DNA of 46,140 nt. Origin: an uncultured Clostridia bacterium. Its GTDB lineage: Bacteria > Bacillota > Clostridia > Christensenellales > UBA1242. The DNA lies in assembly GCA_944372675.1 (NCBI GenBank), contig CALVZW010000002.1:1-46140 (forward strand), in the 5' to 3' direction. Under the pieces are notes generated by a model. That model was given only the letters and a program-made list of their open reading frames with translations. It was not told the DNA's origin and ran no database searches. Positions 1-46,140 of the stretch are shown here, piece by piece (within the stretch, counting starts at the first letter, position 1; every line of letters starts with the position of its first letter). Both the position numbers and the translations under genes were made by a program.

Positions 1-695
1 GCAAATGCCCCATTTGCCCCTTTTCTGCTTGCACCTTGACAATGCTTTTGTAATTCAGTAATTTTGTTTAGTAAATCCTCTTTTGAATTTGAAGATAATT
101 CCCGTACCAAAGTACTTGGGTCATCTTTGTCAAGATAAATACCTTCAAGCATAGTGAGTAATAATAATTTTTTTGCTTTTGTTAAAACTGCAATTTGTGT
201 TGCTGTTTCATCATTATCAATACACTCAACGACATTTTGCCCTTTTTCTCGCAATAAATTAATTTCTAATTTTCTGCATTCTTCACTTGAAATACAATCG
301 TTATAATTAATAACTGCTACGGCATTTTGTTGCGAACATCTTTGCAAAAATCCTAAAAGATGCTGTCTTTTATCTTTATCATTAAAATGTTGATGCTCAA
401 CTAATACTTGTCTTAATGAATATTTTGGATTTAAGAATTCTCTATATAGATTCATAAGAATTGTTTGACCTTGAGAAGCATAGTCTGCTTTATAAAACTG
501 TTGATTTTCATCTAACTCACAACCATTTCTTTTTATATAATCTAATTTTCCAACTACTGCTGCCCCACTTGTAACAAGTATGGTATTTTCGTTTAAATCT
601 TTTGAAAGTTGAGATATAACATTATAGTCAATACCATCTCCCTTATCATTAACAAGTGCCATTGACCCAATTTTTATTACTATTAAATCACTCAT
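1..695 (-). CDS. Amino-acid kinase family protein resembling glutamate 5-kinase. The N-terminus is present; the C-terminus runs off the left edge of the window.
   Basis: My own minus-strand translation from the ATG at 695-693 gives MSDLIVIKIGSMALV...ILVTSGAAVVGKL...SQGQTILMNLYREF...VINYNDCIS...ECIDNDETATQIAVLTKAKKLLLLT...GASRKGANGA. This follows the ProB/AAK pattern (VKxGS, TSGA, GQ..LM, NEND, DND, GxGGM-like). The ORF is not in the supplied track because it is open at the window edge. Confidence 0.55.
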   Translation of the reverse strand, partial: MSDLIVIKIGSMALVNDKGDGIDYNVISQLSKDLNENTILVTSGAAVVGKLDYIKRNGCELDENQQFYKADYASQGQTILMNLYREFLNPKYSLRQVLVEHQHFNDKDKRQHLLGFLQRCSQQNAVAVINYNDCISSEECRKLEINLLREKGQNVVECIDNDETATQIAVLTKAKKLLLLTMLEGIYLDKDDPSTLVRELSSNSKEDLLNKITELQKHCQGASRKGANGAF

Positions 696-814
696 TTTTT
701 TCCTTTTTATTATTTAATAAGTTAATAAGTTAATTTTAGCATATCAAATTAAACTAACATATAAATTAAACAACAAATATTTTCATTATTTAAACTTTTT
801 TTAATTTATTAAAT

Positions 815-1249
815 TTACATTACTAATTCTGCTTCTTCATTTTTAGTGTTTTTTTTAGTAGTATATACTAAATCATCACAAAAATTAATAAAATTTACAA
901 CATTTTCAATATTCATATTATATTCAGTTTCATAACTATAATAATCTTCAAAATTGTCTCTCATAAAATTTAAATACACATTTGTATTTTTTTGTAAAGA
1001 TACAGGTGCAAAATTTGGAGTTTTAAATTTAATATAACTACAATCGTCAAAAACAAATATGTCCCCATTATTTATTTTAGCAATTACATAATCATTACCG
1101 TTATTATGTTTAACTTCATATTCGGCTAAAGAACTATTTAAAATTGAAGACAAATTTTTAGTATAGTATGGTTCAGATTTTGCCTCCAAAAGTAACATTG
1201 TTTTTATCATTTCTTTTATTTGCTTTGGTTTCAATTTACCTATGTACAT
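815..1249 (-). CDS. Hypothetical protein, 144 aa, no recognisable motif.
   Basis: ORF from the track. It sits in its own intergenic context and has no TM segment or signal peptide. I recognise no family. Confidence 0.45.
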   Translation of the reverse strand: MYIGKLKPKQIKEMIKTMLLLEAKSEPYYTKNLSSILNSSLAEYEVKHNNGNDYVIAKINNGDIFVFDDCSYIKFKTPNFAPVSLQKNTNVYLNFMRDNFEDYYSYETEYNMNIENVVNFINFCDDLVYTTKKNTKNEEAELVM

Positions 1250-1430
1250 AGTTTTATCCCTTTGTTCATTATATTCGCAATTATTCTATTTTGTTTTTTT
1301 AGAAAAAATAACAAGCAAAATTACATTAAAAAAATATTAAATCTTAGATAATAATTATACAATAATAATTAATATAAAGCAAACAAATTTATTATGCATT
1401 TATAATTTTTTAAAATAACTAATAATATTA

Positions 1431-1459
1431 TTGATTAAATAATTATTTTTTGCTATAAT
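1431..1459 (+). promoter_or_regulatory. Sigma-A type promoter for trpS.
   Basis: TTGATT (1431-1436), a 17-nt spacer, then TATAAT (1454-1459). An RBS (TAGGAGA, 1468-1474) follows, and the ATG is at 1480. Confidence 0.55.
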
Positions 1460-1479
1460 AAATGAATTAGGAGATATCT

Positions 1480-2553
1480 ATGAAAGCAACAAAAGTACTA
1501 TTAACAGGTGATAGGCCAACAGGCAATTTACATATAGGACATTACATTGGCTCATTGCGTCAAAGAGTGGAAATGCAAAACAGCGGAAACTATGAGCCTT
1601 ACATTTTAATTGCAGATGCACAAGCACTAACCGATAATGCCGACAATCCTGAAAAGGTAAGAACAAATATTATTGAAGTTTGTTTAGATTATTTAGGAGT
1701 AGGAATTGACCCAACAAAATCAACTATTGGCATACAATCTCACATTTACCCCCTTACTGAATTGACTTTTTATTATATGAATTTAGTAACATTAGCAAGA
1801 TTACAACGAAATCCCACAGTTAAAGCGGAAATGAAACAAAAAAATTATGGTGCTAATGTTCCTGTTGGCTTTTTGACATATCCAATAAGTCAAGCAGCCG
1901 ATATTACTGCATTTAATGCACAAGTTGTTCCTGTTGGCGAAGACCAACTGCCTGTTATTGAACAAACTTGCGAAATTGTCAACTCATTTAATAGAATATA
2001 TGGGGAAACACTTGTAACACCTAAAGCAATTTTAGATAGCAACACTGCGTGTCGTAGATTAGTCGGATTAGACGGAAATGCAAAAATGAGTAAATCATTA
2101 GGCAATACAATAAATTTAAAAGACGAACCCGATGTAATAAAACAAAAAGTTATGAGTATGTACACTGACCCTAACCATATTCGCATTGAAGATGCAGGTA
2201 AAGTTGAAGGTAATACAGTTTTTGCTTACTTAGATGCTTTTTCAACCGATTTACAAATTGAAGCATTAAGCGAATACAAAACTTTAGACGAAATGAAAGA
2301 ACATTATCGCAAAGGTGGTCTAGGCGATGTCAAAATAAAGAAAATTTTAAATGAAATTTTGCAAACAACTTTAACACCAATAAGAGAAAGACGAAAACAA
2401 TTTGAAAATGACAAATCTTATGTTATGGAAATTTTAAAACAAGGTAGCGATAAAATGTTGCAAATTGCTTTAAACACTTTAAACAGAGTAAAAACAAATA
2501 TGGGTATAAATTACTTTAATGATAATTCATTTTTTGAAAACTATTTAAAATAA
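1480..2553 (+). CDS. trpS: Tryptophan--tRNA ligase (class I).
   Basis: N-terminal GDRPTGNLHIGHY carries the HIGH motif and KMSKSLGN carries KMSKS. The 357-aa length and overall pattern are typical of bacterial TrpRS. Confidence 0.92.
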   Translation: MKATKVLLTGDRPTGNLHIGHYIGSLRQRVEMQNSGNYEPYILIADAQALTDNADNPEKVRTNIIEVCLDYLGVGIDPTKSTIGIQSHIYPLTELTFYYMNLVTLARLQRNPTVKAEMKQKNYGANVPVGFLTYPISQAADITAFNAQVVPVGEDQLPVIEQTCEIVNSFNRIYGETLVTPKAILDSNTACRRLVGLDGNAKMSKSLGNTINLKDEPDVIKQKVMSMYTDPNHIRIEDAGKVEGNTVFAYLDAFSTDLQIEALSEYKTLDEMKEHYRKGGLGDVKIKKILNEILQTTLTPIRERRKQFENDKSYVMEILKQGSDKMLQIALNTLNRVKTNMGINYFNDNSFFENYLK

Positions 2554-2578
2554 AGCAAATTCGATTTTGCTTTTTTTA
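2553..2578 (+). terminator. Intrinsic terminator of trpS.
   Basis: Stem AAGCAAA (2553-2559) pairs with TTTGCTT (2566-2572) and is followed by a T-run. It overlaps the TAA stop. Confidence 0.7.
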
Positions 2579-2580
2579 TT

Positions 2581-3548
2581 TACTTTTAATTAATTAAAAT
2601 TATATCGTAAAAATATGTATAAGTGAATTTTAAAACACTTTTTATTTAAAACATATTAAGAATTATTACTATTACAAAAAAATTTATATATTGTTTAAAT
2701 GCAAAAACTTACAATAATTTTATTTTAACATATAAATTATAATTAATTTCCAAAATTTTAATATGTTATTTTTTTAATATGTTATTTAAAACATATTAAT
2801 TTTTTTGCACATAAATCACAATATAAATTTTAATATATGCAAAATTTTGAATTTAAATAAAATAAAATTTAATACGATTAAAATATTATTTTTTACAATT
2901 TTTTATTTTTATACATAAATTTTATTATCAAATTAATATTTTAAAATACTATAATTTAATAAAAATTTATTTAAAAAAGTAATATCGTATTGTCTTTAAT
3001 TTTACAAGATAGGATTAAATTATAACAATAAAGAATTTTTGTGTGTTAAAAAAATCTAACTCATATACTAAAATTAAATAAATTAATATTATTTATAATG
3101 CTTACACCCTACCTTTTCTATACTTTTGAATTTAATAAATACAAATAAAAAAGATAAATATACAAATAAACAAATAACATAGAATATGTAAAGTTTATTA
3201 AATAAATACTCAAATTTTTAAGATAAAAACTTTAAAACTTACATAGTTTATAAAAAAAACTACTATGATTTAAAGAATACAAATTTTTTTAATTTTAATT
3301 AATATGGTAAATTCGTGAAATATAAGTATTTCTTACTTCAATATATTTCTGCTAAAAGAAAATAAAATTAAATTTTGATTAATTTTTTTAATTAATGAAC
3401 AAGTTGCTAAAAATATCTTTACAATAAATTAATTATTATAAAAAATTTAATTTACAGTATATCATACAATAAATTAAAATAAAAATAATTATTATATTAA
3501 ATTTTTAAGTTAAATAAGTTTTGTTATAAATAAAAATTATAAATATAC
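2581..3548. other. Extremely AT-rich, ORF-free spacer of about 1 kb.
   Basis: No ORF of 60 aa or more in any frame in the track. It contains an exact 18-nt repeat, TTATTTAAAACATATTAA, at 2642-2659 and 2782-2799. The second copy lies within a 10-bp inverted repeat, TTAATATGTT/AACATATTAA, at about 2775-2800. Confidence 0.6.
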
Positions 3549-3575
3549 AAAAAAAAACACCCTGATGGGTGTTTT
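3549..3575 (-). terminator. Strong intrinsic terminator oriented for the minus strand, weaker on the plus strand.
   Basis: GC-containing stem ACACCC (3557-3562) pairs with GGGTGT (3567-3572) around the loop TGAT. On the minus strand a run of 9 U follows (complement of the A-run at 3549-3557). On the plus strand only TTTT follows. Confidence 0.7.
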
Positions 3576-3764
3576 CTCGCCTTGTGCGTTTATTAATATT
3601 AATATTTCATTAATGTCATTCAATAGTTTTAACAAAACATTAAAACTCAATTCACTTCAACAATTCCATATCAATTTAACAAACAGACGAATACAATTAA
3701 CCACAAAATTGAACTTTTGCAATTAAATGTATGGTCTAGGTTAAATTGCCTATCAATGCTTATT

Positions 3765-4926
3765 GCATCAAATAATGGAATAAATTTGATGCTGTAATGT
3801 ACTAAGCAATACATCACTGAATTTAACATCTACAGTTAGATGTATTCAAGTTAAAATCTAGAATAAAGATTAACATTTTTTAACACTTAGTCTTGTGTAA
3901 CTATTTTAAATTCTTAGTCTTGAACCTATTTTTTACTTCTTTCGTTTGAAGACTATTTTTTATTTCTTTTGTATGAAAATCATTTTTCAGTTCTTAGATG
4001 TGAACACAAATACAATCTATTTGCAAGATACCATCTTTTATTTCTTAGGCTCGAAAACTTAATTTTAATTCATAAGTTAGAATACAATTTTTAACTCTTT
4101 GTATGAGTATGGTTTGAAACTCTACCACCTGAGTTGCAATTTTACTCTTATGCTTGAGTGCAATTTTATTCTCTTTGCTTGAGTTTTAGATTTTTACTTC
4201 TTCTAATTGAACAACAAATTTTAGTTCTATATTGTGAACTCTTGTTTTTTACTTCTTAAGAATGAAGACTATTTTTTATTTCTTTCGTATGAAAATCATT
4301 TTTCAGTTCTTAGATTTGAACACAAATACAATCTATTTGCAAGATACCATCTTTTACTTCTTAGGCACGAACACTTAGTTTTACTTCCTAAGTTAGAACA
4401 CACTTTTTAACTCTATGTATGAGCACCGTTTTTAATTCTCGGTGAGAATACCATTTTTATTTCTTGGCTTGAAATCTAATTTAATGCCCTAGCAGGCACT
4501 CATTTAAACTTTGAGTAAGCAATAAGTAATCCACTTATTAAAGAGATTTGACTTCTTTTCTGAATATGCCTTGACGCAAGCACTACGCCCTAATAAAGTT
4601 TAGGAAAACTTGCATTTTTTCAATTCTTATGCGTGAATACTGAATTAGTCTACAGTTTGACACCTTGTTTGAAGCCTTAGGTTAACTGCAAAATTTTATA
4701 GTCTGTGCTTGACTACTTATATGAAGTTATAAGCCGACTACCTAATTTGGTCTAGGTCAACCATCCTAACAAGTTTAGGACCACTACTCACCTTTAAGTC
4801 TGAGCAAGACTACCCACTTAAAGACCAGGCGGGACTTCTCTATTAAGCTAGAGATACTACTATGAGGACTCTCACAGTTCAAGAGTAAATTTTAAATCTT
4901 CACCTCGATTTTGTTGCTTTCGCAAC
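3765..4926 (-). ncRNA. Candidate large non-coding RNA or tuf 3' tail made of about 40 tandem short stem-loops. Strand is inferred and the family is unknown.
   Basis: One hairpin recurs about every 23-32 nt with the plus-strand unit T-run, A, N, YTC, 7-8 nt loop, GAR, N', AC. By eye I count 14 TTC-N8-GAA, 6 CTC-Nx-GAG and 3 GTC-N7/8-GAC, plus longer stems at 3765-3792 (9 bp), 3826-3843 (7 bp), 4435-4449 (6 bp) and 4837-4854 (6 bp). Stem bases change in pairs between units. There is no ORF. The minus-strand assignment rests on co-orientation with tuf, the terminator at 3549-3575, and the GNRA (GAAA) loop that the hairpin at 4913-4926 has only on the minus strand. Confidence 0.4.
3929..4423. repeat. 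Segmental direct duplication inside the hairpin array: copy A 3929-4107, copy B 4245-4423, offset 316 nt.
   Basis: My by-eye alignment gives 179 nt per copy with no indels and about 15 mismatches. Each copy spans about 8 hairpin units, including the CAAATA-CAATC-TATTTG and AAGAT-ACC-ATCTT hairpins. Confidence 0.85.
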
Positions 4927-5007
4927 TAAGTTAGGTTTTTAGTTTGTTTTAAAAATTTTCATAATCAAATTTTAGAAAACTTTGCAGGGTTAAGTCTAAA
5001 ACTTAAA

Positions 5008-6210
5008 TTATTTAATAATTTTTGCAACAACACCAGAACCTACTGTGCTACCGCCTTCACGGATAGCGAAACGCAATCCTTCTTCGATAGCGATTGGTGT
5101 AATCAAGCGAACAGTCATAGAAATGTTGTCGCCTGGCATTACCATTTCAACGCCTTCAGGTAATTCAATTGTACCTGTTACGTCTGTTGTTCTGAAGTAG
5201 AATTGTGGACGATAACCATTGAAGAATGGTGTGTGTCTTCCGCCTTCTTCTTTCTTCAAAATGTAAACTTCTGCTGTGAATTCTGTGTGTGGTGTAATTG
5301 ATTTTTGTGCAGCAATTACTTGACCTCTTTCGATGTCTTTCTTTTCAATGCCTCTCAATAACAATCCAACATTATCACCTGCTTCAGCTTCATCCATCAT
5401 CTTGTGGAACATTTCAATTCCTGTGATGGTTGTTGTTCTAGGTTCACGGATGCCGACAATTTCAACAACATCCCCCATCTTTACAGTTCCTCTTTCTACT
5501 CTACCAGTTGCAACTGTACCACGACCTGTGATCGTAAATACATCTTCCACTGGAAGCAAGAAAGGCTTATCTGTTGCACGAACTGGGTCAGGTACATAAG
5601 TATCCAACGCATTCATCAATTCGTCAATGCACTTGAGGTCTGGTGAATCTGTTTGACCAGCATCTGCTGCTTGAAGTGCTTTCAATGCAGAACCTTTAAT
5701 AATTGGAGTTGTATCTCCTGGGAAACCGTACTTATTTAATAAGTCTCTAATTTCCATTTCGACTAAGTCAATTAACTCAGGGTCATCAACTTGGTCAGTT
5801 TTGTTCATAAATACCACGATGTATGGAACGCCAACTTGTCTAGCAAGAAGAATGTGTTCCATTGTTTGTGGCATTGGACCATCAGATGCTGCAACGACGA
5901 GGATAGCTGCGTCCATTTGTGCAGCACCGGTAATCATGTTCTTGACATAGTCCTTGTGTCCCGGACAGTCTACGTGAGCATAGTGACGAGTCGCTGTTGA
6001 ATATTCTTGGTGAGATGTATTAATTGTAATACCTCTCGCTCTTTCCTCTGGCGCAGCATCAATATCAGCATAGTTTCTTGCTTGTGCAAGACCTAACAAT
6101 GCTTGTCTTTTTGTAATTGCTGCAGTCAAAGTAGTCTTACCATGGTCAACGTGACCGATAGTACCAACATTCAAGTTTACTTTGTCTTTAACAAACTTTT
6201 GTTTTGCCAT
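5008..6210 (-). CDS. tuf: Elongation factor Tu.
   Basis: [15 protein letters not shown] and NKTD GTPase motifs. Full-length at 400 aa with the typical EF-Tu sequence throughout. Confidence 0.98.
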
Positions 6211-6447
6211 TTTGTTCTCCTTTATAAAGTTCGATAGCGCTATTTACTTAATCGGCATAGTATCTTTACTATTTTAAATAATCTCCAAGTGTCGCGATCA
6301 CTCTTAAATTAGTTAAAATTGCTTGTTATCTAACCTAATTTACATTCATAAAACTCGCGAATTTTAATCCTATAAATCAAGTAAAACAACTATGCGGGTA
6401 AAGATTCATTACCAACTAAAATTGTAATGGATGCTATCCCAGTATTA

Positions 6448-6476
6448 AGTATAGCGAAATTTTGATTTAATGTCAA
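6448..6476 (-). promoter_or_regulatory. Dedicated sigma-A promoter for tuf.
   Basis: On the minus strand: TTGACA (6476-6471), a 17-nt spacer, then TATACT (6453-6448). This implies a leader of about 230 nt before the tuf ATG at 6210. Confidence 0.6.
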
Positions 6477-6668
6477 ATGTTTTATGCATAATTTTCTTAT
6501 TTTTTATAATTACTTAAAACCGAATTATTTTTTTTGTTTGTTGTGTTTTATTACTATAATTACTTTTTAATTATTAAAACATTTTTTAGCTTTTAATAAG
6601 TTTAATAATTTTTAAGAAAAGTTGCTTTGCTTTAGCGCCATTTGACAAATCACCAAAGCAAAATTTAA

Positions 6669-8741
6669 TTAATTAGCCTTTGCTCTTTCGCCAATAATTT
6701 TATCAGCGACAAACTTAGGAACTTCTGCATAATGGTCAAGTGTCATTTGGAATGTTCCACGACCTTGTGTAAGTGAACGCAAGTCTGTAGCATAACCAAA
6801 CATTTCTGCTAATGGTATTTCAGCATTAATAATTTGTTGTCCATCTCTGCTTTCCATTTCCTTTAAGTTACCACGACGACGGTTAATATCACCCATAACA
6901 TCGCCAAGATATTCTTCAGGAACTTGTACATTTGTTTTCATTATTGGTTCAAGAATTACTGCATTACCAGCCTTTGCACCTTCTTTAAATGCCATTGAGC
7001 CGGCAATCTTAAATGCCATTTCAGATGAATCGACATCGTGGTATGAACCATCAACAACAGTAACTTTAAAGTCAACAGTTTCAAATCCAGCAAGTATACC
7101 ATTCATTCTTGCTTCATTAATACCTGCCTCAATTGCTGGTATATATTCTTTTGGTATTGAACCACCAACTGTTTTATCTTCAAATACAAATCCTGAACCT
7201 GCTTCTAATGGTTCCATTTTAATGATACAATGTCCATATTGTCCCTTACCACCAGATTGACGGATATATTTTCCTTCAACTTCAACTGGCTTTTTAATTG
7301 TTTCACGGTAAGCAACTTGTGGTTTACCAATGTTTGCTTCAACCTTAAATTCTCTTAACAATCTATCTCTGTAGATATCAAGTTGCAATTCACCGATACC
7401 AGCCATAATAGTTTGACCACTTTCTGGGTCTGTATATGTTTTGAATGTAGGGTCTTCTTTTGCAAATCTTAACAATGCAGCAACCATTTTTTCTTGTCCT
7501 TGCTTTGTTTTTGGTTCAATAGCAATTTGGATTACTGGTTCAACAAAGTGCATTGGTTCAAGAATAATTGAATGTGCTGGGTCGCAAAGTGTATCACCTG
7601 TTGTTGTATCTTTAAGACCAACAATAGCAGCAATATCACCTGCTCTAACTTCTTCAATTTCTTTTCTTTCATTTGCGTGCATTTGAACGATACGCCCAAC
7701 TCTTTCTTTTTTATCTTTACTTGAGTTAAGAACATATGAACCGCTTGTTAATACACCACTATATACTCTTATATATGTGATTGAACCATATGGGTCATCT
7801 GCAATTTTAAATGCAAGCGCGCTAAATGGTTCATCATCGCTTGTATGACGAACTTGTTCTCCGTCAGCACTTACAATTGGCGGTATATCAAGTGGTGATG
7901 GCATATAATCAACGATAGCATCAATTAATTTACGAACACCTTTGTTTTTATATGATGAACCACATAATACAAGGTTTAATTTATTTTCAATAACGCCTTT
8001 TCTTAATGCTTTCTTTAATTCTTCTTCAGAAATATCTTCTCCGCCTAAATATTTTTCAAGCAAAGCATCATCGCATTCTGCAGCCGCTTCAATCATTTTT
8101 TCACGATATTCCTTTGCCATATCTAACATATCAGCAGGAATTTCCTTTACAACTGGTTCTTTTGTTGCATCTTCTTCATCATAGTATGTTGCATCCATTT
8201 TAACAAGGTCAACAATACCAACAAATGTATCTGCAGCACCAATTGGTAATTGAATTGCAACTGGATTTGATTTTGGTAATCTCTTTTTCATCATTTCAAT
8301 AACGCGGAAGAAATTAGCATCATTTGTATCCATTTTGTTAACATAAGCAATTCTTGGAACATTACATTCGTTTGCTTGTTTCCAAACATTTTCAGATTGA
8401 GGTTGAACACCACCACGAGCACAAAATACTGCAATTGCACCATCTAGTACTTTTAATGAACGAGAAACTTCAATAGTAAAGTCTACGTGTCCAGGGGTGT
8501 CAATAACATTGATTCTTTTGCCTTTCCATTGAGTTGTGGTAGCAGCACTTGTTATTGTAATACCTCTTTCTTGTTCTTGGACCATCCAGTCCATAGTTGC
8601 AGCACCTTCGTGAACTTCACCGATTTTGTGAGTTTTACCAGTAAAATACAAAATTCTTTCAGTTGTTGTAGTTTTACCAGCGTCGATGTGTGCCATAATA
8701 CCGATATTACGGATATCAGCAAGAGCATATTCTCTAGCCAT
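6669..8741 (-). CDS. fusA: Elongation factor G.
   Basis: [21 protein letters not shown] and NKMD motifs. Full-length at 690 aa. Confidence 0.98.
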
Positions 8742-8866
8742 AATTTTCTCCTTATTTTTATAAATTTGTTAAATTTTTAAACAAAAAACAATCAAAAAAC
8801 TACACTATACTAGGTAAAAATATAAATTTAATAGTTATTTTAAAGTAGCATAGCATAGTTTTAAGA

Positions 8867-9340
8867 TTACCAACGCATATGAGCAAATGCTTTGTTTGCT
8901 TCGGCTTGTTTGTGCATTTCTTCTTTTCTTTTAATACTAGCACCAGTGTTGTTGTAAGCATCAACAAGTTCTGCAGCCAATCTTTCAATCATTGTTCTTT
9001 CACTTCTCTTTCTTGAGTAAGTAACTAACCAACGAATTGCAAGAGTTTGTTTTCTTTCTTTTGAAACTTCCATAGGCACTTGATAGTTAGCACCGCCACC
9101 AATTCTGCGAGCCTTTGTTTCAACAATAGGTGAAACATTTTCAATTACTTGATTGAAAACATCCATTTGAGGTGCGCCAATTTTAGCACTAGCAATATCA
9201 AAAGCATTGTAAACAATATTTTGAGCGATTTCTTTCTTACCATCTAACATAACTTGGTTAATAAGCTTAGTAACAACCTTTGAGTTATATCTTGGATCAG
9301 GAAGAACATCTTTTTTAGGTACTCCGCTTCTTCTAGCCAT
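8867..9340 (-). CDS. rpsG: 30S ribosomal protein S7.
   Basis: 157 aa, MARR...LPDP.Y.S..V.K..N..M..GKK...ERL..EL.DA...G....KKE..HK.AEAN.AFAH.RW, in the conserved str-operon position. Confidence 0.97.
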
Positions 9341-9379
9341 TTTATCTTCTCCTTTTTAGTTTATTTATTTATTCGACTA

Positions 9380-9751
9380 TTAATTTCCTTTTTTAGAACC
9401 GTACTTAGAACGAGATTGATTTCGTTTAGCAACACCAGCGGTATCTAGTGTGCCACGGATGATGTGATAACGAACACCAATCAAGTCTTTAACTCTTCCA
9501 CCACGAACCAAAACAACACTGTGTTCTTGAAGATTGTGTCCGATTCCAGGAATGTAAACAGTTGCTTCTGATTTGTTGCTAAGTCTAACTTTTGCAACCT
9601 TACGCATAGCTGAGTTTGGTTTTTTAGGTGTAATTGTCTTGACTTCAACGCAAATACCTCTCTTTTGAGGGCACTTATCAAGTAAAGGTGATTTTGACTT
9701 ATTTTCAACCTTTTTGCGTCCCTTTCTTACCAATTGATTAATGGTAGGCAT
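9380..9751 (-). CDS. rpsL: 30S ribosomal protein S12.
   Basis: [12 protein letters not shown]...[26 protein letters not shown]. First gene of the str operon. Confidence 0.97.
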
Positions 9752-9810
9752 TTTCTACGACCTCCTATATTACTTATTTAAATATAACGAAAACATAAAA
9801 TTCTCAAATT

Positions 9811-9838
9811 ATATTACAGCCCTAAACAGCAAAGTCAA
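9811..9838 (-). promoter_or_regulatory. Candidate proximal promoter for the rpsL operon.
   Basis: On the minus strand: TTGACT (9838-9833), a 16-nt spacer, then TAATAT (9816-9811), about 60 nt upstream of the rpsL ATG. Confidence 0.4.
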
Positions 9839-10099
9839 AATTTCACTAAAAAGAAAAATTGTTTAACTGTTATTTGACACTCATTGTTAATTCCCTGCTT
9901 TTAAATTTTTATAAAATTTTACAAAAATAAATAATATCTGTAAAAAATACTTTCATAAAAACTTAAATTTTAAATTAATAATTTATATGAAAAATCAAAC
10001 TTTTTCGACTAACAAATTTAATTCCATATAAATTCAATGAAGTATAGACAACCTATTAGAAAATAAATTGTCTATAACCAAATGTCATAGACTGTGTAA

Positions 10100-10128
10100 A
10101 TTTTACCATAATTGAATATTTATGTCAA
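10100..10128 (-). promoter_or_regulatory. Candidate distal promoter upstream of rpsL.
   Basis: On the minus strand: TTGACA (10128-10123), a 17-nt spacer ending in TGG (extended -10), then TAAAAT (10105-10100). It would give a leader of about 340 nt. Confidence 0.4.
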
Positions 10129-10408
10129 GTAATTTATCAAAAATGGTTTATATAAATTTTAAATAATTAAAAAATTATAAAAAAAAGTGATTTCATTTTA
10201 TAAATACTTAACATAAGTACTTAAATGAATATCACTTTATATAAATTTTTTTGTTATTTATAACCTTTATAATGTAAAAATTTGTTTTTAATTTAAATAG
10301 CGAACGGATTGTTCTTTAAATATTCTTCAATATCAACATCATTTAAGGCAATGTCGTCTAATTCTTTTTTCAAAACTTTTGAATCTATTGATTAAAATAT
10401 TTTTGTTT

Positions 10409-13400
10409 TTAACTAATTATGTTATATCCATTGAAGATACCATCACGACCACCAGTAAATCCTAAGCCATAGTTAGATGTATCGTCAATTGCGGATGTAT
10501 AACCTTGTTTATTAATGTTTTTATAGACTGTAAAGTTTCTTATGTAAGTTTGGCTATAACCAACAATACAACCTGCGTGAATTGTTCTACTGCCGTTATC
10601 AGCACTAACATTAATACTTGTATAAACATCACAACTATCAAAGTAATATGCTAAATCCATTTCACCATATCCTAAGAAACCACCAACATAAGTTTCATTT
10701 ACCGTATCATTGTTGTAAATATTTATTACATTTACAGTTCCAGATGAAGCAAAATTACTATCTTTAACCGCACAATTACTAATTGTTCCTTTTCCACCTG
10801 CTGTACGATAACCTACAAATCCACCTACATTACGATAAACTGAACTATAGATACTTGCTCCGCTAGCATTTGCACGAATTGTTAAATTTTCAACATAACA
10901 ATCTTTGTTACTTTCAGATGCACCTTTAATACTTCCTGCTTTCATATTTCCAACATACCCACCTAGATTAATATATTGTGAAGCACTTGTAGTGTTACCC
11001 AATCTAAAATCAATTCCTTGTATGTTAGTTGAAGTAATAGTACCGCTATTAATACCAACAAGTCCACCTATTGATAATGGCGATTGCACTGCCCCTGAAG
11101 AAACTGTACATTCTTCATAAATTACAGTTGCGTTAATCACGCTTACACTTGAAATTTTACCATTGTTCGTACCAACAACTGCACCAACACCAGCACCGCC
11201 ACTTGTTCCACCTGTAAAGTTGGAATCAAACTCAATGATAGGATTACTAAATTTAATGTTTTGTAAACTACCGTTTGACGAGATAGTGTTAATAAATCCG
11301 TAGTTAGAATCGGTGATTACAGTGTTCATATTATAAATTGTCATATTAGCACCGTGCAATGTACCATTAAGTACATTAATGAAATTGTTTGCAATATTTG
11401 TGCTAACGGTGTTTGTAAAGCAATAAATATCGTTTATTAAACTATATACAAATGTTTTATCGCTAGAAACATCATATAAGTAGTTAATTAACTCAAATCC
11501 GCTTTGGTTTGTAATTTGGTAAGGTAGCGAACTTGTACCATTACCCTTGTTATCAATTTGTGGAACAGTGTTATTTGCATATTTTAAATATGGATAACCG
11601 TAGTTAATTAATTCAACCCTTGAACTATTTTCCTTATTTGCGTAATCACTTGCAAATGAGCCCCAAACATTTGAATCAAAGTACCCAAGTCCTCCGTTAT
11701 TTAAAATGTCGCTTAATGTTATGTTATTTATTGTTTGATTTTCTGTATTTTTATTTGAATAAACTAATGTACCAAAATAGTCATTGTAAACAAATTCAAT
11801 ACTAACATCATCAAGTATATCATTCATAACATCGCCACCATAAACTGCGCCATATGCCGTAACATTTGCTGAGTTTAGATAGTTAATTCTTCCATAAACA
11901 TAACTTTCACGCAAGTTACCGCTTTGAAGATATCCGACTAAACCACCAACTAAACTTGCATTTGAACCTGTTACTTGACATAGTGTCAATGTTCCGCTTG
12001 CAAAACTATTTGTAATTTGTGCAAATATCTTATCATCCACACTATTACTGTGTCCTGCTATTCCGCCAACATTTATTAGTTGAGCAACTGCAGTATCACT
12101 TTGTTCTATTGAAACATTGCTTGAACTAAAACCAATATAACCAAAGTTTGCTCCAGCAATTCCGCCAATATTTGTCATATTGGCAGTTGAGCCCGCAACT
12201 GTTGAACTATTAAATGAAATTAAACCGTTAGTAGAAACATAAGATATTGTACCGTAGTTTGTATTTGCAACTACACCAAAATTACCTGATTGCGACAATG
12301 TTATTGCAACATTTTGTTGATTTTCATTTTGCGACAATTGTAAATTAATGTTATTGACAATCGCCGTTTCTGTTAAATTATTAAATAATGGTTTACTCAA
12401 GTTTTCAATAATAAATCCTGAGCCGTCAAACACACCTGCAAAGTTTTCGCGTGTTTGTGAATTTGTTACTCGAATGTTTTTAGTTAAAACATAGTACTCA
12501 TTTAATCCATTACTTGGTGATTGACAGAATTCAAGTAAATCTTCTTCATTTGTAATTAGATTTGGCTTGTAAACTGTACCATCATTTGTCTTAATGCCCA
12601 TACCACTCTTTCTTGCCCAATCAAGCAAAGGCAAAGTGTTTGTTTCATTAGCCCAAGTACTGCGTCCGTTAAATAAGTTTTGACTAATTAATTCATAGTA
12701 AGAAATTGCTTTTGCAGTTGCATCGTGCATTACAGGAACTTGCGTATCAATGTATGGAGCATTGGTTTGAGCAAAGCCTAAAACATAATAGCAGTTATTG
12801 AAAACTTTGTTACTTAATGGTGTACTACCAATGAAACTATGACTATTTGTTAAATTGCTAATAGTATCTCCATATACTCTAACTACACAAGCAGTGTATG
12901 AATAGTTAATAGATGGCTCAATGTTTACCATTTCAAGTCTACCTATTAAACCGCCAACACTTAAACCAATTTTTGAGTTAGTTGGTGGATTTATCAACTT
13001 CGTTTTGCTTACTAACTCACCAACACTATAGCAATCAGAAATACTTATTCTGCTAGCATATCCTACAAGACCGCCAATATATTCAATATTACTACTTGTA
13101 TATTTTTGCCCGTTAATATCCGTGTTTGTAACACCAACTACAGTAATATTACCGTCGCTATAACTTGATGAAACTGAAATATTTGCAGTATTGTTTGCTG
13201 AATTTAGTGAAGCACGACCAAGTACACCACCAATATTTAACGCATAAACACCATTTGTATTAATATTTGCTGTGTTGCGAGATTCCGCAATACTTGCTTG
13301 AATTGTACCCAATTCAGCATAACCAACAACCCCACCAATATAAGCAGTTGTGTTTTTAGTAGTTTGAACATCTACATTAATTTGTGCGTTATTTGTTCCT

Positions 13401-16400
13401 GTTACTTGCGAATTACCTTGTATTTCTCCAACAAGTCCGCCTAAGTAAATACTATTTGCACTAGCATCACTTGTTTGATTTGCACTTACTACATTGAGTA
13501 TACAATTATTTAACAATGAAGTCATAGTTGCTGATGCGCCTAAACCAACAATACCACCAACTGTAAATTGCTTTTTATATGTTGAATTCATTTGCAATTC
13601 AGCATTTGACACATTATTAGTTGCAACACTAATAATTGTTAATGAGTTTGCGTACCCAACAATACCACCAAATTTAATTTCGGTAAAATCATTTGTATAA
13701 TTTGTGTAAACAATTGAAACAGGTTTTAATGCGCTACCATAAGGGGCACTTTCTTCAGTTGAAGATAAAACTTTAACTTCACTTGTTCCAACATTTTGTA
13801 TTCTAGAAGCATTTGCATAGCCAGAAATCAATCCAACTACGCCGTTAGATGTTGTAACTTTAAATTGTTGATAAGCATTCTCGTTTTTGTAACTAATATA
13901 ACTAATGTTGTAATTAACATCTGCTATACCTGTTCCATCCATATAGCCTATAACTCCACCCACATAACTTGTTACTGCTGATAATGAATTAGCATAGTTT
14001 TGTAGTGAAACATTCATAGGTATTGAGCAGGTAATACTTGAGAAGTTACCGCCACTAGCATAACCAACAACTCCACCAATATAGTTACTTGGTATGTTAT
14101 CACCACCTTCAATAGTTAAACTACGATTGTAAGTAATGTTAATACCTTGAGTTGAAGTTACATCTAATGCCTTGTTAGTAACATTTATTTTAGTTAAATA
14201 AGAGCCTTCAATTCTGTTTGCAACTACCCCATAATAATAGTTGTCTTTAAGGTAAATATCGTCATTATTGTTAACAATATCGCCACCATCAAAAGTGTTG
14301 ATAACATTAAATGTCAAATTAGATATTGTTGCATTTCTACCAAAGTTAATAAATGGGTTTGCAATATTAATAATTGGTTGTCGAGTTGTGTTACCATCAA
14401 CAATGTCTTCACCTAAGAATTTTCCGCTAAATGGTATTGCTTGACTTCCTAAACTTTCCCAATTACCCTTTAAATGCCCATATAAATCGCCATAATTTAC
14501 AGTTTGACTATATAAGTTAATATCACATCTAATTATGTAAGTAGCATTTGGTGCTTCGGCTAACAACTCAAGCAAATTATTACGGTTTTCTTCAGTAATA
14601 ATAATTTCAGATGCTTGTGTTGTTATGTTTAGCAATGGGAAAACGCTTGTTTCAATTGTCCAATCTTCAGAACTGTAGTTACTAAATATTGTACTTCTGT
14701 TTTGATATAAAGTATTGTAACTAGCACTACCAAATGTTTCATCATTCTTTGTGCTAAACCAACCATAAGTTGTTTCTACATCATCTTCAACTAACTTAAA
14801 CAAGTTAAGATTTGCAAATTGTATTAGATATTCGCTTTCTTCAGTTGTCATTTTATCATATTCTGACGAACCAAAGTATTCTAAGTTCAATGTAGTTGTA
14901 CCCGCAGTATTTAATGGCAATTTGTAAATAGCATAGTTTGTATTATTTGAACCCACATATTCAAAAATTTGTGAAATTTTTGTAGCATTTACAAAACCTG
15001 CCAAAGCACCTGCTGTAACACTTTTATTATTGATTAATTGCGCAGTTGCAATGGTAAAGTTATTAGCAAGCACAATGTTAGTAAATTCAGAAATCGTCTT
15101 GTAAGTAATTTCACCATTTTCATCAACTACTGTATATTTATCCATATAACCAATCATACCACCAAATGCAACACTTGATTGTACATTTCCGGTTGTATAA
15201 ATTGAATTATAACTTCCGCCTTTTGAATACCCTATAACACCACCAGCATATTTAGCGCTTGCGTTTACAACATTAATTCTAGAATATGAATCTTCTATAT
15301 TACCATCAATGTTAGAGCCAACTAAACCGCCAATGTAATTGCTAGGACCTATGAACAAGTCAGTTTTACCACCTGCAATGCCTTGTGTCAAAGCATCAAC
15401 AGCATTTAGGTCATCGCCTTCATAACTTATTCTTGCTTTTTCAATACTGCTGTAATTTACACCAACTATTCCGCCAACAGCATCATCGCCCGATAGTTCT
15501 TGTCCTTTAGTTTGACTAGCATTTATGCTAACTACAAAATTTAAGTCATACAAATCGCCATAGTTGACACCAACTACACCGCCTGTTCTTTCAGCACCTA
15601 TTGAAACTTTGCCGTGAACTTTTAATGTTCTGATTGTTTGATTATCCCCTTCATTTGAAATAACTGCACCAATTATACCACCTGCATAGGAAGTATTACC
15701 AAACATAAGTTTAATTGTAGTTTGCGATGTTTTTAACATTACTTCGCCAGTTCCAGCGGTATCAGTGCTACCCACAATGTAGTTAAGGTCTGTATATGAA
15801 GATGCGTTTTCGCCTTTTCTAAATGTGGCTCTAACACCAATATTACTTGAAACTGATTGAATTTCACTTCCACCAACTACAACACCAACTAAACCACCAG
15901 CAATGTTTTTACCTTGTACGAAACTACCTTCCGACTCAACCGTTATGCCTAACAACACCGAGTCAATAGCCGTACCAGCCAATGCTCCAACAATAGGAAT
16001 TTCTGTTGCTGATACTGAATTGAATTGCAATCTTAAATTCTTAATTACTGCCCCTTCCAATCTTTCAAACAAACCAAATTCGATTTGATTTGCATCAGCA
16101 CTTCTTTCACCTGTAACAGTTATGTTGTTTAATAACATATTATTACCTTCCAGTACTGCACTAAATATTACTTTACTTGAATTAAGTCCTGTAACAGTTT
16201 CCGAAGTTTGAGCAAAATTAAGGTCATTAACTATTCTAACATATTTTGTTGTAAGACTTTCGCCCTCAACTGTATCATCAAGATTTACAATGTTTGTACC
16301 AAATCTTTCAAGTAATCTTCCGTTTTCCGTCATTAAATTGTTAAATTTAACTGCGGTATTTATTATGTAAGGGTTAATTTCTGAGCCCAATTCATAGCCT

Positions 16401-19400
16401 ATCATATAAGCATAAACTTTAGGTTCGTTCATTGTTTCTTCCTGACTTGTAGCGTCAAGGAAGTTAGATAATTCTCTTTGTGAAACTGCAATTTGATTTG
16501 CCGAATTTAAGTAAGGCAAAGTGTACCCATCTAAAGTCCAAATACCGTAATCTTTTAACTTTGTATTGTTTACAAAAGCAAATCCCACATATTCGCTTAT
16601 TTGCGATTGATTTTCCTTGTTAATTGCAATTGCAGGTTCATCGGCAAATACTACTGTTGAATTTTCTTTAATGTAATATGAATAATTAATTTGCCCTTCA
16701 TTTTGAATTTCGTTAAAGTCATTTACACCAGTAAATGGTCTAAATGAAGCATTATCGTCGGTAACTCCGTCCGCTAATAATACAATACAATTTGTATAAC
16801 AATATTCAATAATTGCGCCGTCTCCATTACTATTAACAAAGCCTGCTGAATTACTTGGACTTCTTATTACAAACGAAGCATAACTATTATTAATTGTTCC
16901 GTCATTGTTAAGTACAAATCCAGCAACACTTCCTTGCGATTTCAAGTTTGCATAATCATCACCTTCAATGGCTCTACCCTCAGCATAACTACCGCTAATT
17001 GAACCACCATTTAATGCAACAAAACCTGATGTTGAACTTACACTTGCAATAACCGCATTGTTATTAATTGTAACATTTTTTACATAACTTGAACTAATGC
17101 TGTTTGTATTCATAGCAACAAAGCCAGCAACTATGCCGTTTGCAGTTAAATCAATGTTACCACCAACCCAGTAGTTACCCAATCCTGAACCCATTATTCC
17201 TGTTGGTCTTGACCCAATACTATCCGTATTTCGTCCAACTCTTGAATGTGTTATGTATCCAGAGTTTTGTCCAACAAACAAGCCAATGTAATTGTTTGTA
17301 TAAGTTGAATTAATAATAAGACTTGTTTCAATTATCATTGTTGAATTGTTAGGATTTCCTGTTATGGTAGTTTCATTTCCGCTAGTTGTTCCCATTTCAA
17401 CAATGTTTACAACATCGCAGTTTGTAATTGTACCAGCATTTGTACCCGCAAAAAATCCAAAGTTAACTTGACTAATATTTTTTAAATTTAAAGTATTGTT
17501 TAAAAATCCATTAACATTTAAAACTACATTTTTAATTAAAGTTGAAGATGAAACTGTTGCAAATAACCCTACATTTAATGTACTTTGTTGAGTATCTAGT
17601 ATTAAATTATTTAAGTTAATTACAAAACCGTTACCATCTAATGAAGCAAAATTTGCATCCATAGGTGTGTAGTTATCAAGTGTAATATCTCGCATCAAAA
17701 TGTAATGCGCCCCTGCTTCCATTGCTTCAAATTCTGCTTGCGAGTAAATTGGTAATGGCACTTCTTCAGTTGTGGTGTTATTGACATTTACATAACAAGT
17801 CATTGTTTTATCAATAATCACTTTGTTAGTTGTTGGGTCAGTAGCCTTGTTGATAAGTATTGGTTGATACAATCCATCAACAAAATCGTAATAATATGAT
17901 ACATTCAAAGTTATTACATCTGCTGTACTAACTCGTATTCCATAAACTGAATAGTACCCGCCCTTTAAACTGTAGTTGTAACTGTAATAATTTGTTGACC
18001 CGCTTAAACTATCAAATGACTGAGTACCTGTGTACCAAACTGGAACATCACCAGCACTTACATCGTGTTGTCTAGAAATTAACAATTCAAATTCTTCAAT
18101 TTTATTCTTAATTTCTTCGCTAGATTGTGAATAAACTGCAATTATTTTTGCTCTTAAAGTTGTTGCATAGTTTAAATCGATATCAAGAATGTTAGTATTA
18201 TTCTGTGTTCTATATCCATCAATAGCAACACCCGTTATTATGTAGTCAACCACTGTTAAAGTAATTTCATCTGTTACAACAATGCGGACATTGTCAACTA
18301 TTGTATCAAGTTGAACTCTAATTTTAAACTGTGTTCCTGCAATTAAATTAATATTAGTTGTGAGTTGTGCAGTTATACTTCCACTATATTTATTAGCAAA
18401 TTGAGTTTGATTTGCATTGAAAACTACATAAGTTGGGTCAATTTCGCCATCAACTGATAAAGTTAAGTTTCCAGCCATTGTGTTTACATTGATTGGGAAA
18501 TTCAATGTTGTTCCACGAGCAACTTGTCCGTTGTAATTTTCGTTATAGTTTATTGTTACACTTGGACTAAATTGTGTATATAGTGTTTTTGTTTGTCTAA
18601 ATACTTCTTGCCCATCTTTATAGGCTACTATATTTAATACAAATGGTAAATTTTCTGGCATATTTGATTTAATTAATGTTGATACATACAAATTGCCATC
18701 AAATTTATATCCTTCATAATCTTTGTATGATGCTAAACTTAATTTAATTCCGTTTTCTATAATTTCAGCATCTGGATAAATTCTTTCTAACTGACCATTG
18801 TTATATACTTTTTGTAAGAAAGAAATATTCTCACCATTAACTGGTGCACAGGTTAAATGTAGATAATCAATTTGGCTAAAACTTGGATAAACATTTATTT
18901 TTAATAGTCCCTCAATTCCACTTGATATCTTATCAGTTGCCACTTCGTCTTCACGAAGGTCTCCGTCTGCAAAGTGTAAAACTGATATTCTTTCAACCGT
19001 TTGCGGTATTACAATTAATTCAAAGTTTTTAGTAAATTTATCGCTTAAATTAAACTCAACATCAAATATTTTTTCTTCTTTAATGTTTTGTAGCATTGTT
19101 GTAGGTTCAAATTCAAATGTCATTAGTAGTTCATTTGACTGTTCATTGAATACAAATTCAATTAAGTCTAAGTTAAACATTGCATTATTTGAATTACTTG
19201 TTCTTTCAACAACAATATTATCCAAATTAGGCTCAAAGCCTTCTAAAATTGATATGCTAAATGAATCAATAACTGTTTCATCACTTTTAATTTCAACATT
19301 ACTAATTATTTCAGTGTTTAAATCGGTTGTAATTATTGTAGTTACTTGTGCTTTTTGACTTGGTGTAATATTTGATTGATTTTTATCTAATTCAAGGTTG

Positions 19401-22400
19401 GTTGCCCCGTTAAATATTGTTAAATTAAAACTTTTTTCTGTCCAAGGCAATAACACTTTTACTATTTCACCGTCAAAATTTGCATTAATATAAGCAATTT
19501 CATAAATAACAGCATTTTCGATTACTTGATTTGCCGTTATATTTTTTGCAAAGTTGTAATCAACAAATGAATAATCCACATTTTCAATTTGTTCGTTTTC
19601 ACTGTAATCAAATGAAGCATAAGTATATAACTCTTTATATGCTATACCAAATTTTTCACCAACTATATTTTGACCGTTTTCAAATGTGTATCGAATTTCT
19701 TTTGATGTATTTAAGAGCATTTCCATTGTTCCATCAGTGTTATCACTAAATGAATTTAACCCATTTGTTACATACAATTCTAAATAATCATACACATCTT
19801 CGTTTAATTGTGAAGATATTTTTATTTTACAATAGCCTTCACCAATAACAATTAAGTTCCCGCCGTCAATTTTAACTACATCAAGCCCGCTTTCAATAGT
19901 TGCTTTAACTCTTACTATTCTATTTGTCAAAGGTGAAACTTCAAGACTAATTAAATCGTTTAACGAAATTGAATAATCACTAGCATTATCTGCTTTTGAT
20001 TTTTGACTAAATAATACTGCTCGATTATCGTTTATTTTTATATGGCTATTATCTACACTTTCATTAACAATCACTTTTAAACTTGTTGGTGCAACTGTAA
20101 TAAATTCGCTATCACCATAAATTAAATATGGATATCCTTGATTTACATTTGATGACATCCTAAATGTTGCAAGGAAGTCCCAACCAACAAAAGTTATTTC
20201 GTTTTGTAATTCAGCACTTGTTTTGCCTACTGCAACATTTACTGATGAAGTTTCAGATAAGTAATAAGAACTTGTAGCAAGTGTTGCCGATTGACTTTGC
20301 CCTACGAACGAATCTAAGTTACTTACTGAATAAGTGTTTGTTATTGTGCAACCATTACCTAAGTATCCAATAAATCCACCTAAAACTGTTGTGTTACTAT
20401 CATCTAACAAATATAAATCGGTTATTGAATAACTATTTTGAATATTTACACTTTCCGCCTTACCAATTAAACCACCAGCATATTTGCTATCATCGTTTAG
20501 TGCACTTGAAACGCCAATTTTTGTACTAGCCTGACTGCGTGCAACTATTGCACCACTCGTAGCATAACCAATAAGTCCACCAACATTTGAACTACCTACA
20601 ACTGCATACAAGTTTTCGCTAGTTATGAACGAAGTTGAAGAACCATAGTTTAATTTTCCACCCTGCATCAAACCAATTAATCCGCCAACATTACTTGAAC
20701 CATTGACAAAAGATGAACCGTCTTGATAACTTTCAAATATTGCAACTGAAACTTGCCCAGAGTTTGTCCCTACAACACCACCGACATTATCTCCACCAGT
20801 AACCGCACTTCTTGAAAAGACATCACTAACTTCCGCTAAGTTATTTCCAACAACTCCACCGACATTTTGACTCTTAACATCACTTTCATTTGTGCTACTA
20901 ACTGTTGCATAAGCCGATACTTTTTGTACTTGTCCATAGTTAATTCCAACTATGCCACCTACCGCCATATTATTAATGTTTTGTGCAACACCAACATTTA
21001 TGTTAAACAACAAGTCATTATCTTGTCCGTTAAATGAGAATACAAATTCGTTATCTTCTCCAACAATATCGTTAGCAAACGCATAATTGCCAATAATTGT
21101 GTTATTTTCATTTAATATACCAACAAATCCGCCAATGTAACTTTCGCTTGATATGTTATTTATGTTAATAACTCCTCCACCAATCATCTTACTGCTATCA
21201 ATTACACTAGATATTGCTGTTTGCTCAGTTTGCCCATTTTGATTAACAAATTCATAAGTATTAGTGCTAACAACCGAAGCAAATCCACCAAAATTAATTT
21301 TTGCTTGTGAATTGTTGTTTATGTAAGCACTATTTCGCATTACTATTTGGACATTTTCAATTGTTCCTTGTAGTTTTGCAGTTAAAAACCCTAAATTAAA
21401 TGTTGTGTTTGTATTGTAATCACCTACAATGTTTATGTTATATTCGCTAAATTCAATAACTAAATTGCTAAAACTTGGTATTGAATCAATTGGCGAAACA
21501 TCCGTATTTATTGAACCTTTTACAACACCAAACATCGCATAATTTATTTCACCGCTAACATTTTCAAATGTTTGATTTAACTTAACACCTATTATTTTTG
21601 AATCAACATAAACGCCTTCAGGATTATCCTCAGTTGGTTTAACTACATAATATCTACCATTTATTGAGCCAGTAAAAGGTGTTTCTTCACTTCCTAATGC
21701 ACTCAATTTTACATTAGACAAATCTATGCTTTGCACAATTACATAATGTGCATTTAACCCTGTTGAAATGTTTAAATAGTCTACTGCACTTGAAATTTGG
21801 TAAGGATTTTCAAGTGTTCCATCGGCAACATCAATCACAATTTCTTTATATCTTAATTGACTGCCTTCTGCTTGTAACCTTTGCAAATTCATCAACAATT
21901 CATTCATAGATAATGTGCCATCATTATCATTGTCATAATAAGATAGTTGATCGCGTGGAACAATAACCACTTTTGCTGAACCTGCTTTGAGTGGAGTTAC
22001 AACACCATCTTGTGAAACTTTGATAATTTCACTTGTAGGAGTTGATGTTGAAATTGTGTTATTTTCTAAATAATCGTAAGCAAAATAATAAACTCCGCCG
22101 TTAACTGCAGTGGCTGGTAATGTTGAAATTTTAATTTGTTGAGTGTTAGTTGTATCTTCGCCAGTACCTAAACCAGTTTTAAAGTACATATTGTAATATG
22201 TTTTACCATCAACAACTTGGCTATTTGTGTTGTAAACAACTATTTCATTAACCATTGTTGCTTTGTTAATAGTAACATTACAAATACTTCTATATTCTCT
22301 ATCAAATTCCTTTATTTCCGCAACAATACCTACCGTTGCTGTTGATAAATTGTTACCAATTTTACCAACAAATTTACCTTGTCCTTGTCCATAATAGAAC

Positions 22401-24682
22401 AAAATTCCATTTGTACCAACTATTTTGTAACTATCTTGCGAGTTTTGAATATCAAATGCTTCACCGTTAATATACATTCTAATTTGCGATTTAGATATGT
22501 AAGCATCATTCATTAAAACTTGGAAATTTACAGTTGAATATTGTTCTGCGTCATAATAACCTATTGTGTTTAAGTCGTAAATTGTAGCAGTTGACTTACC
22601 AATATCAAACTGTGTAATCGGTTTAAACACAAACAATTCAATTTCTTGTGTTACTTCTTCAGATACAATGTTATTTAAGTCATCATATTTTGCGTATATA
22701 AAAGTAGCAGTTATAGTTGTTGTGCCTTCGCTTAACGCACGAATTGAACCTTGATTTGTAATAGTGGCTACCGCCGTCCTACTTGATTGAAAACTCAAAT
22801 TCCAAATTGTCCCGTTAACATTTGCTTTTGAAACATATAAAGCAATGGAACTATTAACATTTAAGTTTACTTTGGTTAAAAGGTTATTTTCATCCCTTTC
22901 AATCCCAGCAATTTGTTCTTTGTAAGCAGTTCTATTGACATCTATTGAAGCATCGTCCGTTGGAACTACTACTGAAATAGTTGCTGAAGATGTTGTTACA
23001 CCATTTGGTGCTCTTAAATTTATAGTAGTTGTTCCTGTAGCAAGCGGTTTTACATAAAGTTTGCCTTTTTCAATTTTTGCTGATAAAACATTAGATTTTT
23101 GCACAAGAGCTTTTATGTTATCTAATTCAAACCCCGCAAGCAAGGTCGCAATGTTTGAATCAATAACAAGAATGTCATTTACTAAGTAGTTTACTTCTTG
23201 ATAATCGCTATTTTGCAAATCAATATATAACTCATTTTTAGTAAATTTTAAAGTTTGTATGCCTTCTTTAACATTTATTGTTATGTGGTTGTAAACTTTT
23301 GCTTCATCTGAGAAACTAGCATTTCCTACAACTGTCAAAGTGCAAGCAAATTCACTAAAAGTAACATCATCTTTAAGTTTTACATAAATTGCACCACTGT
23401 TTGGCATTTCATATTCAAGTATATTTTCAATCACTTGCCCAGATGCAGTTGAAAACTCCAATTTATTTAAATTTGCCAAACTTGAGTTTTCTGCACTAAA
23501 TGTTATGCTTTTATCTTCAGCACTTGTTGGTGCAACTTCAATTGAAACTCTTGTACCAAATGCAGTTTCTGATGAACTTGTATAATCATATTTATCGTAT
23601 ACTGTTATACTTGAACTACCACTTGCCCCATTAACATATATAGTGTCAATTAAATCAAGTATTTTTACATCTATTGTTTTTTCAATAAATTCTTGTTGAG
23701 TTATGCCCTTAATTCCAACTTTGAAAGTTATTTTAGCAGAACTTTGTTCAATACCTGTTACTTTAAATGCTAAATCTTTGTTTTGGTCGCGTGATACCGA
23801 TAAAATACTATTATCAGTAACTTCAGCATAAGCAAAGTATTCTTCAGTTGGATTATCGATAATCACTTCAACAGGAATGTTATTATAGTTTGTATTTTTA
23901 CCAATATTTAAAACGCCATTTAATTCAACATTATTAGCATAAATATGTATGTCATCTGCCGACAACTCTTCATAAATATAAACTTGAGTAGTTGTTACAA
24001 GTTCTGGATTATAAGCACTTGTTGCCACTACAGTTACATATTTTTCAGTTACATCATTTGAAACAGTTAAAAGTCCATCTTGAGTAATTGAAACGCCATT
24101 AACATTCGTTTCAAGCGAATAAAGTACTTCCTTTTGATTTGTATTTGATGGTTCATAATTAAAATCTAAAGTACTAAATGAATACGACTTACCTTTAGCA
24201 ACTGCCAATGAAAAATCGCGTTCAAATGCTAAGCCAGTAATTGGTTCTACAATACTAAGTGGTATTTGCTTAACCTTATTGCCCTCTTGCGACATAACTG
24301 TAATTACAGTTTGACCTGGTGCTAAAGCAACAATAGTTGCAGTGTAAATTCCATCTTTTTCAGTAACTTCAATTGTGGCTAACGATTTATCCATAATATC
24401 AAAAAGCACAACTTTTGATTGTTTTTTATTTTTATTTTCAATGTGTGCTTCAAGATATGCAGTGTTAGGTGGTAGTTGTTCTTCTTCGCTTTCCTGCTCT
24501 TCATCACCCATATCTTCGCCAGTATCTTCGTCTGCATTATCTAAATCGTGTTGCAACACAATTTCAATACTTTCCTGCTCAACTATTAATTTCATATCCT
24601 TGTAAACATCTTTATTACAAGCAGAAAATAAAAATCCTGTTGCAGTAATCATTAATAAACAAAACCATAATAACTTATTCAT
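10409..24682 (-). CDS. Giant surface lipoprotein, 4757 aa: Ig-like (Big_2-type) domains followed by six modules of GLUG-motif beta-helix repeats. Putative adhesin.
   Basis: One uninterrupted 14,274-nt ORF. The N-terminus MNKLLWFCLLMITATGFLFSAC has a signal peptide and a lipobox Cys, followed by an acidic linker (DEDTGEDMGDEEQESEEEQ). Ig-like strands of the type GTTTITATF and GSAKVVIVP are present. From about aa 957 (nt about 21812) there are dozens of repeats of the type (N/Y)(V/I)GG(L/I/V)(V/I)G...N(S/C)Y. A GGAG RBS sits 7 nt upstream of the ATG. Confidence 0.9.
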   Translation of the reverse strand: MNKLLWFCLLMITATGFLFSACNKDVYKDMKLIVEQESIEIVLQHDLDNADEDTGEDMGDEEQESEEEQLPPNTAYLEAHIENKNKKQSKVVLFDIMDKSLATIEVTEKDGIYTATIVALAPGQTVITVMSQEGNKVKQIPLSIVEPITGLAFERDFSLAVAKGKSYSFSTLDFNYEPSNTNQKEVLYSLETNVNGVSITQDGLLTVSNDVTEKYVTVVATSAYNPELVTTTQVYIYEELSADDIHIYANNVELNGVLNIGKNTNYNNIPVEVIIDNPTEEYFAYAEVTDNSILSVSRDQNKDLAFKVTGIEQSSAKITFKVGIKGITQQEFIEKTIDVKILDLIDTIYVNGASGSSSITVYDKYDYTSSSETAFGTRVSIEVAPTSAEDKSITFSAENSSLANLNKLEFSTASGQVIENILEYEMPNSGAIYVKLKDDVTFSEFACTLTVVGNASFSDEAKVYNHITINVKEGIQTLKFTKNELYIDLQNSDYQEVNYLVNDILVIDSNIATLLAGFELDNIKALVQKSNVLSAKIEKGKLYVKPLATGTTTINLRAPNGVTTSSATISVVVPTDDASIDVNRTAYKEQIAGIERDENNLLTKVNLNVNSSIALYVSKANVNGTIWNLSFQSSRTAVATITNQGSIRALSEGTTTITATFIYAKYDDLNNIVSEEVTQEIELFVFKPITQFDIGKSTATIYDLNTIGYYDAEQYSTVNFQVLMNDAYISKSQIRMYINGEAFDIQNSQDSYKIVGTNGILFYYGQGQGKFVGKIGNNLSTATVGIVAEIKEFDREYRSICNVTINKATMVNEIVVYNTNSQVVDGKTYYNMYFKTGLGTGEDTTNTQQIKISTLPATAVNGGVYYFAYDYLENNTISTSTPTSEIIKVSQDGVVTPLKAGSAKVVIVPRDQLSYYDNDNDGTLSMNELLMNLQRLQAEGSQLRYKEIVIDVADGTLENPYQISSAVDYLNISTGLNAHYVIVQSIDLSNVKLSALGSEETPFTGSINGRYYVVKPTEDNPEGVYVDSKIIGVKLNQTFENVSGEINYAMFGVVKGSINTDVSPIDSIPSFSNLVIEFSEYNINIVGDYNTNTTFNLGFLTAKLQGTIENVQIVMRNSAYINNNSQAKINFGGFASVVSTNTYEFVNQNGQTEQTAISSVIDSSKMIGGGVININNISSESYIGGFVGILNENNTIIGNYAFANDIVGEDNEFVFSFNGQDNDLLFNINVGVAQNINNMAVGGIVGINYGQVQKVSAYATVSSTNESDVKSQNVGGVVGNNLAEVSDVFSRSAVTGGDNVGGVVGTNSGQVSVAIFESYQDGSSFVNGSSNVGGLIGLMQGGKLNYGSSTSFITSENLYAVVGSSNVGGLIGYATSGAIVARSQASTKIGVSSALNDDSKYAGGLIGKAESVNIQNSYSITDLYLLDDSNTTVLGGFIGYLGNGCTITNTYSVSNLDSFVGQSQSATLATSSYYLSETSSVNVAVGKTSAELQNEITFVGWDFLATFRMSSNVNQGYPYLIYGDSEFITVAPTSLKVIVNESVDNSHIKINDNRAVLFSQKSKADNASDYSISLNDLISLEVSPLTNRIVRVKATIESGLDVVKIDGGNLIVIGEGYCKIKISSQLNEDVYDYLELYVTNGLNSFSDNTDGTMEMLLNTSKEIRYTFENGQNIVGEKFGIAYKELYTYASFDYSENEQIENVDYSFVDYNFAKNITANQVIENAVIYEIAYINANFDGEIVKVLLPWTEKSFNLTIFNGATNLELDKNQSNITPSQKAQVTTIITTDLNTEIISNVEIKSDETVIDSFSISILEGFEPNLDNIVVERTSNSNNAMFNLDLIEFVFNEQSNELLMTFEFEPTTMLQNIKEEKIFDVEFNLSDKFTKNFELIVIPQTVERISVLHFADGDLREDEVATDKISSGIEGLLKINVYPSFSQIDYLHLTCAPVNGENISFLQKVYNNGQLERIYPDAEIIENGIKLSLASYKDYEGYKFDGNLYVSTLIKSNMPENLPFVLNIVAYKDGQEVFRQTKTLYTQFSPSVTINYNENYNGQVARGTTLNFPINVNTMAGNLTLSVDGEIDPTYVVFNANQTQFANKYSGSITAQLTTNINLIAGTQFKIRVQLDTIVDNVRIVVTDEITLTVVDYIITGVAIDGYRTQNNTNILDIDLNYATTLRAKIIAVYSQSSEEIKNKIEEFELLISRQHDVSAGDVPVWYTGTQSFDSLSGSTNYYSYNYSLKGGYYSVYGIRVSTADVITLNVSYYYDFVDGLYQPILINKATDPTTNKVIIDKTMTCYVNVNNTTTEEVPLPIYSQAEFEAMEAGAHYILMRDITLDNYTPMDANFASLDGNGFVINLNNLILDTQQSTLNVGLFATVSSSTLIKNVVLNVNGFLNNTLNLKNISQVNFGFFAGTNAGTITNCDVVNIVEMGTTSGNETTITGNPNNSTMIIETSLIINSTYTNNYIGLFVGQNSGYITHSRVGRNTDSIGSRPTGIMGSGLGNYWVGGNIDLTANGIVAGFVAMNTNSISSSYVKNVTINNNAVIASVSSTSGFVALNGGSISGSYAEGRAIEGDDYANLKSQGSVAGFVLNNDGTINNSYASFVIRSPSNSAGFVNSNGDGAIIEYCYTNCIVLLADGVTDDNASFRPFTGVNDFNEIQNEGQINYSYYIKENSTVVFADEPAIAINKENQSQISEYVGFAFVNNTKLKDYGIWTLDGYTLPYLNSANQIAVSQRELSNFLDATSQEETMNEPKVYAYMIGYELGSEINPYIINTAVKFNNLMTENGRLLERFGTNIVNLDDTVEGESLTTKYVRIVNDLNFAQTSETVTGLNSSKVIFSAVLEGNNMLLNNITVTGERSADANQIEFGLFERLEGAVIKNLRLQFNSVSATEIPIVGALAGTAIDSVLLGITVESEGSFVQGKNIAGGLVGVVVGGSEIQSVSSNIGVRATFRKGENASSYTDLNYIVGSTDTAGTGEVMLKTSQTTIKLMFGNTSYAGGIIGAVISNEGDNQTIRTLKVHGKVSIGAERTGGVVGVNYGDLYDLNFVVSINASQTKGQELSGDDAVGGIVGVNYSSIEKARISYEGDDLNAVDALTQGIAGGKTDLFIGPSNYIGGLVGSNIDGNIEDSYSRINVVNASAKYAGGVIGYSKGGSYNSIYTTGNVQSSVAFGGMIGYMDKYTVVDENGEITYKTISEFTNIVLANNFTIATAQLINNKSVTAGALAGFVNATKISQIFEYVGSNNTNYAIYKLPLNTAGTTTLNLEYFGSSEYDKMTTEESEYLIQFANLNLFKLVEDDVETTYGWFSTKNDETFGSASYNTLYQNRSTIFSNYSSEDWTIETSVFPLLNITTQASEIIITEENRNNLLELLAEAPNATYIIRCDINLYSQTVNYGDLYGHLKGNWESLGSQAIPFSGKFLGEDIVDGNTTRQPIINIANPFINFGRNATISNLTFNVINTFDGGDIVNNNDDIYLKDNYYYGVVANRIEGSYLTKINVTNKALDVTSTQGINITYNRSLTIEGGDNIPSNYIGGVVGYASGGNFSSITCSIPMNVSLQNYANSLSAVTSYVGGVIGYMDGTGIADVNYNISYISYKNENAYQQFKVTTSNGVVGLISGYANASRIQNVGTSEVKVLSSTEESAPYGSALKPVSIVYTNYTNDFTEIKFGGIVGYANSLTIISVATNNVSNAELQMNSTYKKQFTVGGIVGLGASATMTSLLNNCILNVVSANQTSDASANSIYLGGLVGEIQGNSQVTGTNNAQINVDVQTTKNTTAYIGGVVGYAELGTIQASIAESRNTANINTNGVYALNIGGVLGRASLNSANNTANISVSSSYSDGNITVVGVTNTDINGQKYTSSNIEYIGGLVGYASRISISDCYSVGELVSKTKLINPPTNSKIGLSVGGLIGRLEMVNIEPSINYSYTACVVRVYGDTISNLTNSHSFIGSTPLSNKVFNNCYYVLGFAQTNAPYIDTQVPVMHDATAKAISYYELISQNLFNGRSTWANETNTLPLLDWARKSGMGIKTNDGTVYKPNLITNEEDLLEFCQSPSNGLNEYYVLTKNIRVTNSQTRENFAGVFDGSGFIIENLSKPLFNNLTETAIVNNINLQLSQNENQQNVAITLSQSGNFGVVANTNYGTISYVSTNGLISFNSSTVAGSTANMTNIGGIAGANFGYIGFSSSNVSIEQSDTAVAQLINVGGIAGHSNSVDDKIFAQITNSFASGTLTLCQVTGSNASLVGGLVGYLQSGNLRESYVYGRINYLNSANVTAYGAVYGGDVMNDILDDVSIEFVYNDYFGTLVYSNKNTENQTINNITLSDILNNGGLGYFDSNVWGSFASDYANKENSSRVELINYGYPYLKYANNTVPQIDNKGNGTSSLPYQITNQSGFELINYLYDVSSDKTFVYSLINDIYCFTNTVSTNIANNFINVLNGTLHGANMTIYNMNTVITDSNYGFINTISSNGSLQNIKFSNPIIEFDSNFTGGTSGGAGVGAVVGTNNGKISSVSVINATVIYEECTVSSGAVQSPLSIGGLVGINSGTITSTNIQGIDFRLGNTTSASQYINLGGYVGNMKAGSIKGASESNKDCYVENLTIRANASGASIYSSVYRNVGGFVGYRTAGGKGTISNCAVKDSNFASSGTVNVINIYNNDTVNETYVGGFLGYGEMDLAYYFDSCDVYTSINVSADNGSRTIHAGCIVGYSQTYIRNFTVYKNINKQGYTSAIDDTSNYGLGFTGGRDGIFNGYNIIS

Positions 24683-24774
24683 AAGTACTCCATATTTTTC
24701 TTTTGTAGTTTATGCATTTTTGCATTTTTTACAAAAAAATATATATATTTTTTTTAAATTTTATTTTACAACAA

Positions 24775-24804
24775 ATTGTATCAAAAATAGACACATAAAG
24801 TCAA
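24775..24804 (-). promoter_or_regulatory. Candidate promoter of the giant lipoprotein gene.
   Basis: On the minus strand: TTGACT (24804-24799), an 18-nt spacer ending in TGA, then TACAAT (24780-24775). The leader would be about 85 nt. Confidence 0.5.
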
Positions 24805-24979
24805 ATACTTTAGTTAACAAAAGACAATTTTTAAGTATTTTTTGCAAAAGAAAATATACAAAATTAAATATCCTTTGTTTGTGAATAATTAGTATGTAAA
24901 TAATTTACTTTTTATACTTTAAAAAAAATTAAAATAATAAATTAAATTAATAAATACTATAAATTTATAATTGTTAAAT

Positions 24980-25021
24980 AAAAAAACAAAGTAAAATTAA
25001 ATTGTTTAACCTTACTTTGTT
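24980..25021 (-). terminator. Intrinsic terminator downstream of the spoIIID-like gene.
   Basis: A 10-bp stem, AACAAAGTAA (24985-24994) with TTACTTTGTT (25012-25021). On the minus strand a U-run follows (complement of the A-run at 24980-24986). Confidence 0.6.
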
Positions 25022-25027
25022 TTAATT

Positions 25028-25303
25028 TTAACTATTTACACACTTTTTACAACTTTTTTTAATTTCAAATTTATGTTTGGTGGCTTGCCCACCTTTAATG
25101 TGTTTTTCTTCAAAATGTTCTTGTAATATGCTTTGTACTTTTAAGTGCAAATTTTTATCTATTTTAGGGAGTCTAAATTTTAAATCATTATGAACAGTAC
25201 TTTTTGATATTTTAAATTTTTTTGCAGTTTGCCTTATAGTATGCTTTGTCAAAATAATATATTCTGCTTCTTTTATTGTTCTTAATTCGATACTCGACAT
25301 CAC
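25028..25303 (-). CDS. spoIIID: SpoIIID-type helix-turn-helix transcriptional regulator (stage III sporulation protein D family).
   Basis: The 91-aa protein matches my recollection of B. subtilis SpoIIID along its whole length: ..ERTIK...YI...K.T.R..AK.F..SKSTVH.DL..RLP.I...L...V..IL..H......RGG.ATK.K. A strong RBS (GGGAGGGTG) is present. Confidence 0.85.
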   Translation of the reverse strand: MMSSIELRTIKEAEYIILTKHTIRQTAKKFKISKSTVHNDLKFRLPKIDKNLHLKVQSILQEHFEEKHIKGGQATKHKFEIKKSCKKCVNS

Positions 25304-25523
25304 ACCCTCCCTTGTTATAATATGTCGTACAATGTCGAATTAGAAGTGTTTAAAATATTTTTTTGTCAATGCTAAACTTATTTTGTCAATGTTGTTACTT
25401 TTAATTAAATAAAAATGATATTTTGTTTTAAATTCATTTAATAACTATAAAAAAAAATCATTAATAAAAAATTATAAATTTTTACAAACTTCTTTTTGTC
25501 TTTATCAAAAATTGTTATAAATA

Positions 25524-25550
25524 AAAAAAAAGTATGCTAAGCATACTTAA
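25524..25550 (-). terminator. Intrinsic terminator of acpP.
   Basis: Perfect palindromic stem AAGTATGC-TAA-GCATACTT (about 25530-25548). On the minus strand a long U-run follows (complement of the A-run at about 25522-25530). Confidence 0.7.
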
Positions 25551-25553
25551 AAA

Positions 25554-25781
25554 TTAATTTTTATGTGATTCTATATATTTACATACATCATCTATTGTTT
25601 TAAGATTTTTTGCATCTTCATCACTTATTGTAATACCAAATTCATCTTCAAGTGTCATAAGTAATTCAACAAAATCAAGTGAATCAGCATTTAAATCTTC
25701 CAAAAGACGACTTTCTGGTGTAATCTTATCTTTGCTAATATTTAATTGCTTAGCAAGTATGTCTTGCAATTGTGCGAACAT
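25554..25781 (-). CDS. acpP: Acyl carrier protein.
   Basis: 75 aa with the LNADSLDFVELLMTLEDEFGI motif (phosphopantetheine Ser in DSL). A GGAGG RBS is present. Confidence 0.93.
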   Translation of the reverse strand: MFAQLQDILAKQLNISKDKITPESRLLEDLNADSLDFVELLMTLEDEFGITISDEDAKNLKTIDDVCKYIESHKN

Positions 25782-25814
25782 TTGTATTCCTCCTTACAAA
25801 ATTTATTAAGAAAA

Positions 25815-25842
25815 AGTATATCATACTCTTTTAAAATTGCAA
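25815..25842 (-). promoter_or_regulatory. Candidate promoter of acpP.
   Basis: On the minus strand: TTGCAA (25842-25837), a 16-nt spacer ending in TGA (extended -10), then TATACT (25820-25815). Confidence 0.5.
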
Positions 25843-25975
25843 ACTATTTTTAAATAAATTGTATAATTTTCGTCAAAATGTACAATTTTTGACACTATAT
25901 TACATACATTTTTATTTTGCTAGTTTATTTAAATTTAACATTGCAAAAATTTATATTATTTGTGGTTATTTTAAT

Positions 25976-26200
25976 TTATGCTAGTTGTTTTAATTTAGTT
26001 AAAATATCATTTAACCTTTTTAAAGCATCTTCCGCTTTCTTTTCAATTTCCGCTTTTAAAGGGTCATCGGCAGTAAAATAGTCTTCCTTTAATTCCGCAA
26101 TAAAGTCATTTAACTTTCGTCTTTCGGCTTGCAAATGCTCAAGTGCTTTTGTTTGAGCAATCAACAACTGTAATTTACTATCATCATTGCTTTTTGTCAT
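25976..26200 (-). CDS. Small hypothetical protein predicted to form a coiled coil, 74 aa.
   Basis: Heptad-like charged sequence (LQLLIAQTKALEHLQAERRKLNDFIAELKED...KRLNDILTKLKQLA). Its ATG overlaps the TGA stop of the upstream LRR gene (ATGA at 26197-26200), which suggests translational coupling. Confidence 0.55.
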   Translation of the reverse strand: MTKSNDDSKLQLLIAQTKALEHLQAERRKLNDFIAELKEDYFTADDPLKAEIEKKAEDALKRLNDILTKLKQLA

Positions 26201-29200
26201 AACTTCTCCGAATTATTAGTTTTTTGAGACCTACTGTAAAGCACATATTGCTCTTGTATGCTGTCCCCTGCATATCCTTGAAATTTTGCCCCCTGATATA
26301 ATATAGAACTTTTTTTCAAATTTTGTTTGACTATTGTTTCAAGTTTATTAGCATTCATACCAACTGTAACATCTAATAATGGTAAATCAGGATTATTTTT
26401 ATCATATTCTTCAATAAACGCATTTATACCACGCATAAATGCTTCATAAACTTGTTGCCCTTTTTCACCCTCTTTATACTTATCTTTAACAATAAAATTA
26501 TTAAACACCGCATATTGTCTTCGTTTATTTACATAAACTGTTGATTTACCTACAAAATCACCACTTTTATTTTTTATTACTAAATTTTGTACTCTTGGGT
26601 CTAATGAACTTGCTTCCATAATTCCAAAGCCTAGTCCACCCATTTTTGCACAACATTTACAAATATTACCTAAAACCATATTGTATTCGCTGTGTTTACT
26701 CAACCATTCAAATTGAAAATCTTTATCAACTACATCAATTAACTTTGAAACAATTTCCTTTTCTTTTGCATCAATTTCTCTATTTACTATTTCAATTCTA
26801 TCAAACACATTGTGTGGTTGTAATTGTGCTTTGTCATATAATTTTTGAAATTCTTCAAAATCTTCTTGTCCATATCCAGCCATTTGAACTAGCATAGCAA
26901 GTTTTTCATTTCCTTGTTTAACATTTTTGTAAGCATTAGTATTGACATATTGCAATAAAGTTTGTGCATTTAATTTTGGAATCATTTTCGATAATTCTTC
27001 AAAGTTATTGATAGCATAAGTAAGTATAGCACATTCATTATTTCTTTCAAACTGTTTATAATTATTTTTAAAGAAATTAAGTAAATTGTAATTAATTTTT
27101 TCGTTTAACTCAATGCCTTCAAATTTTTCAGCGATATTTTCGTTTGTAATAATTTCATCATTCATAAAAACTTTGTTAATAAAATTTAAAACATTTATTA
27201 TGTGTCTTTCGTCATTACTCATTAGCCCTAAATTATAACACAACTTAAAAAATGCCATTTCATTATCAAAATTTGTTGCTCCAAATTTTTTACTTACTTT
27301 GTTGTAAGTTTCTTTGTGCTTTTGAAAGTTTTCATATTGAAAGCTATTTAAATTTAAAGCAAAAATTAAATCGTTATTACCAATTTTACAATTATTTGTT
27401 AATAAATATATGTAATACTTTATAAAATTTGCCATTTTTTCATCATATTCAAACAATGTATAATTAAATTTTTCTTTACTAAAAACTTCATTAAAATATT
27501 TAACTGATTGTAAATCTTTAAAAGAAATTTCATTTTCAAAATTGTCAGATTTAATATATAAATTTTGATTTGTTAAAAAGCAAATAAAGTTCTTCCCATT
27601 CAATTCCGTTTCAAAGACTTCTTTTATTTTTTCATTATCATTAAGACAAATTTCAAAACTTTTTTCACCATAATTAATTTTAAACACTTTTAAATTACAA
27701 CTTTCATAAAATTTTGAACCCAATACAAACTGCTTAGTAATATCTTTTTTGTCGTTGTTAATTAAGGAATTTGGTACAGTCATTTGTTTAAGATTGATGC
27801 AATCTTCAAAAGCAGAATTTGACATTTTTTTTACATTAGGTATTTCAATACTTTCAAGATTTTTACACCCATAAAATGCCATATAAGAAATATTTTCTAA
27901 TTTTTCAGGCAATTTTATTTCTTTAATCCCTGATTCATAAAATGCCCCATTCTCAATTATTTTTAAATTATTTGGCAATTCAATATTTTTTAAATTTGCA
28001 CAATGGTTAAATATATTGCAAGGTAAAATTTCTAATTCATTAGGAATGTTAATATCACTTAAATTTACACACCCCATAAATATTGATTCATTTAAAATTT
28101 TAATATTTTTAGGTAAGCTAACTTTCTTTAAATTAATACAATCTTTAAAAGCATTGCTTTCAATACAATTTACTGTTTCAGGAATGTCAACTTGCTCTAA
28201 TGCTTTACATCCATAAAACAATGAATTACTTATTGTCGAAATTTTTGGTAACTTTACTTTAGTTATTTTAGAACAAAAACAAAATGCTTCATTTTCTAAA
28301 GTTTTAACATTTGATAAATCTAATTCTTTGTTGTTTGCACATAAATTTTGACAATCACTAAAAGCCCCTTGCTTTATTGTTTCAATTTTATCAAAATTAA
28401 AATCAATTAAATTTCTACACCCAACAAATGCCTTTACACCGATAAAATTTAAATCTTCAAAATCAACAAGATTTAATGAAGAGCAATTTGCAAATGTTTT
28501 ATCTTCAATTTTTCGTACATAACCTTTCACTTGTTTTAACGAATTACAATTCGCAAATATACCCAAGCCTAGTTCTTTAATAGGCAAATATGCTGTTTGT
28601 AAATGTTTACAATCGGCAAAAGCATTTAAACCCAAACTTTCTACTGAATTTGGTAAATTTAAATTAGTAATACCGGTATTTTTAAAAGCCATTGATTGAA
28701 TTGTTTTTGTATTAATTAAAACAATGTTTTTTAAATTGACACAATTTTCAAAACAGCCTATAGGAACATCGTTAATGTTTAACACTAAATTATCTATTTT
28801 GCTTGAACTAAAAGCATAATCTGATAACTTTTTCACATTTTTTAAATTTACTTTTTGTAAGTTTTTACAACCATAAAAACAGTTTACTCCTATTATTTCA
28901 ATGTTATCTAAATTAATATCTTCAATGCCAGAATTTTTAAATGCGCTTTCTTGCAACTTAGTTACTAAAGGTGGCAACACAAGTTGTTTTAAATTTTGCG
29001 TACCTGTAAAGCACCCTTTAGGTATTGCTTTTAAGTCTTTTGATAATTCCACTTTTTTTAAACTACTGCAAAAAGCAAAATTCTCGTTAGATAAAAGACT
29101 TACATTAGTTAAATTGACACTTTCTAATGCACTATCCCCCTTAAATGCTTGTGATTGAATTTCTTCAACATTTTCTAAATTAATTTCCTTTAATGAATCG

Positions 29201-29409
29201 CACCCTAAAAATGCTTCTTCTTCAATTACTTTTAATGACTTAGGCAAAACAACTTTTACAAGATTTTTTGCTTTTTTAAAAGCCATATGTGGAACAGTTG
29301 TAACACCTTCATTAATTACAACTACTTCTGCCCCCATTAAAACTTCTATTGGTATTTCTTCATTAAAATTAAGAATATTTAAAATTTTATTTTCATAAAT
29401 ATAATTCAT
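26197..29409 (-). CDS. BspA/TpLRR-type leucine-rich-repeat protein with a C-terminal region of about 500 aa and unknown function. I place the start at M10 of the track ORF.
   Basis: About 20 repeats of the LRR_5-type unit (..I.LP.sl..Ig..AF..C..L..i.) fill the N-terminal half. The C-terminal half (from about ...NSLINNDKKD) has no motif I recognise and includes GNICKCCAKMGGLGFGIMEASSL. I chose the ATG at 29409 because the -10 of a consensus promoter overlaps the track ATG at 29436, and a GGTGAG RBS lies 4 nt upstream of 29409. Confidence 0.8.
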   Translation of the reverse strand: MNYIYENKILNILNFNEEIPIEVLMGAEVVVINEGVTTVPHMAFKKAKNLVKVVLPKSLKVIEEEAFLGCDSLKEINLENVEEIQSQAFKGDSALESVNLTNVSLLSNENFAFCSSLKKVELSKDLKAIPKGCFTGTQNLKQLVLPPLVTKLQESAFKNSGIEDINLDNIEIIGVNCFYGCKNLQKVNLKNVKKLSDYAFSSSKIDNLVLNINDVPIGCFENCVNLKNIVLINTKTIQSMAFKNTGITNLNLPNSVESLGLNAFADCKHLQTAYLPIKELGLGIFANCNSLKQVKGYVRKIEDKTFANCSSLNLVDFEDLNFIGVKAFVGCRNLIDFNFDKIETIKQGAFSDCQNLCANNKELDLSNVKTLENEAFCFCSKITKVKLPKISTISNSLFYGCKALEQVDIPETVNCIESNAFKDCINLKKVSLPKNIKILNESIFMGCVNLSDINIPNELEILPCNIFNHCANLKNIELPNNLKIIENGAFYESGIKEIKLPEKLENISYMAFYGCKNLESIEIPNVKKMSNSAFEDCINLKQMTVPNSLINNDKKDITKQFVLGSKFYESCNLKVFKINYGEKSFEICLNDNEKIKEVFETELNGKNFICFLTNQNLYIKSDNFENEISFKDLQSVKYFNEVFSKEKFNYTLFEYDEKMANFIKYYIYLLTNNCKIGNNDLIFALNLNSFQYENFQKHKETYNKVSKKFGATNFDNEMAFFKLCYNLGLMSNDERHIINVLNFINKVFMNDEIITNENIAEKFEGIELNEKINYNLLNFFKNNYKQFERNNECAILTYAINNFEELSKMIPKLNAQTLLQYVNTNAYKNVKQGNEKLAMLVQMAGYGQEDFEEFQKLYDKAQLQPHNVFDRIEIVNREIDAKEKEIVSKLIDVVDKDFQFEWLSKHSEYNMVLGNICKCCAKMGGLGFGIMEASSLDPRVQNLVIKNKSGDFVGKSTVYVNKRRQYAVFNNFIVKDKYKEGEKGQQVYEAFMRGINAFIEEYDKNNPDLPLLDVTVGMNANKLETIVKQNLKKSSILYQGAKFQGYAGDSIQEQYVLYSRSQKTNNSEKL

Positions 29410-29426
29410 AAGGCTCACCGCTAAAT

Positions 29427-29455
29427 AGTATAACATATTATTTACATTTTGTCAA
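29427..29455 (-). promoter_or_regulatory. Sigma-A promoter of the LRR-protein operon.
   Basis: On the minus strand: TTGACA (29455-29450), a 17-nt spacer, then TATACT (29432-29427). The GGTGAG RBS (29419-29414) and the ATG at 29409 follow. Confidence 0.6.
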
Positions 29456-29496
29456 TTTGGCAATTTTTCACATATATTACTTTAAGGACTGGATTT

Positions 29497-30282
29497 ATGA
29501 ATAAAATTAAATATAATTATTATAGCAAAAAAAGGCATAAAGCACATAAAAATATACAGTTTAACTATCAAAATAATGCTTTATATGACAATTTTTATAA
29601 ATTTAACAATTTTCATAACATAGATAATTTAATCAATAATATTAATAATTGCACTGTTATAAACAGTAAATTAGGTAAAAATTGTATAATAGAAAACAGT
29701 GTTATAAAAAATTGTATAATATTAGATAATTGTATAATAAAAAATAGCGAATTAAATGATTGTATAATATATAACAACTGCATAATATCTAATTCAACAA
29801 TTTTTAATAAAGTAATAATTGAACGCGAAACAAAAATAACAAATTCGCAAATTTATAATGAAATACATATAGGAAGTAATTGTACTATTGGACCCTTTGC
29901 CCATATTCACGACTTCAGTGATATTGGTGATAATTGTAGAATAGGCAACTATGTTGAAATTAAAAAAAGTATTGTGGACGAAAAAACTAAAATAGCACAT
30001 TTATCCTACATTGGAGATGCAACCATTGGCAAAAGCGTTAATGTTGGTGCTGGTGTGATTTTTTGCAATTATGACGGTAAAAATAAGCACAAAACTAATG
30101 TAGGCGATAACACTTTTATTGGTTCAAATTCAATTTTAATTGCTCCAATAACCATAGGGAAAAATTGCAAAATTGGTGCTGGTTCTTGCGTTACAAAAGA
30201 TGTTGATGATAATTCTTTTTATTTATCACGAACTAAAAATGTAAAGTATACCCAAAATAATGACATTTTTTTAGGAGATTAA
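29497..30282 (+). CDS. Hexapeptide-repeat (left-handed beta-helix) acetyltransferase resembling the C-terminal glucosamine-1-phosphate N-acetyltransferase domain of GlmU. It has no nucleotidyltransferase domain.
   Basis: IGPFAHIHDFSDIGDNCRIGNYVEIKKS.....KIAHLSYIGDATIGKSVNVGAGVIFCNYDGKNKHKTNVGDNTFIGSNSILIAPITIGKNCKIGAGSCVTKDV aligns with my memory of the GlmU C-terminal domain (IGPFARLRPG...GNFVE.KK....GSKA.HL.YLGDA.IG..VNIGAG.IT.NYDG..K..T.IGD..F.GS...LVAP...G). I moved the start to the ATG at 29497 (AAGGA RBS 8 nt upstream) because the track start at 29449 lies inside the divergent promoter. Confidence 0.8.
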   Translation: MNKIKYNYYSKKRHKAHKNIQFNYQNNALYDNFYKFNNFHNIDNLINNINNCTVINSKLGKNCIIENSVIKNCIILDNCIIKNSELNDCIIYNNCIISNSTIFNKVIIERETKITNSQIYNEIHIGSNCTIGPFAHIHDFSDIGDNCRIGNYVEIKKSIVDEKTKIAHLSYIGDATIGKSVNVGAGVIFCNYDGKNKHKTNVGDNTFIGSNSILIAPITIGKNCKIGAGSCVTKDVDDNSFYLSRTKNVKYTQNNDIFLGD

Positions 30283-30283
30283 T

Positions 30284-31159
30284 ATGATAAATCACGCAGT
30301 AATATTGTCCGCTGGGCTTGGTACTAGATTTTTGCCATATACAAAGGCTGTTCCAAAGCCTATGTTACCCATTATTGATACCCCCACTCTTGAATATATC
30401 ATAAAAGAAGCATTGGAATGTAATATTAAAAATATCATAGTAGTAGTTGGACATAATGCAGATGTAATAAAAAAACATTTTTCAAAAAATGACTATCTAG
30501 ATTATTCTAAAATAACACAAGACCTTAAAGAAAAACTTTATTTTAGCGACAATGTAAAAATTGAATTTGTTACTCAGCACATACTCAATGGCACTGCAAG
30601 TGCAATACTTTCAGCACAAGAAAGTTTAAGAAATAACGATTTTTTAGTTATGAATGCTGATGAATTATTTATTAAACACCACGAATACGAAAAATGCCCA
30701 TCTAAACAATTAATTGAAGTTTTTAATAATTCTGGATGCAATGTAATTGGAGCACAAAGAGTTTCAAAAGCGGACGCATCAAAATTGGGTGTCATTGTAG
30801 GCAAAACCCTTGACGAAAAAACAACACAATTAATTAAAATTATTGAAAAACCCAACATTGTTGACATAAAAGACCCTTTAGTAAATCTTGGCAGATATGT
30901 TGTAAAAAACAACATTTTTGAATATCTAAAAAATGTAAAAGCCAATAAAAATGGCGAATTTGCTTTAACTGATGCTCTTGTTGATTGTGCTAAACACGAA
31001 CAAGTACTTTGCTACGATTTTATTGGTAAACGCTATGATATAGGAAATAAACTAAGTTATATGCAAGCATTTTTCGATATTTCTATGAAAGATAAACAAT
31101 TCGGAAAAGATTTTCAAGATTATGTTTTTAATTATGTAAATAAAATTAATAAACTTTAA
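30284..31159 (+). CDS. galU: UTP--glucose-1-phosphate uridylyltransferase-like sugar-1-phosphate nucleotidyltransferase.
   Basis: The N-terminal AVILSAGLGTRFLPYTKAVPKPMLPIIDTPTLEYIIKEA is the GalU/GtaB signature. 291 aa. The ATG lies 1 nt after the upstream stop, and a GGAG RBS sits inside the end of the upstream gene. Confidence 0.85.
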   Translation: MINHAVILSAGLGTRFLPYTKAVPKPMLPIIDTPTLEYIIKEALECNIKNIIVVVGHNADVIKKHFSKNDYLDYSKITQDLKEKLYFSDNVKIEFVTQHILNGTASAILSAQESLRNNDFLVMNADELFIKHHEYEKCPSKQLIEVFNNSGCNVIGAQRVSKADASKLGVIVGKTLDEKTTQLIKIIEKPNIVDIKDPLVNLGRYVVKNNIFEYLKNVKANKNGEFALTDALVDCAKHEQVLCYDFIGKRYDIGNKLSYMQAFFDISMKDKQFGKDFQDYVFNYVNKINKL

Positions 31160-31277
31160 ATTACATTAATTAATAATTTTAAAACTTATAATTATAATTA
31201 TTTTAACTTTTATTTTTCCTTAGTATTTGATAATATATTTAATTATCAATAAAATATCTTATATAATTGTTATAATT

Positions 31278-31310
31278 AAAAAAACAACTATTTATTTAGT
31301 TGTTTTTGTT
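31278..31310. terminator. Bidirectional intrinsic terminator between the convergent galU-like and ABC-F genes.
   Basis: Stem AACAACTA (31283-31290) pairs with TAGTTGTT (31297-31304). It is flanked by an A-run on the left and a T-run on the right. Confidence 0.6.
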
Positions 31311-32840
31311 TTAAACCGTTTTAGGACGAAAAATATTGTTTGTAATTTGTTCTACAAAATCTAATTCGTGGCTTACTAAAATAACACTGCCTTCAAAATT
31401 TTTTATTGCCTGTGCAAGTGCTTGCTTTGATTTTACATCCATATGGTTAGTTGGTTCATCAAGAATTAACATATTATTAGGTTCAATCATTAATTTACAC
31501 AATTTTACTTTGCTTTGTTCTCCCCCACTTAATGAACAAATGCTTTGCAACATTTGCTTACTTGTTAATCCCGCGTGCGATAAATACGAACGAAGTACTT
31601 TGTCATCTAATTTAGGAAACTCATTTTTTACAATTTGTAAAGGTGTCAATTCTTCGTTGTCCCAATTTAAAATTTGCTCGTAATATCCTATTTTTAATTT
31701 ATCTGCTAACTTAATTTTACCACTTATTGCAGGAATTAAACCCATAATTGTTTTTAAAGTTGTTGTCTTTCCAAGTCCATTAAAACCCATTATCGCAAGT
31801 TTTTCGCCATTTAATAATTTTAAGTTAATATCTTTAAGCAGTGGATAATTATATCCTATTGTCAAATTTTCTGTTTGTAAAATAGGATTAGCCCTAATTT
31901 GCGAATAAGCAAATTTAAATTTTGGTGTAGGGGGTTCGTTCAATTTTTCTAATCTCACTATTTTATCTAATTGCTTTTTACGGCTTTGTGCCTGTCTAGC
32001 AGTATTGGTACGACAACTATTTTTAGCAATATATTCTTCCAATTTTTCAATTTTTTGTTCTTGTGCCTTAATGTTCTTTTCTTGAAATTCCACCTTTTCA
32101 TTATGTTGCCTTACAAATTGGGTATAATTACCTACATATCTAACAATGTTACTAAACTCAACACTAAATATTGTTGTACAAACTTTATCTAAAAATTGCG
32201 TATCGTGTGAAACAATAAGAAAAGTTCCTTTATATGATTGCAAATAATCAACAAGCCAATCAATGTGCATTTCATCTAAATGATTTGTCGGTTCATCAAG
32301 AATTAAAAAATCAGGGCTTTGTAGTAATAATTTACACAAAATAACTTTCGTTGCTTGTCCACCACTTAACTCTTTCATTAGCCTATCATAACCTATTTTA
32401 TCAACTCCCAATCCTGAAGCATATTTTTTAATTTTGCTTTCTATTGCGTAAAAATCTTTTTCCACCAATTCTTCGTAAATTTGGCTTGCCCTTTCAATCT
32501 TTTTCATATCTTGCGTTTCCGCACCAACAATTGATAATCTTTCAGCCTCTTTTTCTAAATCATAAAGTTCTTTATATGAACCGCATAGATATTCAAAAAT
32601 AGTTTTATCTTTATCAACCGAAACATATTGGTCTAAATATCCAACAGTAAATTTACCTTGAAAAACAATTTGTCCGCTATCGCATAGTTGAGTGCCTGTA
32701 AGCAAGGAAATTAAAGTTGTTTTACCTGCTCCATTTGCCCCTACTAAACCTATCTTTTCACCCTTATTTATTGTTATATTGACATTTTTATATAATATTT
32801 TATCGCCGAATCCGTGCGTCATATTTTTTATTTCTATCAT
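31311..32840 (-). CDS. ABC-F family ATPase: two ABC cassettes and no TM domain. It belongs to the class of translation factors and ribosome-protection proteins.
   Basis: Two Walker A motifs (GANGAGKTT, GFNGLGKTT), two signature motifs (LSGGQ, LSGGE) and two Walker B motifs (LILDEPTNHLD, LILDEPTNHMD). A charged interdomain linker joins them (QEKNIKAQEQKIEKLEEYIAKN...RQAQSRKKQL). Confidence 0.9.
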   Translation of the reverse strand: MIEIKNMTHGFGDKILYKNVNITINKGEKIGLVGANGAGKTTLISLLTGTQLCDSGQIVFQGKFTVGYLDQYVSVDKDKTIFEYLCGSYKELYDLEKEAERLSIVGAETQDMKKIERASQIYEELVEKDFYAIESKIKKYASGLGVDKIGYDRLMKELSGGQATKVILCKLLLQSPDFLILDEPTNHLDEMHIDWLVDYLQSYKGTFLIVSHDTQFLDKVCTTIFSVEFSNIVRYVGNYTQFVRQHNEKVEFQEKNIKAQEQKIEKLEEYIAKNSCRTNTARQAQSRKKQLDKIVRLEKLNEPPTPKFKFAYSQIRANPILQTENLTIGYNYPLLKDINLKLLNGEKLAIMGFNGLGKTTTLKTIMGLIPAISGKIKLADKLKIGYYEQILNWDNEELTPLQIVKNEFPKLDDKVLRSYLSHAGLTSKQMLQSICSLSGGEQSKVKLCKLMIEPNNMLILDEPTNHMDVKSKQALAQAIKNFEGSVILVSHELDFVEQITNNIFRPKTV

Positions 32841-32902
32841 AATTTTACCTTAAAAAATTATAACATAATAATTACCATAAATCAATAACTTAATCTAATG
32901 AT

Positions 32903-32931
32903 TTGACTTGCTTCATAATTTATTTTATAAT
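32903..32931 (+). promoter_or_regulatory. Consensus sigma-A promoter immediately abutting the SLOG-family gene.
   Basis: TTGACT (32903-32908), a 17-nt spacer, then TATAAT (32926-32931). The ATG at 32938 is only 6 nt beyond the -10 and no RBS is present. Confidence 0.6.
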
Positions 32932-32937
32932 ATACCT

Positions 32938-33429
32938 ATGAATAACACTGTATGCTTTACTGGGCATCGCCCTAATCTACTGCCCTTTAAGTTGGATGAA
33001 GAAGACAAAAACTTTTTGCAGTTTAAAAGTAAACTAACTAATATTGTAATAAATCTTATAAACAACGGATACACAAATTTTATTAGTGGAATGGCATTAG
33101 GCATTGACACACTATGTGCTGAAATAATTCTTGAACTAAAACAAAAATTTAATGATTTAAAACTAATATGCTGTCTTCCTTGTAAAAAACAAGATAGATT
33201 TTGGACAAACCTTGATAAACTAAAATACCAAAACATACTTAAAAGTGCTGATAAAATAATTTATGCTGTCAACAAAAATTATTGCACAGGCTGTTTGCAA
33301 TTACGCAACAAAATTATGGTTGACAACAGCGAAATTGTAGTTGCAGTTTATTACGGTATTAATGGCGGTACTAAACAAACAATCGAATATGCAAAAACGC
33401 AAGATAAAAAAATTATATTCATACAATAA
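32938..33429 (+). CDS. SLOG-fold protein of the YpsA/DUF1273 type. I place the start at the ATG at 32938.
   Basis: CFTGHRPN...GYTNFISGMALGIDTLCAEI...LICCLPC...NGGTKQTIEYAK resembles the DUF1273/YpsA pattern (GH(R/K)P, G.A.G.D, a late GG.). The track start at 32908 is a TTG inside the promoter -35/spacer, so I consider it unlikely. Confidence 0.7.
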   Translation: MNNTVCFTGHRPNLLPFKLDEEDKNFLQFKSKLTNIVINLINNGYTNFISGMALGIDTLCAEIILELKQKFNDLKLICCLPCKKQDRFWTNLDKLKYQNILKSADKIIYAVNKNYCTGCLQLRNKIMVDNSEIVVAVYYGINGGTKQTIEYAKTQDKKIIFIQ

Positions 33430-33563
33430 TGAAATTTTAAATTGTACATTAACTTGCTTAATTTGACAAACAAAGACATTTTATGACAAAATTACATAAA
33501 CAATTTTTATTAAATTTAAACATAAAATAGTTATAATTATAGTATCAAAACAAGGAGGATACT

Positions 33564-33989
33564 ATGACAAACGTTTTGAAAAATTCAATTAAAATTGCTG
33601 GACTACTTTTACTAGCACTACCAATAATGTTATTAATGACCGCTTGTGGCGGAAATGTGGCATTTGAAGGGACTTGGAACATTGTTTCAACAACAGAAGG
33701 CGAAACAACAAAGGATCGAGATACTTTAACAGAAGAATTGACTGATAAAACAAAAACGCTTGATGAACAATTTAATTTGGTAATTAAAAGCGATAATACT
33801 TTCAGCCTTTTAACCCCTGCATCAACAACAGCCCAAACAGGTACTTGGTTAAAAGATGAAAACGCAACAGATGAAACTTACAAATTAACAACAGGTGATA
33901 ATAAAGTTTACACTGTAACTTATCAAGCAACTGACGAAATAAAAGTTCAAATTGATGATACTACTTATTATATTATGAACAGAAAATAA
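33564..33989 (+). CDS. Small lipoprotein, 141 aa.
   Basis: Signal peptide with lipobox, LLMTAC followed by GGN. A strong RBS (AAGGAGG) is present. The mature part is rich in Thr, Asp and Glu. Confidence 0.75.
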   Translation: MTNVLKNSIKIAGLLLLALPIMLLMTACGGNVAFEGTWNIVSTTEGETTKDRDTLTEELTDKTKTLDEQFNLVIKSDNTFSLLTPASTTAQTGTWLKDENATDETYKLTTGDNKVYTVTYQATDEIKVQIDDTTYYIMNRK

Positions 33990-34002
33990 TAAAAAACAAT
34001 TC

Positions 34003-34036
34003 AAAGGTTAGTAAATATTTTTACTACCTTTTTTTA
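34003..34036 (+). terminator. Intrinsic terminator of the lipoprotein gene.
   Basis: A 12-bp stem with one bulge, AAAGGTTAGTAAA with TTTACTACCTTT, followed by a T-run. Confidence 0.7.
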
Positions 34037-34434
34037 TTACTTATATACTCAAACTATAAAATTTATAAGTTAACAAATTTTAATTTATAAAAAGTTTTTA
34101 CTGTATAAGGTAAATTAAATTTTTTAATAAACAATTATAATTAATTTGCATTATTCTAATTCAAAATTTAAATAACTATTTAAATAAATATATTAAAAAT
34201 ATAACAAATTGATTAAAATTAGATTTTTTAATTCGTTGATGTTCTATTAATTTGTAAAATTAAAATATAAATAATTATTTTATTGACAATCATTTTTTTA
34301 TTTGATATACTAAAAATAATGAGATTTTAATTTATTTTAACCTTACAATAACAAAAAAAAAATAAGAATTAATAAAATTTAAAACTTATTTTAGCATATA
34401 ATAAAAATAAATAAAAGTTAAAAAGGAAACAATT

Positions 34435-34911
34435 ATGATAGAATGTACAACTGTAATTAGTGAAAAAACACAAAGAGAATTAACTAAAAAAACATATATT
34501 TTTAGCATTATTAGTCTTGTTGTCGGTATAATAGGTATTGCATTATATATTACATTAGGAACAATTATTAATGAACCTTGGACTGAAATATTTTTAATAT
34601 TTGCTTTACCTTTCGGATTTGGCTTAATTTTTATTATCACACTTGACACCAATTATCGAACTTTAAAAAATAATGCTATGGTTAATTTTTATATGTTTAA
34701 TGACGATAATTTGTCAATTACAACTATGAAAAACAATGAAAATATTGGTACTTCACAAATAAGTTACAATAATATCATTAAAGTTAATGAAAATAAAAAT
34801 TATTTATTTTTATACCTTAACAGAGTTTCCGTTTTGCCTATTGATAAAAGGACATTATCAAATGATGATGTTAATAAAATTAAAGAAATTATAAACAAAA
34901 AAAGCGCATAA
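34435..34911 (+). CDS. Membrane protein resembling the YcxB family: two TM helices plus a C-terminal domain.
   Basis: Two hydrophobic helices (IFSIISLVVGIIGIALYITLG and IFLIFALPFGFGLIFIITL), then a domain ending ...NYLFLYLNRVSVLPIDKRTL, as I recall for YcxB-like proteins. Confidence 0.55.
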   Translation: MIECTTVISEKTQRELTKKTYIFSIISLVVGIIGIALYITLGTIINEPWTEIFLIFALPFGFGLIFIITLDTNYRTLKNNAMVNFYMFNDDNLSITTMKNNENIGTSQISYNNIIKVNENKNYLFLYLNRVSVLPIDKRTLSNDDVNKIKEIINKKSA

Positions 34912-34937
34912 AAGGATATTCCTAATATGCGTTTTTT
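34897..34937. terminator. Bidirectional intrinsic terminator between two convergent genes.
   Basis: Stem CGCATA (34905-34910) pairs with TATGCG (34926-34931), with an inner GGA/TCC helix. A 7-nt A-run lies to the left and a 6-nt T-run to the right. Confidence 0.7.
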
Positions 34938-35171
34938 CTAGTCAATCCAAAGTACTCTGTTAGTTAAAATTATACTAATAATATCTACTATCCAAAAGAA
35001 TGCCCAACCAACTACAATTAATAAAACCGCAAGTATAATTCCAAGTACATTTCCCCTATCAATACTTCTTAAAAGTCTGTAAAAATGCCACACAATGTCC
35101 AAAACCGGCAAAGCAAGAATAATTTTAATAACTATATTTAATTTATCCATTGCTCTAACAAGTGAATTCAT
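34938..35171 (-). CDS. Small integral membrane protein, 77 aa. I place the start at M5 of the track ORF.
   Basis: Two to three hydrophobic segments (IVIKIILALPVLDIVW, VLGIILAVLLIVVGWAFFWIVDIISIIL). The GGAGG at 35181-35177 serves as an RBS 5 nt upstream of the ATG at 35171. Confidence 0.55.
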   Translation of the reverse strand: MNSLVRAMDKLNIVIKIILALPVLDIVWHFYRLLRSIDRGNVLGIILAVLLIVVGWAFFWIVDIISIILTNRVLWID

Positions 35172-35526
35172 AATAACCTCCATACTAATTATATGTACAT
35201 TATATAATTAAAATTCAATTTTTGCAAGCAATTTTAATTGCATTTTAAACTTTATATTAAATTTGTAAAAAATTAAACATATAAATTTTTTAGTAAAATC
35301 TAAGAAACTTAATAATAAATAATTAAAATTAAAACAATAAGTACATAAAAATTAATTATTAGAAATTATTAATACATAAAAAAATTGTAATTATTTTATA
35401 ATAAATTTAAGCAAAGATACAAACATAAGAAATATTAGTAAATTAATTTAACATATTTAATATTTTAATATAATCACTTTAAAAACTATGAACCAAATTT
35501 GTTATTGCTTTGCAGTTTATTAAAAA

Positions 35527-35556
35527 TAAAAAAAGCAAAGAATTAACTTTGCTTTT
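35527..35556 (-). terminator. Intrinsic terminator after rplA.
   Basis: Stem AAAGCAAAG (35532-35540) pairs with CTTTGCTTT (35547-35555). On the minus strand a U-run follows. Confidence 0.7.
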
Positions 35557-35566
35557 TAACTAATTA

Positions 35567-36259
35567 TTAATTATTATCAGAATAATTGATATGAATACCA
35601 GGTCCCATTGAACTAGCAATAGTAACACTCTTTAAATATGTTCCTTTAGCCGCTGCTGGTTTTGCTTTAATGATAGCATCCATTAATGTTGTCAAGTTTT
35701 CTTTTAGTTTTTCAACTCCAAAACTTGCTTTTCCAATTGGACAGTGAATATTTTCATTTTTATCAAGTCTATATTCAACTTTACCTGCTTTTACATCAGC
35801 AATTGCTTTAGTAACATCCATTGTTACTGTGCCACTCTTAGGATTTGGCATAAGTCCCTTAGGACCGAGAATTTTAGCAATTCTACTAATTGAACTCATC
35901 ATATCAGGTGTTGTAATACATACATCAAAATCTAACCAACCTTGATTTTGTATTTTTGCGATGTATTCATCTGCTCCAACATAATCTGCTCCTGCTTTTT
36001 CTGCTTCTTCAGCCTTTTCGCCTTTTGCTAAAACAAGAACCTTTACACTTTTACCTGTTCCATTTGGCAAAACTACTACACCACGAACTTGTTGGTCAGC
36101 ATTTTTGCTGTCAACACCAAGTCTTACATGTAATTCAATAGTTTCATCAAATTTTGCACTTGCAGTTTTTACTGCTAAGTCAAGTGCTTCATCAACAGTG
36201 TAAAATTTACCCTTTTCGATAAGTTTTAATGCTTCTGAATATCTCTTACCAAATTTCAT
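35567..36259 (-). CDS. rplA: 50S ribosomal protein L1.
   Basis: 230 aa, typical L1 sequence ([14 protein letters not shown]...[14 protein letters not shown]...V.V.A.G). Confidence 0.97.
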
Positions 36260-36298
36260 TTTTTCCTCCTTGTGGTATTAACGAACATTGTTCTTCCA

Positions 36299-36724
36299 CT
36301 AATCTATAACTTCTATGCCCATACTGCGAGCAGTGCCTGCTATTATTGCCATTGCACTTTCAACATCGTTCGCATTCAAGTCAACCATTTTTAATTCTGC
36401 AATTTCTTTAATTTGTGCTTTTGTGATTTTTGCAACCTTATCCTTGTTTGGCTTTGCTGAACCACTTTCAATGTTGCACGCCTTCTTAATCAATACTGCT
36501 GCAGGTGGTGTTTTTAGTTGTAATTCAAATGAACGATCTTGGTATATTGTTACAATTACAGGTATTACTAATCCTGCTTGTGAACTTGTCTTGTCATTAA
36601 ATTCTTTGACAAATGCTGGCAAGTTAATACCGTGAGGACCAAGCATTGAACCAACTGGCGGAGCCGCCGTCGCTTTTCCTGCAGGCAACTGCATTTTGAC
36701 TTGTGCACTAATCTTTTTAGCCAT
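36299..36724 (-). CDS. rplK: 50S ribosomal protein L11.
   Basis: 141 aa, MAKK....VK.Q.PAGKA..APPVG..LG..G.N...F.KEFN. A GGAGGAG RBS is present. Confidence 0.97.
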
Positions 36725-36816
36725 TTATTTCTCCTCCTACACGAGATTGTGGTACTTACAAGGGTTACCCTCTCCCACTTTATTTTTTCGACATTCCTGT
36801 CGGAAAAACCAAATTA

Positions 36817-37347
36817 CTACAACTTTCTTATTTGTTCGTAAGACAATTCCGCTTCAACTTCACGACCCAAAAATGATATTTTAAGTTTGCATTTTTTATT
36901 TTCAGCATCTACACTTTGTACGATGCCTGCATTGCCTACAAATGGACCTTCAATTATTTCAACATTGTCGCCTTCTTTTAGTTCAAAATCAACAACAATT
37001 CTTTCCAAATGCAAACGACGAATTTCATCTTCAGTCATAGGTAATGGTCTTCCTTTTGGCCCTACAAACCCTGTTACACCTCTTGTGCTAGTTATTGTAT
37101 GCCATAAGTCATCACCATATAACATTTTAATTAATATATAAGATGGCATCATCTTTTTTTGAACAACTTTTCGCTTACCATTTTTTTCTTCAACGACATC
37201 TTCCATAGGTACAACTATTTCAAATATTCTGTTTTGAAGATTACCATTTTCAACAACTTGTTCAAGGTTTTGTTTAGCAAGCATTTCGTAGCCTGTAAAA
37301 GTATGTAAAACATACCATTTTGGCTCTGTTTCCATTACATTATTCAT
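36817..37347 (-). CDS. nusG: Transcription termination/antitermination factor NusG.
   Basis: KWYVLHTFTGYE in the NGN domain and the KOW motif GDNVEIIEGPFVGNAGIVQSVD. Conserved secE-nusG-rplK order. Confidence 0.95.
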   Translation of the reverse strand: MNNVMETEPKWYVLHTFTGYEMLAKQNLEQVVENGNLQNRIFEIVVPMEDVVEEKNGKRKVVQKKMMPSYILIKMLYGDDLWHTITSTRGVTGFVGPKGRPLPMTEDEIRRLHLERIVVDFELKEGDNVEIIEGPFVGNAGIVQSVDAENKKCKLKISFLGREVEAELSYEQIRKL

Positions 37348-37360
37348 AAAAACCTCTCAA

Positions 37361-37588
37361 TTATAGCCCACTTGTTATAAGTTTATATAACCAACTTAAA
37401 CCATAGTCAAAAGCGACTACTACAACTCCAAAGAATAATACTACTGCAATTACTGCAAAAGTTTTCTTTGTAGTTTGTCCAAATGTTGGCCAAGTAACCT
37501 TTTTAAGTTCCGCAAATGATTCTTTTATTTTGCGAAATAAGCCACCTTTCTTCTTTTCCTTAACTTTAACTTGTTGGTCTTTAGCCAT
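37361..37588 (-). CDS. secE: Preprotein translocase subunit SecE.
   Basis: 75 aa with a basic N-terminus, ELKKVTWPT and then a single TM helix. Located between rpmG and nusG. Confidence 0.88.
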   Translation of the reverse strand: MAKDQQVKVKEKKKGGLFRKIKESFAELKKVTWPTFGQTTKKTFAVIAVVLFFGVVVVAFDYGLSWLYKLITSGL

Positions 37589-37616
37589 AATTCCTCCAAA
37601 TACCTATCTTATTAAA

Positions 37617-37766
37617 CTACTTTGTTTCTTTGTGAAGAGTTGTTTTGTTACAGAATTTGCAAAATTTTTGCATTTCAATTCTATCTGGATCATTCTTCTT
37701 ATTTTTAAAAGTGTTGTAGTTTCTTTGCTTGCATTCACTACAAGCAAGGGTTATCTTAACTCGCAT
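37617..37766 (-). CDS. rpmG: 50S ribosomal protein L33, zinc-ribbon (C+) form.
   Basis: [49 protein letters not shown], 49 aa. I place the start at M28 of the track ORF, with a GGAG RBS 8 nt upstream. The longer track ORF runs into the promoter. Confidence 0.93.
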
Positions 37767-37818
37767 TTTTCTGCTCCATTCAAAAAAAATTAATACCGCT
37801 AAAATTCGGCATCGCATT

Positions 37819-37847
37819 ATAATACCATATTTTAAAAATATTGTCAA
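37819..37847 (-). promoter_or_regulatory. Promoter of the rpmG-secE-nusG-rplK-rplA cluster.
   Basis: On the minus strand: TTGACA (37847-37842), a 17-nt spacer ending in TGG (extended -10), then TATTAT (37824-37819). Confidence 0.6.
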
Positions 37848-38105
37848 TAACTTTTGACAACATTTTGATTTTTTTTAGAAAATATTTGATTTTTTTTTGT
37901 AAAACAACTAATTTATTTTTAAAATTAAATAAATATAGTTTAATCTTTTACTAGTATTATGATAATTACTAATTTTGCTATTACAATTAACTAAAATTCT
38001 TACCTTTTTTCTTAAATATTAAAATACTTTTTACTAAATATTAAAATACTTTTTTAAATAATTTATTTTATTACATTTATTAAATCAATAACTATATTTT
38101 AATTA

Positions 38106-38891
38106 TTAGCCGTAAATTTTACCAACAATCCATAATATAAGTTTTTGTGGTAAAATTTTATTTAAAAAGGCAAAAATTTTATATTTGCCACCAACAATTG
38201 TTCTTGCTGGTACTTTCTTTTTGCTAATAACTTTACGAACCGTGTTTGCTATTTTGTTTGGCGACATACCATTAATTTCGTCTTTTTCCATTCTTTTCAA
38301 AGACTTTACATCTCTTTGATTGTAAGTTTCATCCCCTACATAATTTTGTCTACTTTGCGTAAAACTTGTTTTTGTATCACCGGGAAGTATGCATCCAACT
38401 TGAATGTTAAATGGTGCTAACTCAATTCTCCAAGCATTTGCCATAGTTTCTAAAGCACTTTTCGATGCAGAATAAAATGCTTGAAATGGTAAAGGAAAAA
38501 TTGAACCTACACTACTCATAAATAATATTTTGCCAAATTTTTGTTGCTTAAACTTTGGTATAAATGCTTTTGCTAAATTAAATGCACCAAAAAAGTTAAC
38601 ATCAAATAAATTTTTGGCTACATCTAATTGTGTATTCTCTAAAGGTCCACCAATTCCTTTGCCTGCATTACACAAAACTACATCTACAAATAATTCCTTT
38701 TTGTTTATAATATCAAAAGCATTTTTAACATCTTCTTCATTTGTAACATCACATTTAATAAATTCATATTCATAATTTTCTGGTTGATTATGTGATAAAC
38801 AATAAACTTTGTACCCTTCCTTTGAAAACATATTTGCACACGCAAGACCAATACCTTTAGTTGCCCCACTAATTACTGCCACTTTTGCCAT
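38106..38891 (-). CDS. Short-chain dehydrogenase/reductase (SDR) family oxidoreductase.
   Basis: ISGATKGIGLA (the TGxxxGxG cofactor motif), NAG, and the catalytic YSASKSAL (YxxxK). Confidence 0.88.
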   Translation of the reverse strand: MAKVAVISGATKGIGLACANMFSKEGYKVYCLSHNQPENYEYEFIKCDVTNEEDVKNAFDIINKKELFVDVVLCNAGKGIGGPLENTQLDVAKNLFDVNFFGAFNLAKAFIPKFKQQKFGKILFMSSVGSIFPLPFQAFYSASKSALETMANAWRIELAPFNIQVGCILPGDTKTSFTQSRQNYVGDETYNQRDVKSLKRMEKDEINGMSPNKIANTVRKVISKKKVPARTIVGGKYKIFAFLNKILPQKLILWIVGKIYG

Positions 38892-39090
38892 AACTCACCT
38901 TGTCCCTTATTTATAATTATATCACATTTTTTTGCTCAAAACAACAAAATAAGACTGCAAACAAACTTGTTTACAGCCTTACTTTTAACTTTTATTAATG
39001 AAACATAATAATGTTTTAATACAGTTTCATTGTTTTTTTATTTTTTTATTATATTGTCATAACAATTCATAATTTTCATTAACCATCAAA

Positions 39091-41853
39091 TTAAAATTTC
39101 TTTAATTTTTCAAGATAAATAAATTTTTGTTCTTCAAGTTCGCCAATTCTCATTTCAAGTTTTCTATTCTTTTGTCGAAGTTCTTTAGGCGGAGTAATTG
39201 GTTTAATAAGCCATAAGAAACCAAATTCAACAACACAAAGAATAAATAACATACTTTGAAAATCAATGTCAACATGCCCAAAGAATGACTGTGGTATTAC
39301 AAGTAGCGCAGTTACACATAAAACAAACACTACACCAATTAATGTTAATCGGTAAGAATCAAGCGGTCTACATACTCTTATTAAAAGTACTAAGCCTGTA
39401 AATGTGATTGCGATACTAGCCATTGTTTCGTAGTGAGTTCCATCACTATATGTTGTATCAAATATATAACAAAATACAAAGTTAAGTAACAGTAAAATTG
39501 CCCCTGGTATTGATTTAGTTATTAAGTTGACTAAGAAATTACCTCGTATTGGGTCTTTATTTGGCTGAAGTGCCAAGAAGAATGACGGAATACCTATTGC
39601 AAACATTTCAAGCAAAATTATTGAGTTTGGCGTAAATGGATAACTTATTGCTAGTGCTAGACATAATATTGATAAGAATATTGTGAAAAATGTTTTCATT
39701 AAGAACAAACTACTTGATTTCGTTATGTTATTGACAACGCGTCTACCTTCGGCAACAATATCAGGCATTGATGAAAAATTACTATCAAGTAGCACAAGAC
39801 TACTTACATTTCGTGTCGCATCACTTCCGCTAGCCATTGCAATTGAACAATCGGCTTCTTTAAGTGCGAGAATATCATTAACACCATCACCCGTCATACC
39901 AACTTTATGCCCTTTTTGCTTTAAGGCTTTGACAAGTATACTTTTTTGTTCAGGAGTTACTCTACCAAAAACAGTATATTTATCCGCTGCTTCAACAACT
40001 TGTTGGTCAGATAAGCCATAAAGATTGATATATTTACTAGCATTAGGCACACCAACTCGCTTAGCAATTTCGCTAACTGTAATAGGATTATCGCCTGAAA
40101 TAATTTTTAAATCAACATCATTATCTTGGAACCAACGCAAAGTTTCTGGTGCGTTTTCTCTAATTCTATCTTCAATAGCAATTAAAGCAAGCGGTTTAGC
40201 ACCTGCTGGTATGTTTTCGTCAACTATTTTACCTTTGGCTTTTGCTAGTAAAATTACGCGTTTACCTTGTTTTGCATAATCTCTTACTTTATCTTCAATT
40301 TCCTTTGAAACTTCTTCAAGTACAAATTCCGATGCACCTAAAATGTAAGTATATCCGTTTGAAAATGATACGGCTGACAATTTTCTTGCACTAGAAAATG
40401 GCATTTTTTCAACTACTTTATATGAATCATTTTTACCAAAATATTCTAACATTGCTCGCGAAGTTGCATTATCTTGCCCTAGTTCGTGCATCAATGAACC
40501 CATTATCTTAGATAAATCGGTATTTGAAATTGTTTTACTTATTGGCTCAACTTCCGTTACTACCATTGTTCCATCGGTAATTGTACCGGTTTTGTCAAGA
40601 CAAAGCACATTTACTCTTGAAAGCATTTCAATGCCGTACAAATCTTGAACCAATGTTCTTTTAGTTGCTAATTTTACTACCCCTACAGCAAGTGCAACAC
40701 TTGTGAGCAAGAACATACCAGCTGGTATCATACCAATTATTGAGCCTGCAGTTTTTTTGATGGTTTCCATACTTTCACCACCAACTTGCATATAGTTGTT
40801 GTAAAGCATAAGTATGCCAAGTGGTATAATTATAACTCCAATTACTGAAATTATAACTCTCATACTTTTCATTAAATCAGATTTAGGACGCACATATTCT
40901 TTTGCTTTAGCAGATAGTTGTGCTGAATAACTAGCATCTCCTACCGAATCGGCACGAGCAGTACATTCGCCACTAACAATGTAACTACCACTAAGCAATC
41001 TATCGCCCGCTTTTTTCTTTATTGAATTGCTTTCCCCTGTAAGCAAACTTTCATTTACTTCAACTTCACCAGAAACAACTATACAATCAGCACTAATTTG
41101 TTTGCCTAATGAAAATAATATAATATCATCAAGCACTATTTCACGCACAGGTACTTCATACCGCTTACCATCTCTTATAACTAAAGCCGTTGGAGTGGTA
41201 ACCAGCGAAATTTTTTCCATTGTCTTTTTTGCTCTAATTTCTTGAATAATACCTATCAATGTATTAGCAATAATAATTACCATAAAAAGCAAATTGTTAA
41301 ATGCTCCTACAACTATTAGTGAAACTGCTACTACTAAACACAATAAGTTAAAGAATGTACAAATATTTTTAAGAAAAATTTGCAAATAAGTCTTTTTGTT
41401 TTTATCACGAACAAGATTTACATAGCCATTATCTATTCTTTCCTGCACTTGTTCAATCGTCAAGCCCTTATCTGCTTTTGGCTTATACCTTTTTGCATTG
41501 TCAAAACTAAAAGATTTTTTGCGTTTTAATTTATTAACCTGTCTTTCAGTTTTTCTTGTAAAGAAAGATTGCATTGAAACACCGTTTTGTTCGTCTTCAC
41601 CACTAGAATTTTCTTCACCGTGATTTTCAACAATGTTTTCATTTTCTTTTTGTTGCTGTTCAACACTTTCTTTTTTATCTTTAGTTTTGCTCTTTTTAGT
41701 TTTACTTTTTATTTTATTTTCCGTTGTTTTATTATTGTCTAATTCAACAACTTTTTCAAGTTTTTCATCTTTTTCGTTAGCAAACTCTTTTTCATCAATT
41801 TTTATTTCTTTTGATGAAGTATCTTTCTTTTTTTTGCTAGTTTTGTTATCCAT
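39091..41853 (-). CDS. Cation-transporting P-type ATPase with a Lys/Glu-rich N-terminal extension of about 125 aa.
   Basis: TGES actuator motif (LLTGESNSI), the phosphorylation site CLDKTGTITDG, the hinge MTGDGVNDILALKEAD, and multiple TM helices. The TM4 motif is IPAGM rather than PEGL. Ion specificity cannot be assigned from the sequence. Confidence 0.92.
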   Translation of the reverse strand: MDNKTSKKKKDTSSKEIKIDEKEFANEKDEKLEKVVELDNNKTTENKIKSKTKKSKTKDKKESVEQQQKENENIVENHGEENSSGEDEQNGVSMQSFFTRKTERQVNKLKRKKSFSFDNAKRYKPKADKGLTIEQVQERIDNGYVNLVRDKNKKTYLQIFLKNICTFFNLLCLVVAVSLIVVGAFNNLLFMVIIIANTLIGIIQEIRAKKTMEKISLVTTPTALVIRDGKRYEVPVREIVLDDIILFSLGKQISADCIVVSGEVEVNESLLTGESNSIKKKAGDRLLSGSYIVSGECTARADSVGDASYSAQLSAKAKEYVRPKSDLMKSMRVIISVIGVIIIPLGILMLYNNYMQVGGESMETIKKTAGSIIGMIPAGMFLLTSVALAVGVVKLATKRTLVQDLYGIEMLSRVNVLCLDKTGTITDGTMVVTEVEPISKTISNTDLSKIMGSLMHELGQDNATSRAMLEYFGKNDSYKVVEKMPFSSARKLSAVSFSNGYTYILGASEFVLEEVSKEIEDKVRDYAKQGKRVILLAKAKGKIVDENIPAGAKPLALIAIEDRIRENAPETLRWFQDNDVDLKIISGDNPITVSEIAKRVGVPNASKYINLYGLSDQQVVEAADKYTVFGRVTPEQKSILVKALKQKGHKVGMTGDGVNDILALKEADCSIAMASGSDATRNVSSLVLLDSNFSSMPDIVAEGRRVVNNITKSSSLFLMKTFFTIFLSILCLALAISYPFTPNSIILLEMFAIGIPSFFLALQPNKDPIRGNFLVNLITKSIPGAILLLLNFVFCYIFDTTYSDGTHYETMASIAITFTGLVLLIRVCRPLDSYRLTLIGVVFVLCVTALLVIPQSFFGHVDIDFQSMLFILCVVEFGFLWLIKPITPPKELRQKNRKLEMRIGELEEQKFIYLEKLKKF

Positions 41854-42016
41854 TATATCCCCTATTATTAATTTATCTTTTTTGCTAAAATTTTAAAAAG
41901 GTCAATTTACAAAAATAAAATACAATGTTAATTTATTTAATTTTTTTCTGGACATTGTATTTTATTTGATTTTGTTAAGTTTCTTGTAAACAAATAATTA
42001 AGTTAATTAAGTTAAA

Positions 42017-43753
42017 TTATTCAAAATCTTCAACTAATTCATAATTTTTGTTTGCAACTTGTTCATCTAATGCTCTAATAAATTTTTCCATAGGAATGTT
42101 ATTAACTTGTTTACCGCCACGAATTTTTAATGAAATACTGTGGTTAGCAATTTCTTCATTACCAATAATTACAGTGTATGGTATTTTCATTTTTCTAAAG
42201 TTATTTACTTTACCACCCATTCCGCCTTCACTTAAATCTAATTCAACGCGAATTTTATGTTTTTTAAGTTCTTCAGCAACTTCTTTTGCGTAATCATATT
42301 GTTCTTCGCTAACTGGCACAATACCTACTTGCGTTGGACTTATCCATAATGGGAATTCACCTTTTGTATGCTCAATAAGTAAACCAATAAATCTTTCAAT
42401 AGAACCATAAATTACTCTATGCACTACAACTGGAGTTTGTCTTGAACCATCTTTATCGGTGTAATACAAGTCAAAGTTTCTTGGTAATTGGAAATCAAGT
42501 TGAATTGTCCCCATTTGCCATTCTCTGCCTAATGCGTCTTTCATAAGCAAATCAATTTTTGGCCCATAAAATGCACCATCCCCCTCGTTGATTTCATATC
42601 CGCCTACACCATATCTTTTATCGAGAACCTCACCTAATTTTTTCTCCGCTTCGTTCCATAATTCAATATCGCCCATAAAATCATCTGGCCTTGTAGATAA
42701 TACACAACGATATGATAAATTAAATATATCATAGAACTTATCAGCAATTTCCAAAATACTTGCAATTTCGCTTTCAATTTGGTCAGGTCTAATAAAGTTA
42801 TGCGAATCATCTTGTCTAAACATTTGCACTCTTAACAAACCGTGCAATGTTCCTGAACCTTCTTTACGATGCAATACATCGCAATCGGAGTAACGAAGTG
42901 GTAAATCTCTGTAACTATGCACCTTTCTTTTATAAACTACCATTGCGTTAGGACAATTCATTGGTTTAACAGCAAAGTCTTCATCTTCAATTGAAAACAT
43001 ATTTTCTCTGTAGTGTGCCCAGTGCCCACTTGTAATCCAAAGTTGCTTTGCATTAATAAGCGGTGAACTAATTTCTTGATAGCCTCTTGCTTCGTGTTCT
43101 TCACGCCAAAAATCAATTAATGTGTTAAACAACTTTAAGCCTTTTGGCAACCAATAAGGCATACCAGGAGCAGTGTCAACAATCATAAACAAATCTAATG
43201 CAGGACCAAGTTTTCTGTGGTCTCTTGCCTTTGCTTCTTCAATGAATTTTAAGTGTTCTTTTAATTCTTCCTTTGTTGCAAATGCAAAAGCATAAATTCT
43301 TTGTAGCATCTTATTTTTCTCATCGCCACGCCAATATGCAGTTGACGATTTATCCAATTTAAAAGCAACATTACGCAATTTTTTAAAATCTTCTACATGT
43401 GGACCACGGCATAAATCAATAAAATCACCACAACGATATGCAGAAATTTCTTCCCCTTCAGGCAATTCCTTTATGAGTTCAACTTTGTAAGGTTGGTCTT
43501 TAAACATTTTTAATGCTTCATCACGAGTTAAAACAAGTCTTTCAAAAACGCAATCTTTTTTAAGCAACTCTCTCATTTTATCTTCAATTTTTTGTAAATC
43601 TTCTGGCTCAAAAGGATTTTCAACATCAAAATCATAGTAAAACCCTTTATCTATTGCTGGGCCTATACCAAACTTAACATCCTTATATAATTCTTGAACA
43701 GCATATGCCATTAAATGAGCCATTGAGTGTCTAATAACTTCTATATCTTCCAT
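42017..43753 (-). CDS. thrS: Threonine--tRNA ligase, a short form lacking the N-terminal TGS domain.
   Basis: It begins directly at the editing/SAD region (IRHSMAHLMAYAV). The class II core (RDHRKLG, FRQDDSH, GTIQLDFQLP) and the anticodon-binding domain are present. It is 578 aa, whereas I recall about 640 aa as typical. Confidence 0.94.
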   Translation of the reverse strand: MEDIEVIRHSMAHLMAYAVQELYKDVKFGIGPAIDKGFYYDFDVENPFEPEDLQKIEDKMRELLKKDCVFERLVLTRDEALKMFKDQPYKVELIKELPEGEEISAYRCGDFIDLCRGPHVEDFKKLRNVAFKLDKSSTAYWRGDEKNKMLQRIYAFAFATKEELKEHLKFIEEAKARDHRKLGPALDLFMIVDTAPGMPYWLPKGLKLFNTLIDFWREEHEARGYQEISSPLINAKQLWITSGHWAHYRENMFSIEDEDFAVKPMNCPNAMVVYKRKVHSYRDLPLRYSDCDVLHRKEGSGTLHGLLRVQMFRQDDSHNFIRPDQIESEIASILEIADKFYDIFNLSYRCVLSTRPDDFMGDIELWNEAEKKLGEVLDKRYGVGGYEINEGDGAFYGPKIDLLMKDALGREWQMGTIQLDFQLPRNFDLYYTDKDGSRQTPVVVHRVIYGSIERFIGLLIEHTKGEFPLWISPTQVGIVPVSEEQYDYAKEVAEELKKHKIRVELDLSEGGMGGKVNNFRKMKIPYTVIIGNEEIANHSISLKIRGGKQVNNIPMEKFIRALDEQVANKNYELVEDFE

Positions 43754-43776
43754 CTTTTCCTCTCTTAAACTTAGAT

Positions 43777-43805
43777 ATTATATCACAAAGATATTTAATT
43801 AGCAA
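43777..43805 (-). promoter_or_regulatory. Candidate promoter of thrS.
   Basis: On the minus strand: TTGCTA (43805-43800), a 17-nt spacer ending in TGA (extended -10), then TATAAT (43782-43777). The leader is only about 20 nt, with the RBS AGAGAGGA. Confidence 0.55.
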
Positions 43806-43831
43806 TTAAATGCAATTATGATTGTAAATTT

Positions 43832-44485
43832 TTAATTTTTACTACTTATTTTATCATCTTTTTTCTTAACTTCATTTGTTTTTTTCTTTGTTTCATTTGC
43901 TTTTTTATCTATCTCACCTGTTTTTTTATTTGCATCATTTGACTTTTTATTACTTTTTTTATCTAAATCGCTTAATGAAGCCATTATTGCAATGTATTTT
44001 TGAGTATGCAACTTGTACGCAATGGCTTTAGCACAATAAATTAAACAATGGTTGTTATCAATGTTTGTTTGTGATTGAACTAAATTAAATTCACAACAAT
44101 TTTTAAAAGCAATTTCAAGTTCATTGCAAAAAAGGTTGTATGCATCCAATTCGTTAGATATCTTTATTTGCTCTTTAACTAAAACTTTAATTTCGTTCAT
44201 ACTTAAAATTTGCTTTAAAAAACATAGTGCAATCATATAACATAAATGTTTTCTTGTATACCTTTTGCCCTTAGGCGACGGTATGAGCCCAAACTTGACA
44301 TAATTATTTACCATTGACGGTGTGATAACATTTTCATTATTGGATATAATAAAAAGTTGCTTGTTAATTAATGCAAGTACTTGATCCATATATAATTCAA
44401 TATCAGGTAAGTCTTCATACCTAGGAATGTGAAAATTACTCAATTCTTCTTCAAATTTTTTCATTTCAATATTAATATTTTCCAT
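43832..44485 (-). CDS. Protein resembling the DUF1836 family, with a Lys-rich C-terminal tail.
   Basis: YMDQVLALINKQL...ITPSMVNNYVKFGLIPSPKGKRYTRKHLCYMIALCFLKQILSMNEIK matches my recollection of the DUF1836 core. The tail is KKSNKKSNDANKKTGEIDKKANETKKKTNEVKKKDDK. Confidence 0.55.
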   Translation of the reverse strand: MENINIEMKKFEEELSNFHIPRYEDLPDIELYMDQVLALINKQLFIISNNENVITPSMVNNYVKFGLIPSPKGKRYTRKHLCYMIALCFLKQILSMNEIKVLVKEQIKISNELDAYNLFCNELEIAFKNCCEFNLVQSQTNIDNNHCLIYCAKAIAYKLHTQKYIAIMASLSDLDKKSNKKSNDANKKTGEIDKKANETKKKTNEVKKKDDKISSKN

Positions 44486-44552
44486 TTTTTTATTAACTCC
44501 AAAAACATTTTAACATATTTAACAAATAATAGCAACAAATTAATAAAAATAG

Positions 44553-44581
44553 TTGACATTTTTTTTAAAATCGTATAATAT
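44553..44581 (+). promoter_or_regulatory. Candidate promoter of the SGNH hydrolase and degV genes.
   Basis: TTGACA (44553-44558), then either TATAAT at 15 nt or TAATAT at 17 nt (44576-44581). An RBS (TGGAGGT) precedes the ATG at 44614. Confidence 0.5.
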
Positions 44582-44613
44582 AGTATTAAATACTAGATTA
44601 TGGAGGTTAAGTT

Positions 44614-45375
44614 ATGACAAAACACATTGCATTGTTTGGTGATTCCATTTTAAAAGGCGTTATTTTAGGCGAAGATAAAAGATATCACATTTCAAAAGAA
44701 ATTGATTGGCAAGACATAGAGCAAAAACTTAATATTACAATAGACAACTGCAGTAAAATGGGACTTTGCATAGACGGCGGAAAAGAAAAGTTAATAAAGT
44801 ATCTTGAAACTAACCCACAAATTGATAGCATTGTATTAGAATATGGCGGAAACGATAGCGATTACAAGTGGAACGAAGTATCACAAAACCCAAACGGACA
44901 AAATTTACCAAAAACTGACTTAAATCAATTTGCAAATGACCTTAAAAATATGATAGAATTAATAAGAAGTCATAATATAAAACCAATATTGATGACCCTA
45001 CCCCCAATAATTGCCGAAAGATATTTTGATTTTATAATTAGTCAAGGCAACAATAAAGATAACATTAAAAAGTTTTTAGGTGATGTGCAAATTATTTACC
45101 GAAGACAAGAACTTTATTCTAACGAAATATTAAAGGTTGCAAAACAATTAGATGTTGATGTAGTTGATGTGCGTAGCAAATTTTTACAAGCCTATGATTT
45201 AAATTCTTTATATTGTCAAGACGGTATTCATCCTAACACAAATGGACAACAACTTATTGTATCGGCATTTTTAGATTTTTTTCGCAAAAATGAAATAATG
45301 AAAAATAGGAGTAAATATGAAAGTGCAAATAACTGCGGACAGCACCATAGACTTATCACAACCGCTATTAGATAA
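44614..45375 (+). CDS. SGNH/GDSL-family hydrolase (lipase or esterase).
   Basis: Block I is IALFGDSILKG, blocks II/III are EYGGNDS, and block V is DGIHPN. Confidence 0.85.
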   Translation: MTKHIALFGDSILKGVILGEDKRYHISKEIDWQDIEQKLNITIDNCSKMGLCIDGGKEKLIKYLETNPQIDSIVLEYGGNDSDYKWNEVSQNPNGQNLPKTDLNQFANDLKNMIELIRSHNIKPILMTLPPIIAERYFDFIISQGNNKDNIKKFLGDVQIIYRRQELYSNEILKVAKQLDVDVVDVRSKFLQAYDLNSLYCQDGIHPNTNGQQLIVSAFLDFFRKNEIMKNRSKYESANNCGQHHRLITTAIR

Positions 45376-46140
45376 ATATGACATTAAAACAATAGGACTA
45401 TCAATAAATTTAGGTGAAGAAGAATTTATTGACGGAGAAAACATTACTACAGAAGAAATTTTCAACTATATAAAAACAAAAAATGCCCTACCAAAAACGG
45501 GTGCAGTTAGTGTTGAAAGATACAAAGAATTTTTTAGCAAATTTTCAAATGACGATACTGCAATTATTCACTTTACTATATCTAGCGAAATGAGTTCTTG
45601 TTATAATTTTGCGGTAAATGCAAGCAAAGAATTTAAAAATGTATATGTTATAGATTCAAGATATCTTTCAACAGGAATTGCTCAACTAGCAATTTTCGCA
45701 CGCAATTTAGCAAACACTGGCATACCAGCAAATGAGATTGCAGAAAAAGTACAACAAATGGCGAACGACAACAAAGTTCAATGCTCATTTATTTTGGATA
45801 ATTTAAAATTGCTACACAAAGGCGGTAGATGCTCGGCAGTTCAAAGATTTGGAGCAAATCTTTTACACATTAAGGTTTGTATTGGTGTTCACGATGGCAA
45901 AATGGGTGTTGATAGAAAATACAAAGGCAAGTTTGAAAATACTATAATAGAATATATTGAAGACTGCTTGAAATTATACCCTAATTATGACACTCATTGT
46001 TGCTTTGTTACTTACACCACTGCAAGTTGCGAAGTATTAGATAAAATTAATACACTCTTAAAAAGCAAGACTAATTTTGAAAACATTTACTATACAACCG
46101 CTGGGGCTACTATTGCTAGCCATTGCGGAGAAGAAACAAT
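45317..46140 (+). CDS. DegV-family fatty-acid-binding protein. The C-terminus runs off the right edge of the window.
   Basis: My own translation from the ATG at 45317 (RBS TAGGAG) gives MKVQITADSTIDLSQPLLDKYDIKTIGLSINLGEEEFIDGENITTEEIFNYIK...LPKTGAVSVERYKEFF...YVIDSRYLSTGIAQLAI...LLHKGGRCS, the typical DegV pattern. It overlaps the end of the SGNH ORF by 59 nt in another frame. Confidence 0.88.
   Translation, partial: MKVQITADSTIDLSQPLLDKYDIKTIGLSINLGEEEFIDGENITTEEIFNYIKTKNALPKTGAVSVERYKEFFSKFSNDDTAIIHFTISSEMSSCYNFAVNASKEFKNVYVIDSRYLSTGIAQLAIFARNLANTGIPANEIAEKVQQMANDNKVQCSFILDNLKLLHKGGRCSAVQRFGANLLHIKVCIGVHDGKMGVDRKYKGKFENTIIEYIEDCLKLYPNYDTHCCFVTYTTASCEVLDKINTLLKSKTNFENIYYTTAGATIASHCGEET

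Follow-up and report, generated by a model that had tools for sequence, protein, structure and literature searches.

What is encoded in the 1.46 kb that follow tuf, the EF-Tu gene, in this genome from a deep lineage of uncultured gut Clostridia? Between positions 3549 and 5007 of the window (the whole stretch of 46,140 nucleotides that was analysed) the longest open reading frame has 58 amino acids, in agreement with a preliminary description that had found none of 60 amino acids or more and had seen in this stretch a tandem array of about 40 simple stem-loops. The sequence evidence indicates that its minus strand specifies a structured RNA that begins directly after the tuf stop codon. As had been noticed, there is no terminator right after tuf; the sole one from the stop codon to position 3549 is at 3578-3551 of the minus strand, where 12 pairs are followed by 9 U as in an intrinsic terminator, so that both the terminator previously placed at 3549-3575 and the extent of the RNA from the tuf stop to 3549-3578 are upheld. 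Since no terminator intervenes, and since the nearest outgroups end tuf within about 80 nt, the RNA is most likely made together with the very abundant tuf mRNA, as its 3′ extension; for this transcript a promoter-like site in the fusA-tuf spacer (Table 1) is the likely start; it may afterwards be cut free at a conserved hairpin near its 5′ end. On the far side, the proteins encoded next to the RNA are that of trpS and an unknown protein of 144 amino acids; the minus strand has no open reading frame of at least 40 amino acids in 2554-3548, and no candidate RNA-binding protein is encoded near the RNA.

The abundance of small hairpins was compared with dinucleotide shuffles of the region, and the impression that it exceeds chance proved correct. 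The motif TTC-N7/8-GAA occurs 16 times (1.25 ± 1.13 expected), CTC..GAG five times (0.25 expected) and GTC..GAC three times (0.13 expected), and there are 108 hairpins of 4 bp (49.8 ± 8.3 expected, z = 7) and 49 of 5 bp (15 expected); the AT-rich spacer at 2554-3548 has no such excess (z about 0). The covarying tandem array is thus real, but the earlier number of units was somewhat high: 30 NUC-N7-9-GAN hairpins were counted, spaced 23-29 nt apart, of which 22 have a full stem (S1) of 4 bp and about eight are unit-like hairpins. Repeat finders detect degenerate tandem units of 24-28 nt. A covariance model of the unit, R1, matches the 46-kb window 13 times at E < 0.05, every time within 3929-4718 on the minus strand. 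Its 50 matches in a further 157 kb, from related and outgroup loci, are likewise confined to tuf tails, and nowhere else in the roughly 200 kb sampled, mRNA leaders included, was the unit detected.

Stem identity was said to change in pairs between units, and it does. When units were selected by nothing but their loop consensus (n = 197), stem pair 3 was canonical in 196 (about 136 expected) and pair 4 in 160 (about 97 expected), each pair with all four Watson-Crick types; in an alignment of 142 distinct units drawn from this set, double-change cells in S1 number 82, compared with 18.3 ± 3.6 in shuffles, none of 500 of which reach the observed value. The companion claim, that the loops vary freely, fails: loop positions 1, 2, 7 and 8 are conserved adenines, and positions 3-6 pair with downstream sequence. 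In a mutual-information scan, three combinations of loop position and downstream base stand out: 4/12, 5/11 and 6/10. When 156 hairpins were selected blind to loop and flank, the diagonal from loop 3/base 13 to loop 6/base 10 was 62-73% paired, with all four pairs of this second helix (S2) present in 63 units and in at most 16 in any other register. S2 cells are paired in 70.1% of cases (48.5 ± 1.5 in shuffles; 35-42% in slid registers) and show 196 double changes (68 ± 8.6 in shuffles; 0/500 reach the observed value), and with a flexible register S2 reaches at least 4 bp in 176 of 250 units, against 74.7 ± 6.4 after flank shuffling. Where one unit directly adjoins another (n = 82), loop positions 3, 4, 5 and 6 of the first are paired with the 4 nt that immediately precede the S1 of the second at frequencies of 0.88, 0.93, 0.88 and 0.68, all four pairs forming in 45 cases as compared with 9.2 ± 2.5 after permutation, and the pairing is kept across inserted hairpins, for instance GCCC with GGGU. 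About 30% of units have no convincing S2 in the simple register.

The covariation of loop positions 3-6 with the four bases immediately ahead of the following hairpin leads to the assignment of the units as H-type pseudoknots, S1 and S2 being the two covarying helices of that fold. The simple stem-loops of the preliminary description are replaced by units whose loops are paired to the 5′ flank of the unit that comes next. The unit of about 27 nt reads, in order, S1a (R-U-U-C), A-A, S2a (R-Y-N-N), A-A, S1b (G-A-A-Y), an A-rich loop 3 (U-A-A-A-A-A-N) and S2b (N-N-R-Y), which abuts S1a of the following unit with no linker. S1 has only four pairs, mostly A-U/U-A, and S2 only four to six; loop L1 is of 2 nt, and loop 3 is of 5-8 nt and 70-85% A. 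The A-runs had been taken for spacers; they are loop 3 of the pseudoknots and not passive. There are H-type pseudoknots whose A-rich loop 3 occupies the minor groove of the first helix (PMC11625349), and by analogy the loop lengths are sterically plausible for both helices at once. The stability of a single unit may depend on tertiary contacts or Mg2+. The body of the RNA, as the covariation indicates, is a head-to-tail chain of about 25-30 miniature H-type pseudoknots and not of plain hairpins. A mutual-information scan over paralogous repeat units can thus reveal tertiary pairings that a hairpin-centred reading overlooks. That the locus encodes a pseudoknot-array RNA on the tuf strand is held with high confidence; of the earlier interpretation, the real, conserved, structured minus-strand RNA with its covarying array stands, and its simple stem-loops with free loops do not.

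The minus (tuf) strand is indicated as the RNA strand by S1, which has 14 G.U and no A.C pairs where 36 A.C would be expected from the column make-up, by invariant G.U pairs in the 3′ domain, by the terminator, found on the minus strand only, and by lower minimum free energies than on the plus strand (-159 vs -141 and -165 vs -148 kcal/mol), in accord with the strand favoured previously. It is extremely unlikely that the functional transcript is instead the plus strand, antisense to tuf. Watson-Crick covariation is symmetric between the strands, folds of the plus strand likewise outperform shuffled sequences (z = -3.8 and -2.6), and on that strand UUUUCUC follows the terminator hairpin in clade A of the relatives; however, the G.U/A.C asymmetry is one-sided, some helices pair on the minus strand alone, clade B terminators are unidirectional, plus-strand folding energies are weaker, no conserved plus-strand promoter is present (none had been seen before), and such an RNA would run head-on into tuf. 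The same asymmetry is strand-specific, which makes the signal RNA-specific and bears on whether the array acts only as DNA, as a minisatellite or as palindromic binding sites of an iteron-like or centromere-like kind with no RNA function. Tandem degenerate units, a short inverted repeat spanning about one helical turn and alteration of the array by unit indels would suit such an element, but it is scarcely credible when G.U is tolerated and A.C is not, when pairing outlives sequence change at two separate helices, when a loop-to-flank S2 would be senseless for duplex DNA sites, when the flanking domains are non-repetitive and covarying, when conservation ends exactly at the terminator, and when the cumulative GC skew has no origin signal at the array.

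The array is bounded by non-repetitive domains (Table 1). The loop of the 5′ hairpin is identical in 12 of 13 relatives, and its stem covaries (UAGA/UCUA, CGGA/UCCG) with G.U wobbles confined to the minus strand; L018, the member that diverges most, lacks this hairpin. The hairpin at 4913-4926 was previously noted for a GNRA loop on the minus strand; its stem covaries in relatives, but GAAA is not kept as GNRA. The 5′ third of the RNA holds pseudoknot units of the AUC/GAU and GUC/GAC types, other conserved hairpins and an invariant block, GCAGUUAACCUAAGGCUUCAAACAAGGUGUC, at 4659-4689. At the other end, the 3′ domain, which is conserved, covarying and about 320 nt long, closes with the intrinsic terminator and has compensatory changes in 24 of 73 predicted pairs; across clade A such changes occur in 59 of 312 predicted pairs. 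The longer helices reported at 3765-3792 and 3826-3843 were confirmed and are conserved; in relative L005 the stem of the former is wholly swapped for GUUGUUGACU/AGUCGGCAAC, a helix that, with two G.U pairs, can form on the minus strand but not on the plus strand. The 3′ linker carries a conserved GAGUUUUAAUGUUUUGUUAAAACU (3625-3648).

Table 1. Features of the tuf locus and its RNA in window coordinates, listed in the direction of tuf transcription. S1 and S2 are the helices of each unit.
Feature	Coordinates	Strand	Details
Promoter-like site, fusA-tuf spacer	6448..6476	-	TTGACA-17-TATACT; consensus scan, 11/12 matches
tuf (EF-Tu, 400 aa)	5008..6210	-	Pfam GTP_EFTU, D2 and D3 domains
5′ hairpin	4970..5001	-	7-bp covarying stem, invariant 18-nt loop CUUAACCCUGCAAAGUUU (4977-4994)
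Hairpin GUUGC-GAAA-GCAAC	4913..4926	-	stem covaries with GUCGC/GCGAC in L015
5′ third, higher G+C	4475..4910	-	alignment, local consensus fold, unit lists
Pseudoknot unit	4884..4910	-	S1 AAUC/GAUU, S2 GGUGA/UUACU
Pseudoknot unit	4785..4811	-	S1 AGUC/GACU, S2 UGCUC/GAGUA
Unit	4684..4714	-	S1 AGUC/GACU; S2 weak, 3 bp
Pseudoknot unit	4612..4638	-	S1 AUUC/GAAU, S2 GCAU/AUGC
Two unit-like hairpins	4870-4886, 4647-4662	-	three canonical S1 pairs only
Pseudoknot unit	4450..4474	-	S1 UUUC/GAAA, S2 GCCA/UGGU
Pseudoknot unit	4424..4449	-	S1 AUUC/GAAU, S2 CACCG/CGGUG
Segmental duplication, copy 2 (195 nt)	4245..4439	-	89% identity to 3929-4123
Pseudoknot unit	4399..4424	-	S1 GCUC/GAGU, S2 UACAU/GUGUG
Unit-like hairpins	4384-4399, 4357-4372, 4330-4346, 4197-4212, 4170-4184, 4014-4030	-	three canonical S1 pairs only
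Pseudoknot unit	4294..4321	-	S1 GUUC/GAAC, S2 AAUC/GAUU
Unit	4264..4294	-	S1 UUUC/GAAA; S2 weak
Pseudoknot unit	4239..4267	-	S1 CUUC/GAAG, S2 UUCUU/AAGAG
Pseudoknot unit	4212..4239	-	S1 GUUC/GAAC, S2 CAAUA/UGUUG
Unit	4136..4159	-	S1 ACUC/GAGU, S2 GCA/UGC; short period, 24-25 nt
Pseudoknot unit	4109..4134	-	S1 ACUC/GAGU, S2 GUGGU/ACCAU
Segmental duplication, copy 1 (195 nt)	3929..4123	-	89% identity to 4245-4439
Pseudoknot unit	4083..4108	-	S1 ACUC/GAGU, S2 UACAA/UUGUA
Pseudoknot unit	4056..4083	-	S1 AUUC/GAAU, S2 AACUUA/UAAGUU (6 bp)
Unit	4030..4056	-	S1 UUUC/GAAA, S2 GCC/GGU
Unit	3981..4005	-	S1 GUUC/GAAC, S2 AUC/GAU; A-U to G-C compensated at loop position 3/downstream base 13 in L004 orthologue
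Unit	3954..3978	-	S1 UUUC/GAAA; S2 weak
Unit	3923..3951	-	S1 CUUC/GAAG; S2 weak; top match to unit covariance model
Pseudoknot unit	3899..3925	-	S1 GUUC/GAAU, S2 GACUA/UAGUU
First pseudoknot of conserved 3′ domain	3843..3871	-	S1 AAUC/GAUU, S2 UAUUC/GAAUA
Conserved pseudoknot	3816..3843	-	ACAUCUA/UAGAUGU hairpin; loop ACUG pairs to downstream CAGU
11-bp helix	3793..3819	-	AGUGAUGUAUU-GCUU-AGUACAUUAC; invariant G.U pairs (pairs 75-85/90-100)
Hairpin	3765..3792	-	GCAUCAAAU...AUUUGAUGC, conserved loop UUAUUCCAUU
Nearly invariant core	3733..3763	-	AUAAGCAUUGAUAGGCAAUNNAACCUAGACC with small hairpin UAGG/CCUA
Long covarying hairpin	3693..3730	-	around GAAAGUUCAAUUU; many compensatory changes, pairs 163-204
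3′ linker	3579..3692	-	long-range covarying helix, pairs 205-217/306-323, 251-273
Intrinsic terminator	3549..3578	-	GAGAAAACACCC-AUCA-GGGUGUUUUUUUUU; core ACCCAUCAGGGU invariant in family

The sequence downstream of tuf in relatives, which the preliminary description had proposed to compare, divides them sharply. Within the lineage, where EF-Tu identity is at least 90%, the element lies directly 3′ of tuf in every locus recovered (about 10 distinct sequences) and measures 1.19-2.16 kb, and a search with the motif of the 3′ domain recovered nine species-level metagenome-assembled genomes, in each of which the element lies between tuf and a terminator. Other relatives reach at most 81% EF-Tu identity, and in the nearest of these outgroups (81%) the element is absent: tuf is closed by an ordinary terminator, and the gene after it follows within 200-225 nt. 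The gene on the far side varies by locus (trpS, or His_Phos_1 and TruA). In clade A the identity of the RNA (70-85%) is comparable to that of trpS DNA (76-78%), the terminator is conserved and the spacer past it is unalignable; in clade B a second hairpin with U8 is found instead. Orthologous loops are kept between species and covary with their pairing partners.

As had been suspected, the RNA matches no known family: Rfam 15, with its models for OLE, GOLLD, ROOL, raiA, HEARO, tmRNA, 6S, CsrB, preQ1 and others, has no match at gathering scores in the 46-kb window and only four chance-level matches at E ≤ 10 in 3300-5100. No description of a comparable RNA was found in the literature; we know of nothing similar in bacteria, and the RNA seems to represent a new class. 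Like OLE, GOLLD, ROOL and raiA, it is a large conserved structured noncoding RNA of Bacillota recognised by comparative genomics, but those are non-repetitive multi-junction folds of 200-800 nt, whereas the tuf-tail RNA is modular, repetitive, variable in copy number and 1.2-2.2 kb long. The pseudoknots PK2-PK4 of tmRNA are also consecutive and belong to a translation-linked bacterial RNA, but number only three or four, are dissimilar and lie inside a tRNA/mRNA hybrid; ARAGORN found neither a tmRNA nor a tRNA-like gene at the RNA. The CsrB/RsmZ sponges, to which the array had been likened, are noncoding and consist of many small repeated structural units, so that numerous copies of a single partner could be bound. 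Their units are hairpins with GGA loops on RNAs of 350-400 nt with their own transcription, whereas the tuf-tail loops (consensus A-A-R-Y-N-N-A-A) are base-paired and contain no GGA motif, so that the analogy fails at the level of the motif, and no link to CsrA is known.

Minimal H-type pseudoknots are of about 28-34 nt, close to the 27-nt unit. Those of preQ1-I aptamers and luteovirus frameshift sites have the same succession of S1, short L1, S2 and an A-rich loop across the S1 minor groove, but they occur singly, in 5′ leaders or within coding sequences, and their target is a ligand or the ribosome, whereas the tuf-tail units are chained, with S2b abutting the next S1a. An array of small-molecule or ion aptamers resembling preQ1-I, with a ligand buffered or sensed at the S1/S2 junction, would accord with this topology, the near-equal size, the A-rich loop 3 and the conserved unpaired junction bases. 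It is nevertheless very unlikely: riboswitch models, that of preQ1 included, give no match even at E ≤ 10, the RNA sits as a 3′ tail and not as a 5′ leader, no metabolic gene is linked to it, and we know of no natural aptamer array with more than three copies.

Conservation of pairing while helix sequences change freely points to selection acting on the fold and the unpaired adenines. Many near-identical compact pseudoknots would then offer the same shape to a trans-acting partner, and the RNA could act as a multivalent platform on the abundant tuf transcript by which the partner, most plausibly an abundant protein of the translation apparatus, would be titrated, stored or scaffolded. Multivalent binding is put forward tentatively as a mechanism, with somewhat less than an even chance of being correct; the best explanation as a whole, a tuf-tail pseudoknot-array RNA serving as a multivalent platform, comes close to an even chance. 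A purely cis-acting 3′ UTR, in which the chain is a mechanical or nuclease barrier to 3′-to-5′ exonucleases, RNase J and Rho that stabilises or insulates tuf mRNA with no trans partner, is rather unlikely. It would explain why the RNA is always attached to tuf with no intervening terminator and why fold rather than helix sequence is under selection; being C-poor and highly structured, the RNA is a poor substrate for Rho, and pseudoknots with minor-groove triplexes, such as frameshift stimulators and xrRNAs, resist unwinding. In outgroups, however, a single terminator hairpin does the same job, so that 1.2-2.2 kb with 20-43 units is far beyond the needs of protection, and a barrier leaves the invariant 18-nt 5′ loop and the ornate conserved 3′ domain unexplained.

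If the RNA is indeed a multivalent platform, which protein might it bind? The nearest architectural likeness is the 3′-UTR stalk of tobamoviruses and hordeiviruses, in which small pseudoknots likewise follow each other head to tail in the 3′ tail of an mRNA, a correspondence of architecture only and not of homology. The upstream pseudoknot domain of tobacco mosaic virus is reported to bind eEF1A, the eukaryotic homologue of EF-Tu (Zeenko et al. 2002, as related in PMC8518580). The viral stalks have three to six pseudoknots, against 20-40 in the tuf tail, are eukaryotic/viral, precede a tRNA-like structure and have no sequence relationship to the tuf-tail RNA. By this analogy EF-Tu itself could be the partner, though the chance is low: EF-Tu is so abundant that its titration by the RNA seems implausible. 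For a sponge of any kind, the absence of the unit from mRNA leaders and all other sequence in the roughly 200 kb sampled leaves no sign of a regulon to be relieved. A related suggestion, also improbable, is that about 30 coaxially stacked mini-pseudoknots might form a quasi-continuous rod on which EF-Tu or another translation GTPase docks; if true, this would be a bacterial counterpart of the interaction of eEF1A with the tobamovirus stalk, through which EF-Tu, in its level or state, would be linked to its own highly abundant mRNA.

Should the pseudoknot array be borne out, bacterial RNA biology would gain a new class of architecture: an RNA of 1.2-2.2 kb made by serial repetition of one of the smallest stable folds, with neighbouring units interlocked through shared strands and a copy number that changes in evolution by whole units. 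As tuf, to which it is attached, is among the genes that a cell expresses most strongly, the RNA can be expected to be very abundant in this lineage of human-gut Clostridia, which is widespread though uncultured. The RNA would provide a natural test bed for co-transcriptional folding, stacking and nuclease or helicase resistance of tandem pseudoknots, a ready multivalent scaffold for engineering, and a case for asking whether bacterial 3′ UTRs carry large functional RNAs.

ToxI, TIGR and CRISPR arrays and REP-derived naRNA4 also place short structured tandem repeats on one transcript, but no partner gene adjoins the tuf-tail array, box C/D motifs and spacers are lacking, and its units are diverged and structurally interlocked. 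Each was rejected as an identity: a ToxI-like type III antitoxin by the divergence of the units and the absence of minus-strand open reading frames of at least 40 amino acids in 2554-3548; a TIGR-Tas array by the period of 25-28 nt, the absence of RUGAUGA from all 10 members scanned, and the lack of a Nop domain among window open reading frames of at least 100 amino acids; a CRISPR array for want of repeat-spacer alternation and cas genes, the CRISPR-DR match being at chance level (E = 4.5); and REP/BIME palindromes, which are scattered genome-wide, since in 46 kb and a further 157 kb the unit model matches only the tuf tail.

A broader possibility is that the array is a precursor cut into RNAs of about 27 nt that act together with a protein encoded elsewhere, as in the ToxI, TIGR and CRISPR systems; tandem stem-loop arrays related to TIGR do exist (PMC12045711). 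The regular 25-28-nt period, A-rich junctions, closing terminator and whole-unit changes in copy number would suit a precursor, yet it is quite improbable: the 46-kb window has no toxin, Tas (Nop-domain) or cas gene, no open reading frame lies past the terminator on the minus strand, box C motifs are absent from all members and CUGA is rare, the units are diverged rather than near-identical, hypervariable spacers are absent where orthologous loops are conserved and covary, and cleavage between units would destroy the fold, as S2 joins each unit to the next.

The copy number of the pseudoknot units is high, at 20-43 unit hairpins per relative, and array length changes by whole units: copies that are 99.4% identical differ by an indel of 54 nt (2 x 27), and more distant copies differ by indels of 135 and 78 nt.

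The orf-free tail of tuf had been described in a preliminary description as an array of about 40 covarying stem-loops outside the known RNA families; the array, its hairpin density beyond chance and its lack of a known family were upheld, the number was not. The source genome has a G+C content of about 30%, and orfs of at least 60 aa are lacking throughout 2554-5007. Relative to dinucleotide shuffles of 3549-5007, there is an excess of TTC-N7/8-GAA (16 versus 1.25 expected), CTC..GAG (5 versus 0.25), GTC..GAC (3 versus 0.13) and 4-bp hairpins in general (108 versus 50, z = 7); the AT-rich spacer beside the RNA has no hairpin excess over shuffles. Repeat finders identified degenerate tandem units of 24-28 nt and an internal duplication of 195 nt at 89% identity, and 30 NUC-N7-9-GAN hairpins spaced 23-29 nt apart were counted. 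An Rfam scan of the whole 46-kb window at the gathering threshold matched no family, a permissive Rfam scan of 3300-5100 gave nothing meaningful, and a tRNA/tmRNA scan of the window found none.

Coordinates of the tuf-tail RNA and neighbouring features
Feature	Position	Strand	Remarks
trpS	1480-2553	plus	
Spacer between trpS and terminator	2554-3548		1 kb, gene-free, 19% G+C
tuf-tail RNA	3549-5007	minus	
Terminator	3578-3551	minus	12 pairs then 9 U
5′ hairpin	4970-5001	minus	six bases past tuf stop codon
str operon rpsL-rpsG-fusA-tuf	9751-5008	minus	
fusA-tuf spacer	6211-6668		458 nt, unusually long
Promoter-like site upstream of tuf	6476-6448		TTGACA-17-TATACT
4757-aa orf	10409-24682	minus	directly upstream of rpsL
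Low-G+C stretch upstream of 4757-aa orf	24683-26196		~1.5 kb, ~22% G+C, no orf ≥100 aa
BspA-type LRR protein	26197-29436		
rplK-rplA	36724-35567		
nusG-rplK-rplA	35567-37347		
ThrRS-like gene	42017-43753		

The hairpin stem of the unit (S1, R-U-U-C/G-A-A-Y) changes in pairs as previously claimed, with 82 double-change cells versus 18.3 ± 3.6 in shuffles (0/500). The loops had been thought to vary freely, a view that had to be abandoned: loop positions 3-6 covary with the downstream flank (together, helix S2). In a mutual-information scan of all column pairs over 157 units (null 99th percentile 0.086), signals well over null link loop position 4 with downstream base 12 (0.42), position 5 with base 11 (0.46) and position 6 with base 10 (0.39). 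An unbiased set of 156 hairpins was selected solely by a 4-bp S1 and a loop of 8 nt; here the antiparallel diagonal between loop 3/base 13 and loop 6/base 10 is 62-73% paired versus 20-50% elsewhere, and all four S2 pairs are present in 63 hairpins, versus at most 16 in other registers. Formal counting of S2 gave 70.1% of cells paired (48.5 ± 1.5 in shuffles), 196 double-change cells (68 ± 8.6 in shuffles, 0/500) and a covariation score of 0.603 versus 0.241, while slid-register controls, in which relatedness is preserved, were 35-42% paired. When the register is flexible, an S2 of at least 4 bp forms in 176 of 250 units, versus 74.7 ± 6.4 with the flank shuffled. For 82 adjacent unit pairs, the paired fractions of loop positions 3-6 with the four bases just 5′ of the next S1 are 0.88, 0.93, 0.88 and 0.68, and all four pairs occur in 45, versus 9.2 ± 2.5 after permutation. 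S2 pairing is maintained across inserted hairpins in clade B (e.g., GCCC with GGGU), and at 3981-4005 the A-U that loop position 3 forms with downstream base 13 in the window has a G-C as its counterpart in the orthologous locus L004. A clear S2 is missing in about 30% of units. These pairing tests identify the conserved UGGY before each hairpin as the downstream S2 strand of the preceding unit. In the predicted H-type pseudoknot, the A-run forms loop 3, and each knot adjoins the next without a linker. The units share their topology with the smallest known pseudoknots, including the A-rich loop 3, which in those lies in the minor groove of helix 1 (PMC11625349).

The possibility of a plus-strand RNA must be weighed against several signals for the minus (tuf) strand, the strand originally proposed. 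Among 197 units picked on loop consensus alone, the two variable S1 pairs include 14 G.U and no A.C, versus 36 A.C expected from column make-up. In the clade B locus L005, a 3′-domain hairpin (GCAUCAAAU/AUUUGAUGC) has been swapped for GUUGUUGACU/AGUCGGCAAC, whose full pairing, including two G.U, is possible on the tuf strand alone; several 3′-domain helices contain invariant G.U pairs, and the minus strand folds more stably than the plus strand by 17-18 kcal/mol. The strong co-oriented terminator reported near 3549-3575 is indeed present, and no other terminator-like site occurs from the tuf stop as far as 3549; clade B retains the hairpin ACCCAUCAGGGU and has a second, G+C-rich terminator that is one-directional. 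Upstream of tuf is a strong, near-consensus promoter-like site that would give tuf a leader of about 240 nt. Together, the strand signals, the sole terminator and this promoter-like site lead us to infer that the RNA would be made by read-through from tuf. A promoter of its own within the 5′ hairpin (TAGACT-18-TAAAAT, 4998-4969) was rejected as weak and not kept in clade B. The fusA-tuf spacer is 82% identical to that of the relative L015 over 305 nt, is expanded to about 890 nt in relatives L025-L029, and may contain a further regulatory RNA or leader.

Contigs with TrpRS homologues (76-83% identity) have the order trpS, AT-rich spacer, terminator, gene-free 1.6-2.1 kb and tuf. GTDB species genomes were scanned for exact matches to a 3′-domain motif, which yielded nine MAGs, named as uncultured Clostridia, Lachnospiraceae or Eubacteriales, and the element is directly downstream of tuf in all nine. 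The EF-Tu proteins of the lineage form a tight group (at least 90% identity; next relatives at most 81%). In-group loci reached via EF-Tu keep a tail of about 1.95 kb, with His_Phos_1 and TruA genes replacing trpS on the far side; the tail being kept while the genes beyond it differ, the element travels with tuf. In outgroup loci, tuf is followed by an ordinary intrinsic terminator, at most about 80 nt past the stop, and then by the next gene, within 200-225 nt. The family sample comprises about ten distinct sequences in two clades, with L018 the shortest (1.19 kb) and L013 the longest (2.16 kb). Identity to clade A relatives is 78-85% in the 3′ domain, 71-82% in the 5′ part and 69-79% in the array, compared with 76-78% for trpS DNA. 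Nothing beyond the terminator is alignable with clade A relatives, and since the spacer between trpS and the terminator cannot be aligned with relatives, conservation ends exactly at the terminator. Separate degenerate direct repeats of about 14-30 nt, unrelated to the pseudoknot units, occur in the clade B spacer that divides trpS from the RNA (L005 5240-5520, also L006 and L007; e.g., GCTAAATATGGCG, TTGCTAAATGT).

The array is bounded by two structured domains. The stem of the 5′ hairpin covaries (UAGA/UCUA, CGGA/UCCG, plus G.U wobbles), and 12 of 13 sequences share the same 18-nt loop, CUUAACCCUGCAAAGUUU. The 3′ domain (the last ~320 nt) has 73 predicted pairs, 24 with compensatory double changes (RNAalifold, nine sequences), including those of a long-range helix, and its core AUAAGCAUUGAUAGGCAAUNNAACCUAGACC hardly varies. 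A local RNAalifold consensus of five clade A sequences places 312 pairs in the whole RNA, 59 of them with compensatory changes. The ACCCUG of the invariant 5′ loop (4977-4994) is complementary to the CAGGGU of the invariant 3′ hairpin/terminator (3553-3566), and could pair the RNA end to end or influence termination; covariation is uninformative on this pairing because both sequences are invariant, and L018 is without the 5′ element.

Matches to the unit model, a covariance model of the repeat hairpin, are confined to the tuf tail both in the 46-kb window (13 at E < 0.05, all within 3929-4718, minus strand) and in 157 kb of other loci (50 of 50 inside tuf tails, none in outgroups). A clean 54-nt indel separates copies at 99.4% identity, and indels of 135 and 78 nt separate more distant copies; the array changes by whole units. 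In metagenomes, a scan with the invariant 19-mer ATAAGCATTGATAGGCAAT found one true extra copy, a duplicate of a known MAG contig, and five chance matches; beyond gut MAG collections the family is rarely encountered. A two-unit pattern matched viral contigs at least 119 times, which is chance level, and of the eight viral-contig loci where the pattern occurred at least twice, none was matched by the unit model. Phage and plasmid collections held no similar DNA by BLAST. The tuf-tail RNA does not have the defining features of CsrB, ToxI, TIGR, CRISPR or REP elements, dispersal of the REP kind being judged over the 46-kb window and the 157 kb of other loci, and literature searches yielded no prior description of it and no tandem pseudoknots in bacteria. 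With no Rfam match besides, it is regarded as a large bacterial RNA of a new class.

The RNA may be a multivalent platform, a reading tentatively preferred at somewhat less than an even chance. Its rivals are a stabiliser acting in cis, an array that is processed, an array of aptamers, DNA repeats and the plus-strand RNA. The platform is favoured because selection acts on the fold and the unpaired adenines, not on helix sequence; because unit copy number is very high and variable; because the RNA is linked to the extremely abundant tuf transcript; and because its elaborate, invariant end domains exceed the needs of a nuclease barrier. The closest architectural precedent is the pseudoknot stalk of the tobamovirus 3′-UTR, reported as a binder of eEF1A (as cited in PMC8518580); by this analogy EF-Tu is a candidate partner, albeit an improbable one. 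Several other readings were rejected. T-loop/T-arm mimicry (GUUCAAGCC) fails because UUC lies within a covarying stem. Display of codons to tRNA anticodons was discarded, as CUA predominates at loop positions 5-7 and positions 3-6 pair with the flank. Tandem mini-orfs (AUG GUA UUC AAG CCU AAG AAU UAA) are contradicted by the scarcity of a nearby AUG (80 of 250 units), by a near-total lack of Shine-Dalgarno-like motifs and by a period that is no multiple of 3. The giant neighbouring orf was dismissed as a repeat-reading RNA binder, having a lipoprotein signal and GG.VG surface-protein repeats.

That 4757-aa orf matches no Pfam family. Its N terminus bears a lipoprotein-type signal (MNKLLWFCLLMITATGFLFSAC), GG.VG (GLUG-like) repeats are numerous, and the product, rich in N/S/T/G, is probably a giant surface protein. 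Relatives L026 and L027 have orfs of 4699 and 4706 aa at the same position, which is usually occupied by rpoB and rpoC. The unit model has no match in the low-G+C stretch upstream of it (24683-26196). The nusG-rplK-rplA cluster is about 26 kb away from rpsL, and rplJ, rplL, rpoB and rpoC are missing from the window, indicating that the usual gene order is broken; the interval contains the giant orf, the LRR protein, sugar-nucleotide transferases, an ABC-F ATPase and small unknown orfs. In the Rfam scan of the 46 kb, T-boxes were absent upstream of trpS and the ThrRS-like gene, as were ribosomal-protein leaders near rplK-rplA and rpsL; this lineage either lacks such elements or has divergent ones. 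The closest named relatives of trpS, at about 66% identity, are from Lachnospiraceae and other Clostridia.
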